In this document: positions 1 through 64,000 of the stretch, piece by piece
Layout of the letters: each line of letters opens with the position of its first letter
Position numbering within the stretch: position 1 is the first letter of the stretch
DNA from: Mobula hypostoma
Taxonomy: Eukaryota
DNA: 64,000 nt
Assembly (NCBI RefSeq): GCF_963921235.1
Contig: NC_086124.1
Span: 28,024,001-28,088,000, forward strand
Direction of reading: 5' to 3'
Made by a program: the position numbers and the translations under genes
Notes under the pieces: model-generated
Database searches by the model: none
What the model was told of the DNA's origin: nothing
What the model saw: the letters and a program-made list of their open reading frames with translations, nothing else

Positions 1-669
1 AATTCATGAAAATGGTTATTTCACTTCTTTTACGTCTGCTTCTCATCTTAAACGTGTTTCTGGAACTGTTACGCATCTGTGATTTACAGTCTGAAGATCA
101 ACAGAGTGACTTAGTGCTTTGCTGTTTCAATGAAAGTGAGTGCAAGCTCGAACGGCCTTAAAGTGAAATAGTTTAGAGATGGTGCACCAGCCAATGATAG
201 ACTCCATTTCACCGATTAAAGCATCGAGGAAAATTGAAATCAAGATGAGTGCAGAAAGGTGAGTGAGGGTTTAGCACTGACTGCTGTTTGATTGCAGGGA
301 GGGATCTCTCTGTTGTCAGATGAGTTGTGTAGTACCTTTCACTCACTGTTGCCGGAGGGTAGGCCTCTGTGTTTCAGTAGTCTCTCTATCTCTATCTCCC
401 AACACTGGTCAGAGGATAATACTGGGGCTCTGCGGCAATTATTTCTCGTTATTGTGTGGCGTGTTTTGTTAGTTCTTTGTGTGAAAGAAAGGAGTTTGGG
501 GTTTGATGTTCTTGTTCTTGACAGCTTTTTTTTGTGTGGTGTGGGTTTTGATGTTTATCTTTGAATGATTTCTGTGCATTTATTTGTACTGTGGCTATCT
601 GGAGAAGAAGAATCTCGGAGTTGTATACTGAGTACATAATTTTTTAATAAATGAACCTTTGAACGATTG

Positions 670-961
670 TTGATGCCTGACGGGGTGATTTGAGTATCTC
701 AGAGACTGTTGAGCTTCTGGGATTATCAGGCACGAGTCTCTAGAGTTTACAGTGAATACTGTGAGAAAAAAAAGACAACACCAAACATCTATTGAGTGGC
801 AGTTGTGGGCGAAAACACCTTGTCAGTGAGATTTCAGAGGAGAATGGCCAGACTGGTTCACGCTAGTGGATGGGCTACAGCAGCATAAGACCATGACCTT
901 ACACTCAATGGTCACTTTATTATGTAGAGGAAGTGCCTAATAAAGTGGCCACTGAGTGTAT
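670..961 (+). mobile_element. Tc1-like non-autonomous MITE (partial)
   Basis: Terminal hairpin TACACTCAATGGTCACTTTATT...AATAAAGTGGCCACTGAGTGTA at 900-961; homologous to the copies at 1858 and 5425. Confidence 0.65.
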
Positions 962-1039
962 AATATAGTGTTGGACAGAGTGTGAACCAGATCATCACCA
1001 GTACACTGGACCCCAAATTATTCAGACTCTGAGCCTTAC

Positions 1040-1321
1040 CCCAAACTGCATGCAGCTTTCCAGGGACGCTCAAATGCTTGATTTCACAAGTGTAAGTGTC
1101 ACCCTTCCCGGGGTCAATGTTGACCTGTTGCCGGACTTGGAATGTCCCATCCCGGTTGGGTAAAATGCTTGTATTTAGCACTTCCCGATCGATTCCTTCA
1201 CCATTCCGCAGCCACATTACGTGGATATCCTTGGGATAAAATCCATGCACTTGGCATGTCAGGGCCAAGGTATTCTCTCTGTTCTTCATGTGTCTTGAGG
1301 TTATTGTGATAGTCGGCTTCG
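1040..1321 (-). CDS. MHC Ig-C1 domain exon (class I alpha3-like; beta2 domain of putative W-category beta chain), exon 3
   Basis: 282-nt phase1/phase1 exon: acceptor ctgcAG|CGAAG, donor TGGG|GTAAGG. Encodes KPTITI...LTCQVHGFYPKDIHVMWLRNG...ILPNRDGTFQ...YTCEIKH...VW, with both C1-set cysteines, the GFYP motif and the class I-type LPNxDGTFQ motif. Confidence 0.92.
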
Positions 1322-1857
1322 CTGCAGTGGACAGAAACACATTGAAGCTGAACTTGGTTACAGGATCAGAAAAAGTAAAGAGTAACGGAATTTCAAAGTT
1401 CAAAGTATGCTTATTATTAAAACATCTATACATTATACAGCCTTGAGATTCCACCATGATAGAATGGCAGACTAGACTCGATGGACTAAATGGCCTATCT
1501 CTGAAGGCTAAAACCCTTTAATCTTGCATCCTTGGGACCTGACTGACACTGGACCATAGAAATTGTCTCCTTTAGTCCTAGTCTCGGCCCAAAATGTGTG
1601 TGTGTGTGTGTGTTGCTCTGGATTTCTACCACTTGAAGAATCTTTAGTGTTTAGATACTGTCCCCTGGGTCATTTGCCACTGACCAGGGGAATGGTTCTT
1701 TCAGACACTCCCAATTCACACAAGGGTTTCAAGAACTGTTGGCAACCCAGAGTTTCTGTAAGGTGGAAATACTGCTGGCCAAGAAATCAAAAGTTGAATT
1801 GGGAGGTTAATTAGCTACAGGTTAGTGCAGATCAGAATCAGGTTTGATATCAATAAC

Positions 1858-2385
1858 ATACACCCAGTGTCCACTTTACTAGGTACACCAGCTCATTAAT
1901 AAAAATATCTAATCAGCCAATCATGTGGCAGCAATGCAATGCATCAAAGCATGCTGGCATGGTCAAGAGGTTCAGTGGTGACAGACCAAACATCAGAATG
2001 GGGAAGGAATATGATTTAAGTGACTTTGACTGTGGACAAGGTGGGGTAGCTCAGAAACTGCTGATTTCCTGAGATTAAAACACACGACAGTCTCTAGAAT
2101 TAACAAAGAATGGTGTGACAAAGAAAAAAACATCCAGTGGGCGGCAGTTTTGTGGGCGAAAACGTCTTGTTAATGAGAGAGGTCAGAGGAGAATGGTCCG
2201 GACTGGTTCAATCGAACAGGAAGACAACAAGAACTCTAATCAGCACGTGTTACAACAGTGGTGGGCAGAAGAGCAACTCTGAATGCCTTAAAGTCGATGG
2301 GCTACGGCAACAGAAGACAACGAACATACACTCAGTGGCCAATTTAGTAGGCACAGGAGATACCTAATAAAGTAGCCACGGACTA
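1858..2385 (+). mobile_element. Tc1-like non-autonomous MITE
   Basis: Starts TACACCCAGTGTCCACTTTACTAGG and ends ACACTCAGTGGCC...AATAAAGTAGCCAC; internal sequence is shared with 670-961. Confidence 0.7.
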
Positions 2386-2439
2386 TGAGGTCATGAAATT
2401 TGTTGTTTTGCATAAAAATACAAATTACTAGAATAAAGA

Positions 2440-2945
2440 TTTAAATTAAATTAGGTCAAATAGCAAAAATAGTGCGTTTCTGTTCATGGACTGTTCATAA
2501 ATCAGATGGCAGAAGGGAAGAAGCTCTTCCTGAATCACTGAGTGTGTGCCTTCAGGCTCCTGTACCTCCTCCCTGATCGCTCCTTGAAGATTCCTGAATG
2601 CTAAGGAGGCTAGTGTCCATGATGGAACTGACTGAGCTCACAACCTTCTGCAGCTTCTTTCAATACTTTGCAGACTCTGCACCCCGCCCCATATGCCGCC
2701 AGTTAGAATGCTCTCCACGGTACATATGTAGAAATTTGAGCAAATCTTTGGCGGCATATCAACCTTCCTCAAGCTCCTAATGAGATTGAGCTGCTGTCGT
2801 GCTACCCTCGTAACTGTCTCAATATGTAGGGCCCAGGATAAATCCCCAGAGATATTGACAACTAGGAACTTGAAATTGCTCACTCTCTCCACTTCCGACC
2901 CCTCTCTGAGGACGGGTGTTTGTGTGTTCCCTTGTCTTGTCCTTT
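2440..2945 (-). mobile_element. LINE (L2/Rex1-like) RT 3' fragment
   Basis: Minus-strand FKFLVVNISGDLSWALHI...RQQLNLIRSLRKVDM...FYICTVESILTGGI, a typical LINE RT C-terminus. Confidence 0.7.
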
Positions 2946-2999
2946 CTGTCAAACTATAGCACAAAGCCTGTTTGAACATCACATTGACAACAAACTTAC

Positions 3000-3230
3000 T
3001 AGTCAGAGCTCGAATGGCATTGCGAATTCGTGGCGCAACAACCTCAAGGACGTGGATAACTTGACTCATATTCTTTCTGTTCTTGTTCAGTATGTCCAAG
3101 TAAGGCTGTACAAGCGGATTGACAGCCACAGCCTTTGCTGTGTTGCAATCAAAATGAACGAACTCTTCGCCATTGTAAGCATATATCTCCAGACTGCCAA
3201 AATATAGAGTTACTTGAGCGATGCGCATCC
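3000..3230 (-). CDS. MHC membrane-distal domain exon (class I alpha2 / class II beta1-like), exon 2
   Basis: 231-nt phase1/phase1 exon: acceptor ttcccAG|GGATG, donor CTGACTA|GTAAGT. Encodes GMRIAQVTLYFGSLEIYAYNGEEFVHFDCNTAKAVAVNPLVQPYLDILNKN...ALT. The YAYNGEEF motif matches class I YAYDGxDF. It splices in frame to the exons on either side. Confidence 0.82.
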
Positions 3231-3449
3231 CTGGGAAGCAAACAATAATCGATCCATTAGCCATTTGTGAGAGAGGAATGGCGCAGTTTAAAACCTTAAA
3301 ATTTAATCGAATTGAAACAGCAAATTTGTCTCTTCCCTTTCTGTGGATACCACACAATGAAAAGGTACCATTCCACCTATGTTTTTACCAGAACCACCTC
3401 TCCCTCCCACTATAAAACTCCAATAATACAGTAGACTTGGGATTCGGTC

Positions 3450-4220
3450 TTGCTGGGTAAGCAAATCCTTCACCTTCACTCACTGCATCCACCTCCCTCA
3501 GTTCCGTGCCAACATTCCCACCTACCCCCTCGACCAAACCCCTCTCTTCACCCTCAACGCCCACCTCTCTCTCAATCTCCCTGTCCAAATCGATACATAC
3601 CCTCGAAAGGCCCCTCCCTCAACACCCCTTCCACAGATATCTTTACTCACTATCTGCACCAAACTCTTCATCTACGCCCTCAGCACCCCGCCCTCTCTCG
3701 CTACACCCGCAGCGACCACTTTCCTCCCACTACAAACACCCTTGCTGCCCCCTGTCCACCTTCACTCCCTTGGCCCCCACTCTCCTTCGGAGACCCCTCT
3801 CCTCCCCTCAATCGACGCCCTTTCCCATTCCCACCCTCCATATGCGCCGCCTCCACCCCGCCCCACCCTCTCTCCCTAGGTGCCCGTTACCATCCGCTCC
3901 CCACCCTCCCTCGCTGCCTACTCCCCTCTCCACCCGATCATCTCTCGGTGTCCCCTCCCTTCCTCGGTGCTCCTCTCCTAGTGCTACCTCCCCTCCCTTC
4001 CTCGGTGCCCCTCTCCTCCCGACGCTACATCTCTGCCCCCTCCCCTCTTTCGTTGATCGCTCCCGTACCCTCCTCATCCTCCTTCGGTGACCCCTCGGCC
4101 TTACCCTCCCTTGGTGCCTCGGTGCCCTCTCCACTCTCCTCCCCTACCCACCCTATCCTCCCTCGGTGCCTCTTCACTTCCCCACCCGCCCTCGGTGCCC
4201 CCACTCCGCCCGGGCTGCGC
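3450..4220. repeat. Pyrimidine-rich low-complexity/degenerate minisatellite (CCCTCGGTGCC-like) in MHC intron 1
   Basis: Extreme C/T skew on the + strand with a recurring ctcggtg(c) motif. Confidence 0.7.
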
Positions 4221-4227
4221 CTCTCAC

Positions 4228-4273
4228 CTAGGGTGGGAGAGCCGTTGAGGAGGAGGAGGAAGGCGGCGAGCAT
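4228..4273 (-). CDS. Signal-peptide exon 1 of the MHC (putative WB) gene
   Basis: ATG at 4273 gives MLAAFLLLLNGSPTL+G, followed by a phase-1 donor G|GTGAGA. It joins the GG of exon 2 to give Gly. In-frame upstream ATGs exist at 4333 and 4345. It lies in a CpG-rich region. Confidence 0.75.
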
Positions 4274-4279
4274 AGTGGG

Positions 4280-4560
4280 AGAGCGGCGTCGCCTCACGCC
4301 GGCTAGCTGGCTCACGGTTCGAAGAGACGGCATCACTACTCCCATCTCTTCCGCCGCGGACTGAGAACCTCCTTGCCTCTCGTTGCCTTTCCGCCCGACG
4401 CCCTGAACCGACTGCCAGCCGGCAGGTCCCGTAACTGGAGACGATCGTTGTAGAAGTTTCCCCTGCTGTGTGGGCGGCCGCTGCCACAGACAGGTGGGGC
4501 GGGGCGGGACCAACGCCTTCCATTTCCAAATGGCGCTTTATTCTCAACACTAGTTGAGAG
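4280..4560 (-). promoter_or_regulatory. CpG-rich promoter/5' region of the MHC gene with GC box
   Basis: High CpG density and GGGGCGGGGCGGG at about 4496-4508, directly upstream of the leader exon. Confidence 0.45.
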
Positions 4561-5424
4561 GGAAGGTGATTGGGATACTAGGTGAGGGGTAAGGTGGGTG
4601 GGATATCAGGTGAGCGATAAGATGGGTGGTAGGAGAAGTGAGGATACCAGGTGAAAAGGGTTAGTAAGTGAGGCGGATGGTAGTTGGATGGATAGTGGAT
4701 GGAGCAATGCATGTGAGGGGGAAGGTATGAGGCTGGTTCATTTTCTATTCCTATCAGATTTCTTCTTCCTCAGCCATTAACCTTTTCTACCAATCACCTT
4801 TCAGCTTCTTATCTCGAAACCTCAACCCATCCCACCCACCTTCCCCCACTCCTGGTCTCACCTATCACCTGCAGGCATGTACACCTTCCCCAACTCCCAC
4901 CTTCTTACTCTGGCTTCTACCTTCACCATCCACCCCCCACTTTCATTTCCAGTCCCTTATGAAGGTTCTTGGCCTCTCGAGACATTGCCTGACCTGATGG
5001 GTTCCTCTGACATATTGTGTGTTTTACGTAAATATAGCATCTTTGAAGACGTTGCATGCCAATTAAGTGTGTCATCAAATGCGACGTTGAGATGCTAATG
5101 GTGATAGTTGCAAAGGTCAACAGATGTTTGAAGAAAGAGGTAGCTAAGCTACTTAGAACTTCATTTCATTCACTGAACTTCATTTTGAAGAGCCTCTTCT
5201 GTCCCAGTGTATCATGTGATTTGGATGGCGTATTTTGAAGTTCAAAGTAAAATTTATTATCAGAGTACATACCTGTCACCACATACAGCACTGTGATCCT
5301 TTATCTGTGGGCATACTTAGAAAATTTATAGAACAGTAACTGTAAACAGGATCTGTAAACTGTAAAGATCAGGAACTGGCAACTGTGAATAAACTGGGCA
5401 ACTTGTTTCAGTCAGAACAAGGGG

Positions 5425-5945
5425 AAGTAAACTCAGTGGCTACTTTATTACCTGCAGTTGGTACCTAATAAGGCAGCAGCCATAGTACATCCACTTCGAG
5501 GTTCGATGTTTTGTGCATTCAGAGATGATTTTCTGTACACCACGCATAGTTATTTAAGTTACTGTCGGCTTGAACCAGTCTGGCCTTTCTCCTTTGACCC
5601 CTTTCATTAAGACAGCTTCTGGTTTGCCCACAGAACTGATATGACTGGATGTTTTTTTTTGTTTTCGGACCATTCTGTGTCAACTCTAGAGACGATTGTG
5701 AATATCCCATGAGATCAGCAGTTTCCGAGATTTTCAAACCACCCTATGTGGCACCAACAATCATTCCATTTTCAAAGTCACTTAGCTCACATTTCTTCCC
5801 CCATTCTGATATTTAGTCTGAACAACAACTGAGTCTCTTGACTACCTCTACATGCTTTTATACATCGAGTTACTGCTACATGATTGACTGATTAGATATT
5901 TGCATCAACGAGCAAATGTACAGATATAGCAAAGAAGTACATAAT
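5425..5945 (-). mobile_element. Tc1-like MITE, reverse orientation
   Basis: Reverse-complement homology to 1858-2385, with the terminal hairpin at about 5428-5475. Confidence 0.6.
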
Positions 5946-6429
5946 ATTAAACATACTGTGGTATTGAAATATAACTCTCGCTTTGGCTAGCAGCTTAATA
6001 GAGGGGGTGATAGCCCCCGGCGCAGCCAAACTTAAGAAATCTCGTTTGGGTGGATGCTATGCAATGTGCCCCTAGAGCTGCAAAAGATCTTGCAACAATG
6101 TGCTCTTTATTTTTTTTTAAAGCTGCATAGACCAACAATTGTTCTGAGCAGGAAATTTTTACATGGCCTGAAAACTGTATGTGATACCTTGAATGTTATT
6201 TTTTCTTTAGTATGTGTACTATTGAATACTGAGAATGAAAATTGAAAAATCACATACTTTTTATTTATTAACTGAAGGGTATAATGTAATACAGTACAAC
6301 AAAGAAAATCTTTTATGTTTCATAAACCTTTTTTGTTTTCTTTTCTTCCAGCTGCACGGCAACAAAGGCTATGTGTGTGGGAGCATTTCAGTTACACCAT
6401 GGCTGTGCACCCGTGTGGCTTAGATGGAA

Positions 6430-7215
6430 CGGTGCCTTAGACAGATTAGGAGAATAGGCAAAGAAGTGGCAGATGGCATGCAATGTAGGGAAGTGTATGC
6501 TCTTTCACTTTGGTAGAAGGAATAAAGGTATTGGCTGTTTTCTAAATGGGGAGAAAATTCAGAAAACAGAGGCATAAAAGGACTTGGTAGTTCTTGTGCA
6601 AGATTTCCCGAACGTTAACTTGCAGGTTGAGTCATTACTAAGGAAGGCAAATACAATATTGACATTCATTTCAAGAGCGATGGAAGATAAAAACAAGGAT
6701 GTAATGCTGAGGGTTTATAAGGCATTGGCCAGACCACATTTGGAATATTGTGAGCAGTTTTGGGGCCCTTATCCGAAAGGATGTGACGGTATTAGAGAGG
6801 CTCCAGAGGAAGTTCAGAAGAATGATACCGGGAATGAAAGGGTTAACTAATGGCTGAACCTGTATTTGCTGGAGTTTAGAAGAATGAGTGGAGATCTCAT
6901 TGAGACCTCCAGTGGACGTGGATGCTTCCAATAGTGAGAGAATCTAGGACCAAAGGGCACAGCCTTTAGAACACAAATGAGGAGATATTTCTTTATCCAG
7001 AGAGTGGAATTCATTGCCACAGACAGTCGTGAAGGCCAGATCATTGGGTATATTTAAAGAGACGTTGATAGGTTCTTGATTAGTAAGGGCGTCAAAGGTT
7101 ATGGGAAGAAGGCAGGAGAACGGGGTTGATTGGAAAAATAGATTAACCTTGATGAAATGGTGGAGCGGATTCGATAGACTGAATGGCCGAATTCTGCTTC
7201 TGTGTATTATGGAAA
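6430..7215 (+). mobile_element. CR1 LINE 3' fragment
   Basis: KANTILTFISR...DVMLRVYKALARPHLEYCEQFW (CR1 RT C-terminus) followed by a CR1-type 3' UTR. Confidence 0.85.
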
Positions 7216-7349
7216 CCTCAGGGTAATAGTTGAATAGCTGAACAAATAAGGAACTAGCATCATAAAGGACCAGAGGGACACAGATACTGTATTATGGGTG
7301 ATAATTTTAAGAGGTGCTGTCACTGAACACTAGGTGGTGTAAGAGACCA

Positions 7350-7880
7350 GGGATGAGGTAGGTGTCTTCACTGGAATTCCACAAAGTGCATCGTCAGCCC
7401 CCTGCTCCGTGTACACTCACGACCTTCTGGCCGGATTCTGCTCGAACCCCACCTACAGGTTTGCAGATGAGACCACTGTAGTGGGCTGGATCTCAGATAC
7501 CAATGAGAGGAAGTAGAGGAAAGAAAGAGAGAGCCCAGTGGCATGGATTCGCGCTAACAACCTCTCCCCGACTGTCGGGAGAACAAAAGAGCTGGTCGTT
7601 GACTTCTGGAAGGGAGCGGTGCACGCACTCCTATTTACAGCACTGGTGACGGGGTGGAAAGCTGAAAATTTTTAGTAGAGAACATTATCAATAAGTTCTT
7701 CTGTTCCAACCACATAGATGCCGCAGCCAAGAAAGCGCACCATCTCTTCTATGTGCTCTGGAGACTAAAGAAATTTGTCTGCTCCCTTTGTACCCTCACC
7801 AATTTTTATCGATGCATCATGGAAAGCATCTTATTTGGATGCATTATGGTTTGGTTCGGCAACTTTTCTTCCTGAGGTCT
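7350..7880 (+). mobile_element. L2/Rex1-like LINE RT fragment
   Basis: Degenerate YTHD...KFADETTVVG...NNLS...KTKELVVDF-type coding remnants. Confidence 0.6.
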
Positions 7881-8040
7881 GACACCTGACAATGCAGGAA
7901 ATCACGGGAGCTGGTCCTAACTGCTCTGTGTCCGAAGATCAATGAAGAGTTTGAACCGCAGCACGGAAATTATTTGCAGTTCCATGAACACCAGAGCAGC
8001 ACGTATAGTAGTCGTGATCGGTGCAGACTCTGGACCTTAC

Positions 8041-8285
8041 CCCAAACTGCGCTCAGTCTCTCCAGGGCACTCCTGTACTCCAGTTGAGAATTGTAGGTGT
8101 TCGCCACCTGCTGGGGTCAACGCCGGCATGAAATCTACGTTGGAATCTCCTGTAAAATCCTTCGCTATTCCGCAGCCACGCTGTGTTAACGTCCCTTGGG
8201 TAAAATCCATCCACTCTGTACATCAGGACTGAGGGCTTTACTCCCACGTTCAGCTGTGTTAACGTTATGGTGATGGAACGTTTCG
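8041..8285 (-). pseudogene. Decayed duplicate of the MHC Ig-C1 exon
   Basis: KRSITIT...YRVDGFYPRDVNTAWLRNSEG aligns to 1040-1321. The acceptor is mutated AG>GG, the first Cys is Tyr, the exon is 37 nt shorter and frameshifted, and the donor TGGG|GTAAGG plus flanking intron homology is retained. Confidence 0.85.
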
Positions 8286-8319
8286 CCGCAGTGGAGAGAA
8301 ACCATAAGACACAGGAGCA

Positions 8320-9130
8320 GAATTCAAAGGTCCAATTTAATGTGTACAATATACATCCTGAAATGTTTTTTCTTCGCAAACATCCACGAAAACAGAGAAG
8401 TGCCCCCAAGAATGAAGACAGTTAAACGTCAGAACCCCAAAGTCCCCTCCCCCCAGTTCTCCCCTCCCGCGCGTAAGCGGTAGCAAGCAACGATACCCCT
8501 CCCCCCACCAGTGAAAAAAAAACCCGCATCGGTACCATCATAGAGCCCAAGCGTGTGCTAAGCAATGGAGTTGACATGGGCAAAGTTACCCCAAAAGCTT
8601 TGCATTTCTCCCATTCGACAAACCGCAGGTTCTCTCTCTCCCTGGCAAGGGAAAGGGAGGTGTCCCCCCATTTTCACAGTGAGTGGGAGACATAACAACA
8701 ACCCGCTGGTTATGATCGTAAAAATCCGTTTCTTCGTTTTTTTCCAGCTCTGTGTCCGAAGATTCGCGAAGACCTCTGGTTTCGGGCCCACAGCGTAAGA
8801 CTTTCCGACCACCCCGACGACACACGAGTGTCCAGCCGTGGCAACGACCCTCGATCCGCCCATCTCCAGAGCCCCGAGATCTTAGGCTTCCGAACACGAT
8901 CGAAATTCTCAGGTCAAACCCTTGTCAAACCGAATAACGGCCAGTTGTGGACCCCGAGAGCGGGTCCCATTCCCGTAAAAAACCGAAGCCTATGTCTAAC
9001 CAGGTCAGGGCCTTCAAAAGAATCCTGAAAGAGAAAAATAAAGATATTACAGGTGGAAATAGAACTGTTTCCAAAGATGCGAGCAAAGGAGTCGCCGTTA
9101 GGCACCATTATCCCTCCTAAGCTCCGCCTT
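8320..9130 (-). mobile_element. Unclassified interspersed repeat with LINE-type 3' tail
   Basis: CpG-rich non-coding segment ending on the minus strand in ...attaaattggacctttgaa, similar to other LINE tails in the window. Confidence 0.35.
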
Positions 9131-9829
9131 CAACTTGGCCCATTGTATCTGCTCTGCCAAACCACTATGGCTGATCTATTATCCCTCTCAACCTCATTCT
9201 CCTGCCTTACCCCCAGAGCTTTTGACACAATTACTAATCAAGAACCTCGCAACTTCTGCTTTAAACATACCCAATGACTTGACCTCCTCAGCTGTCTGTG
9301 GCAAAGAATTTCACAAATTCGGCACCCTCTGGCGAAAGAAATTCCTCCTTATCTCTGTTCTAAAGGGACGCACTTTTATTCTGATGAAGTGCCTCAGTAT
9401 TACTAAGAATGCTCAGTATAGGAGATGGAATATCATGTTATAGCATATTGGTAAGATCACTTCCATAGTGCTGAGGCTATGAAGACTGTCCCAGCTGCTG
9501 TGCTCCATGCCCGCTAACATGATGAACTGATAAACCAGGCTTTGGGCAGCTTCAGGGTTCGGATCTAAGGATCATTTTTGGTTTGGAATGCTGTTGTCTG
9601 CATGACCTCTTTTTTCTTTCTCCTGCGCATTGATTGTTTGTCTTTTTTATTTTTGTTCTTTTTTTTCCTTAATTGGGTTCTTTCAGGTTTCTTGCTTTGC
9701 GGCTACGCATGAGCAGGCAAATCTCAATGTTGTGTAATTTTTACATTCTTTGATAATAAATGCACTTTAATCTTGAATCAACGTACAGTTCTGGTTACTC
9801 TCCTGTAGGAAGAATTTTATTAAATGAAT

Positions 9830-11400
9830 AAAGTGCAAACAGTATGTTACCAAGACAAGAGGTTATAAGAAGCCAGATAGGCTGAGTCTATACCCTCTCA
9901 GTTGTAGGAGTTTGAAATGTGACCTTATAAACTTATAGAGGTTTATAAGACCACACTTGGAATATTGTGTTCCGTTATGTTTGCCTCATTATAGGAAAGC
10001 TATCGACACTTCAGAGAAAATGCAGAGGAGATTTATCAGGATGTTGTCTGTTCTGGAGGGCCTGTCTTATGAGGACCGTTTGAGTAAGCTAGGGTTTCTC
10101 TCTTTGGAGCAAATAAGATGATGGAGGTGTAAAATGATAAGAGGCGCAGATGAGGTAGATAGCCAGAGACTCTTTCCCAGTGTCCTTCCACTTCCTTTCC
10201 CTTGCACCCTTAACTCCTGGTGGAGTCGTCGGGGTGCCGTCATGACAAGCTTTGCACCAGTCTGTTCCATCTGTCGCGGTTGTGTGCCAGAGCCTGGGTC
10301 ACCACAAATGTTCTCCCTGTCCACTCTTTAATGTTGTCCATCCATCTTTTTCTCTGTCTACCTCTCCTTCTGTCTAAGAGGAATAGATAGAGTGGATAGC
10401 CAGCGCCTCTTCCCCAGGGCACCACTGCTCAATACAAGAGGACATGGCTTTAAGGTAAGGGGTGGGAAGTTCAAGGGGGATATTAGAGGAAGGTTTTTTA
10501 CTCAGAGAGTGGTTGGTGCGTGGTATGCACTGCCTGAGTCAGTGGTGGAGGCAGATACACTAGTGAAGTTTAAGAGATTACTAGACAGGTATATGGAGGA
10601 ATTTAAGGTGGGGGGTTATATGGGAGGCAGGGTTTGAGGGTCGGCACAACATTGTGGGCCGAAGGGCCTGTACTGTGCTGTACTATTCTATGTTCTATGT
10701 TCTTTTCCCCTCCACACTTCCTTGTAGAACGGTCTTTGCAAGGCCACTGGATCTTGTTACGTGGCCATACCATCTCATCTTTCTTTTCTTCACCGTTGTG
10801 AGAAGGTCTTCATGACCGCAGCCGATTTCCCTCAACCAGGTGGCTCCCCTTGGTCGTGAACACGTGGCCGTTATAGTTCATCTGAGAACCTTTCCGCCCG
10901 GTGATGCCGTGTTAACACCACCCCCTCACGGAAGTCATTCGCCCGGTGGTGCCGTGTTAACACCACCTTCTCAGGTGGTTTAGTCCGCCAGCTGAAGCGG
11001 TTTACCGGGGTATGGCGCTTGGAGCCAACACTTGAGAGATTTACGAGATGGATGAGGACCGGTAATGCCCGTCCACCCTGTCTGGTAGGGAGCAGCATGA
11101 CAGACATCAAAGGTACTACCTCTATCCAGCGCCCCCTATACCCCAGGGTGGAAATCCCTAATAAGAGAGGGTATAATTTTAAGGTGATTGATGGAAAGTA
11201 TGGGGGGGGGGAGGGATGTCAGAGATTCCCCCCCCCCCGCCCCCCACTACCAGCGTTGGTGGTAGAGACAGATATATTAGGGGCTTTTAAGAAACTCTTA
11301 GATAGTCACATGGGTGATAGAAAAATGGAGATGTATGTGGGAGTGTAGAGTTAGATTGATCTTGGAGTAGGTTTAAAGGTTGGCAAAACATCTTGCACCA
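9830..11400. mobile_element. Nested retrotransposons: CR1 (+) split by RTE (-), itself split by CR1 (+, about 10381-10710)
   Basis: RTE C-terminal motifs EDLLTTVKK... and RRRGRQRKRWMDNIKEWTG lie on either side of a CR1 3' end ending (CTATGTT)n. The outer CR1 continues across cccag|ggtggaaat. Confidence 0.7.
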
Positions 11401-11837
11401 AAGGGTCTGTCTGTGCTCTAATGTTCTGTGATGTCATGAGGGACATAGAGAAGGTGAATACAATCTTTTTCTCCAGGTCGGGCAGAAGAGAGAAAGTGAG
11501 AAAGAAAGACTTATAAGACTTTACGCCCACGGAACCTCGTGACCATTCCCCTGTTTCCACAGTGTCCCTCCCCCACTCTCCCCTTCCCTTCTGAGTCACA
11601 GAGGCAGACTGAGTGCGCGGAACAGGCCCTCCCGGCCCATTAAACCGCGCCGTTCAGCAAACCATTCATGTAGCACTGGCCTAATCACATAATACATTTG
11701 CAAAAACCAATAACTTACCAGGTGGTAGATATTTGGATTGTGAGCGGAAACCGGAGCACTTGGAGGAGAAAATCCATACGTTCACGGGACGGATGTACAA
11801 ACTCTTTTCAGAAAACGTCGGCATTGAACTTCGAACG

Positions 11838-12277
11838 CTGCCGGAGCAGTGCTGCCAGGATAATAAAGGACACGACCCACATTGCCAACAGACTTTTCGT
11901 CCCTCTTCCCTCCGGGAGAAGGCTCAGGAGGTTGAAGACTCATACGGCCAGATTTGTGAACAGCTTCTTTCCAACTGTGATAAGACTGATGAACGGATCC
12001 TGACCCGGATCTGGGCCGTACCCTCCAAATATCCGGACCTGCCTCTCGGTTTTTTTGCACTACCTTACTTCCCATTTTTCAATTTTCTGTTTATGGTTTA
12101 TAATTTAAAATTTTCATATTTACTAATTTTTACTATTTTTAATATTTTTAATATTTGATATTTGTAATCCAGGGAGCGGGAAGCACAGAATCAAATATCG
12201 CTGTGATGATTGTGCGTTCTAGTATCAATTGTTTGGTGCCAATAAAGTATAAAGTATAAAAGTATAAAAAGTATAAC
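11838..12277 (+). mobile_element. 5'-truncated LINE insertion with (TATAAAG)n tail
   Basis: Absent from the paralogous site at about 43105 (cttcgaac|tccgatgc). Shows AARIIKDTTH...LPSGRR...NSFFP LINE-end coding and a repetitive tail. Confidence 0.75.
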
Positions 12278-15200
12278 TCCGGTGCAACGAGCTGTAATCG
12301 CTTCGAGCTGTCTGCGACGCGACTATGGTGCTGTAGGTCGGTTACCGAGCAGGAATCACTGAGAAAAGCAGCAAATATATTGGGAGGTGGAGACACAGAA
12401 ACCGGCTTTCAGTGTGTAGGAGAGCGAAGTGTTTCACAAAAAAAAAAGGAAATGCGGAAAATAGGCAACCCGGCTTCTCTCTGAGCCATAACAGGTTGAT
12501 AATACATTAGTTTTAAGAGACGTGCTAACAAAAAGCCAGGATTCTCAGTTAAAATGTGGTAGTGAGCAACGGATGATATCATCTCTGCAATGGGTGGTCC
12601 TAACCACAACTGTGAAAGAAGGAGAGTTGGGCATGGGACCAACAAACCAATTCCGTAAAAACCCAGAGATGCAGAAACGCCCACAGAACCTCCAAAGAAC
12701 ACATCGCTGGGATAGGAAAGATCTTGGCATAGCAGATGATTGAAGTAGTCTGGAAAACAATGGGACGGCACAGGATCGATTTCTCTCCAATCGGCCCAGG
12801 TCTGAGGATCCTGGTAAGTTGTGCTGGCGGCCTACGCCGCAGTAAAGGTTATGGGATTTAAGAAGGAAAGGAAGACTTAACATTTGGTCACTTTGCTGAT
12901 AACATCCCAGGCGAAGTTCCTAGGGCGTGTGCACATGAACTGAGTGACATCGCAAGGACATCTTCAACACCGCTCATCCAGGACATATACCGTACATACA
13001 GAAGTGGGCCGGAAAAGAGTCACTAACATCAAGAAGGATCACAGCCATCAGACTGTTAAACCCACTCCACTGATGGAGAAGGCTACGTATGCCCACGGCA
13101 GGACCACAAGCAGTTATTTTCCCCAAGCAGTAAGTCTGAATAACGTCTCCACCCACTAACCCACCCCTGTAGACCCTCAGCCACCAATAGTTTATCACCC
13201 TATCCACCGACAGCCCAGTACCTAGCGTCCTTTATGGAGATGGATAAGAATGCTTTGGTTTTACGATTGTATCCTTTATTTAATAGCATTTATTTGTGCT
13301 GCACCGGACCCGGAGTAATAAGAACTTCGTTCTACTTTACATCTATGTACTAGAAATGCAGTTAAGCAACCTTCCATCTTGCATAAACCTGTGTTTTGCA
13401 GTCGTGTTAATGATCATACTGCAGAATGGGTTAATTTCAAATTGCTGTTATTGATAGGTGACAGCAGCTGGTCTTACTTTCAGGCCAGACAGAATGTTAG
13501 AGGAACTCAGCGTTTCAGGCTGAATTTATGGAGGAGGAAAATCAGTTGCTGTTTCGGGCAGAGACTCTTTATCAACATAGCGAAGCAAGGGGGCAGAAGC
13601 CGGAATACCCAGTGAGTAGTGGGTGCTTGCGCAGGGAATATTCTGTGTTAATGTGAATTTAGCAGATATTAGTTCAATCGAGAACCAGATCTCAGGTCGT
13701 ATTGTAACTGGCAAGCATTAAATTGAAGTTAAAAGGATTGGCGGCCTAGATATGGAAAGAAAATGTTTGTGAAATAGTGACGATGAGACGTTTTACATCC
13801 ACAACAGCCGAGCGGATCAAATGGATCACAGTGAGAATAATTTATTGGAGTAAACAACCTAATTGTAACGATCGTAATAACGTTGAATCACCTCCATATA
13901 TATCTGCTCTGAACGACCAAAAACATGAAGCACTTTTGTGCGACTTTACCGAGAAGGACATAGAGGAAAGGCTGCTTGTTGTGATGAATATCATCAGCTT
14001 CAGTGTGTCTCCGGTGACTCAGCAGGAATGGAAAGGAAGGGGGCAGAGGCAGTATTGCGAGTGGGTACTGTGAGCCTGGACGAGCAGCAGTTGGTACCAA
14101 GACGGGACTGTCTGTCGTCGAGAAGGAGGCAAGTACGAAATAAGCGTTGAAAGGGCTTCAGGACGGGCACAGGATAGAGGTACAGGAGCGTTATAACCTG
14201 CAGTTCCAGCATGGGCAACGACCGCAAACTCTGGCTGTGAAACAGCAGATGACCCTGTCACTACCGGGTCTTGTCACCAGGACAAGAGCTGTTTACAGTT
14301 TCCTGTTTAACTCTGCTGAGCAGTTCACCGATATTGAGTTATATTTCTCAGCTTACTTTTTCATCTGACGTGTGCAATGTACGTTCTGTGATGTGCTCCG
14401 TGGTCCCGAGGAAGAATGTATTGTTTGATCATATATAAGTATCACATGATGAGAATAAACGTGAATTTGAGAAGGAGGAAGTTTAAATGCCACGTCGATT
14501 TTATATATATCATGCACTGCGTGGTAGCTGACTGGAATGTGTTGCGAAACAGAGTCAGAGATAGTTATAGAAAAGCAGTATCTGAAAATATGTGGAAGAA
14601 CACAAACACAAGCGGAGGTTGGGGTGACAGGTGTATTTACCATTACCTTTGCCATGATTGTATAGAAACAGAGCCAGAACACTTCTCCTGAGTGGCAATC
14701 CAAAACACCAGAGAATATGGAATCAAAGTGAGAACGCGGATATTTCAAAGGAGTCTTCCAGAGCAATTGCTTTCACACCGAGAGTGATGGATGCCAGGAA
14801 CGCGTTACTGGGATCGGCGGCGCCGGTCTTTGTAACCGCAGCGGTTCTGCGATGTTTAGAGATGTAGACATGTGAATTGTGTAATATCCATTATATGCCG
14901 GCACAAACGGTTATTTGAAAATGCTGGGATAATAATTCAGAAATTGGCGGTGTGTGCATGTGTAGGAAGTTTCTCGAAGGATTCTGCACGACGTACGCAA
15001 TTTGGGGATTTGGGAGCAACATACCAGATGGAGGTTAATCCGGAATCAGTGGCCTGCTGCACACTGTGTTTGGGGTGAGGTTAAACGCAATCATAAAATA
15101 TTTATTGTATGTGCTGGATACTTAGAGGCTTTGATGTACAGTAGGAACTTTGGCTCGAACTCGATGTCTTTCTGAACGTAACAATGCACGTAGAGATAAG

Positions 15201-16307
15201 AAGGCGTACGCATCATTCCATTAACTGGTCGTGTTTTTAGTGATGGGTTCAGGAAGTCACGCAACAGCTGCGTGAATAATTAAACATCGATATTTCTAAC
15301 TTCCAGTTCATTCTCCCCCTCTACTCTCTCCTCTTCTTTAATTCTCCACTCTTCCTGCACTTACTCCCTCTCTCTCCCCCACTACGCATTTCCTCCGACT
15401 ACAGCCCTTCCCTTTCTCCTGTGATCCATTCACTTTTCAGATCTGATTCCTTCTTCTGCTATTAGTCTTCCACTTATCACCTCCTAACACTGTTTCGCAC
15501 CCCCTCTCCTATTTACCTGACTTTATCTGTCACATTCTAGCTTGTACACTTCCCCTCTGCCCTCCTTCTTACTCTGGTTTCTTACCCCTTCCTTTCCAGT
15601 TTTGATGAAGGGTACCGGAAACCTCGACTGTCTGTTCATTGATATAGATCCCGCCTGAGGTAATGAGTCCCTCCAGGATTTTGTATGCATTGCTGCGGAT
15701 GCCTAGCATCTGAAGAAACTCTAGACTGCATAAATAATTGTTTAGGCCATCGTTTAATTGCCCGTCTAACCATCACTTAGATAGAGTATTGATCAAGCAG
15801 ACATTGAACACGCAGACACACACGAGCAGTTTAAATTAGCCTTATTGATGGCATCGACATCATGGGCCGAACGGCCTATTCCTGTGTATCACTGATCTGT
15901 GTTCATCAATTTCAATCACGTATTTATAAAACTGATTTCAGTGCGTATTCTTTGATTCGATAACCTGGACCAGACAGCCTCGTTTGCCATAGTTCTTGAG
16001 AGACAGACACAATGGTAGAACACGCAGACAAATGCTAATAATATACTCCGCGACACAGAAGCTTGTCTTTTATAATGGAGCGGGAAATTGACGGAGGAAG
16101 TTTCATTTTAACAGTATTTTATTTTTCATTCTTATCGATACAGCAGCGTAGCAGGGGTTTGCACCAGAACCTTCACGTCTTTGGAATGTGAATGCATTTG
16201 GAAGAAACCCACGTCGTCAACGACAGAACATAGAAAATTCATAGAGACGGCTGCGGCGACTGAAACCGCTTTAAACCGCGTTCGACTAGGTGGGCAGCAT
16301 CGGTTTC

Positions 16308-17212
16308 TTACTCTTCATTCCGAATAGTTTCTCTCAAAATGCGAGTGAATGGAAGTTTCACCACCTCTCGCATCTGCTCCCTGAACTTCCTCTGGGTAAA
16401 GGCGTAAAGAGCCGTGTTTGTGCAGCAGCTCAGTAGCTGCAGCATGTAGCCCAGCTCCCTTGTGGTCTCAGGTGGGATCCCAGCACCAAAATATAACAAA
16501 CGCTTCCAGACAGTGTGCACAACATAAAGCATCCACAAGACTATGAAATTCGCCGACACGACCAACAGTAAAATGATCGACTTCCTTCGGTTCTCCATTT
16601 CCGGATCCTTGGAACTATCCCCACTATTACGACTCCGGAGTCTCCCCCGGGCTCTGCTCGCCACTACCACGTGTCTGATGATCAAAGCATTGAGCAGCAG
16701 AATGACCACAAACGGGATCACAGGCGTCAGGGAGTAGCTACTGAATTCAACCAAGGTCCAGGCCACTAAGCGATGTAAAATAAATCTTTCTACGCAAAAC
16801 CGAGGGATGTTAGAGAGGCTATAATTTACAAAGAGCATAAAATACCAGAAAATCTTCTTCAAGCAGCTCAGCGCGGCCACAGTCCCCAGAACCACAGCTG
16901 CCGTTCTCTCGGTGCAGTATTTAGCTTTCAGATTCTGGCAGCGAATAGCCACAAATCGGTCAAAAGTGAACATGACGGTAAACCAAACGGAACAGTCGTT
17001 GGCTGCGTAAAGTAGGACGGCGTGGACATTACAAATGGGGATGTTCACCAGGAATTCAAAAGATTCCGAATAAACAATCGGAATCTGCCTCAGTACCAGG
17101 TCTAAGATAACAACCAGGAGATCCGCTGCCGCCATGGCCATCAGGTAACGAGTGACTCCTTTAGAAAGACCGCATTTTCCCCGGGACAGGACCACAATCG
17201 TCAGCACGTTCA
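16308..17212 (-). CDS. GPR139-like class A GPCR copy A, exon 2 (intact)
   Basis: Acceptor cccaatAG|TGAAC, open to a stop at 16308. Motifs NVLTIVVLSRGKCGLS, AMAAADLL, FTFDRFVAI (DRF), ECL disulfide cysteines and CTNTALY.TQRKFR. Confidence 0.92.
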
Positions 17213-17839
17213 CTATTGGGATTGAAGGAAACACCATCTCGTCAGTGGGGAAGTAGAAATGTCGGCCAAGTTACAGACAGGAAATTTGGAAACATGTTTT
17301 TGAACCAAGACTTGTAGACTGCAGCTTTCCAGCATCGGCGATGTCTGCAGGGGACGAGGATGAGAGAGAGCTCAGTGAAATCAACAAAGGACGGGAAAAT
17401 AACGTCATCACATCAACAAACGAAGATCTGAGAAGGAGTGTTCCCGGATTTCGGTGACGATGGATTTGGAATAGGGGTCCGAATTGGTCATTGAATTGTA
17501 ATTGCTTTACTGTTACCAAACTGGTATAACAAGGTACAGGGAAACACCGTGTACACTGTGCAGACAGATCAATACATTACTGTACTCAGTGCTTTGAGAC
17601 TGTGCCGTAAGTTCAGCTCCAGCTCTCAGGCTTCTTCTGCCGGTCCTTTAAATTTAAACAATATTCCTCAAACGAGAATTGGGAAGTCGTCTATTTTAAA
17701 CTACACTCTAACCTGATGAGTTCTATATCTGAAACTTTAAGAGATAGAAACTCAGTTAAATCTTGTAAACTCCAGCTCAGAACCTGTTAATTTAACGTTG
17801 TTTTTAAATAAAATATTTTGTCTGTTGTTATTTCAGTTT

Positions 17840-18112
17840 TTGCAAACTCTTCAGTAGTTGCATAGACACCTGAAGAGCAGACTATCTGCTGGATGGAACT
17901 GACCAACAACTCTGATAGAGGCAGATGCCAAGTATTTAAGCTCACCAGTGGGAGGTGGTGCTTTAGCACTGCTGGCCCACCACCTTGAGGGAGTCTTGAT
18001 CATAAACGGGCCGAAACTCCTGAAGACAGGTGGCAGATCAACTGATGATCCCACTGGTGATAGCACAGGACAGTTAACATCTTAGTCCACGTGTATTTTG
18101 TAACTCTTTTGT
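17840..18112 (+). repeat. Extra copy of HERO 3' UTR/tail directly upstream of the full element
   Basis: Direct repeat of 21694-21941; the downstream copy lacks about 26 bp (atggaactgaccaacaactctgatag). Confidence 0.85.
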
Positions 18113-21100
18113 TCTGCACACCAGTGACTACCAGGAATAGTCTGGTTGGCAACCGGGAATAGTTCGGTGTCAGCGTGGAGAGACAGCGGGCAGCCAGGAA
18201 AGACTGGCACCGGGGGTGTCAGGATTGGCAGTCTGGGCACCAGCTCAGAAGAGCACCCACCTCTTGAAGCTTTAGTTTATATGGAGAAACATATCCTCGG
18301 AGTCCTCCGAGAGGGAGGGAGAATGATGGACCCAATCGGACGGCTGCAATTAATTACAGGGAACGACTACGGCCAAGAGCTAGGATAACAGGCTCTGAGT
18401 GTCCAGTGTGTTGGTGTGGGAGAGCATTTTCCAGCATTAAAGGTTTACGAGTCCACCAAGCAAAGTTGAGGTGCTAATACATCCCAGTGGATGAAGATGA
18501 GATTTCTTCACCAAGCACAGATGATGTGGTCTTTTCAACCTCTCATTCACAAGCCACAGCGATTCGCTCTGGAGAGTCATCATACTCCAGGTCAGACGAG
18601 AGATAACCCAGGTCAGGTTTCAGACCACAGTACCCAGGTAGATCCTTCGCATGATGGCGGCAGTGTGGAGATAGAGAAGAAGAGGAAGGTCAAGTGGCCA
18701 GCAATGGCAGATGAGAAGGCTTGGCGTGTATTTGATGAGAATATCAGTATGATGCTGGAGAACACTCTCAGGGCAACATCAAAGAGAAAGTTGGAAGTGA
18801 TGGGCGATATGATTTACGATGTTGGAAAGTACAGGTTTGGTTTGGTTGAGTTGAAGAAAGCAAAGCCTTCAAGCAGGCGGCCGAAGGAGATTAGAAAGTT
18901 GAGGAGAGAGCTTAGATCGTTGAGACAGAGGTGGAAGGTAGCAAGTGAGGGTGACAAGCCAGGGCTTGCTGATCTCCGAGAGCATTTTCGAATAAAGTTA
19001 GGATCACTCCGTCGTGCAGAGTCACAACATAAAAAGAGAAAGAAGAGAGAGAAGGCAAGAAAGTCATTCTTTGAGAACCCTCACGTGTTCACAAAGAAAC
19101 TGTTTGAACAAAGTAAGAGTGGGCAGCTTAACATCTCTCAACAAGAACTTGAGGATCAGCTGGCAAGCACTTACTCTAACGAACAGCGGGAGGCTCCTTT
19201 GCTTGACATTTCAGGGCTTGTGAAGCCTACCAAGCCAGGAGTGAAGTTCGATCTGTCAGAACCCAAACTGGCAGAAGTCGAACGGTTCATTAGAAAGGCA
19301 AGGTCAGGCTCAGTGCCAGGACCTAATAGAGTGCCATATAAGGTGTTCAAGAAGTGTGAACAGCTGAGGAAATACTTGTGGAGATTGTTAAAGGTGGTGT
19401 GGAGACAAGGTGTTGTTCCTCTGTCATGGAGTGAGGCTGAAGGAGTATACATCCCGAAGGAAAATAATTCTTCTACATTGAACCAGTTACGACCAATTTC
19501 ACTCCTGAATGTAGAAGGGAAGATTATGTTTGGCATTCTGGCAGAAAGAATATCTTCATTTGTGATAGAGAATGGATTAGTAAATGCATTTGTGCAGAAG
19601 GCAGGAGTACCAGGCTTCCCAGGATGCTTTGAACATTCTAGTATGATATGGCATACCATCCAGGAGTCTAAAAGGTTGAGAAGAAATCTGGCTGTAGTTT
19701 GGCTTGATCTGGCAAATGCATATGGTTCTGTTCCCCATGTCCTGATTGAGTTTGCGATGGAATTCCTATGGATTCCTGCTAAGGTGAGGAACTTTGTTAT
19801 GCAGTACTACAACGATTTCCGGATGAAGTTTTCCACTCAGCTGTTTACAACTAGGTGGCAGAGCTTGGATGTTGGAATCCCAATGGGATGTGCAATTTCA
19901 CCCAACCTTTTTGTGTTAGCCATGGAGGTCATTGTGAGGCCTACAGAATCAGTGGGATCTGGTGTCGCACTTGATGGTGGACAGGAGTTACCACCAATAC
20001 GAGCGCTCATGGACGATCTTACCCTTTTGGGTCACAGCACGGAGACAGTGGAAAATGTACTATCTAGACTCGAGGAGCTAATGGATTGGGGAAGAATGAA
20101 GTTCAAGACCAGGTAGTCAAGGAGCCTTGTTCTTAGGAGAGGAAAGCTGGTTGACTTTAATTTCACCCTTTGTGGAGAGGAGATTCCATCCATTCAGGAC
20201 CAACCAGTTAAGAGCCTCGGGCGATGGTACACAGAGGAGCTGAGAGACATCAAGAGGGTTCAAGAGACAGGAGAACAGATCAACAGAGGTCTGATGTCCG
20301 TTGACAAGTGTGGCTTGCCTGGCAAGTTGAAGTTGTGGTGCTTGCAGTACAGACTGATGCCACGGATAATGTGGCCGCTAACTGTCTATGAAGTGGCAAT
20401 GTCCCATGTTGAGGCAATGGAACGGAAGATCAACAAGTATGTGAAGAAGTGGCTTGGAGTACCGAGCAGCCTCTCCAATGTTGCAATCCACAGTAGCCAG
20501 ACAAAGCTTACCATCCCAGTGCAATCCCTTGTTGAGGAGGTCAAGGTAGCCAAGGTAAGATCATTCTTGATGCTTCGAGACTCAGAAGACCCTGTCATCA
20601 AGAACACCCAGCCAGATGTGAGATCAGGCAGGAAGTGGTCAGCCCGTGTAGCAGTTGATGAGGCAGAGTCTAGATTGAAGCACAAGGAGATGATTGGGTC
20701 TATCCAGCTAGGCTGCCAGGGACTTGGATGGACAACCCACAAACGGTGGTCATCTTCTACAGGTAAGGAGCGCCGTGAGCTTGTAACACAGGAAATACGA
20801 GAGGTAGAAGAGGAGAAGAGGTTAACTAAAACAGCTGGCCTGACCAAACAAGGGGCTTGGACCCAGTGGGAAAGTGTTGAACAACGACATCTATCTTGGA
20901 ACGTTCTGTGGCAGAAGGAACCGCTCCACATTTCTTTTCTATACAGAGCAGCGTACGATGTGCTCCCAACACCTGCCAACCTCAGCACCTGGTATGAAGG
21001 TAAGACAGACAGGTGTGCTGCTTGTGGCGAGAAGGGAACACTTCAACATATTTTGAGTGCATGCAGAGTCAATCTTTCCAGCGGCTTGTACACGTGGAGA

Positions 21101-21941
21101 CATAACAACGTTCTCAAAGATGTAACAGAAGCAGTTGAGCAGAGAGTACTGCAGCACAACTTATCTCATGTCCCATGCTGCACAGAACATCACATATCAT
21201 TTGTGAAAGAAGGCTCCAAGTCAAGGGTGTACAGCATAGGCCCACGATCAAGCATACTTTCTTCAGCCAATGATTGGTGTGTCAAGGCCAACCTGGATGG
21301 GAAAGGCAGTTTCCCGGAACAAATAGCTTTCACCACATTACGTCCAGATATAATCGTATGGTCTGACACCAGTAGGGAAGTGGTTATTGGTGAACTCACA
21401 GTCCCCTGGGAAGACAACATCAATGAAGCCCATGAGTGCAAGTTAACGAAGTATGCAGAATTAAGTTCAGAGTGCAGAGACAGAGGGTGGAAGGTCTTGT
21501 GCTATCCATTTGAAGTAGGCTGCCGTGAGTTTATTGCGTTCACTCTCCAGAAGTGACTGCGTGACTTTGGCTTCCCTAGAAGAGAGATCAAGTCAACCAG
21601 CAGGGCTGTAGCTGAGGCGGCAGAAAAAGGATCAGCATGGGTATGGACCAAGTACATCCAGAGGGGCAGATAGTCAGACAGTGTATACATATCTTGCAAA
21701 CCCTTCAGTAGTTGCATAGACACCTGAAGAACAGACTATCTGTTGGAGGCAGATGCCAAGTTTTTAAGCTCACCAGTGGGAGGTGGTGCTTTAGCACTGC
21801 TGGCCCACCACTTCGAGGGAGTCTTGATCATAAACGGGCCGAAACTCCTGAAGACAGATGGCAGATCAACTGATGATCCCACTGGTGATAGCACAGGACA
21901 GTTAACATCTTAGTCCACGTGTACTTTGTAACTCATTTTGT
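18113..21941 (+). mobile_element. Near full-length RLE-type (R2/NeSL group, HERO-like) non-LTR retrotransposon in GPCR A intron
   Basis: N-terminal CWCGRAFSSIKGLRVHQ...C motif at about 18408; RT motifs QKAG..GF.GC.EH, LDLANAYGSVPH, GIPMGCAISP, LMDD; CCHC knuckle (CAACG...HILSAC); RLE RPDIIVW/ELTVPWE/K.TKY. One frame from 18491 to 21673 with in-frame stops at 20114 and 21554. Confidence 0.9.
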
Positions 21942-22210
21942 ATTTTGAAAACACATTGAAACTTAATCGTCTATATGAACAGTGCCCTTTAAATATTATT
22001 AATGTTTAAAGAAAACATGGAGACACATGTTATTGACTCCATCCGGTCAATATATCAGAGGTTCATCACCCGAAGTTCCGTCAGTGAGGGCGATCGAATG
22101 TGTTAACCGGAACGTATAATTAAATCCCCAACAATCAGAACCTCTTTACCGGAGTCCGTGACCACTACTTGCCAATCTCTCATTCGTCGAGTCGGTGAAC
22201 AGGAACGTAC

Positions 22211-22391
22211 CGGGAAATGCAACCAAAGCGAGAACGGGATAGTAGACGGGCAGAATTGTCAGGAGTAAACACCAGATCCGTATGTCTGCTGTTATCCACG
22301 GATTTTTCGAAAAAATATAGGGAACCAGGTAGAAGACACCCTTCCCCGTCGCTGAAACAGTCAATGGTCCTATTTCTCGATCCTGAACCAT
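22211..22391 (-). CDS. GPR139-like GPCR copy A, exon 1 (N-terminus + first half of TM1)
   Basis: ATG...YYPVLALVAFP G|GTACGT, 181 nt, phase 1. Splices to exon 2 giving VAFP-V-NVLTIVVL; total about 361 aa. Confidence 0.85.
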
Positions 22392-22582
22392 TTCCGTCGC
22401 TGTTCCCAGATTCCAGTCGGTGACTGGCGCCTCGCACGCTGCAGATCCAACCGTTCACGTAAAATCGCACTTTGATATTCGCAACTCCCAAATTATTGTC
22501 TTCCGCTGTCGAGCCGCTGCGGTCCTTGTGTGACGGAGGGGTTGCTCTCGCTAACACTGTGAACCTTCATCGAAAGGAGCAA

Positions 22583-22591
22583 TTTTAAATA
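22583..22591 (-). promoter_or_regulatory. TATA-like box (TATTTAAAA) about 190 nt upstream of GPCR ATG
   Basis: Conserved at the same offset in C (36377-36385) and E (61042-61050, +); mutated to TCTTTAAAA in D (58494-58502). Confidence 0.5.
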
Positions 22592-25500
22592 GAACTGTGG
22601 AATCCCCCAGTGACACAACCAGGCTCCGTGCGGGTTGATGTTATTTACTGAACATACTTCTACGGTTAACTCCTTTGATTCCGGACCGCTGAGGCAACAC
22701 GTAAAAGGAATTACTTAACAGGGTGGTGATGTCCAGGATGTACGTCCATCGATCCGGACATTCGTTCTGAATCATCTGGCAGGAGACATAAAATCCTGAA
22801 AGCTCGTACCATCAGGGCTCAGGAACAGCTTCAATCACGTCGTTATAAATATATTCAGCCTTTCACCCTGACGATTAGATGGACTCTTGATATCGCAAAC
22901 TACCCGCTCTGTCTTTGCAATTTGTTGTTCGCCTGCGCCGCACTTGCTCTGTAACTGCAGCACTTTATTCTGCGCTCTGTCATTGTATTACCCGGAAACT
23001 CAATACACTGTGGCAATAATTTGTTCTGTGTTTATTTTTTTGTGTGTTTGTGCGTTGCGTTGAATGCGGGGTAACAACTATTTGGTTCTCCTTGAAACTT
23101 GTGAATGCCGATTATATCAAACAATTTCTGAATCCTGAATGTAAAGTCATGTGCTAATTGACCACTACACAGTGGGATGTACCAATGGGATCAGGGAACT
23201 GCCTGCAAGGTTGATGCAGTCGTAGCGTGGGATCTGCAAGCCTGTTAACTTTGAGCAGTCTCCTCAGAGTGAAAGACTGAGATGAGATCCTTTCCACGGA
23301 TTAGAGGAGGGTGATATAAACCCGAGAACCTCGCAGCATCTAATCTGACTTTACCGCGAGGGCGATCAATGAGTGGATCATTCTGAATGGGATGAGGGAC
23401 ACTTCGTAAATTATGCAGGGACAAATTGCTTAATGAAAGAGATTTGGACTAAATCTGCATTAAAGTCCTGCATGTTCTACCCCGTTTTACAGCCTGTCCA
23501 CTCACTTGAAGCTGAACCACAGAAAATGATGGAGGGGTTCGGCAGGTCAAACAGCATCTAAGGAGGTAAATAAAGAGTCGACGTTTCGGGTGGAGACTAT
23601 TTTAAATAGAGCTGTGAATAAGACCGGAGGGGAAGGAGGCACATGGCAGAATAAGAAGTTCGGGGAGGCGATAAGGAGTACAGACTGGAACGTGATACTT
23701 GTGGCCAAGTGAGCGGTTAGGTGGGTGGATGGGGAAGAGGGATTAAGTGAAGACGTTGAAGTTGATAGTTGGAAACAGTAAGAGCTGGAGAAGAAAGAAT
23801 CTGATAAGAGAGGGGAATAGACCATGGGAGAAATGGAAGGAGGCGGTTACAAGGGGGAGGTGATCTGCTGGTAGGAGATGAAGGAAAAGTTGAAGAAAGG
23901 ATCATTGAAGAAAAAGGGAGGGGAGCGGAGAAAATTATCGGAAAACATTAAAACCATCACATAATATTTTTATGCACTTACCATGTCAAAAAAAACATCC
24001 GCGATTAAACCCGTCTGTATATCTCATAACAACACACATCAAAGTTGCTGGTGAACGCAGCAGGCCAGGCAGCATCTCTAGGAAGAGGTACAGTCGACGT
24101 TTCGGGCCGAGACCCCATTCTCCTGAACTCCAGGGAATACAGCCCAAGAGCTGCCAGACGTTCCTCATGCGGTAACCCTTTCATTCCTGGAATCATTCTC
24201 GTCAATGTTCTCTGATCGATGGGAGAAGGCAGCTGAAATAGTTTGGCATGGACTTGATGGGCTGAAGGGCCTGTTTCTATGCTATACTTTACTCAGACTC
24301 TGTGACACTATCTGAGAACCTGCCGAAAAAGCTAGTTTTATTTCTATATGTATATTCAATATTGATACTTTTTCACGTGAAATTACACCAGGGAGGAAGT
24401 GCTTTTATCCTGAAAGTTGTAGACAGATACAAAAGGCGAAAGTATTTTTGAAAAAGAAAATTCCGCTGGAAAATATCGTGGCTTGTGTAACGAAGCATCC
24501 TTCTTTGATGGCAGGATGACACAGAGGATTCATTACTCATTTAAAATGCAGTGCCTGACGTATTTTGCAAACGGTTTCATCCACCATCAGCAATGGTTGT
24601 AAAAACAAAATATTAATTGTATTTTTGTTGCTGATTGGAAGAATATTATATCAATAAAGCATCTCATTCAGAGCTTTAAAGCAACTTTATTTTTCATAAA
24701 CACCTGTAACATTAAGTTTAGCCTATAATACCTATAGCATGTTGAAACCTAAAGATTGACTATCTATGAAACTAACACTAAAAAATCATTAGTAACTAAC
24801 AGAATATAAGGAGGCTGAGGGCCTGAGGGAAATGCAAGCCACACAGGGGTAACAAGCAGCAAAAAGTTCTAACGTGGAGAAGTGCCTTTGACCTTCTGCA
24901 TGGGGTAGGGGCGGACTTGGGGGCTGCTGTTGGAGACCATGAGGGAAGTAGCACCCTCTCTCCCTGGCGCTCTGCCGTGACAGATTCCCAGATGGATACT
25001 GGACCAGCCACTCTCTCTTGTTCATGCTGCAGCCTCTCTGCTTTAGTTTGGAGAGGCCATGAATCTAATTCCAGGCCTCGTTGGCGTCGGAGGCCACCAG
25101 ATCCAAGTTCTTCCTTGTGCCCTTAAATACGATTGTGAAACAGCGGTCGCTGGGTATTTCCGTGGCGTACCGCTGCATTCCCACCGTCTGGTGACCTGGT
25201 CTCAACTCCTTGATGTCGTCGATCGAGACTGCAAGGGGTCGGGTGGGGGAAGAGAGTAAAACAGCAGCAGAGATCAGAACAAGAGATTCAGTAGCAGATT
25301 CACAAACACAAGAGATTCAGCAGAAGCGGGGAATTCAGAGTAACACACACACACACAAAGTTAGTTATTCACAGCACTTTACCTATTTAGAGATACTCTG
25401 TGGGACTGGCCCTTCTGCCCCAAAAAGCCACATCGCCGAACTCCCCACCTATTTAACAGCAGCCTAATCACAGGAGAATTTACAATGACCAGTCAGCCTT

Positions 25501-25773
25501 CTTTGAACAGCAGAAGGAAACCCAGATGGTCACAGGGAGAATATAGAAACTCCTTCCACACGGCACTGGTACTGAACTTTGAATTATTACCTGCCCACTC
25601 CCTGCCCCCATCCCTGACCGAGCAGCAACAACATCACACTAACCACTCTGCTATGTGGTGCCCTAAAATGCTAGGGGAACTCTGCAGGTCAGGCAGCATC
25701 TGTGGAGAGGAATAAAGAGTCAACACTTCAGGCCAACGTCGCCCATCAGGATGAGTCCTGCAGACGGGCGTCA

Positions 25774-25775
<2 letters not shown>

Positions 25776-25814
<39 letters not shown>

Positions 25815-25821
25815 TGTGTGT
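25776..25821. repeat. (TG)n microsatellite
   Basis: Direct reading. Confidence 0.95.
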
Positions 25822-26309
25822 CAGTTATTTTATTTGTCATTTTCCACCCTTTGCTGGTAGTTTTGTACAGCAGTCATTTAGGTCATGTGATCTGCGTCTC
25901 CAGTTGATGACATCATCTGTACCAGCTCTCCAGGTAGAGTTGAAAGAGAGCTTGTGCCTTTTCATTCGACATCATCCTGACGTTCAGATCTTTGAACGCA
26001 TCGTCGGTATGTAAAAGTCATCTTTGGGTTTATTATTTATTGATGTATATGCATATTTCCACAAATCAGAGATATTTGAATGGTTTGTGTGCAGATAAAG
26101 TACAGATGGAATATTCATGCGGGCCACATGTTCTGGCTAACCTGTAGTGAGAAAATGTGCATTAGATACATTGTATGCAGCAACAACTTGCTGACCAGTA
26201 GCCTATCTTTATGATATATTCGGAACTTATTTGTATACAGTATCTTGTTTATTATTTTGTATCATTTGTGGTATACCTAATGCTTGCCTTTTACTTAACC
26301 ATAATGGGA

Positions 26310-27042
26310 ATTTGGACAGTACTGAAATAAACCAAAGGGATGCACACAATGTGGACAACATAAATCATCTGCAACACAATGAAATTCCCCGACACGGCCA
26401 ATAGTAAAATGATCCTTGGGTTCTGCATTTTCTGGTCCTTGGAGCGATCCCCACTATTGCGTCTCCGGAGTCTTCTCCGGTCTCTGCTCGCCACTAACAC
26501 GTGTCTGATGGTCAAAGCATTGAGCAGCAGAATGACCACAAACGGGATCACAGGCGTCAGGAGGTAGCTGCCGAACTCGACTACGGTCCAGGCCACTGAG
26601 ATTAGGGGAGCAGAACGTACTTCGCAAAACCAAGGGTTGTGAAACATCCAATATATCCCTGAGAGCAAAAAATACCAAAAAATGTTCTTTAAACAGCTCA
26701 GCGCGGCCACGGTCCCCAGAACCACAGCCGCCGTTCACTCGGTGCAGTATTTAGCTTTCAGATTCTGGCAGCGAATTGCCACAAATCGGTCAAAGGTGAA
26801 CATGACGGTGACCCAGACGGAACAGTCGTTGGCTGCATGAAGTAGGCCGGACTGGACATTACATACGGGGATGTTTATCAGGAAATAAAACGCTTTCCAG
26901 CAAACAACAGGAAATTGCCTTAGTACCAGGTCTAAGATAACGACCAGGAGATCCGCTGCCGCCATGGCCATTAGATAACGAGTGACTCCTTTAGAAACAC
27001 CGCACTTTCCCTGGAACAGGACCACAATCATCAGTACGTTCA
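26310..27042 (-). pseudogene. GPR139-like GPCR copy B (exon 2 only)
   Basis: Acceptor intact, nonsense AGA>TGA at 26735-26737, 3' end (TM7) lost, exon 1 removed by a deletion at about 27650. Confidence 0.9.
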
Positions 27043-30000
27043 CTATTGGGATTGAAAGAAACACAAGCATGTCAGTGGGCAAGGAGCAAAGTCAGCAAAT
27101 TACAGTCAGGAAATATGGAAACATGTTTTTGAACCCAGACTTGAAGAATGTTCCGGCATCAGCGATCTCCGCTGGGGACGAGGGTTACAGCTCAGTGAAG
27201 TCGACAAAGAAGTTGAAAATAACGTCATCGCAGCAACCAACGAGCAGCTGATAAGAAGGGTTCTCGGATTTCGGTGAAGATGGATTTGGAATAGGGCTCG
27301 GAATTGAGCATTGAATTGGAATTGCTTTACTATTACCGAAGTGGTATAACAAGGTACAGGGAAACACGCGTCTCCACACTGTGCACACACATTAATTCAA
27401 TACTCGGTGCTTCGAGGCGGTGTTGTAATTTCAGGTCGAGCTCTCAGACTTCTTCTGCCGGTCCCTTAAATTTATTCCATCTCCCTCAAAAAATATTTGG
27501 GAAGTCATCTATTTCAAACTACACTCCAAACTGGTGAATTCAATAATCTAGGGATGCAGACTCAGTTGAAACTTTTAAACGCCAACTCAGAACTTTTTAT
27601 TTAACGTTGTTTGTAAGCGAAGTTATTGTTCTATTCATTTGTATTTTGAAACTCAATGCACTGTGGCAATGATATTTTATCTGTGTTTATTTCTTGTGTT
27701 TTTGCCTTGCATTGAATGCAGAGTAAGAATACTTCGTTCTCCTTTGCACGTACGAATAAAAAAAAACCCGTTTACAAATTTTACCACTGTGCAGTGGGAT
27801 GGACCAATGGGATCGGGAACTAAGGCTGATGGAGTCGTGGCGTGTGGTCCGCAAGTCTATGAACTTTGAGCAGTCTCCTCGGAGTGAAAGGCTGAGATGA
27901 GATCCTTTCCATGGTTGGGAGGAGGATGATATAAACCCGCAGAACTTCGCAGCATCTAATCTAACGTCACTGCGAGGGTGATGAATGAGTGGATATTGTG
28001 TATCGGATGAGGAACACTTCGGAAATTATGCGCGGGAAAATTGCCTCATAAAAGGGATTTAGATCATATCTGTATTAAAGTAATATGTAGATATTACTTT
28101 CCGTTATGCAAACCGTTCACTCACCTGAAGCTGTGTTAACCCACACAGAATGCTGCAGGTTTTCGGCAGTTGAGACAGCATCCATGGAGGTGAATAAAGA
28201 GTCGACGTTTCGGGTCGAGACCATTTTAAATGGAGCTACGAATAGTTCTGGAGAGGAAGGACACACATGCCAGAATAAGACGGTGGGGGAGGCGATACGG
28301 AGTACAGACTAGTACGTGATACTTGTGGCCAAGTGAGCGGTTAGGTGGGTGGGTGAGGAAGAGGGATGAAGCAAAGATGTTGTAGTTGATATTTGGAAAA
28401 AGTAAGAGATGGAGAATAAGGAATCTGATAAGAGAGGGGAATGAACAATGGAGAAATGGAAGGGGGTGGGGAAGTGAGGGAGTGAAGGAAGAGTAGTATC
28501 AGAATGGACAATTGAAGAAAAGGGAAGGGGAGCGCAGAAAAGTATCGGAAAACATTAAAACCATGACATTTTATTTTAATGCACCTACCACAGCAAAAAT
28601 ATTTCCGCAATTATACCCATCTGCATATCTCTTAGGTTGATGTAATTCGTTCGGGTCACCTCGCAGGAAAAAATAAGACCAGCTTATCCAATATCTCTTC
28701 ATAACCTGCAACCCAAACAAATTTCCAGAGATTCTCCTCCGCAGCCGATCTCATCCTCCTGTACTACGGTGACCAGAATTACACATAGTACTGTAAAGCC
28801 GGGCTAGGTAATGTTATGCATATGAGATGGTGTAGAAAAAAGAAACAGCCGTGACTAAATAGCGGAGAAGTCCAGTTGGGCAGAATAGCTTCATTGTGAG
28901 GCTCTCATTTTCAGGTTCAATACCTCACCCTGGGTCCCTTTCACTTTCCAGATTTAACCTTTACACTCACAGGTACGCCCTGTCCTTCGCCTGTTGATAT
29001 CTCCCTCTTAATACTCCCTCACTGGACGTCTGTTCCTTCCATTAGACAACTGCTAGATGTTGTCGAAATGTCTGGATATTATCCCTGTTCTAGCTTATGG
29101 CTTAATATCTGGATCCGTCCTCACCCTTCCCATAACGAACTGAAAATTAAAAGTCAATCTCACAGGATTAGGGGACTGCTGAATAGTCTTGCAACAAGGG
29201 GATAGAGGCTGTCTTTAGCCAGATTTAATTTTCTTTCGAATAGGATAGAGCAGCAGGGAGAATGTCTTGAGTTGAAGGATATGTTGTTATGTGGGCGCTT
29301 TACTGTTCCAGAGAGGTGTGCAGACAGAATCTCTGAACTGGAGACAAGTTGACCTAATGACCGGTCTGCGACAGGAAGGGAAGCAGCGTCAGCGAATTCA
29401 CCGGGAGCGTTTGGGACGTCAGCCTGGAAACACCCCTTGTTTCAGGTGTGTGGTACAGACCAGAATTCAGCACACTGCTGGGCTGCGTTGGGCTCTGTTT
29501 GTACATACGGGAAACCATCACATGTGTGGAAGGTCGGAAGTTGTGCGCACGCACCAGACGGCGGTGCATAGGGTCAGAATTTTGGGGATACACACCAGTA
29601 CACCAGGGAGCGGTGCTGCGAGACGTGTGCACAGTCAAACCCCAGTGGAGATGGGTAGAGCATAGGGAGGCGTGTGGGAACACAAGACAACGGAACAATG
29701 GTAAACACGTTTGGATCTCCCTCCTATATGCTGATTGTGTTATCAGCTTCGATCCGGTCAGCGATAATGGTATCGTTGGAAAACCTAAATAAGGCATGGG
29801 AGCTGTGCGGAGCCTTACAGTTACTGAATATGAAGCAAATTTATCAGTGGGCTCAGCACCCAGTCTTTTGGTGCACCTGTTCTGATGGAGAATATGGAGC
29901 AGATGTTGTTCTCAATCCGAACTGACCGGGGTCTGCATGTGACGATATCGAAGATCTGTTTGCACAAGGAGGTATTCAGAGCATTTTCGTTAAGTTTATT

Positions 30001-30999
30001 CATTAGTCTTGGGTGGGCAATGTCATTAAATGCCGAGATGTCGTCAATAAAGGTCATGTTAATGTGTGCAGATTTGCTGTCGAGATGTTCCAGCTATGAG
30101 TTCATTTCTCATGTTAGCCAGAGACTCCAATCAGGCTTGTCTGAAGAAAACCCTGGGTTTTCCCCGAACAGAAGCCCTGAATGAGATCCGAAATATGCTG
30201 AGAAGCATATTTCGATACCAAGAACGGTACAAGAAGACACCAAGAAGATACAAAGAAGGGTATAGGAGATGAAGTAATAATCTCTGGACGTCCGGTCTTT
30301 GGGCTGTTTATATCTTCCTCTTAATCCTCTCTCACTTACCATTCCTCTTTCCCAATCGACCTCTGCTAGATGTCGCCTCATTGTCTGAATATTAACCCGG
30401 CTCTAGTTTCGGCTCTTAGCTCGCTGTCTGGTTTCCATCCCTTTCCATCTGAGAAGTAATAATAAATCTTGTAACATCGGGATAGAAGCTGACTTTGAAC
30501 CTGGCGTTTCTATTTTCCTCCGATGGGAGATGGGTAGCAGAGAGATGTCTGGCGTTCAAGCGGATTTTATAATGCCGGCTTCTTGCGTGCCAGACCGGTG
30601 TGTAGACCAGCGTATGGAGTGGAAGTGCATTGGCCCGATAACTTGGGATATATTTACAACTGACCCATCTCCCCCGCCTCCCGCCACCCACGCAACACAT
30701 TCGTTCTTAGAGCGGGCGAATTAACTTTGGCGCAGGTAGGCAAGAAGGGGATCATCGTCTGAATATATAGAGAGGGCCGGGACGTCGGTTTAACTCAAGA
30801 TCCTTAATACTACAGTTAAAAGAGGTCTGCATTATTTTACCTATTTTGCCGCTCTCGTGCAACCTCGCTGTCTCTCGCAATTCCCTTACTACCTATGGCT
30901 CCTTCTCCCTCTCTTTAGATTTTGTGTGCTCCTGTTCGTCCTGTCTTCTAAACTCATTGGATCCGCTCTCTCCTATTAGCGACTGTTTTCCTTTTCCTC

Positions 31000-31900
31000 A
31001 GAACGACTCTCCACCCCCTCTATCCGTACCCTGTCTCCTTGTCTCTGATTCTCTCTCTCGCCGTCTTCCACACCCACTTGCGTTAATTTCCTCTCTTTGG
31101 CTTTTACGTTGCCTTTGACTTCTCTTGGCATCCAAGGTTGTGTCTTTGGAATCATTCTTTTTCTTAGGAATGTGCATATTCCGTCCCTTCCGAATTGCTT
31201 TCAGGCATTTTAGACATTGCTGCTCTGTCGTCATCCCTGCCAGTTTTATTTCCAAATCATAGAAACATAGAAGCATAGAAAACCTACAGCACAAAACAGG
31301 CCCATCGGCCCACAAATTTGTGCCGAACATGTCCCTACAATTCTGGTCAACTCTCTTTCATGCCTCTGTCATTCCCTTTACTCCACAGAAATACTGATAC
31401 ATCTGACTTTAGCTTCTTCTCAGGGTGAAAGAGATCATGTATCATCATTTTATGATCTCTTTTCCCTTGGGGTTCTTTTACCTTAATCCCTCTAATCAAT
31501 TCTGGTTCTTTCTACAGCGCTCAAACCAGAGCAACTGATCCTCTGGTGGGCCCAACCACGAGCTGCTCTAAAAAGCCATCTCGCAGGAGCCCTAGAAATT
31601 TCTCCTGACTGATTTTCCCAATCCTCCTGCATATGAAAGTTTCCCTTGAATAATTTTCCCTTTTGGCATTCATCTTCTATCTTCCGTTGTAATCTGTTGG
31701 CCACGTCCTTAACAGTGTCCGGGTGTCTGTATACAACACCCAACAGGGTTTTACTTCCCTTGCAGGTTCTTAGCTCCATCCACAATAACTGAAGATCTTC
31801 CGACCCTATGTCACCTCTTACTAATTATTTGATTTCATTTTCTTACCAACAGAGCAACACCGTCCCTTTGCCTTCCTGCGTACGCTTTTGATACAATACG
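31000..31900 (-). mobile_element. CR1 ORF2 endonuclease-region fragment
   Basis: WMELRTCKGSKTLLGVVYRHPD (APE domain); paralog at 41.5-42.4 kb. Confidence 0.7.
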
Positions 31901-34900
31901 TATCCTTGGACATTAAGGTATCATCATATTAAGATTATAAGCTATAAGGCATTAAGACTGCACGCAACCAAATACAACGCCTTCAGTCCTGTAATAACCC
32001 TGTTTGATTCTGTCCACTTATACACACACACACACATATATATAGAAACGGGGGCGGGAACAGAGTCACTAACATCAAGAGGGATCACAGCCATCAGACT
32101 GTTCATCCCACTCCTTGATGGAGAAGGCTGCGTATGTCCACGGCAGGACCACAAGCAGTTATCTTCCCCAAGTCTGAATAAAATCTGCACCAACTAACCC
32201 ACCCCTGCAGACCCTCAGCCACCAATAGTTTATCACCTTATCCACCGATAGCCCAGTACCTAACGTCCTTTATGGAGATGAGACCCACAGTAAGAATGTT
32301 TTGTTTTTACGATTGTGTTCTTTATTGAATAGTATTTATTTTTGGTGCACCGAACCAGGAGTAATAAGAACTTCATTCTACTTTTCATCTATGCACTAGA
32401 AATGCCGTTAAGTAATATTCAATCTTACATAAACCTGTGTTTTGTGGTCGTGTTAATGATCATACTGTAGAATGGGTTAATTTCAAGATGCTGTTATTAA
32501 ATGGTGACAACAGCACGTCTTACTTTCAGCCCCGACAGAATGTTAGAGGAACTGAGCGTTTCAGGCAGAATTTATGGAGGAGGAATAATCAGTTGCTCTT
32601 TCGGGCAGAGACTCTTTATCAACATAGCGAAGGAAGGGTGCAGAAGCAAGAATACCCAACGAGTAGTGGGTGCTTGTGCAGAGATTATTCTGGGTTAATA
32701 TGAATTTACCGGATATTAATTCAATCGAGAACCAATTTTCAGTTCATATTGTAAATGGTAAGCATTAAATTGATGCTAAAACACTGGCGGCCCAGATATA
32801 GGGAGATAATGTTTGTGAAATAGTGAAGATGAGCCGTTTTACATTCGCAACAGCCGAGCAGATCAAGTGGATGACAGTGAGGATAATCTATTGGAGCAAT
32901 CAACGACATTGTAACGATCGTAATAGCATTGAATCACCTACTGATATAACTGATCTCAACGGCCAAAATAGGAAGTATTTTTGTGCGAGTCTACTGAGTG
33001 GGACATGGAGGAAAGGCCGCTTGCCGCGATGAATATCATCACCTTCAGTGTGTCTCCGGTGACTCAGCAGGAACGGAATGGAAGGGGGCAGAGGCAGTTT
33101 TGCGATTGGGTGCTGTGAGCCCGCACGAACAGTAGTTGGTACCAAGGCGGGTCTGTCTGCAGTCGAGAAGGAGGCAAGTACGAAATAAGCTTTGAAAAGG
33201 GCTTCAAGACGGGCGCAGGATAGAGGTACAGGAGCATTATAACCTGGACTTCCAGCATGGGCAACGGCCTCAAACCTCTGGCTGTGAAACAGCAGATCAC
33301 CTTGCCACCACGGATCCCGTCACCAGGACAAGATCTGTTTACAGTTTACTGTTTACTGTTTACCTCTGCTGAGCACTTAATCGATATGAAATTATATTTA
33401 TAACTTTACTCCTAGCAATATATTTTTTCATATCTTTTGTGACATGTCTGTTTTGTGTGTGCTCCTTGGTCCCGAGGAAGAATGTTTCGTCTTATATATG
33501 TATCACCGGAAGAGAATAAACGTGAATTTCAGAAGGAGAATCTTTAAATAGCACGTAGAAGTTATATATATCATGTACTGCGTGGTAGTTGACTGGAATA
33601 TGTTGTCAAACAGAGTCAGAGATGGTGATAGAAAAGCAATATCTGAAAATATACAGACGAACACAGACGCAAGCGGAGGTTGGGACGACAGGTGTATTCA
33701 CCTTTACCTTTGACATGATTGTATAGAAACAGAGCGAGAACACTTTTCCTGTGTGGCAATCCTAAACACCAGAGAATGTGGAATTAAAGTGAGAACGTGG
33801 ATACTTGAAAGGAGAATTGCAGAGCAATTTCTTTCACAAAGAGAGTGATGGATGGTGCAGGTACTTTGTAATTGCAGCAATTTGGCGATGTTTAGATAGG
33901 TAGACATGTAAATTGTGTAATATCCATTATATGCTGGCACAAAGTGTTAGCTTCAAATGTTGGGATATAATTCAGAAATTGGCGGTGTTGTGAATGTTGA
34001 GGAAGTTTCTCGATGAATTCTGCATGATGTATGCCAACTGGGGAATTGAGAAGCAATATAGCAGATGAAGGTTAATCCAGATCAGTGGCCTGCTGCACAT
34101 TGTGTGTGGAGTGAGGTTAAGTGGAATCATAAAATATTTATTGAATGGACTGGATGCTTTGGCTGGACATCCATGTCTTTCTGAATGTAACATGGCACGG
34201 AGAGATGTTGGCAAAAAAGGCGTACGCTTCATTCCAGAATGGGTCGTGTTTTCAGTGATGAGTCCAGGAAGTCATGCAACAGCTCCGTGAATGATTGAAC
34301 GTAGATATCTCCAAATTCCAGTTTATTTCCCCCTTCTACCCTCTCCTCTTCCTTAATTCTCCACTCTTGCCCACTTATCTCCTCTCTCTCCTCCACTACG
34401 CATATTCTCCGAGTACTGTCACTTCTCTTCCTCCCGTGATCCATTCACTTTTCAGATCTGATTCCTTCTTCTGCTGTTAGTCTTATCACCTCCTAACATC
34501 GCTTCGCACCCCCTCTCCTATTTACTTGACTTTAACTGCCACGTTCTAGCTTGTAAACTTTCCCTCTGCCCACCTTCTTAACTCTGGTCTCTTTCCCCTT
34601 CCTTTTCAGTTTTGATGAAGGGTTCTGGAAACCTCGACTGCCTGTTCATTGATACAGATCCCGCCTGAGCTAATGAGTCCCTCTAGGATTTTGTATGTGT
34701 TGCTGCAGATGTGTAGCATCTGCAGAATCTCTAGACAGAATAAATTATTGTTTTGGCCATCGTTCATTTGCCAGTCTAAGCATCACTTAAATGAAGTTTT
34801 GATAAAGCAACCATTGAATACGCAGACGCACATCAGCAGTTTAAATTAGCGTTACTGATGGCATCCATATCATGGGCCCAACGGCCTATTCCTGTGCAGC

Positions 34901-35317
34901 ACTGATCTGTGTTCATGATTTTTCAATCACGTATTTATAAAACTGATTTCAGTGCGGATTCTTTGATTCGATAACCTGGAGCAGACAGCCTCGTTTGCCG
35001 CAATTCTTGAGAGACAGACACACTGGTAGAACGCGCGGACAACTGCTAATAATATGCTCCGCGACATAGAAGATTTGCTTCTATAATGGAGCGGGAAATT
35101 AACAGAGGGAGTTTCATGTAAACAGTATTTCACCTTTCTTATTTAAGATACAGCAGGGTAACAGGGGTTTCCACCATAACCTTCATGTCTTTGGAATGTG
35201 AATGCACTTGGAAGAATCCCACGCCGTCATCGATAGAACGTAGAAAATTCATATAGACGGCTGCGGGGACTGAAACCGCTTTAAACCGCGTTCGACTAGG
35301 TGGGCAGCGCCGGTTTC

Positions 35318-35915
35318 TTACTCTTTATTCCGAATAGTTTCTCTCACGATGCGAATGAATGTAAATTTCACCACCTCTCGCATCTGCTCCCTGAACTTCC
35401 TCTGGGTAAAGGCGTAAAGAGCCGTGTTTGTGCAGCAGCTCAGGAGCTGCAGCATGTAGCCCAGCTCCCACAGGGTCAAAGGTGGGTACGCAGCACTAAA
35501 ATAAAACAAACGCATCCACACAGTGTGCACAACAAAAGCCATCCACAGCACGATGAAATTTGCCGACACGACCAACAGTAAAATGAGCGACTTCCTTCGG
35601 TTCTCCATTTCCAGGTCCTTGGAACTATCCCCACTGTTGCGACTCCGGAGTCTCGTCCGGGCTCTGCTCGTCACTAACACGTGTCTGATGGTCAAAGCAT
35701 TGACCAGCAGAATGACCACAAAGGGGATCACAGGCGTCAGGATGTAGCTACTGAACTCAACCACTGTCCAGGCCACCGAGAGATCGACAGCATACCTTAG
35801 TTCGCAAAACCAAGGGATGTTAGAAAGCTGATACTTTCCTGAGAGCATAAAATACCAGAAAATGTTCTTTAAACAGCTCAGCGCAACCACAGTCGCCAGA
35901 AATACAGCCGCCATT
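35318..35915 (-). pseudogene. GPR139-like GPCR copy C, 3' remnant of exon 2 (TM4-TM7)
   Basis: Open TM4-TM7 reading, but fused directly to intron sequence (cagccgccattctc|ccccaacaatcag); the acceptor and TM1b-TM3 are deleted. Confidence 0.9.
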
Positions 35916-36003
35916 CTCCCCCAACAATCAGAACCTCTTTACCGGACTCCGTTACAACTACTTGCCAATCTCACATTCGTCTATTCGGTATAGAGGAACG
36001 TAC

Positions 36004-36184
36004 CGGGAAATGCAACCAAAGCGAGAACGGGATAGTAGATGGGCTGAATTGTCAGGAGTAAATACCAGATCCGATCGTCTGCTGTCATCAATGGATTTTT
36101 CGAAAATATATAGGGAGCCAGGCTGAAGACACCCTTCCCCGTCGGTGAAACATTCCATGTTCCTGTTTCTGGATCCTGAGCCAT
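36004..36184 (-). pseudogene. GPR139-like GPCR copy C, exon 1
   Basis: MAQDPETG...IQPIYYPVLALVAFP G|GTACGT, 181 nt. Confidence 0.85.
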
Positions 36185-38167
36185 TTTCTGTCACTGTTCC
36201 CAGATTCCAGTTGGTGACCGGCGCTTCGCACGCTGCAGATCCAACCGTTCACGTAAAATCCCACTTTGATATTCGCAACTCCCCAATTATTGTCTTCCGC
36301 TGTCGAGCCGCTGCGGTCCGTGTCTGACGGAAGGGTTGCTCTCGGTAACACTGTGCACCTTCATCGAAAGGAGCAATTTTAAATAGAGCTGCGAATCCCC
36401 CAGTGACAGAACCAGGCTCCGTGCGGGCTGATGTTAATTACTCAGCATACTTCTGCGGTTAACTCCTTTGAGTCCGGACCGCTCAGGCAACACGTAAAGG
36501 TAATTATTTAACAAGGTGGTGATGTCCAGGATGTTTGTCCACCGATCCCGGATATTCGTTCTGAATCATCTCGCAGGAAACACAAAAGTCTGGAACCACG
36601 TACCATCAGGCTCAGGATCAGCTTCAAACACGCCGTTATAAATATATCCAGCTTTTCACCTTGACCATTAGATGGACTCTTAATATCGCAAACTATCCGC
36701 TCTGCCTTTGCAATTTGTTGTTCGCCTGCGCCGCACTTGCTCTGTAACTGCAGCACTTCATTCTGCGCTCTGTCATTGTATTACCTGGAAACTCAATACA
36801 CTGTGGCAATGATTTGTTCTGTGTTTATTTTTTAATGTTTGTGCGTTGCGTTGAATGCGGAATAACAAACATTTTCTTCTGCTTTAAACTTGTGAATAAA
36901 AATGATATAAAATAATTTTGAATCCTAAATAATAAAGCCATTTGCCAATTGACCACTATCCAGTGGGATAGACCAATGGGATCAGGGAACTGCCTCCAAG
37001 GTTCATGATCTGCAAGTCTGCTAACTTTGAGCAGTCTCCTCAGAGTGAAAGCCTCAGATGAGATCCTTTCCATGGATGGGAGGAGGGTGATATAAACCCA
37101 AGAACTACGCCGCATCTAAGCTGGCTTTACTGCGAGGGCGATGAAGGAGTGGATCATTCTGTATGGGGTAAAGGACACTTCGGAAATTATGCGGAGACAT
37201 ATTGCTTTATGAAAGGGATTTGGACCAAATCTGTTTTAAAGTCCTACATGTTCTATCCCGTTTAACAGCCCGTCCACTCATTTGAAACTGTGAGAACCCA
37301 CACAGAATGCTGGAGGGGTTCGGCAGGTCGGACCAGCATCTATGGAGGTGAACAAAGTGTCGACGTTTGTGGTTGAGAACATTTTAAATAGACCTGCAAG
37401 TAGGACTGGAAGGAGCCACATGCCAGAGTAATAAGGAAGTGGAGGCGATAAGGAGTACAGACTGGTACGTGATACTTGTGGACAAGTGAGCGATCAGGTG
37501 GCCGGGGGGGGGGGGGGTGGGGGAAGAGGGATGAAGTACAGATCTTGTAGTTGATAGTCGGAAACAGTAAGAGCTGGAGAAGAAAGAATCTGATGTGAAC
37601 GGGAAATGGACCACGGGAGATATGAAAGGAGGTGGTAACAAGGGGGAGGTGCATAATGTTTTTATACACCTACCAAGTCCAAAAAAAATGGGCGATTAAA
37701 CCTGTCTGTATATCGCATAAGTTGATATATTTCGTTCGCGTCACCTCGCAGAAAAAACGAAGACCAGATCATTCAATATTTCGTCATAAACTGCAACTCA
37801 AACAAATTTCCAGAAATTCTCCTCCGCAGCTGATTTGCATCCCCCAGTACTACGGTGACCAGAATTACACACTGTACTCTGAAGGCGGGCAACGTAATGT
37901 TATGCACATGAGAGTGGTGTTGAAAAAGGAAACAGCCATGACTGAATAGTGGAGAAGTCCTGTTGGGCAGAATAGCTTCATTATGATGCTATAATTTGTG
38001 GGTTCAATACCTCACCCTGGGTCCCTTTCACTTTCCAGTTTTACCCTTTATACTCACAGGTACGCCCTGTCCTCAGCCTGTTGATCACTCTCTTAATACT
38101 CTGTCACTGGCCGTCTCTTCTTTCCATTAGAATACTACTAGATGTCGTCGAAATGTCTGGATTTTAT

Positions 38168-38955
38168 TGTGACGGGGTTCTGAATTACCCCTATGAACTG
38201 TGATTTTAAAAGAGAGAGAGAAAGAGAGTTGAGAACACAGACACCTTGTTAAAAAGAGAGAGAAAGAGAAAGAGAGAGAGGCGAAGACCGCTCACAGTTT
38301 GTTTACGCTTTTGCAAGGACACCAGCAGCTTGGAAGTTCCTCTAGAGAGAGAAGGGTGGGGCTGGTTGATGGACAGTTGCTATTCAGCACGGGGAGATAA
38401 ATAAAAGGGCAGCTGTTAGACCTACAGACATATGGTTTTGGAAACTGAATGAGCTTTGTTGTGCCCACAGAAAAGGTGGGTATTGGAGGATCGATCAGGC
38501 GGATCGATCAGTGGCTTCCGCATTGTGAAAAGGGTGTTACCGATGGAGAGTTCGTGTGGCCGACCCTCGCCTGGGTTGATAATTCCACTATGGAAGAACG
38601 GTCGCCTTTGTTGTGGTCACAGTCGGTGACTTCGAAAGGAATTCGGAGGACAACGGGAAGATCGACAGCGTCAGCTCACCTGAACACTCAAATCTCTCCA
38701 TCACTACTCAACTCAACTCAATATCACGAACTGAACTGAACTTTACTCGTTATCGTAAGACTATCTATTTACCCCTAGACTCGAAGAAGCTTGGTTTTCA
38801 TATATATATAATCATTGCTAACCTGTTTGATATATCTGCATTTATATCACTGTATTGCGTCGTTACTAATAAATACCATTAATTAATAGCAATACTGGAC
38901 TCCAAAGTGTTTCCCATTTCTGCTGGTTCTTTACCCCGTCACGGGGTACGTGACA
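38168..38955 (+). mobile_element. Solo LTR (Gypsy family related to the 48.7-57.8 kb element)
   Basis: TGTGAC...GTGACA termini and a 4-bp TSD TTAT. Absent at the paralogous site (about 29078). Shares gaactgaact, ttacccctagact and tttctgctggtt motifs with the tandem LTRs. Confidence 0.9.
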
Positions 38956-40664
38956 TTATCCCTGCTCTAGTTCATGGCTTAATATCCGGATCCATCCTCT
39001 CCTTTCCCATCACTATAGAAGAAATAACAGTCAATCTATCAGGATTAGGGAACTGCTGAATAGTCTTGTAACAACGGGATAGAAACTGTCTTTAAGCCTG
39101 ATTCACTTTTCCTCCGATGGGATAGTAGAGCAGATGGAATGTGTGGAGTTCAAGGATATGTTGTTAAGCTCCCGCTTTACCGTGTCAGAGAGGTGTGCAG
39201 ACAGGGTGTCTGAAGCGGAGACAAGTTGACTATGGACTGGAGCGTCACCGAATTCACCGGGAGTGTTTGGTTCGTCAGCCTGCAATCACCCCTTGCTTCA
39301 GGTGTGCAGTACGGATCAGACATCAGTACACTGCAGGTCTGTGTTGCGAAGGGTGTGTACATACGGGAAACCAGCACATATGGAGAAGTTCGGAAGTTGT
39401 GTGTACGCACCAGACGCCGGTTCACTGAGGTACAATTTTGGGGAGACACACCAGTACACCAGCGAGCGCTGTTGGGAGACCTGTGGACAGACAAACCTCA
39501 GTGGAGATGGGTAGAGCATAGGATGGCGTGTGGAAACACATGATGACGGAGCACTAGTAGACATGTTTGGATCTCTCTCCTATGTGCTGATCTGTTATCA
39601 GCTTTGATCTTGGCAGCGATAATGGTATCGTCGGTCAACGTAAATATGACATTGGAGCTATGCTTAGCTTTACAGGTATTGAACATGAAGTAAATTAAGC
39701 AGTGGTCTCAGCATACAGTTTTTTGCGGCACCTGTTCTGATGGAGATTGTGGAGCCGATGTTGTTGCCAAACAGAACTGATTAGGGTCAGCATGTGAGGA
39801 AATCGAAGATCTATTTGCACAAGGAGGTATTCAGAGCAAATTCCTTCACCTTATTCATTAGTCTTGAGGGGGCAATATCATTGAATGCCAGAGATGCCGT
39901 CAATAAAGGTCATGTTAATATATGCAGATTTGCTGTCTAGATGTTCCAGCTTTGAGTTTATTTCTTATCGTAGCCGGAGACTGCAATCAGGCTTGTTCGC
40001 AGAAAACCGTGGGTGTCCCCGAACAGGAGTCCTGAATGAGATCCGAAATATGCCGAGAAGCATATCTCGATACCAAGAAAGGTGCAGGAAGATACCAAGA
40101 AGATGCAAAGAAGGGTACAAAAGGTGCAGGAATAATCTCTGGACGTCCGGTCTTTGGGCTGTTTATATCGCCTTATTAATCCTCTCTCACTTACCATTTC
40201 TCTTTCCCAATCGACCTCTGCTAGATGTCGCCTCATTGTCTGAATATTAGCCCGGCTCCAGTTTCGGCTCTTAGCAGGCGGACCCTTTTTCATCCTTTTC
40301 CATCTGGGAAGTAATAGTAAATCTTGTAACATCGGGATAGAATCTGTCTTTGAGCCTGGCGTTTGTAATTTCTTCCGATGGGAGAAAGGTAGCAGAGAGA
40401 ATGACTGGCGTTCAAGCGGATTTTATAATGCCGGCTTCTTGCCGTGCCAGACCGGCGTATGGAGTGGAAGTGCGTTGGCCCGATAACTTGGGATGTACTT
40501 AGAACCGACCCATCTCCCCTGCCCCCCTCCCCGCCCCACATAACACACCGCGGTTTTAGAGCGGGCGGAATTAACTTTGGTGCAGGTAGGCTAGAAGGGG
40601 ATCATCGTCTGAATATATAGGAAGGACTGGAGTCGTCAGTTTAACTCAAGATCCTTAATACTAA

Positions 40665-41298
40665 AACAAAAGGCGGGAGGAGAGAGAGCAGCGCGCCCCG
40701 CGCGCGCAGCCCTCCGGTGAAAAATGATATCGTATCCGTTAAATAGGGGCCGTGGACAATTCTGATTTGATGGAGGGGGACGTGAAAGTACAAAGGGACA
40801 CCTGGAGAAATTTCTGAAACGCTCGTTCGCTGCTGTCGTTACGGCGTGGTCGGGAAGCTTCCGGAGGGTAGGCCTATAATCCCCGGTTTTGCCAGCTGAT
40901 GACGACCGAGATTGAGGTCAAATCGTTCGGACAGAGATGGCGCTCAGTACTCCGTGTCGGAAAGCTGATTTGGAGGCTCGAGGTTTCGGATGACTCAGAG
41001 TCGGACCGTGGTTGGGTATGGCAAGGAGAGTTTTTCTTCCTTCTCCCGTCTGCGTGAGATGTGGGACATTTGAGAGATTGAACTTTTACTGTGCTCATGG
41101 ACTTCTTCAAGTTATGGTATTGTTGCACTGTTCTAAATATATTTTTAAATTATGTGGTTTTGTCAGTTTTTTCAGCCTTGGTCTGTCCTGTGTTTTGTGA
41201 TATCGCACCGGAGGAAATATTGTATCATTTCTTAATGCATGCATTACTAAATTACAATAAAAGAGGACTGTGTGTCTTCATAATCTAAAAAAATCTAA
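40665..41298 (+). mobile_element. 5'-truncated retroelement with (AATCT)-type tail
   Basis: Absent at the paralogous position about 30810; ends AATAAAAGAGG...CATAATCTAAAAAAATCTAAAAA. Confidence 0.65.
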
Positions 41299-41479
41299 AA
41301 ATAGAACTCTGCATTATTTTACCTATTTTACCGCTCTGGTGCAAACTCGCTCTCTCTCGCAATTACCTTACCTCCTGTGGTTCCCTCTCCCTCCCTTGAC
41401 ATCTTGCTTGCTCCTGTTCGTACTCTCTTCTACGCTCATTGGACTCACTTCCCCCCATTAGCGCCTGTGTTTCTTTTCC

Positions 41480-42850
41480 TGACAACTACTCTCCACCCTC
41501 TCTCCTTGTCTCTGACTTTCTATCTCGCTGTGTTCCACACCCACTTGCGTTACTGTCCTCTCTTTGACTTTCACGTAGCCTTTGACTTCTGTTGTCAACC
41601 ACGGTTGTGTCTTTAGAATACTTCTTCCTGTTAGGGATGGATACATCCTGTGCCTTCCGAATTGCTTCCAGCCATTGTTGCTCTGCCGTCATCCCTGCCA
41701 GTGTTCTTTTCAAATCATAGAAACAGAAAAACTATAGAAAACCTTGAGCACAATACAGGCCCTCCAGCCCAAAAAGTTGTGCCGAACATGTCTCTACAAT
41801 TCTGGTCAACTCTCTCTTCTGCCACTGTTAATCCCTTTACTACACTGAAATACTGATACATCTGACTTTAGCTTCTTCTTCCAAAATTTCAGGGTGATAG
41901 AGATAATTTATCATCATATTATGATCTCTTTTCCAGAGGATATCTTTTACCTTAATCTCTCTAATCAATTCTGGTTCTTAGTCGAACGCTCAATCCAGAA
42001 CAGCTGATCCTGCTGTGGGCCCAACCACGAGCTGGTCTAAAAACCAATCGCGCAGGAACCCTGGAAATTTCCACTGACTAATTTTCCCAATCCATTATGA
42101 ATCTATTCCATATTGAAGTTCCCTATGAATACATTTCCCTTTTGGCGTGCATTTATCTAGCTCCCGTTGTAATCTGCAGGCCACCTGCTTAATACCGTCC
42201 GGGTGTCTGTATACAACTCCCAACAGAGTTTTACTGCCCTTGCAGTTTCTTAGCTCTGTCCACAATAATTGAAGATCCTCCGACACTATGTCACCTCATT
42301 CTAATGATTTGATTTCATTTTCTTCCCAACAGAACATGACCGTCCCTCTGCCTTCCTGTCTACGCTTTCCATGCAATACGTGTCCTTGGACATTAAGCTT
42401 CCAGATGTAATCTTTCAGCCTTCAGTCCAGTTTAAACCCCACCGTGCACAATTAACAAACCTTACCCCTGGTTATCAGTGTCCCTCCAGATCAGTTGCAT
42501 ACCGTCCCTTCCGTACAAGCTCTATCTTCCCTGAAGGATCCAAAACTCTTATGTCCTCCCTCCTACAGCAACCCCCTGGCCACGTATTAAACTGTAGATT
42601 CTTTATGGTTCTGCCCTTTAACGTAGCACCTAACTCCCTGAACTCCGTATCCCGAACCACAACACACGTTCAACCCAGGTCATTCTAACCTACATGGACC
42701 ACGACTTCTGGCTGTACATCTTCCCATTGAGAATGATGGGGACTTGATCCGACATATCACGGACCCTGGCACCCGAGAGCTAGCATATCGCCATGGACTC
42801 TAGTTCTCTGAACCTCGTGACCGTTCCCCTGTTTCCACAGAGTCCCTCCC
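41480..42850 (-). mobile_element. CR1 fragments (ORF1 esterase + ORF2 endonuclease)
   Basis: FRELGATLKGRT...CRREDIRVLD (ORF1 SGNH-like) and WTELRNCKGSKTLLGVVYRHPD. Confidence 0.7.
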
Positions 42851-43378
42851 TACCTCCCCTTCCCTGCTGAGTCAGAGACGCAGATTGAGTGCGCGGCACA
42901 GGCCCTTCCGGCCCATTAAACCGCGCCGTTCAGTAAACCACCCATTTAGCACTGGTCTAATCACAGGACAAATTTGCAAAAACCAATTAACCTAGCAGGT
43001 GGCAGTTATTTGTATTGTGAGAAGAAACCGGAGCACATGGAGGAGAAAATCCATGCATTCACGGGATGGATGTGCAAACTCTTCTCAGAAAACGTCGGAA
43101 TTGAACTTCGAACTCCGATGCAACGAGCTGTAATCGCGTCGTGCTGTTTGCGACGCTACTGTAGCACCGCAGATCATTTACCGAGCAAGAACCACTGAGC
43201 AAAGGAGCAAATATATTTTCAGACGGAGACACAGACATCGGCTTTCAGTGCGATATTTTCCGCATAGTGTTGTGAAACATAGGCAACCCTGCTGCTCTCT
43301 GACCCATTTAAGGCTGATAATATATTATTTAAGAGACATGCTAAGAAAAAGACAGGATTATCAGTTGAAATGTGGTAA

Positions 43379-44049
43379 TAGAAACAAAGAAACATAGAAA
43401 ATAGGTGCAGGAGTAGGCCATTCGGCCCTTCGAGCTTGCACCGCCAATCAGTATGATCATGGCTGATCATCCATCTCAAAACCCTGTACCTGCCTTCTCT
43501 CCAGACCCCTGATCCCTTTAGTCACAAGGGCCATATCTAACTCCCTCTTAAATATAACCAATGAATTGGCCTCAACTGTTTCCTGTGGCAGAGAACTCCA
43601 CAGATTCACCACTCTCTGAGTCAAGAAGTTTTGCCTCATCTCGGTCCTAAAAGGCTTCCCCTTTATCCTCAAAGTGTGAACCCTCGTTCTGGACTTCCCC
43701 AACATCGGGAGCAATCTTCCTGCATCTAGCCTGTCCAATCCCTTTAGAATTTTTTACGTTTCAATAAGATTTCCCCTCAATCTTCTACATTCCAGAGAGT
43801 ATACGCCTAGTCGATCCAGTCTTTCATCATATGAAAGTCCTGCCATCCCAGGAATCAATCTGGTGTACCTTATTTGTACTCTCTCTGTGGCAAGAATGTC
43901 TTTCCTCAGATTAGGGGACCAAAACTGCACCCAATATCCAGGTGTGGTCTCACCAAGGCCTTGTACAACTGCAGTAGTACCTCCCTGCTCCTGTACTCGA
44001 ATCCTCCTGTTATGAATGCCAGCATACCATTCGCCTTTTTCACCGCCAC
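43379..44049 (-). mobile_element. CR1 3' insertion specific to unit D
   Basis: PGYWVQFWSPNLRKDILATERVQ...RGNLIET; (CATAGAAA)-type tail; absent at the paralog at about 12560. Confidence 0.85.
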
Positions 44050-47000
44050 ATATAATCAGGAACATATAATATTATCTCTGCAATGGGTGGTCTTAACCGC
44101 AAATGTGAAAGAAGGAGAGTTGGGCATGGGGCCAGCTAACCAAATCCGTAAAAACCCAGAGCTGCAGAAACACCAACAGAACCTCCAACGAACACATCGC
44201 TCGGAGAGGATAGATGTTGGCATAGAAGACGATTGAAGTAGTCTGGAAAAAAATGGGATGGCACAGGGTCGATTTCTCTCCAATCGGCCCAGGTCTGAGG
44301 ATCCTGGTAAGTTGTGTAAGGGTTATGGGATTTAAGAAGAAAAGGAAGAGTTAACATTTGGTCACTTTGCTGATAACATCCCAGGCCAAGTTCCTAGGGC
44401 GTGTGCACATGAGCTGAATGACATCGCAAGGACATCTTCAACACCACTCATACAGGACATATAAATATAGAAACGGGCCAGAATGGAGTCACTAACATCA
44501 AGAAGGATCACAGCCATCAGACTGTTAATCCTACTCCACTGATGGAGAAGTCTACTTATGTCCACGGCAGGACCACAAGCAGTTACCTTCACCAAGCAGT
44601 AAGTCTGAACAAAATCTCCACCTACTAACCCACCCCTGCAGACCCTCAGCCACCAATAGTTTATTACCTTATCCACCGACAGCTCAGTACCTAGCGTCCT
44701 TTATGGAGATGGAACACAGAGCGAAAATGTTGTGTTTTTACGATTGTGTTCTTTATTTAATAGCTTTTATTTGTGCTGCACCGGACCGGGAGTAATAAGA
44801 ACTTAGTTCTACTTTACATCTATGTGATAGAAATAGGGTTAAGCAATCTTTAATCTTGCATAAACCTGTGTTTTGTAGTCGTGTTAATGATCATACTGCA
44901 GAATAGATTAATTTCAAAATGCTGGTATTGAGCGGTGACAGCAATAGGTCTTACTTTCAGCCCAGACAGAATGTTAGAGTTTCAGGCAGAAGTTATGGAG
45001 GAGGAAGAATCAGTTGATGTTTCGGAGAGAACCTCTTTATCAACATAGCGAGGGAAGGGTGCAGAAGCAGGAATACCCAATGAGTGGTGGGTGCTTGTGT
45101 AGAGAGTATTCTGGGCTAATGTGAATTTAGCAGATATTAATTCAATCGAAAACTAGATTTCAGTTCATACTGTAAATGGCAAACATTATATTGAAGTAAA
45201 TAGCACTGGCGGCCCAGATATATAGAGATAATGTTTGTGAAATAGTGACGATGAGGCGTTTTACATCCGCAACATCCGATCCACTCAAGTGGATGACAGT
45301 GAGAATAATCTATTGGAGTAAACAACGTCATTGTAACAATTGTAATTGCACTGAATCACAAGCTGATGTGTCTGATCTCAACGGCCAAAAATATGAAGGA
45401 CTTTTGTGCGACTCCACCGAGTCTGCTTGTTGTGATGAATATCCGCACCTGCAGTGTGTCTCCGGTGACTCAGCAGGAATGCAAAGGAAGGGGGCAGAGG
45501 CAGTATTGCGAGTGGGTACTGTGAGCCTGGACGAGCAGTAATTGGTACCAAGGCGAGACTGTCTGTAGCCGAGAAGGAGGCAACTACGAAATGAGCATTG
45601 AAAGGGCTTCAGGACGGGCACAGGATACAGGTACAGAGTATTATAACCTGGACTTCCAGCATGGGCAACGACATGAAACCTCTGGGTGTGAAACAGCAGA
45701 AGACCCTGCCACTAGGGTGTCTCGTCAACGGGATAAGAGCTGTTTACATTTACTGTTTACGTCTGCTGAGCAATTCACCGCTATTGAATTATATTTATAA
45801 CTTCTCTCGTAGTAATACTTTTTTTTCATCTGACGTGTGTCATGTATGTTTTGTGATGTGCTCCGTGGTCCCGGGGAAGGATGTTTCGTTTGATCATATA
45901 TATGTATCACCGTATGAGATTGAACTTCAACTTGAGAAGGAGGAAGTTTAAATGCCACGTGGAGTTTAATATATCATGCACTGCGTGGTAGCTGACTGAA
46001 ATGCGTTGCGAAACAGAGTCAGAGATTGCGATAGAAAAGGAATATCTGAAAATATATTGACGAACACAAACGCAAGCGGAGTTTGGGATGACTGGTGTTT
46101 TAACCATTACCTTTGACATGATTGTATAGACACAGAGCCAGAACACTTTTCTGTGTGCCAATCCTAAACACCAGATAATATGAAATCAAAGTGAGAACGT
46201 GGATATTTTAAACGAGTCTTCCAGAGCAATTGCTTTCACACCAAGAGTGATGGATGTCAGGGACGCGTTACCGGTATCGGCGGCGCAGGTACTTTGTAAC
46301 TGCAGCGATTCTGCGATGTTCAGAGATGTAGACATGTGGATTGTGTAATATCCATTATATGCCGGCATAAAGGGTTATTTGAAAATGCTGCGATAATAAT
46401 TCAGAAATTGGTGGTGTATGCATGTTGAGGAAGTTTCTCGAAGGAGTCTGCACGATGTAAACAAATTGTGGATCTGGGAAGCAAAATGGCAGGTGGAGGT
46501 TAATCCGGAATCAGTGGCCTGCTGCATACTGTGTGGGGGGTGAGGTTAAACGCAATCATAAAATATTTATTGTATGTACTGGGTACTTAGAAGCTTTGAT
46601 GTACAGTAGGAACTTTGGCTCGAACTCGGTATCTTTCTGAACGTAGCAATGCCCGTAGAAATGTTGGTAAAGGAGGTGTACGCCATCATTCCATTAATTG
46701 GTCGTGTTTTAGGTGATGAGTTCAGGAAGTTATGCAATAGCTCTGTGAATGATTGAACGTCGATATCTCCAACTTCCAGTTCATTCTCCCCCTCTACCCT
46801 CTCCTCTTCTTTAATTCTCCACTCTTCCCCCACTTACTTCCTCTCTCTCCCCCACTACGCATGTCCTCCGACTCCTGCCCTTCCCTTTCTCCCGTAATCC
46901 ATTCACTTTTCAGATCTAATACCTATCTATCTATTAGTACTATACAGATCTATTAGTCTTCCACTTAATCACCTCCTAACATTGGTTCGCACTGCCTCAC

Positions 47001-47762
47001 CTATTAACCTGACTTTAACTGCCACGTTCTAGCTTGTAGACTTTCCCCTCTGCCCACCTTCTTATTCTGGCATCGTTCCCCTTCTTTTCCAGTTTTGATG
47101 AAGGGTTCTGGAAACCTCGACTGTTTGTTCATTGATATGATCCCGTCTGAGCTAATGAGTCCCTTCAGGATTGTGTGTGCATTGCTGCGGATGCGTAGCA
47201 TCTGCAGAAACTTCAGACTGCATCAATAATTGTTGTTGTCATCGTTCATTTGCCCATCTAAGCATCACTTAGATGGAGTATTGATCAAGGAGACATTGAA
47301 CACACAGACGCACATGAGCAGTTTAAATTAGCGTTATTGATGGTATCCGTATCATGGGCCGAACGGCCTATTCCTGTGCAGCACTGACCTGTATTCATTA
47401 TTTTCAATCACTTATTTATAAAACTGATTTCAGTGCCGATTCTTTGATTCGACAACCCGGATCAGACAGCTTCGTTGGCCATGATTCTTGTGAGACAGGC
47501 ACAATCATAGAACGCGAAGACAACTGCTAATAATATTCTCCGCGACATAGAAGCTTGCGTTTTATAATGGAGCGGGGAATTTACGGAGGGAGTTTCATTT
47601 TAACAGCATTGTATTTTTCTTATTTACCGACACAGCAGGGCAGCAGGAGTTTCTACCAGAACGTTCACGTCTTTGGAAGGTGAATGCATTTGGAAGAAAC
47701 ACACACCGTCACCGATAGAACGTACAAAGTTCATAGGGACCGCTGCGGCTCTGAAACCGCTT

Positions 47763-48438
47763 TCAACCTCTTTCTCTATGCGGGCAGCGCCGGTTACTTA
47801 GCTGATCATTCCGAATAGTTTCTCTCAAACTGCGAGTGAATGGAGATTTCACCACCTCCCGTATCTGCTCCCGGAACTTCCTCCGTGTCAAGGCGTAAAG
47901 AGCCGTGTTTGTGCAGCAGCTCAGTAGCTGCAGCATGTAGCCCAGCTCCCCGATGGTCAAAGGTGGGTACAGAGCACTAAAATAAAGCAAACGCATCCAC
48001 ACAGTGTGCACAACAAAAACCATCCACAATACGATGAAATTCGCCGACACGACCAACAGTAAGATGAGCGAATTCCTTCGGTTCTCCATTTCCGTGTCCT
48101 TGGAACTATCCCCATTATTACGACTCCGGAGTCTCCTCCGAGATCTGCTCGCCACGAACACGTGCCTGATGGTCAAAACATTGAGCAGCAGAATGACCAC
48201 AAACGGGATGACGGGCGTCAGGAGGTAGCTGCCGAACTCGACTGCGGTCCAGAACTCTGAAAGCAGGACATCTTAAATTACATTGCAAAACCAAGGTACG
48301 TTAACAAGCTGATAGTTGTCTGAGAGCGTAAAATACCAGAAAATGTTCTTTGAACAGCTCAGCGCAGCCACAGTCCTCAGAACCACAGCCGCCGTTCTCT
48401 CGGTGCAGTATTCAGCTTTCAGATTCTGGCGGTTCTGT
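47763..48438 (-). pseudogene. GPR139-like GPCR copy D, remnant of exon 2
   Basis: TM4-TM7 homology with a frameshift in ECL2; fused to intron at attctggc|ggttctgtaag (acceptor and TM1b-TM3 deleted). Confidence 0.9.
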
Positions 48439-48682
48439 AAGTTCAGCTCGAACTCTGAGGCTTATTCTGCAGGTGTCTTAAATTTATACAGTCTTCCTCA
48501 AAAGATAATTGGGAAGTCATCCATTTTATACTACACTCCAACCTTGTGAACTCAATATATGAAATTTTAAGAGATACAGACTCAATTGAAACTTTTAAAC
48601 GCCAGCTCAGAATCTATGTATTTAACCTTGCTTTCAACTAAAATCATTTTGTCTGTTCTTTTCGTGTTATATCAGTGCGTAT

Positions 48683-49585
48683 TGTGACAAAAGAGGGTTA
48701 CGAAAGTACACATAGACTAAGATGTTAACTGTCCTGTGCTATCACAAGTGGGATCATCAGTTGATCTGCTACCTGTCTTCAGGAGAGAGAGATAAGTAAG
48801 ACAATGGAGCAGCATTTGGAAATGTTAATGAAGAGACAAGAGAGTTTAACGGAAGGAGACACCGGTCTGAGTATTGTCAAGACCGGCTGCTTTGAACCCT
48901 GAACTGTTTGAAGTCTGATGGACAAGCGATACCCCAACAGGGAGGATAAAAAGGGACAGGTTCGCTAAGGCAACAGACACCATTCACGACACCACGAGGT
49001 AACGAGACCATGGAAGTGGTGCGCCCCCCACAAGTCGGTGGGAGTTTTGGAGGGCTGGTCGCGAGACCAGCCATAGACTCACAGGGTGGAAAGATACGGT
49101 CGGCGGGAACCTGGTGTGTGTGTCCGCCCTTGCCTGGGTGCCGGGTTCACCGCCGAGGAGCGATCGTATCTGGAACGGAGGAGTCACAGTCGGTGACCTC
49201 AGAAGACATTACAAAGGGCTCGCCCGAAAGCTGACTGCGAGGAATATCGAAGGTCTGTTTGGAATCTGATCTGAATATTCATTCGTTCTCTCTCTCTCTC
49301 TCCAACAGCACAACAGCGATTACTGCGAACTGAACTAAACTGAACTCTGTCACTTGTGATTGATCATTTTACCCCTAGACTGCGATAGAGCTTGATTGAC
49401 CTTATTATCCTAGTTCTGTGTACATGTGTGTTTATTCATTGCTAACCTGTTGCATTTATATCCTTACTATTAGAGTACTGTGTTGCTTATTTCTTTAATA
49501 AAACTTTCTTAGTTCCGGTCATCCAGACTCCAACTGAGAGGTCCATTTCTGCTGGTTTGGCAACCCAGTTACGGGGTACGTAACA
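48683..49585 (+). repeat. LTR1
   Basis: Termini, AATAAA at about 49497, followed by the PBS. Confidence 0.92.
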
Positions 49586-49610
49586 TAAGTGGGGGCTTCT
49601 CGTCCGCGAT
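49586..49610 (+). promoter_or_regulatory. Degenerate tRNA-Pro primer binding site
   Basis: TAAGTGGGGGCTTCTCGTCCGCGAT resembles TGGGGGCTCGTCCGGGAT; a second copy lies at 53730-53752. Confidence 0.7.
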
Positions 49611-49687
49611 TTCGAACGCTAAATTTGGGACGGGGTAAATTGATTGGGTTAAAAATTCCCGAAAGAAAGAAAAAGCAAACAGCAGAA

Positions 49688-51978
49688 ATGGAGATTGAGG
49701 AATTTCTAAAGGCGCCGACCTTGGAGGCATTAGAGGATGCCAGGAGAGCGGAATTGGCAGCTGTGGCCAAACGGTTGAATCTTGTTAAGGGGAAGTCGAC
49801 AATGAGGAGAGAGGAGATACACAGAGCTATTGTAGAGCACTATGTATCTAAAGGTGTGTTTCCCCAAGGGGAGCTGGAGGTGGTGTCTATTGGAAATCCT
49901 GGTGGAGACGCAGTACAGGTGCAGCTTGAAAAACTGAGACTCGAGCACGAGTTCCGGGTACGGCGGTTAGAACACGAAGAGAAACAGTTAGAACGACAAC
50001 GAGAAGAGAGGCAGTTGGAGCGAGAAGAGAAACAGAGGGAAAGGGAATTCGAGCTGGAGAGGTTAAAGTTAAGGGCAGAGCAGGGGCCCATGCTGAACCA
50101 AGTTGGAGGGTTCAGGGTGACCCAGGAGGTTAGGCTGGTTCCCTCATTTGACGATACCGATGTGGATCGGTACTTTCTCCATTTCGAAAAAGTTGCTGCA
50201 AGTCAGGACTGGCCGAAGGATAAGTGGGCTGTTTTGCTTCAGAGCGTACTTAAAGGGAAAGCCCAACAAGCTTACTCGGCTGGCCTGTGGAAGATGCCCA
50301 GAGGTATGAGGTGGTGAAAGAGGACATCCTCAGGATTTATGAGTTGGTCCCGGAGGCATACCGGCAGAGGTTCCGGAATGCGAGGAAGCAGTGGGACCGC
50401 ACGTATTTAGAGTTTGCCCGTGAGATGCAGACATATTGTGAGCGTTGGTGCGCCTCGAAGGGGGTAGAGGGGGATTATGACAGACTGCTACAGCTGATCC
50501 TGATTGAGCAGTTTAAAGGTTATGTCCCTGAGGGTATGAGACCCTACCTCGATGAGAAAGAGGCAGCCACGTTAGCCGCAACTGCTAAGTTAGCGGATGA
50601 GTATGCGTTGACGCATAAAATGAAGTTTGCCCCGAGTAAAGGCTACCAGAAGGGTAGTCAGGACGGCGGGGAGAGTCCGCCAGAAAAGTCAGTAAGTAAG
50701 CCGGGGACTAGTGAGAAGGATAAGGTAGACCAGGAGCAGTCTGGTAGGAAGTCTCCTGGGGTCGTCTGTTATAATTGTGGGAAAGTCGGGCACTTTGCGT
50801 CCAGGTGCTTTTCCCCAAAGAAGGAGACGGGGAAAGGAAAAACGGCGATTTCGACTGGCTGTATTGAGCTGGTAAACAAACCGCTAGGAGAGGAAAGGTC
50901 TGCCAAAGTTCAGGAAGGGCGCAAGAGGTTTATCTTGGCCGGATGGGTGTCGGTGAAGGAGAGGTTAAACCCAGTTCCAGTACGGATCTGGAGAGAAACG
51001 GGAGCGTGTCAGTCATTGATATTAAAGGGTGCGTTAGACTTTAGTTCAGAGATCGAGACTGGGAAAGTCAGGGTCATAAGAGGCATTGGACAAGGGACTG
51101 AGGCAGTCCCTTTGCACCAGATACACCTACAAAGCAACTTGGTCTCTGGACTAGTCACGATCGGGGTGAGGCCCGAATTACCGATGAAAGGCGTGGAAGT
51201 CTTGCTCGGTAATGACCTCGCCGGGGGAATTGTGTTCTCGGCAGTGAGATTGACAGGTCAGCCTGCCAGCATTGAGGCCCCGACAATGGACTCACAGGTT
51301 CATCCTGTTTGCGCAGTGACTTGGCGTGTGTCCAGAAAGACTGCCGAAGTAAATTTAGCTGAGACGTTTCTACCAGCCTTGTACCAGGAGGAGGTAGAAA
51401 GTGAAAAGAAGGAGTGTAGTGAAACAGGAGGAAGTGAGGGAGCTGAGGCAGACTTAGCATTAGCCAGGAAGAAATTTGTACAGGCGCAGGAGCGAGACGA
51501 AGAGCTGAGGGTTTCGGCGGAGACCGCTCTCTCTGAAGCAGAATTAAAAAGTGAGCCAGTAGGCTATTGTGTGGAGGAGGGAGTGCTAAGGAAGAAAGGG
51601 AGACCAAGTACCGTACCCGCAGATGAGGAATGGGGGATGGTGCCAAAAATTTATGGGGATGAGATTCTTAACCTGGCCCACAAGATACCCCTCGGTGGAC
51701 AATTTAGGGGGAGTGAAACGGTCGGCGGAATCATGAAAGAGTTTTACTGGCTGCACAGGAGGAAGGATGTTATTGACTATTGCAGACGTGAGTTAACACA
51801 GTTAGAGGCTATTAACATGTTAAAAGCCCACCACGATCAGAGAACTGATCTGGCTGGTGATATCATGAAAATTAATGAGGCTAGGGTGCCACCTGAGAAG
51901 GGGAGGGCCCATTTTGAAAAAAATAAATGTGGTGCCGACCAGATGGGAGATGTCTATTGTTTTGATCCGTTTTGCTGA
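49688..51978 (+). pseudogene. gag-protease(-integrase fragment), copy 1, frameshifted near 50285
   Basis: MEIEEFLKAPT...; SCAN-like YRQRFR...LILIEQFK; CYNCGKVGHFASRC; protease RETGACQS (catalytic D>E); INT-start remnant LAHKIPLGGQ...FYW. Confidence 0.85.
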
Positions 51979-52164
51979 TAAGGTCTCTCACCTAAACCTC
52001 GAACAAAGCAGGCCATTGATAAAGCTAATTAAACGGCACACGCGCGTAGGTGTAGACGTCCTGAGGCGATGCAAAGAGCTGGGACATGGGGCTGTGGTCA
52101 CATCAGGTTAGCCTAGTGAGCAACACCCCTATAGAATGATTAATTCAGTGACAAACGGAACGAA

Positions 52165-52449
52165 GTGTATACTGGCGATGTAGTGGTCTGGAGTAACACA
52201 TGGGAGGAGTTTAAAAAGCTGTTTGAAGCCAGCCTGACAGTAATCCTCGCAAAGAGTGAATTCGGCCACGAAAAAGTCACTTATCTGGGATTTGTGGTAG
52301 GACAGGGGCAGCTGGCTCCGATGCAAGCTAAGGTGCGGGCTATCGCTGAAGTAGCCACCCCGACAGACAAGAGAGCCCTGAGAAGGTTCTTGGAGATGGT
52401 GGGGTACTATCGGAAGTTTTGCAGAAAAAAAAAGCAACTTTGCGGATAG
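52165..52449 (+). pseudogene. RT fragment, copy 1
   Basis: YTGDVVVWS (dead YxDD)...VTYLGFVVGQG...LRRFLEMVGYYRKFC. Confidence 0.85.
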
Positions 52450-52801
52450 TGCCCACCCTCTTACTAAGCCCTTGCCAAAGAATGCTTAGTTGGTATGGGA
52501 CGACCCTTGTTATCTGTGTCCGGGGAGTGGGGGAAACCACTGAGAAGTTACAGTGAACACAATTCATTAGTGTTTTCGGCCACTATGAAGTCTGCTAAGT
52601 TGGAGCCTGGTTTGAGAGGGTTATTAAAATAACACATATAAAAGGAACAGAAAATGTGATTGCTGACTGTCTGTCAGGTGTTGACAACTTAAAATTCTCT
52701 GTATTAGCCAAATAGCTGATGAAGATGTATATTTGTGTGTATCTAATAATGTATTCATGCTTGTAATTTTTACCCCGGTAAAAATCCCTAAAGGGGAGGG
52801 G

Positions 52802-53399
52802 TGTGACAAAAGAGGGTTACAAAAGTACACATAGACTAAGATGTTAACTGTCCTGTGCTATCACAAGTGGGATCATCAGTTGATCTGCCACCTGTCTTCA
52901 GGAGAGAGAGATAAGTAAGACAATGGAGCAGCATTGGGAAATGTTAATGAAGAGACGAGAGAGATTAACTGAAGGAGACACCGGTCTGAGTATTGTCAAG
53001 ACCTGCTGCTTTGAACCCTGAACCGTTTGAAGTCTGATGGACAGGCGATACCCCAGCAGGGGGTATAAAAAGGGACAGGTTCGCTAAGGCAACAGACACC
53101 ACTCACGACACCACGAGGTAACGAGACCCTGGAAGCGGTGCGCCCCCCACAAGTCGGTGGGAGTTTTGGAGGGCTGGTCGCGGGACCAGCCATAGACGCA
53201 CAGGGTGGAAAGATACGGTCGGCGGGTACCTGGTGTGTGTGTCCGTCCTTGCCTGGGTGCCGGGTTCACCGCCGATAGCGATCGTATCTGGAACGGAGGG
53301 GTCACAGTCGGTGACCTCAGAAGACATTACAAAGGGCTCGCCCGATAGCTGACAGCGAGGAATATCGAAGGTCTGTTTGGAATCCGATTTGAATATTCA

Positions 53400-53450
<51 letters not shown>

Positions 53451-53729
53451 GGCACAACAGCGATTACTGCGAACTGAACTAAACTGAACTCTGTCACTTG
53501 TGATTGATCAGTTTACCCCTAGACTGCGATAGAGCTTGATTGACCTTATTATCCTAGTTCTGTGTACATGTGTGTTTATTCATTGCTAACCTGTTGCATT
53601 TATATCCTTACTATTAGAGTACTGTGTTGCTTATTTCTTTAATAAAACTTTCTTAGTTCCAGTCATCCAGACTCCAACTGAGTGATCCATTTCTGCTGGT
53701 TTGGCAACCCAGTTACGGGGTACGTAACA
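52802..53729 (+). repeat. LTR2 (shared middle LTR)
   Basis: Preceded by the PPT and followed by the PBS; long (CT)n tract. Confidence 0.92.
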
Positions 53730-53829
53730 TAAGTGGGGATCTCGTCCGCGATTTCGAACGCTAAATTTGGGACGGGGTAAATTGATTGGGTTAAAAATTC
53801 CCGAAAGAAAGAAAAGGCAAACAGCAGAA

Positions 53830-56599
53830 ATGGAAATTGAGGAGTTTCTAAAGGCGCCGACCTCGGAGGTATTAGAGGATGCCAGGAAAGTGGAATTGGC
53901 AGCTGTGGCCAAACGGTTGAATCTTGTTAAGGGGAAGTCGACAATGAGGAGAGAGGAGATACACAGAGCTATTGTAGAGCACTATGTATCTAAAGGTGTG
54001 TTTCCCCAAGGCGAGCTGGGGGTGGTGTCTATTGAAAAACCTGGTGGAGACGCAGTACAGGTGCAGCTTGAAAAACTGAGACTCGAGCACGAGTTCCGGG
54101 TACGGCGGTTAGAACACGAAGAGAAACAGTTCGAACGGCAATGATAAGAGAGGCAGTTGGAGCGAGAAGAGAAACAGAGGGAAAGGGAATTCGAGCTGGA
54201 GAGGTTAAAGATAAGGGCAGAGCAGGGGCCCATGCCGAACCAAGGTGGAAGGTTCAGGGCGACCCAGGAGGTTAGGCTGGTTCCCCCATTTGACGATACC
54301 GATGTGGATCGGTACTTTCTCCATTTCGAAAAAGTTGCTGCAAGTCAGGACTGGCCGAGGGATAAGTGGGCTGTTTTGCTTCAGAGCGTACTTAAAGGGA
54401 AAGCCCAACAAGCTTACTCGGCTGGCCTGCGGAAGATGCCCAGAGGTATGAGGTGGTGAAAGAGGCCATCCTCAGGATTTATGAGTTGGTCCCGGAGGCA
54501 TACCGGCAGAGGTTCCGGAATGCGAGGAAGCAGTGGGACCGCACGTATTTAGAGTTTGCCCGTGAGATGCAGACATATTGTGAGCGTTGGTGCGCCTCGA
54601 AGGGGGTAGAGGGGGATTATGACAGACTGCTACAGCTGATCCTGATTGAGCAGTTTAAAGGTTATGTCCCTGAGGGTATGAGACCCTACCTCGATGAGAA
54701 AGAGGCAGCCACGTTAGCCGCAACTGCTAAGTTAGCGGATGAGTATGCGTTGACGCATAAAATGAAGTTTGCCCCGAGTAAAGGCTACCAGAAGGGTAGT
54801 CAGGACGGCGGGGAGAGTCCGCCAGAAAAGTCAGTAAGTAAGCCGGGGACTAGTGAGAAGGATAAGGTAGACCAGGAGCAGTCTGGTAGGAAGTCTCCTG
54901 GGGTCGTCTGTTATAATTGTGGGAAAGTCGGGCACTTTGCGTCCAGGTGCTTTTCCCCAAAGAAGGAGACGGGGAAAGGAAAAACGGCGATTTCGACTGG
55001 CTGTATTGAGCTGGTAAACAAACCGCTAGGAGAGGAAAGGTCTGCCAAAGTTCAGGAAGGGCGCAAGAGGTTTATCTTGGCCGAATGGGTGTCGGTGAAG
55101 GAGAGGTTAAACCCAGTTCCAGTACGGATCTGGAGAGAAACGGGAGCGTGTCAGTCATTGATATTAAAGGGTGTGTTAGACTTTAGTTCAGAGATCGAGA
55201 CTGGGAAAGTCAGGGTCATAAAAGGCATTGGACAAGGGACTGAGGCAGTCCCTTTGCACCAGATACACCTACAAAGCAACTTGGTCTCTGGACTAGTCAC
55301 GATCGGGGTGAGGCCCGAATTACCGATGAAAGGCGTGGAAGTCTTGCTCGGTAATGACCTCGCCGGGGGAATTGTGTTCTCGGCAGTGAGATTGACAGGT
55401 CAGCCTGCCAGCATTGAGGCCCCGACAATGGACTCACATGTTCATCCTGTTTGCGCAGTGACTTGGCGTGTGTCCAGAAAGACTGCCGAAGTAAATTTAG
55501 CTGAGACGTTTCTACCAGCCTTGTACCAGGAGGAGGTAGAAAGTGAAAAGAAGGAGTGTAGTGAAACAGGAGGAAGTGAGGGAGCTGAGGCAGACTTAGC
55601 ATTAGCCAGGAAGAAATTTGTACAGGCGCAGGAGCGAGACGAAGAGCTGAGGGTTTCGGCGGAGACAGCTCTCTCTGAAGCAGAATTAAAAAGTGAGCCA
55701 GTAGGCTATTGTGTGGAGGAGGGAGTGCTAAGGAAGAAAGGGAGACCAAGTACCGGGCCCGCAGATGAGGAATGGGGAATGGTGCCAAAAATTTATGGGG
55801 ATGAGATTCTTAACCTGGCCCACAAGATACCCCTCGGTGGACAATTTAGGGGGAGGGAAACAGTCGGCGGAATCATGAAAGAGTTTTACTGGCTGCACAG
55901 GAGGAAGGATGTTATTGCCTATTGCAGACGTGGGTTAACACAGTTAGAGGCTATTAACATGTTAAAAGCCCACCACGATCAGAGAACAGATCTGGCTGGT
56001 GATATCATGAAAATTAATGAGGCTAGGGTGCCACCTGAGAAAGGGGAGGGCCCATTTTGAAAAAAATAAATGTGGTGCCGACCAGATGGGAGATGTCTAT
56101 TGTTTTGATCCGTTTTGCTGATAAGGTCTCTCACCTAAACCTCGAACAAAGCAGGCCATTGATAAAGCTAATTAAACGGCACACGCGCGTAGGTGTAGAC
56201 GTCCTGAGGCGATGCAAAGAGCTGGGACATGGGGCTGTGGGCACATCAGGTTAGCCTAGTGAGCAACACCCCTATAGAATGATTAATTCAGTGACAAACG
56301 GGCTAAGGAACGAAGTGTATACTGGCGATGTAGTGGTCTGGAGTAACACATGGGAGGAGTTTAAAAAGCTGTTTGAAGCCAGCCTGACAGTAATCCTCGC
56401 AAAGAGTGAATTCGGCCACGAAAAAGTCACTTATCTGGGATTTGTGGTAGGACAGGGGCAGCTGGCTCCGATGCAAGCTAAGGTGCGGGCTATCGCTGAA
56501 GTAGCCACCCCGACAGACAAGAGAGCCCTGAGAAGGTTCTTGGAGATGGTGGGGTACTATCGGAAGTTTTGCAGAAAAAAAAAGCAACTTTGCGGATAG
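53830..56599 (+). pseudogene. gag-PR-INT/RT remnants, copy 2
   Basis: Near-identical to copy 1 with the same frameshift and deletions, plus an extra stop at 54142. Confidence 0.85.
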
Positions 56600-56951
56600 T
56601 GCCCACCCTCTTACTAAGCCCTTGCCAAAGAATGCTTAGTTGGTATGGGACGACCCTTGTTATCTGTGTCCGGGGAGTGGGGGAAACCACTGAGAAGTTA
56701 CAGTGAACACAATTCATTAGTGTTTTCGGCCACTATGAAGTCTGCTAAGTTGGAGCCTGGTTTGAGAGGGTTATTAAAATAACACATATAAAAGGAACAG
56801 AAAATGTGATTGCTGACTGTCTGTCAGGTGTTGACAACTTAAAATTCTCTGTATTAGCCAAATAGCTGATGAAGATGTATATTTGTGTGTATCTAATAAT
56901 GTATTCATGCTTGTAATTTTTACCCCGGTAAAAATCCCTAAAGGGGAGGGG

Positions 56952-57848
56952 TGTGACAAAAGAGGGTTACAAAAGTACACATAGACTAAGATGTTAACTG
57001 TCCTGTGCTATCACTAGTGGGATCATCAGTTGATCTGCCACCTGTCTTCAGGAGAGAGAGATAAGTAAGACAATGGAGCAGCATTTGGAAATGTTAATGA
57101 AGAGACGAGAGAGATTAACGGAAGGAGACATCGGTCTAAGTATTGTCAAGACCGGCTGCGTTGAACCCTGAACCGTTTGAAGTCTGATGGACAGGCGATA
57201 CCCCAGTAGAGGGTATAAAAAGGGACAGGTTCGCTAAGGCAACAGACACCACTCACGACACCACGAGGTAACGAGACCCTGGAAGCGGTGCGCCCCCCAC
57301 AAGTCGGTGGAAGTTTTGGTGGGCTGGTCGCGGGACCAGCCATAGACGCACAGGGTGGAAAGATACGGTCGGCAGGAACCTGGTGTGTGTGTCCGCCCTT
57401 GCCTGGGTGCCGGGTTCACCGCCGAGGAGCGATCGTATCTGGAACGGAGGGGTCACAGTCGGTGACCTCAGAAGACATTACAAAGGGCTCGCCCGAAAGC
57501 TGACTGCGAGGAATATCGAAAGTCTCTTTGGAATCCGATTTGAATATTCATTCGTTCTCTCTCTCTCTCTCTCTCTCCAACGGCACAACAGCGATTACTG
57601 CGAACTGAACTAAACTGAACTCTGTCACTTGTGATTGATCAGTTTACCCCTAGACTGCGATAGAGCTTGATTGACCTTATTATCCTAGTTCTGTGTACAT
57701 GTGTGTTTATTCATTGCTAACCTGTTGCATTTATATCCTTACTATTAGAGTACTGTGTTGCTTATTTCTTTAATAAAACTTTCTTAGTTCCAGTCATCCA
57801 GACTCCAACTTCTGCTGGTTTGGCAACCCAGTTACGGGGTACGTAACA
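56952..57848 (+). repeat. LTR3
   Basis: Preceded by the PPT and followed by the TSD GTAT; short deletion near the 3' end relative to LTR1/2. Confidence 0.92.
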
Positions 57849-58120
57849 GTATTTTGAAAACACATTGAAACTACATCGTCTATATGAACAGTGCTCTTTA
57901 AATATTATTATTGCCTAAAGAAAAACACGGAGATAAATTTTATTCACCAATCCGATCAGTATATCGGAGGTTCATCATCCGAAGTTCAGACAGGAAGGAC
58001 GATCGACTGTGTTAACCGGAGTATGTAATAAATTGCCCACCAATCAGACGTCTTCACCAGTTTACTGCGTACCGCTACTTCCCATTGTCTTATTCCTCGA
58101 GTCGGTGAATAGGAACGTAC

Positions 58121-58301
58121 CGGGAAATGCAACCAAAGCGAGGACGGGATAGCAGATGGGCTGAATTGTCAGTAGTAAGTACCAGATCCGATCGTCTGCT
58201 GTCATCCAACTATCATTTAAAAAATTATAGGTAGCCAGGCTGAAGACACCCTTCCCCGTCGCTGGAACATTCCATGGTCCTATTTCTCGATCCTGATCCA
58301 T
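58121..58301 (-). pseudogene. GPR139-like GPCR copy D, exon 1
   Basis: MDQDREIG...IQPICYPVLALVAFP G|GTACGT, 181 nt. Confidence 0.85.
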
Positions 58302-61242
58302 TTTCCGTCACTTTTCCCAGATTCCAGTCGGTGACCGGCACTTCGCACGTAGCAGATCTAACCGTTCACGTAAAATCCCAGTTTTATGTTCGCAACTTCC
58401 CAGTTATTACCTTCCGCTTAGGAGCCGCTGCGGTCTGTGTGTGACGGAGGGGTTGCTGTCGCTAACATCGTGAAATTTCATCGAAAGGAGCAATTTTAAA
58501 GAGAACTGCGAATCCCCCAGTGACACAACCAGGCTCCTTGCTGGCTGACGCTAATTACTCAACGTATATCTACGGTTAACCCTTTCGAATCCGGACCGCT
58601 GTGGCAACACGTAAATGTAATTATTTACCTGGATGGTGATGTCCAGGATGTTTGTCCACCGATCTCGGAAATCCCTTCTGCATCATCTCGCAGGAGACAC
58701 AAAAGCCTGGAACCACGTACCATCAGGCTCAGGATCAGCTTCAGTGACACCGTTAGAAAAATATTCAACGCTTCTCCCTGACGATTGGACGGACTCTTGA
58801 TATTGCAATCTGCCTCACTGTGACTTTGCAATTTGTTGTTCGCCTGCGGTGCACTTGCTCTGTAACTGCAGCGCTTTATTCCGCCCTCTGTCATTGTATT
58901 ACCTGGAAACTCAATGAACTGTGCCAATGATTTTTACTATGTTTATTTTTTTATGTCTTTGCGTTGTATTGAATGCGGAGTAACAATTATTTCGTTCTCT
59001 TTTACGCTTGTGAATGGAAATGATATTAAAGAATGTCGAATCCCGAATAATAAACCCATTTGTCAATTGGCCGTTGTCCAGTGGGTTGGACCAGTGGGAT
59101 CAGGGCGTGTGATCCTGAATTCTACTAACTTTGAGCAGTCTCCTCAGAGTGAAAGACTGAGATGAGATCCTTTCCATGGATGGGAGGAGGGTGATATACA
59201 CTCGAGAACATCGCCGCATCTAATCTGACGTCACTGCGTGGGCGATGAAGAAGTCGATATTCTGTATTGGATGGGGGACACTTCCGATATTATGCGGGGA
59301 CAAATTGCTTTCTGAAAGGGATTTGGACCAAATTCGTATTAAAGTCCAACGTACTGCATCCCTTTTTACAGCCTTTCCACTCACCTGAAACTGCGATAAC
59401 CCACGCAGAATGCTGGAGGGGTTCAGCAGGTCAGACAGCATCTACGGAGGTGAATAAAGTGTCGACGTTTCCGGTCGAGACCATTTTAAATAGAGCTGCG
59501 AATAAGACCGGAGGGGAAGGAGCACATGCCAGAACACGAAGGTGGGGGAGGCGATAAGGAGTACGGACTGGTACGTGATACTTGTGGCTAAGTGAGCGGT
59601 TAGGTGGGTGGATGGGGAGGAGGGATTAACTAAAGACGTTGTAGTTGATAGTTGGAAACAGTAAGAGCTGGAGAAGAAGGAATCTGATGAGAGAAGGCAA
59701 TAGACCATGGGAGAAATGGAAGGAGTTGGTCACAAGGGGGAGGTGATCTGCTGCTGAGGAGATGAAGGAAGAATAGTGCCAGAAAGGATAATTGAAGACA
59801 AGGGAAAGGGAGCGGAGAAAATGATCGGAAACCATTAAAATCATGGATCGGCGTTTAAGAGGGATGTAATATATGTAGAACTTTAAGAGAGATTGTGTCC
59901 AAATCCCTTTCATAAATAAATAAAGCAATTTAGTCCGCTTAATTTCCGAATTTTTCCTCATCCGATACAGAATTATCCGCCAACGCAGTGACGTCAGATT
60001 AGGTGGAACAAAGTTCCAGGGTTTCGATCACCCTCCTCCATCCGTGGAAAGGATCCCATCTAGGTTTTCACTCTGATCAATGTTAGTCGCATACCGGTTC
60101 ACACGCCACGATTCCATCAGACGTGTAGGCCGTTCCCTAACCCATTGGTCCATCCTACTACTGAGGGGGCAAGTGGTAAAGTGCGTTTATTGTTTAAGAT
60201 TCAAAATTGTTTAATATGATTTCCATTACACAAGTCTAAAGGAGAACGCAATGGTTGTTACTCCGGATCCATTGCAGCGCAAAAGGAAAACAGAATACGA
60301 CAAAGAGCACAATGATAAAAATGACAATAAATATAAATGCATAAATAGTTTATATTCAGAGATTGATATTATGTCTAAAAAGTGACTGTACGGGTTGTGC
60401 GTTAAGTTTACTGATAGGAAATGATAAAGTAGTTGGTGGAATGTATTCGTAGGTAAAAGTGTTGATCTGCCTTACTGCTTGGAGAAAGTAACTGTTTTAG
60501 GAACTGCTGGTCCTGGTGTGGACGCTGCGCAGCATCCTGCCCCATGGGACAGAGATGATACATGGGCCTTTGTCACATTTGCTGATGCTGGAAAAAGAAA
60601 ACAATCTTGTATTACTTACCATTTATTCAGAAAAAAAAACAAATCATTACCACAGTGCATTGTGTTTCCAGGTAATACAATGACCGAGTGCAGAATAAAA
60701 TGCTGCAGTTAAAGAGTGGCAAAGGCGAACAACAATATGGAACGTCAGAGCGAGGCAGATTGCGATATCAGGAGTCCATCTAATCGTCGGGGTGAAGGGC
60801 AGAATATTTTTATAATGGCGTGATTGAAGCTGATCCTGAGCCTCATGGTGCGTGCTTTCAGGCTTTTGTGTCTCCTGTGAGATGATGCAGAACAAATGTC
60901 CAGGGGTGTGCTGGACATCACTGTTCTTTTATATAATTCGTTTTACATGTTGCTCCAGTGGTCCGGATTCAAAAAAGCATGCTGAGTAATTAACGTCAGC
61001 CCGCACGGACCCTGGTTGTGTCACTGGGGGATTCGCAGCTCTATTTAAAATTGCTCCTTTCGATGAAGGTGCACAGTGTTACCGAGAGCAACCCTTCCGT
61101 CAGACACGGACCGGAGCGGCTCGACAGCGGAAGACAATAATTGGGGAGTTGCGAATATCAAAGTGGGATTTTACGTGAACGGTTGGATCTGCAGCGTGCG
61201 AAGCGCCGGTCACCAACTGGAATCTGGGAACAGTGACGGAAA

Positions 61243-61423
61243 ATGGCTCAGGATCCAGAAACAGGACGATGGAATGTTCCAGTGACGGGGAAGGGTGTCT
61301 TCAGCCTGGCTCCCTATATTTTTGCGAAAAACCCTTGGATGACAGCAGACAGACGCATCTCCTATTTACTCCTGACCATTCAGCCCATCTACTATCCCGT
61401 TCTCGCTTTGGTTGCATTTCCCG
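61243..61423 (+). CDS. GPR139-like GPCR copy E, exon 1
   Basis: MAQDPETGRW...IQPIYYPVLALVAFP G|GTAAGT, 181 nt; inverted relative to A-D. Confidence 0.85.
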
Positions 61424-62138
61424 GTAAGTTGCTGACCAGCGATTGGAGAATCTGGAGACTGAGAAACAGTTATTACGGCGTCCTGTAAAGAGAACTGATT
61501 GGTGGAAATTTAATTACATGTTCCGGTTAACATAATCTATCGTCCTCACTGACTGAACTTCGGATGATAAACCTGTAATACATTGATCAGATTCGGTCAA
61601 TAACATTTTTCACCCTGTTTTTTTTTCTTTAAATAATAGTAATAATATCGAACTCACCAATTTGGACTGCAGTTTACAATAGATGGCTTCCCAAATATTG
61701 TTTAAATTTAAGAGACCGGCAGAAGAAGCCTGAGAGCTCGAGCTGATATTACAGCACCGCCTCAAAGCACCGAGTAATGAATTGATATGCGTGGACAGTG
61801 TGGAGACGCGTGTTTCCCTGTACCTTGTTATACCACTTTGGTAATATAGTAAAAAAATTCTAATTCAAAGACCAATTCCGAGCCCTATTCCAAATCCATC
61901 TTTACCGAAATCCGGAAACACTTCTTCCCAGCTGTTTGTTGTTTGTGGTGACGTAATTTTCCAGTTCTTTGTCGACTTCACCGAGCTATAATCCTGTCCC
62001 CAGCAGACATCGCCGATGCTGGCAAACTACAGTCTTCAAGTCTGGGTTCAAAAACATGTTTCCATATTTCCTGTCTGTGACTCTGCTGGTTTTGCTCCTT
62101 GCCCACTGACATGCTTGTGTTTCTTTCAATCCCAATAG

Positions 62139-63087
62139 TGAACGTGCTGACGGTTGTGGTCCTGTCCCGGGGAAAGTGCGGTCTTTCTAAAGCAGTCACT
62201 CGTTACCTGATGGCCATGGCGGCAGCGGATCTCCTGGTTGTTATCTTAGACCTGGTACTGAGGCAGATTCCGATTGTTTATGGGGAAGCGATTAATTTCC
62301 TGAGGAACGTCCCCGTGTGTAACGTCCACGCCGTCCTACTTTACGCAGCCAACGACTGTTCCGTCTGGTTCACCGTCATGTTCACCTTTGACAGATTTGT
62401 GGCTACACGTTGCCAGAGCCTGAAAGCTAAATACTGCACCGAGAGAACGGCGGCTGTGGTTCTGTGGACTGTGGCCGCCCTGAGCTGTTAAAGAGCATTT
62501 TCTGGTATTTTTTGCTCTCAGGACACTACCAGCTTAATAACTTCCCTTGGTTTTGCCACGGAAGAGACGGTGTTCTGTTCTCACTTGCCTGGACAGTAGT
62601 CGAGTCTTGCAGCTTCTTTCTGACGCCTGTAATCCCGTTTGTGGTCATTCTGCTGCTCAATGCTTTGACCATCAGACACGTGTTAGTGGCGAGCAGAGCC
62701 CGGAGGAGACTCCGGAGTCGCAACAGTGGGAATAGTTCCAAAGACCCGGAAATGGAGAACCGTAGGAATTCGCTCATTTTACTGTCGGTCGTGTCGGCGA
62801 ATTTCATCGTGTTATGGGTGTTTTTTGTTGTGCACACTGTGTGGACACGATTATTTATTTTTCAGTCTGCGTACCTGATGTATGCCCTGTTGCTACCGTG
62901 GACCACAAGGGAGCTGGGCTACATGCTGCAGCTCCTGAGCTGCTGCACGAACACGGCTCTTTACGCCGTGACGCAGAGGAAGTTCAGGGAGCAGATGAGG
63001 GAGGTGCTGAAAACTCCGTTCACCCGCATCGTGGGTCACATTCATCAACGAGAGGAGCTGAGAAGCAAGCGCCGGCTATCTACCTGA
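62139..63087 (+). pseudogene. GPR139-like GPCR copy E, exon 2 (complete 7TM, single 1-bp deletion at about 62488)
   Basis: Acceptor cccaatAG|TGAAC; AGC TGT TAA here versus AGC TGT TTA AAG in paralogs; otherwise open to 63087. Confidence 0.85.
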
Positions 63088-63249
63088 ACACAGCTGGTCG
63101 ACGGGGTTTTGCGCCGTTAGTGTGGAATTTGATTGGTCTACCCGTGACAGTGCGGGTTTCCTCTGGGTGTTCAGATACCCCCAACATTCCAAAGACGTAC
63201 GGGTTAGTAAGTTATTGGTCAATTAGTGTAATTTGGCGACCCGGGCTTG

Positions 63250-63931
63250 TTAGAATTTCGTTCTGACCCTCGAAATTTTAAACAAAATTCTACGTGTCTG
63301 TCCTAATGATATGCTACAAATTGCTGCTCCATTGCTTGACAGATGTTTCACATGGAATGGCAACTGCATTGGGCGCCACGGTATTGCAGCGTTAAGTGCA
63401 AATTTATTACAACTCGGTGTGTTCCAATCAATTCCGTTGCTGGCTCCAAGAAGCTTGTGCGGTCGAGGGGTTCAAATGCAAATGATTAACCTACTAAATT
63501 AATATAATTTAGACAATACAATTAAGAGAACGCTAGTCGGCGAGAAAAGAAGAAGGAAGACGAGTGTGGAGAGAGCTGGTAGACCACCGGACGGAAAGAA
63601 CTGGGAGCGAGGGTCCGAAGGTCGGCCACGCTCGGAGGGGGTCGATGCTTGATAAATGGCCGTATTTGTGAGCTCGAACGTGCACTTTTGACTTTTCCCT
63701 TCGAATGCGCCCTTTGTCTTTTTATTTTCTTTACTAACCCTATATTCAGATTGAGATTAATAAACTTCGATCATTTAATTACACATGGTGTACTGTCTGA
63801 TATTTTGAGGTGCGGATTTGTAACTGGGCAACACGTCACGCAGCATCCACACAAACGAGACTTCTCAGTTTGGCGGGGCCAGAAGTTGTCTTCTCCCAGA
63901 CGAACACGTGCAGGCGGAGCCTAAGGGTTAC
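63250..63931 (+). mobile_element. Possible LTR-like repeat
   Basis: Ends ...GGGTTACA with an upstream AATAAA; 5' terminus and TSD not identified. Confidence 0.3.
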
Positions 63932-64000
63932 ATGTCAATCTCTCTGTCTGTCGCCTTTACCCCTGCCTCTGCCTTCTCTGCCATCCTCAACCTTTCAATA

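Follow-up and report, generated by a model that had tools for sequence, protein, structure and literature searches.

MHC molecules of the W category are ancient and make up a third kind beside class I and class II; they were described in 2021 (Okamura et al. 2021, PNAS, PMC8713811). Its beta chain, WB, is defined in that work by a class II-type beta architecture which carries Q6, A32, G35 and D37 in the beta1 domain (Dataset S1 numbering) and, in the beta2 domain, by the presence of P57 together with a residue other than Trp, mostly Gly, at position 61. The alpha chain, WA, has as its hallmarks a beta2-microglobulin-like alpha2 domain with W61, L55, F/Y57 and Y8, and no W37 (PMC8713811). For recombinant tiger salamander chains, WA and WB were shown to form a heterodimer and to arrive at the cell surface only together, and the published shark WA/WB pairs are arranged head to head (PMC8713811). 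W-category genes have already been published, including WB_DS1-like and WB_Nds5L fragments from the little skate (PMC8713811). The category has been proposed to stand midway between class II and class I of the MHC, and its ligands and roles are barely known.

The locus of Mobula hypostoma presented here is an intact, transcribed gene, and it very probably encodes a W-category MHC beta chain of the WB_DS1 lineage. It is a further member of the known WB family, with an outer domain that is unusually short. The window (the whole stretch of 64,000 nucleotides that was analysed) contains three exons of this gene on the minus strand, for the leader, the distal domain and the Ig C1 domain, all with GT-AG borders and with every junction in phase 1 (Table 1).

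Table 1. Positions, within the window, of the exons and introns of the Mobula hypostoma gene and of a nearby relic.
Feature	Position	Strand	Remarks
Exon 1 5'UTR, minimum extent	4346..4683	-	441-nt contig of run X1 on 4243-4683
Exon 1 coding part (leader/signal peptide)	4228..4345	-	39 codons + 1 nt, phase 1; equals P0151 residues 1-40
Intron 1, low-complexity, purine-rich	3231..4227	-	GT..AG borders; zero contig depth at 3235-4158
Exon 2, sole membrane-distal (beta1) domain, short form	3000..3230	-	231 nt, 77 aa; equals P0151 residues 41-116, 100%
Intron 2, interspersed repeats throughout	1322..2999	-	GT..AG borders; precisely skipped in two contigs
Exon 3, Ig C1-set (beta2) domain	1040..1321	-	282 nt, 94 codons; equals P0151 residues 118-210, 100%
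Intron 3, first part	1..1039	-	connecting peptide, TM and cytoplasmic exons outside the window
WB_DS1-type beta2 exon, decayed; paralogue relic outside the transcript	8036..8286	-	matched by ray and shark WB in tblastn

The reading frame is open through all exons and the splice sites are canonical. The exon 1 donor reads TAG/gtgaga after position 4228, exon 2 lies between an acceptor ending in ...cccag and a gtaagt donor, and exon 3 between ...ctgcag and gtaagg. Translated together, the three exons give a sequence with 100% identity to P0151, a 273-aa Mobula hypostoma protein that bears the NCBI name "class II histocompatibility antigen, B-L beta chain-like". The first-pass annotation, made from the letters of the DNA, had proposed a leader, one distal domain and an Ig C1 domain joined in frame through phase 1 sites, and the exon borders and the spliced contigs agree with that plan. 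It had placed the leader at 4228-4273, of which the donor at 4228 stands but the start codon does not. The likely start is the ATG at 4345, because P0151 begins there (MGVVMPSLRT...) and the orthologue from Hemitrygon akajei has Leu at the position of the Met at 4273; the ATG at 4273 sits within the leader. In the region 4346-5240, inspection by eye found no convincing S-X-Y promoter boxes of the class II type, and a lone GATTGG stands at about 4795.

P0151 carries a TM and a tail after its two extracellular domains. The annotated gene model spans 15,445 bp, so that its last exons (TM and cytoplasmic) fall outside the window, about 11.1 kb to its left. We found no TM exon in 1-1039, and a tblastn search matched residues 211-273 of P0151 nowhere in the window, which accords with the earlier failure to find a TM exon there. 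The TM glycines of P0151, which lie outside the window and were compared by eye, occupy the same six positions as those of houndshark WB_DS1 in Dataset S3.

Two public runs, X1 and X2, bear directly on the splicing of the gene. A 1219-nt contig of X2 (record 9) and a 505-nt contig of X1 (record 3) both join 3229..3000 straight to 1321..1040 with 0 mismatches; the RNA label of the runs is presumed, and a spliced contig is hardly genomic DNA. The 3000/1321 junction anticipated from the sequence is therefore seen exactly, and the gene is spliced as read, without an extra exon between the two domains. Between leader and Ig exon, the RNA contig and the annotated product show one distal exon only. 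X2 record 9 extends just 42 nt 5' of exon 2; on the 3' side of exon 3 it has about 665 nt that are not found in the window. The 441-nt contig that covers exon 1, also with 0 mismatches, stops at the start of a repeat, so 4683 is a lower bound for the 5'UTR and not the transcription start. Among the contigs that match 4200-10100 there were otherwise only repeat-derived ones, with no pseudo-exon transcript and no further upstream exon. Summed contig depth was very high at 1849-2926, in intron 2, owing to repeat copies from elsewhere.

About 4 kb upstream of the gene lies the relic listed in Table 1. Its acceptor has changed from AG to GG, both Ig cysteines are gone, and it carries a 13-codon deletion and a frameshift. 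No specific contig from the same 4200-10100 set covers it.

The motifs that had been picked out in the unaligned sequence, GMRIAQ, YAYNGEEF and ILPNRDGTFQ, are all present and fall on the WB hallmark positions when aligned. In beta1, GMRIAQ supplies Q6, and YAYNGEEF supplies A32, G35 and E37; the E in place of D at position 37 is shared with the shark WB_DS1 homologues P0089, P0160, P0161 and P0162. In beta2, ILPNRDGTFQ supplies both P57 and G61, and the class II beta rows of the same alignment read NGDWTYQ. The beta1 positions that form the C15-C79 disulfide of class II are occupied in the Mobula gene by F and by A/P, and W61 is also absent.

The closest relatives beyond the rays are shark proteins that reproduce the WB_DS1 rows of PMC8713811. 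The beta1 string of P0160, from a 159,043-bp contig of Scyliorhinus torazame, is identical to that of "cloudy catshark WB DS1L 159K", and P0159, P0162 and P0089/P0167 show few changes against the bullhead, houndshark and great white rows, respectively. A first family search with one protein returned 10 ray sequences only, and a nine-sequence profile then reached sharks, a sawfish and class II beta; above 210 bits this profile retrieved only ray, sawfish and shark homologues, the next matches being bird class II beta at no more than 154 bits. The layout of leader, beta1, beta2 and TM recurs in 16 homologues, which come from rays, a sawfish and sharks. When representatives were searched by HMMER with the Ig exon, multi-Ig proteins dominated by their summed scores, and five single-domain matches were useful.

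We built trees for each domain from sets that held no elasmobranch class I and no elasmobranch classical class II beta sequences, and the groupings that follow are to be read within those sets. In the Ig tree (built without the second or third Ig domains found in merged class I models), the window sequence falls in a ray clade (99/98), which is joined by Pristis (98/96) and then by Heptranchias and Heterodontus (96/99). Class II beta, DM beta included, forms its own group in this tree (95/93) and class I is separate, while support for WB_DS1 overall is moderate (73/88). The Ig domain thus groups with WB_DS1, as the first-pass annotation had expected of a WB gene, and with neither class II beta2 nor class I. 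In the beta1 tree (which omits two reptile class I models with a truncated alpha2), the window sequence and the short form of Hemitrygon pair with support of 100/98 and WB_DS1 forms one group with moderate support (85/93). WB and class I alpha2 are split there from class II beta1 (90/86), with class I as a separate group. The hallmark residues, both domain trees and the two-domain architecture all support the WB reading.

Two conventional identities can be weighed against this one. The public annotation takes the gene for a class II beta chain, which would here be a divergent, non-classical one (DB/DO/DM-like) with a class II alpha partner. In its favour, besides the NCBI name, exon 2 matches MHC_II_beta in Pfam (E 1.7e-8) and no other distal-domain family, among PDB sequences beta1 matches chicken BLB2 best, and the best structural matches of an AF2 model of the chain, by Foldseek, are class II beta chains across both domains (HLA-DR/DQ/DP/DO beta). 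Since architecture and fold are common to the W category and class II by definition, however, such matches do not discriminate between the two. The residues and trees do: G replaces the invariant Trp of class II at beta2 position 61 and the Pro of class I and W stands at 57, beta1 is without both disulfide cysteines and has A32 and G35 where class II differs, and class II beta lies apart from the window sequence in both trees. The Ig exon, which matches C1-set in Pfam (E 6.5e-19), also has its best solved relatives, by sequence, in MR1, CD1 and class I alpha3. A conventional class II beta chain is largely refuted by these residue and tree tests, and we consider it very unlikely. The same Ig matches, the class I alpha2-like Q/A/G motif in beta1 and the beta1 tree, where the split from class II beta1 leaves WB together with class I alpha2, could instead suggest a gene or fragment derived from class I by loss of the alpha1 exon, that is, a truncated and possibly non-functional heavy chain. 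Against this, the exons match nothing in Pfam MHC_I, class I is a separate group in both trees, the TM glycines follow a beta-chain pattern, as in shark WB_DS1, and the gene is spliced and transcribed; moreover, a layout common to 16 ray, sawfish and shark homologues implies an old architecture and not a recent truncation. We reject a truncated class I gene on residues, trees and orthologue conservation, and its probability seems close to negligible.

A third possibility concerns the state of the gene and not its family, namely that it is a transcribed but functionless paralogue turning into a pseudogene, with the short beta1 as damage. Two in-frame deletions in beta1 against all other WB_DS1 sequences, an unpaired Cys and the decayed WB beta2 exon upstream are what one might cite for it. 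Yet all exons are open with canonical splice sites, the AF2 model (of the chain modelled alone, with a pLDDT in beta1 of only 50-79) retains the layout of four strands and a helix, and the same two deletions occur in the orthologue of Hemitrygon akajei. Between Mobula and Hemitrygon the short beta1 is 82% identical, against 60-71% for orthologues of the long forms. We therefore hold a decaying pseudogene to be most improbable, and it is rejected on the same grounds of residues, trees and orthologue conservation.

The short beta1 of this WB gene deserves attention in its own right. It has 77 aa instead of 86, having lost 6 residues from the S1-S2 hairpin and 3 from the helix, and it contains one unpaired Cys and no intradomain disulfide; its hairpin is 13 residues shorter than that of class I alpha2. 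It is 35-42% identical to the beta1 of the long ray paralogues and 24-30% identical to that of the shark and sawfish WB_DS1 members, and the corresponding values for the Ig domain are 79-84% and 49-62%. Judged by these sequence identities, the higher conservation of the short beta1 compared with the long forms is the pattern of purifying selection. The new point, a modest one, is a "short beta1" sublineage that is common to Mobula and Hemitrygon and better conserved than its long paralogues. Its strong conservation between the two genera speaks for a low-diversity, non-classical function and not for classical peptide presentation. We suggest, tentatively and as one possibility, that the short-beta1 form is a distinct, old, selectively maintained and functionally different W-category molecule of stingrays and devil rays (Myliobatiformes). 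If so, the short hairpin and the lack of a disulfide would give a truncated groove floor, and the role would be unlike that of the long WB_DS1 forms, for example with no ligand or a small one, or as a chaperone-like partner, on the same module of Ig domain, TM and tail. A conserved short beta1 and a fast-diverging long beta1 on a near-identical Ig/TM module would amount to a natural experiment on which part of the W molecule is functional.

As a protein, the product would comprise a signal peptide, one membrane-distal domain and one Ig C1 domain, followed by a connecting peptide, TM and tail encoded outside the window. By analogy with salamander WA/WB, it would most likely pair with a W-category alpha chain, and the two chains may form a class II-shaped heterodimer at the cell surface with its domains joined by contacts of the class I type. 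In such a molecule Q6, A32, G35 and E37 of beta1 would accept the Trp of the beta2-microglobulin-like alpha2 domain, and P57 of beta2 would contact the Tyr of that domain, with position 61 lacking the Trp of class II. We infer the pairing with WA, the expression at the surface and the nature of the ligand. To the left of the gene, 4.5 kb past its 3' end, the gene list has an opposite-strand gene model in which a C1-set domain is merged with SRCR domains. A candidate WA neighbour in this place would be tail to tail with the WB gene, unlike the published shark pairs. The WA gene that is paired with WB_DS1 in the great white shark is WA_DS10.

The batoid WB published so far consists of the little-skate fragments, whereas the Mobula locus is a complete and expressed ray WB gene which gives the exon structure for the extracellular part of a ray WB. 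It also bears on annotation. The expectation that automated annotation would mislabel such a gene is borne out, as P0151 and every ray or shark relative of it carry the NCBI name "class II ... beta chain-like"; with the whole WB family filed publicly under "class II beta", MHC gene counts in cartilaginous fish will be distorted.

Among described systems, conventional class II beta chains (chicken BLB2, HLA-DRB1) resemble the Mobula gene in exon plan, domain order and overall fold, but their S1-S2 hairpin is longer, they have W61 and the C15-C79 disulfide, they lack A32/G35 and P57, and they form a separate clade. Class I heavy chains (alpha2 + alpha3, including MR1 and CD1) have in common with it the interface residues Q96, A117, G120, D/E122, P235 and G239 (HLA-A2 numbering), but carry alpha1 on the same chain, partner with beta2-microglobulin, retain the alpha2 disulfide and group separately in the trees. 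Within the rays, WB_DS1-like paralogues with a long beta1 occur in M. hypostoma itself (P0007, P0153 and P0156, on the same chromosome-scale contig as the short gene), M. birostris (P0152), Hypanus sabinus (P0154) and Hemitrygon akajei (P0155). They are like the short gene in their leader with an RRRR stretch, their Ig domain, TM and tail, but they have a 9-residue insert in the leader, keep a beta1 of 86 aa, as is usual in sharks and as in the little-skate fragment, and are less conserved in beta1 between genera. The nearest described counterparts are the WB_DS1 chains of sharks and the little skate (banded houndshark, cloudy catshark, great white, bullhead, dogfish), with which the Mobula gene shares a two-domain beta chain of the class II type, Q6, A32, G35 and D/E37 in beta1, P57 and G61 in beta2, and the spacing of the TM glycines. 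Most WB_DS1 members, like the Mobula gene, are without the beta1 disulfide, the position of the first Cys being F in Mobula, houndshark and blue shark, Y in catshark and I in great white. The beta1 of shark WB_DS1 has 86 aa and that of the Mobula gene 77 aa, whereas the Mobula Ig domain is nested in the tree among those of shark and sawfish WB_DS1.

The minus-strand gene was proposed from its sequence to encode a W-category beta chain (WB) carrying class I-type interface residues. The published definition of WB includes class I-type interdomain residues, namely Q6, A32, G35, and D37 in beta1 and P57 in beta2, with position 61 of beta2 holding no Trp and mostly Gly (Okamura et al. 2021, PMC8713811). 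Read from the alignment, the window sequence has Q6, A32, G35, E37, and P57 as claimed, and G rather than Trp at position 61; the class II beta rows have NGDW and are without A32/G35. E37 is common to the shark WB_DS1 homologues P0089, P0160, P0161, and P0162.

To tie database proteins to named WB sequences, we used the supplementary alignments of PMC8713811. The beta1 string of P0160 (Scyliorhinus torazame, on a contig of 159,043 bp) is identical to "cloudy catshark WB DS1L 159K", while P0159 (Heterodontus), P0162 (Mustelus), and P0089/P0167 (lamniform sharks) match the bullhead, houndshark, and great white WB_DS1 rows, respectively, with few changes, and P0198 (Pristis) agrees with the WB_Nds5L rows. 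The maximum-likelihood tree of Ig domains places the window sequence within a ray clade (99/98) that is joined by sawfish WB_DS1 (98/96) and then by Heptranchias and Heterodontus WB_DS1 (96/99), with class II beta, including DM beta, forming its own group (95/93) and class I lying apart. In the beta1 tree, which agrees, the window sequence pairs with the short-form Hemitrygon protein (100/98), WB_DS1 is a single group (85/93), and WB and class I alpha2 fall on one side with class II beta1 on the other (90/86). Both trees are without elasmobranch class I or classical class II beta, and support for the whole of WB_DS1 is moderate. The glycines in the transmembrane segment of the annotated product, P0151, occupy the same positions as in houndshark WB_DS1. 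Neither outcome that had been named as refuting, an additional alpha1 exon in transcripts or an Ig domain grouping with class II beta2 or a class I lineage rather than WB, was observed, and the assignment to WB, lineage DS1, is well supported.

Positions of the gene's exons and of other features in the window
Feature	Position	Strand	Remarks
Leader exon	3' end 4228	-	GT-AG border, phase 1
Exon 2 (231 nt)	3230-3000	-	GT-AG borders, phase 1; 77-aa distal domain
Exon 3 (282 nt)	1321-1040	-	GT-AG borders, phase 1; Ig C1-set domain
Purine-rich tract, intron 1	3450-4200		long, low-complexity, GGGAGG-type
Low-complexity tract, 5' side	4560-4700		like tract, opposite sense
beta2 exon relic	8036-8286	-	WB_DS1 type
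7TM receptor copies	16308-17237, 26291-27082, 35318-35914, 47763-48200	-	
7TM receptor copy	62099-63087	+	
Non-LTR retrotransposon ORF	18491-21556	+	RVT_1, zf-RVT
LTR-retroelement gag-pol, two near-identical tandem copies	49589-51978; 53767-56060	+	SCAN-like capsid, zinc knuckle, integrase zinc domain

The three exons splice in frame as the first-pass annotation had it, and its reading of a mixed class I/class II character is reflected in the structure classes that the distal and Ig exons match. MHC_II_beta is the sole Pfam match of the distal domain (E 1.7e-8), whose nearest solved structure is a chicken class II beta chain, whereas the Ig C1-set domain (E 6.5e-19) is nearest to MR1, CD1, and class I alpha3. 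In an AlphaFold2 model built from a 40-sequence alignment, beta1 retains four strands plus a long helix (pLDDT 50-79), and the Ig domain is confidently modelled. In structural comparison, class II beta chains match this model best across both domains, as expected from the two-domain architecture.

Contigs of two public runs (1219 nt and 505 nt), both from the same organism as the window, join exon 2 to exon 3 exactly at 3000|1321 with 0 mismatches, supplying the junction that had been proposed as a check. The RNA label of these runs is a guess, but the contigs skip a 1.7-kb intron at GT-AG borders and therefore represent a spliced transcript. Beyond the two exons, the 1219-nt contig carries 42 nt on the upstream side and, on the downstream side, about 665 nt absent from the window. 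No further distal-domain exon lies between the leader and Ig exons, consistent with the single distal domain claimed. A 441-nt contig aligns to 4243-4683 with 0 mismatches, and the 5'UTR of exon 1 is therefore at least about 340 nt; this contig ends at the opposite-sense tract just upstream of the mapped 5'UTR. A paralogue is also transcribed, as a second contig set matches the Ig exon at about 91% identity (933-1322; record 2 of run X1 and record 8 of run X2), and one of these contigs runs 107 nt into sequence equivalent to intron 3, so it either is unspliced or has a different donor.

P0151, a 273-aa Mobula hypostoma protein 100% identical to all three exons, was retrieved by HMMER with the Ig exon as query and by two family searches. 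It is already in NCBI as "class II histocompatibility antigen, B-L beta chain-like", the kind of mislabelling that had been predicted, and this name is a useful warning on annotation. For the leader, the proposed donor at 4228 stands and the proposed start at 4273 does not: P0151 begins at an ATG at 4345, and the Hemitrygon orthologue has Leu at the residue matching the Met at 4273. The resulting leader (residues 1-40; 4228-4345) is unusually long and has an RRRR stretch ahead of its hydrophobic core, a feature that every ray WB_DS1-like protein retains and the shark proteins lack; long forms have an additional 9-residue insert. The last 63 residues (connecting peptide, transmembrane segment, and tail) match nowhere in the window, where a transmembrane exon had likewise not been confidently found, and the gene model covers 15,445 bp, which puts these exons about 11 kb past the left edge.

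Rays have two forms of the WB_DS1 gene. Long forms, in Mobula hypostoma, M. birostris, Hypanus, and Hemitrygon, have an 86-aa beta1, the type also seen in sharks and the published little-skate fragment, while the short form comprises this gene and P0010, a protein of Hemitrygon akajei. The 77-aa beta1 is 6 residues shorter in the S1-S2 hairpin and 3 shorter in the helix, such that Q6 to A32 counts 12 residues, against 18 in the long form and 25 in teleost class I alpha2. It is also without the cysteine pair, which is likewise missing in other ray and most shark WB_DS1 beta1 domains. Short and long forms of the same species share 35-42% identity in beta1 and 76-84% in Ig. Between Mobula and Hemitrygon, the short forms share 82% and 80%, and the long forms 60-71% and 81-85%, respectively. 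These identities indicate that the short form predates the split of these two Myliobatiformes families, and that its distal domain has been more strongly constrained than those of the paralogues. Among the annotated isoforms of the M. birostris and M. hypostoma long-form paralogues, P0005, P0009, and P0157 either skip beta1, going from leader straight to Ig, or have an unrelated tail without a transmembrane segment after Ig. They may represent soluble forms or forms lacking beta1, or else read-through in a tandem cluster may have produced them as annotation artefacts.

The beta2 relic, on the gene's strand some 4 kb upstream, has an acceptor changed from AG to GG, Y and S in place of both Ig cysteines, a 13-codon deletion, and a frameshift; neither a beta1 nor a leader remnant was seen beside it. 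Spread over the window beside the MHC gene is also a family of intronless rhodopsin-type 7TM receptor genes: a single copy has an intact ORF (309 aa; Pfam 7tm_1, E 7.6e-20), and the other four are truncated or frameshifted.

The W category and its three elasmobranch lineages are already published, as are partial WB_DS1-like and WB_Nds5L sequences from the little skate. We found no description of ray WB genes in the literature searched, where the W category itself is rarely mentioned, and the conserved short beta1 is a modestly new feature. In the sole experiment on record, salamander WA (the W-category alpha chain) and WB acquired mature glycans and reached the cell surface only when together (PMC8713811). 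By analogy, we infer that this WB would have a ray WA as its partner and be surface-expressed, forming a class II-shaped heterodimer in which the Trp of a beta2-microglobulin-like alpha2 would pack against Q6/A32/G35/E37 of beta1. The missing beta1 disulfide, shortened beta1 sheet, high conservation between genera, and shark W molecules without classical peptide-anchoring residue sets favour a non-classical role over the presentation of peptides in the classical manner. As a lead to the partner, an opposite-strand gene model starting 4.5 kb past the gene's 3' end, with a C1-set domain merged with SRCR domains, is a candidate WA. In the great white shark, WA_DS10 is the partner of WB_DS1. WA-WB pairs of sharks and teleosts lie head to head (PMC8713811), whereas the ray pair would be tail to tail if the candidate WA holds.
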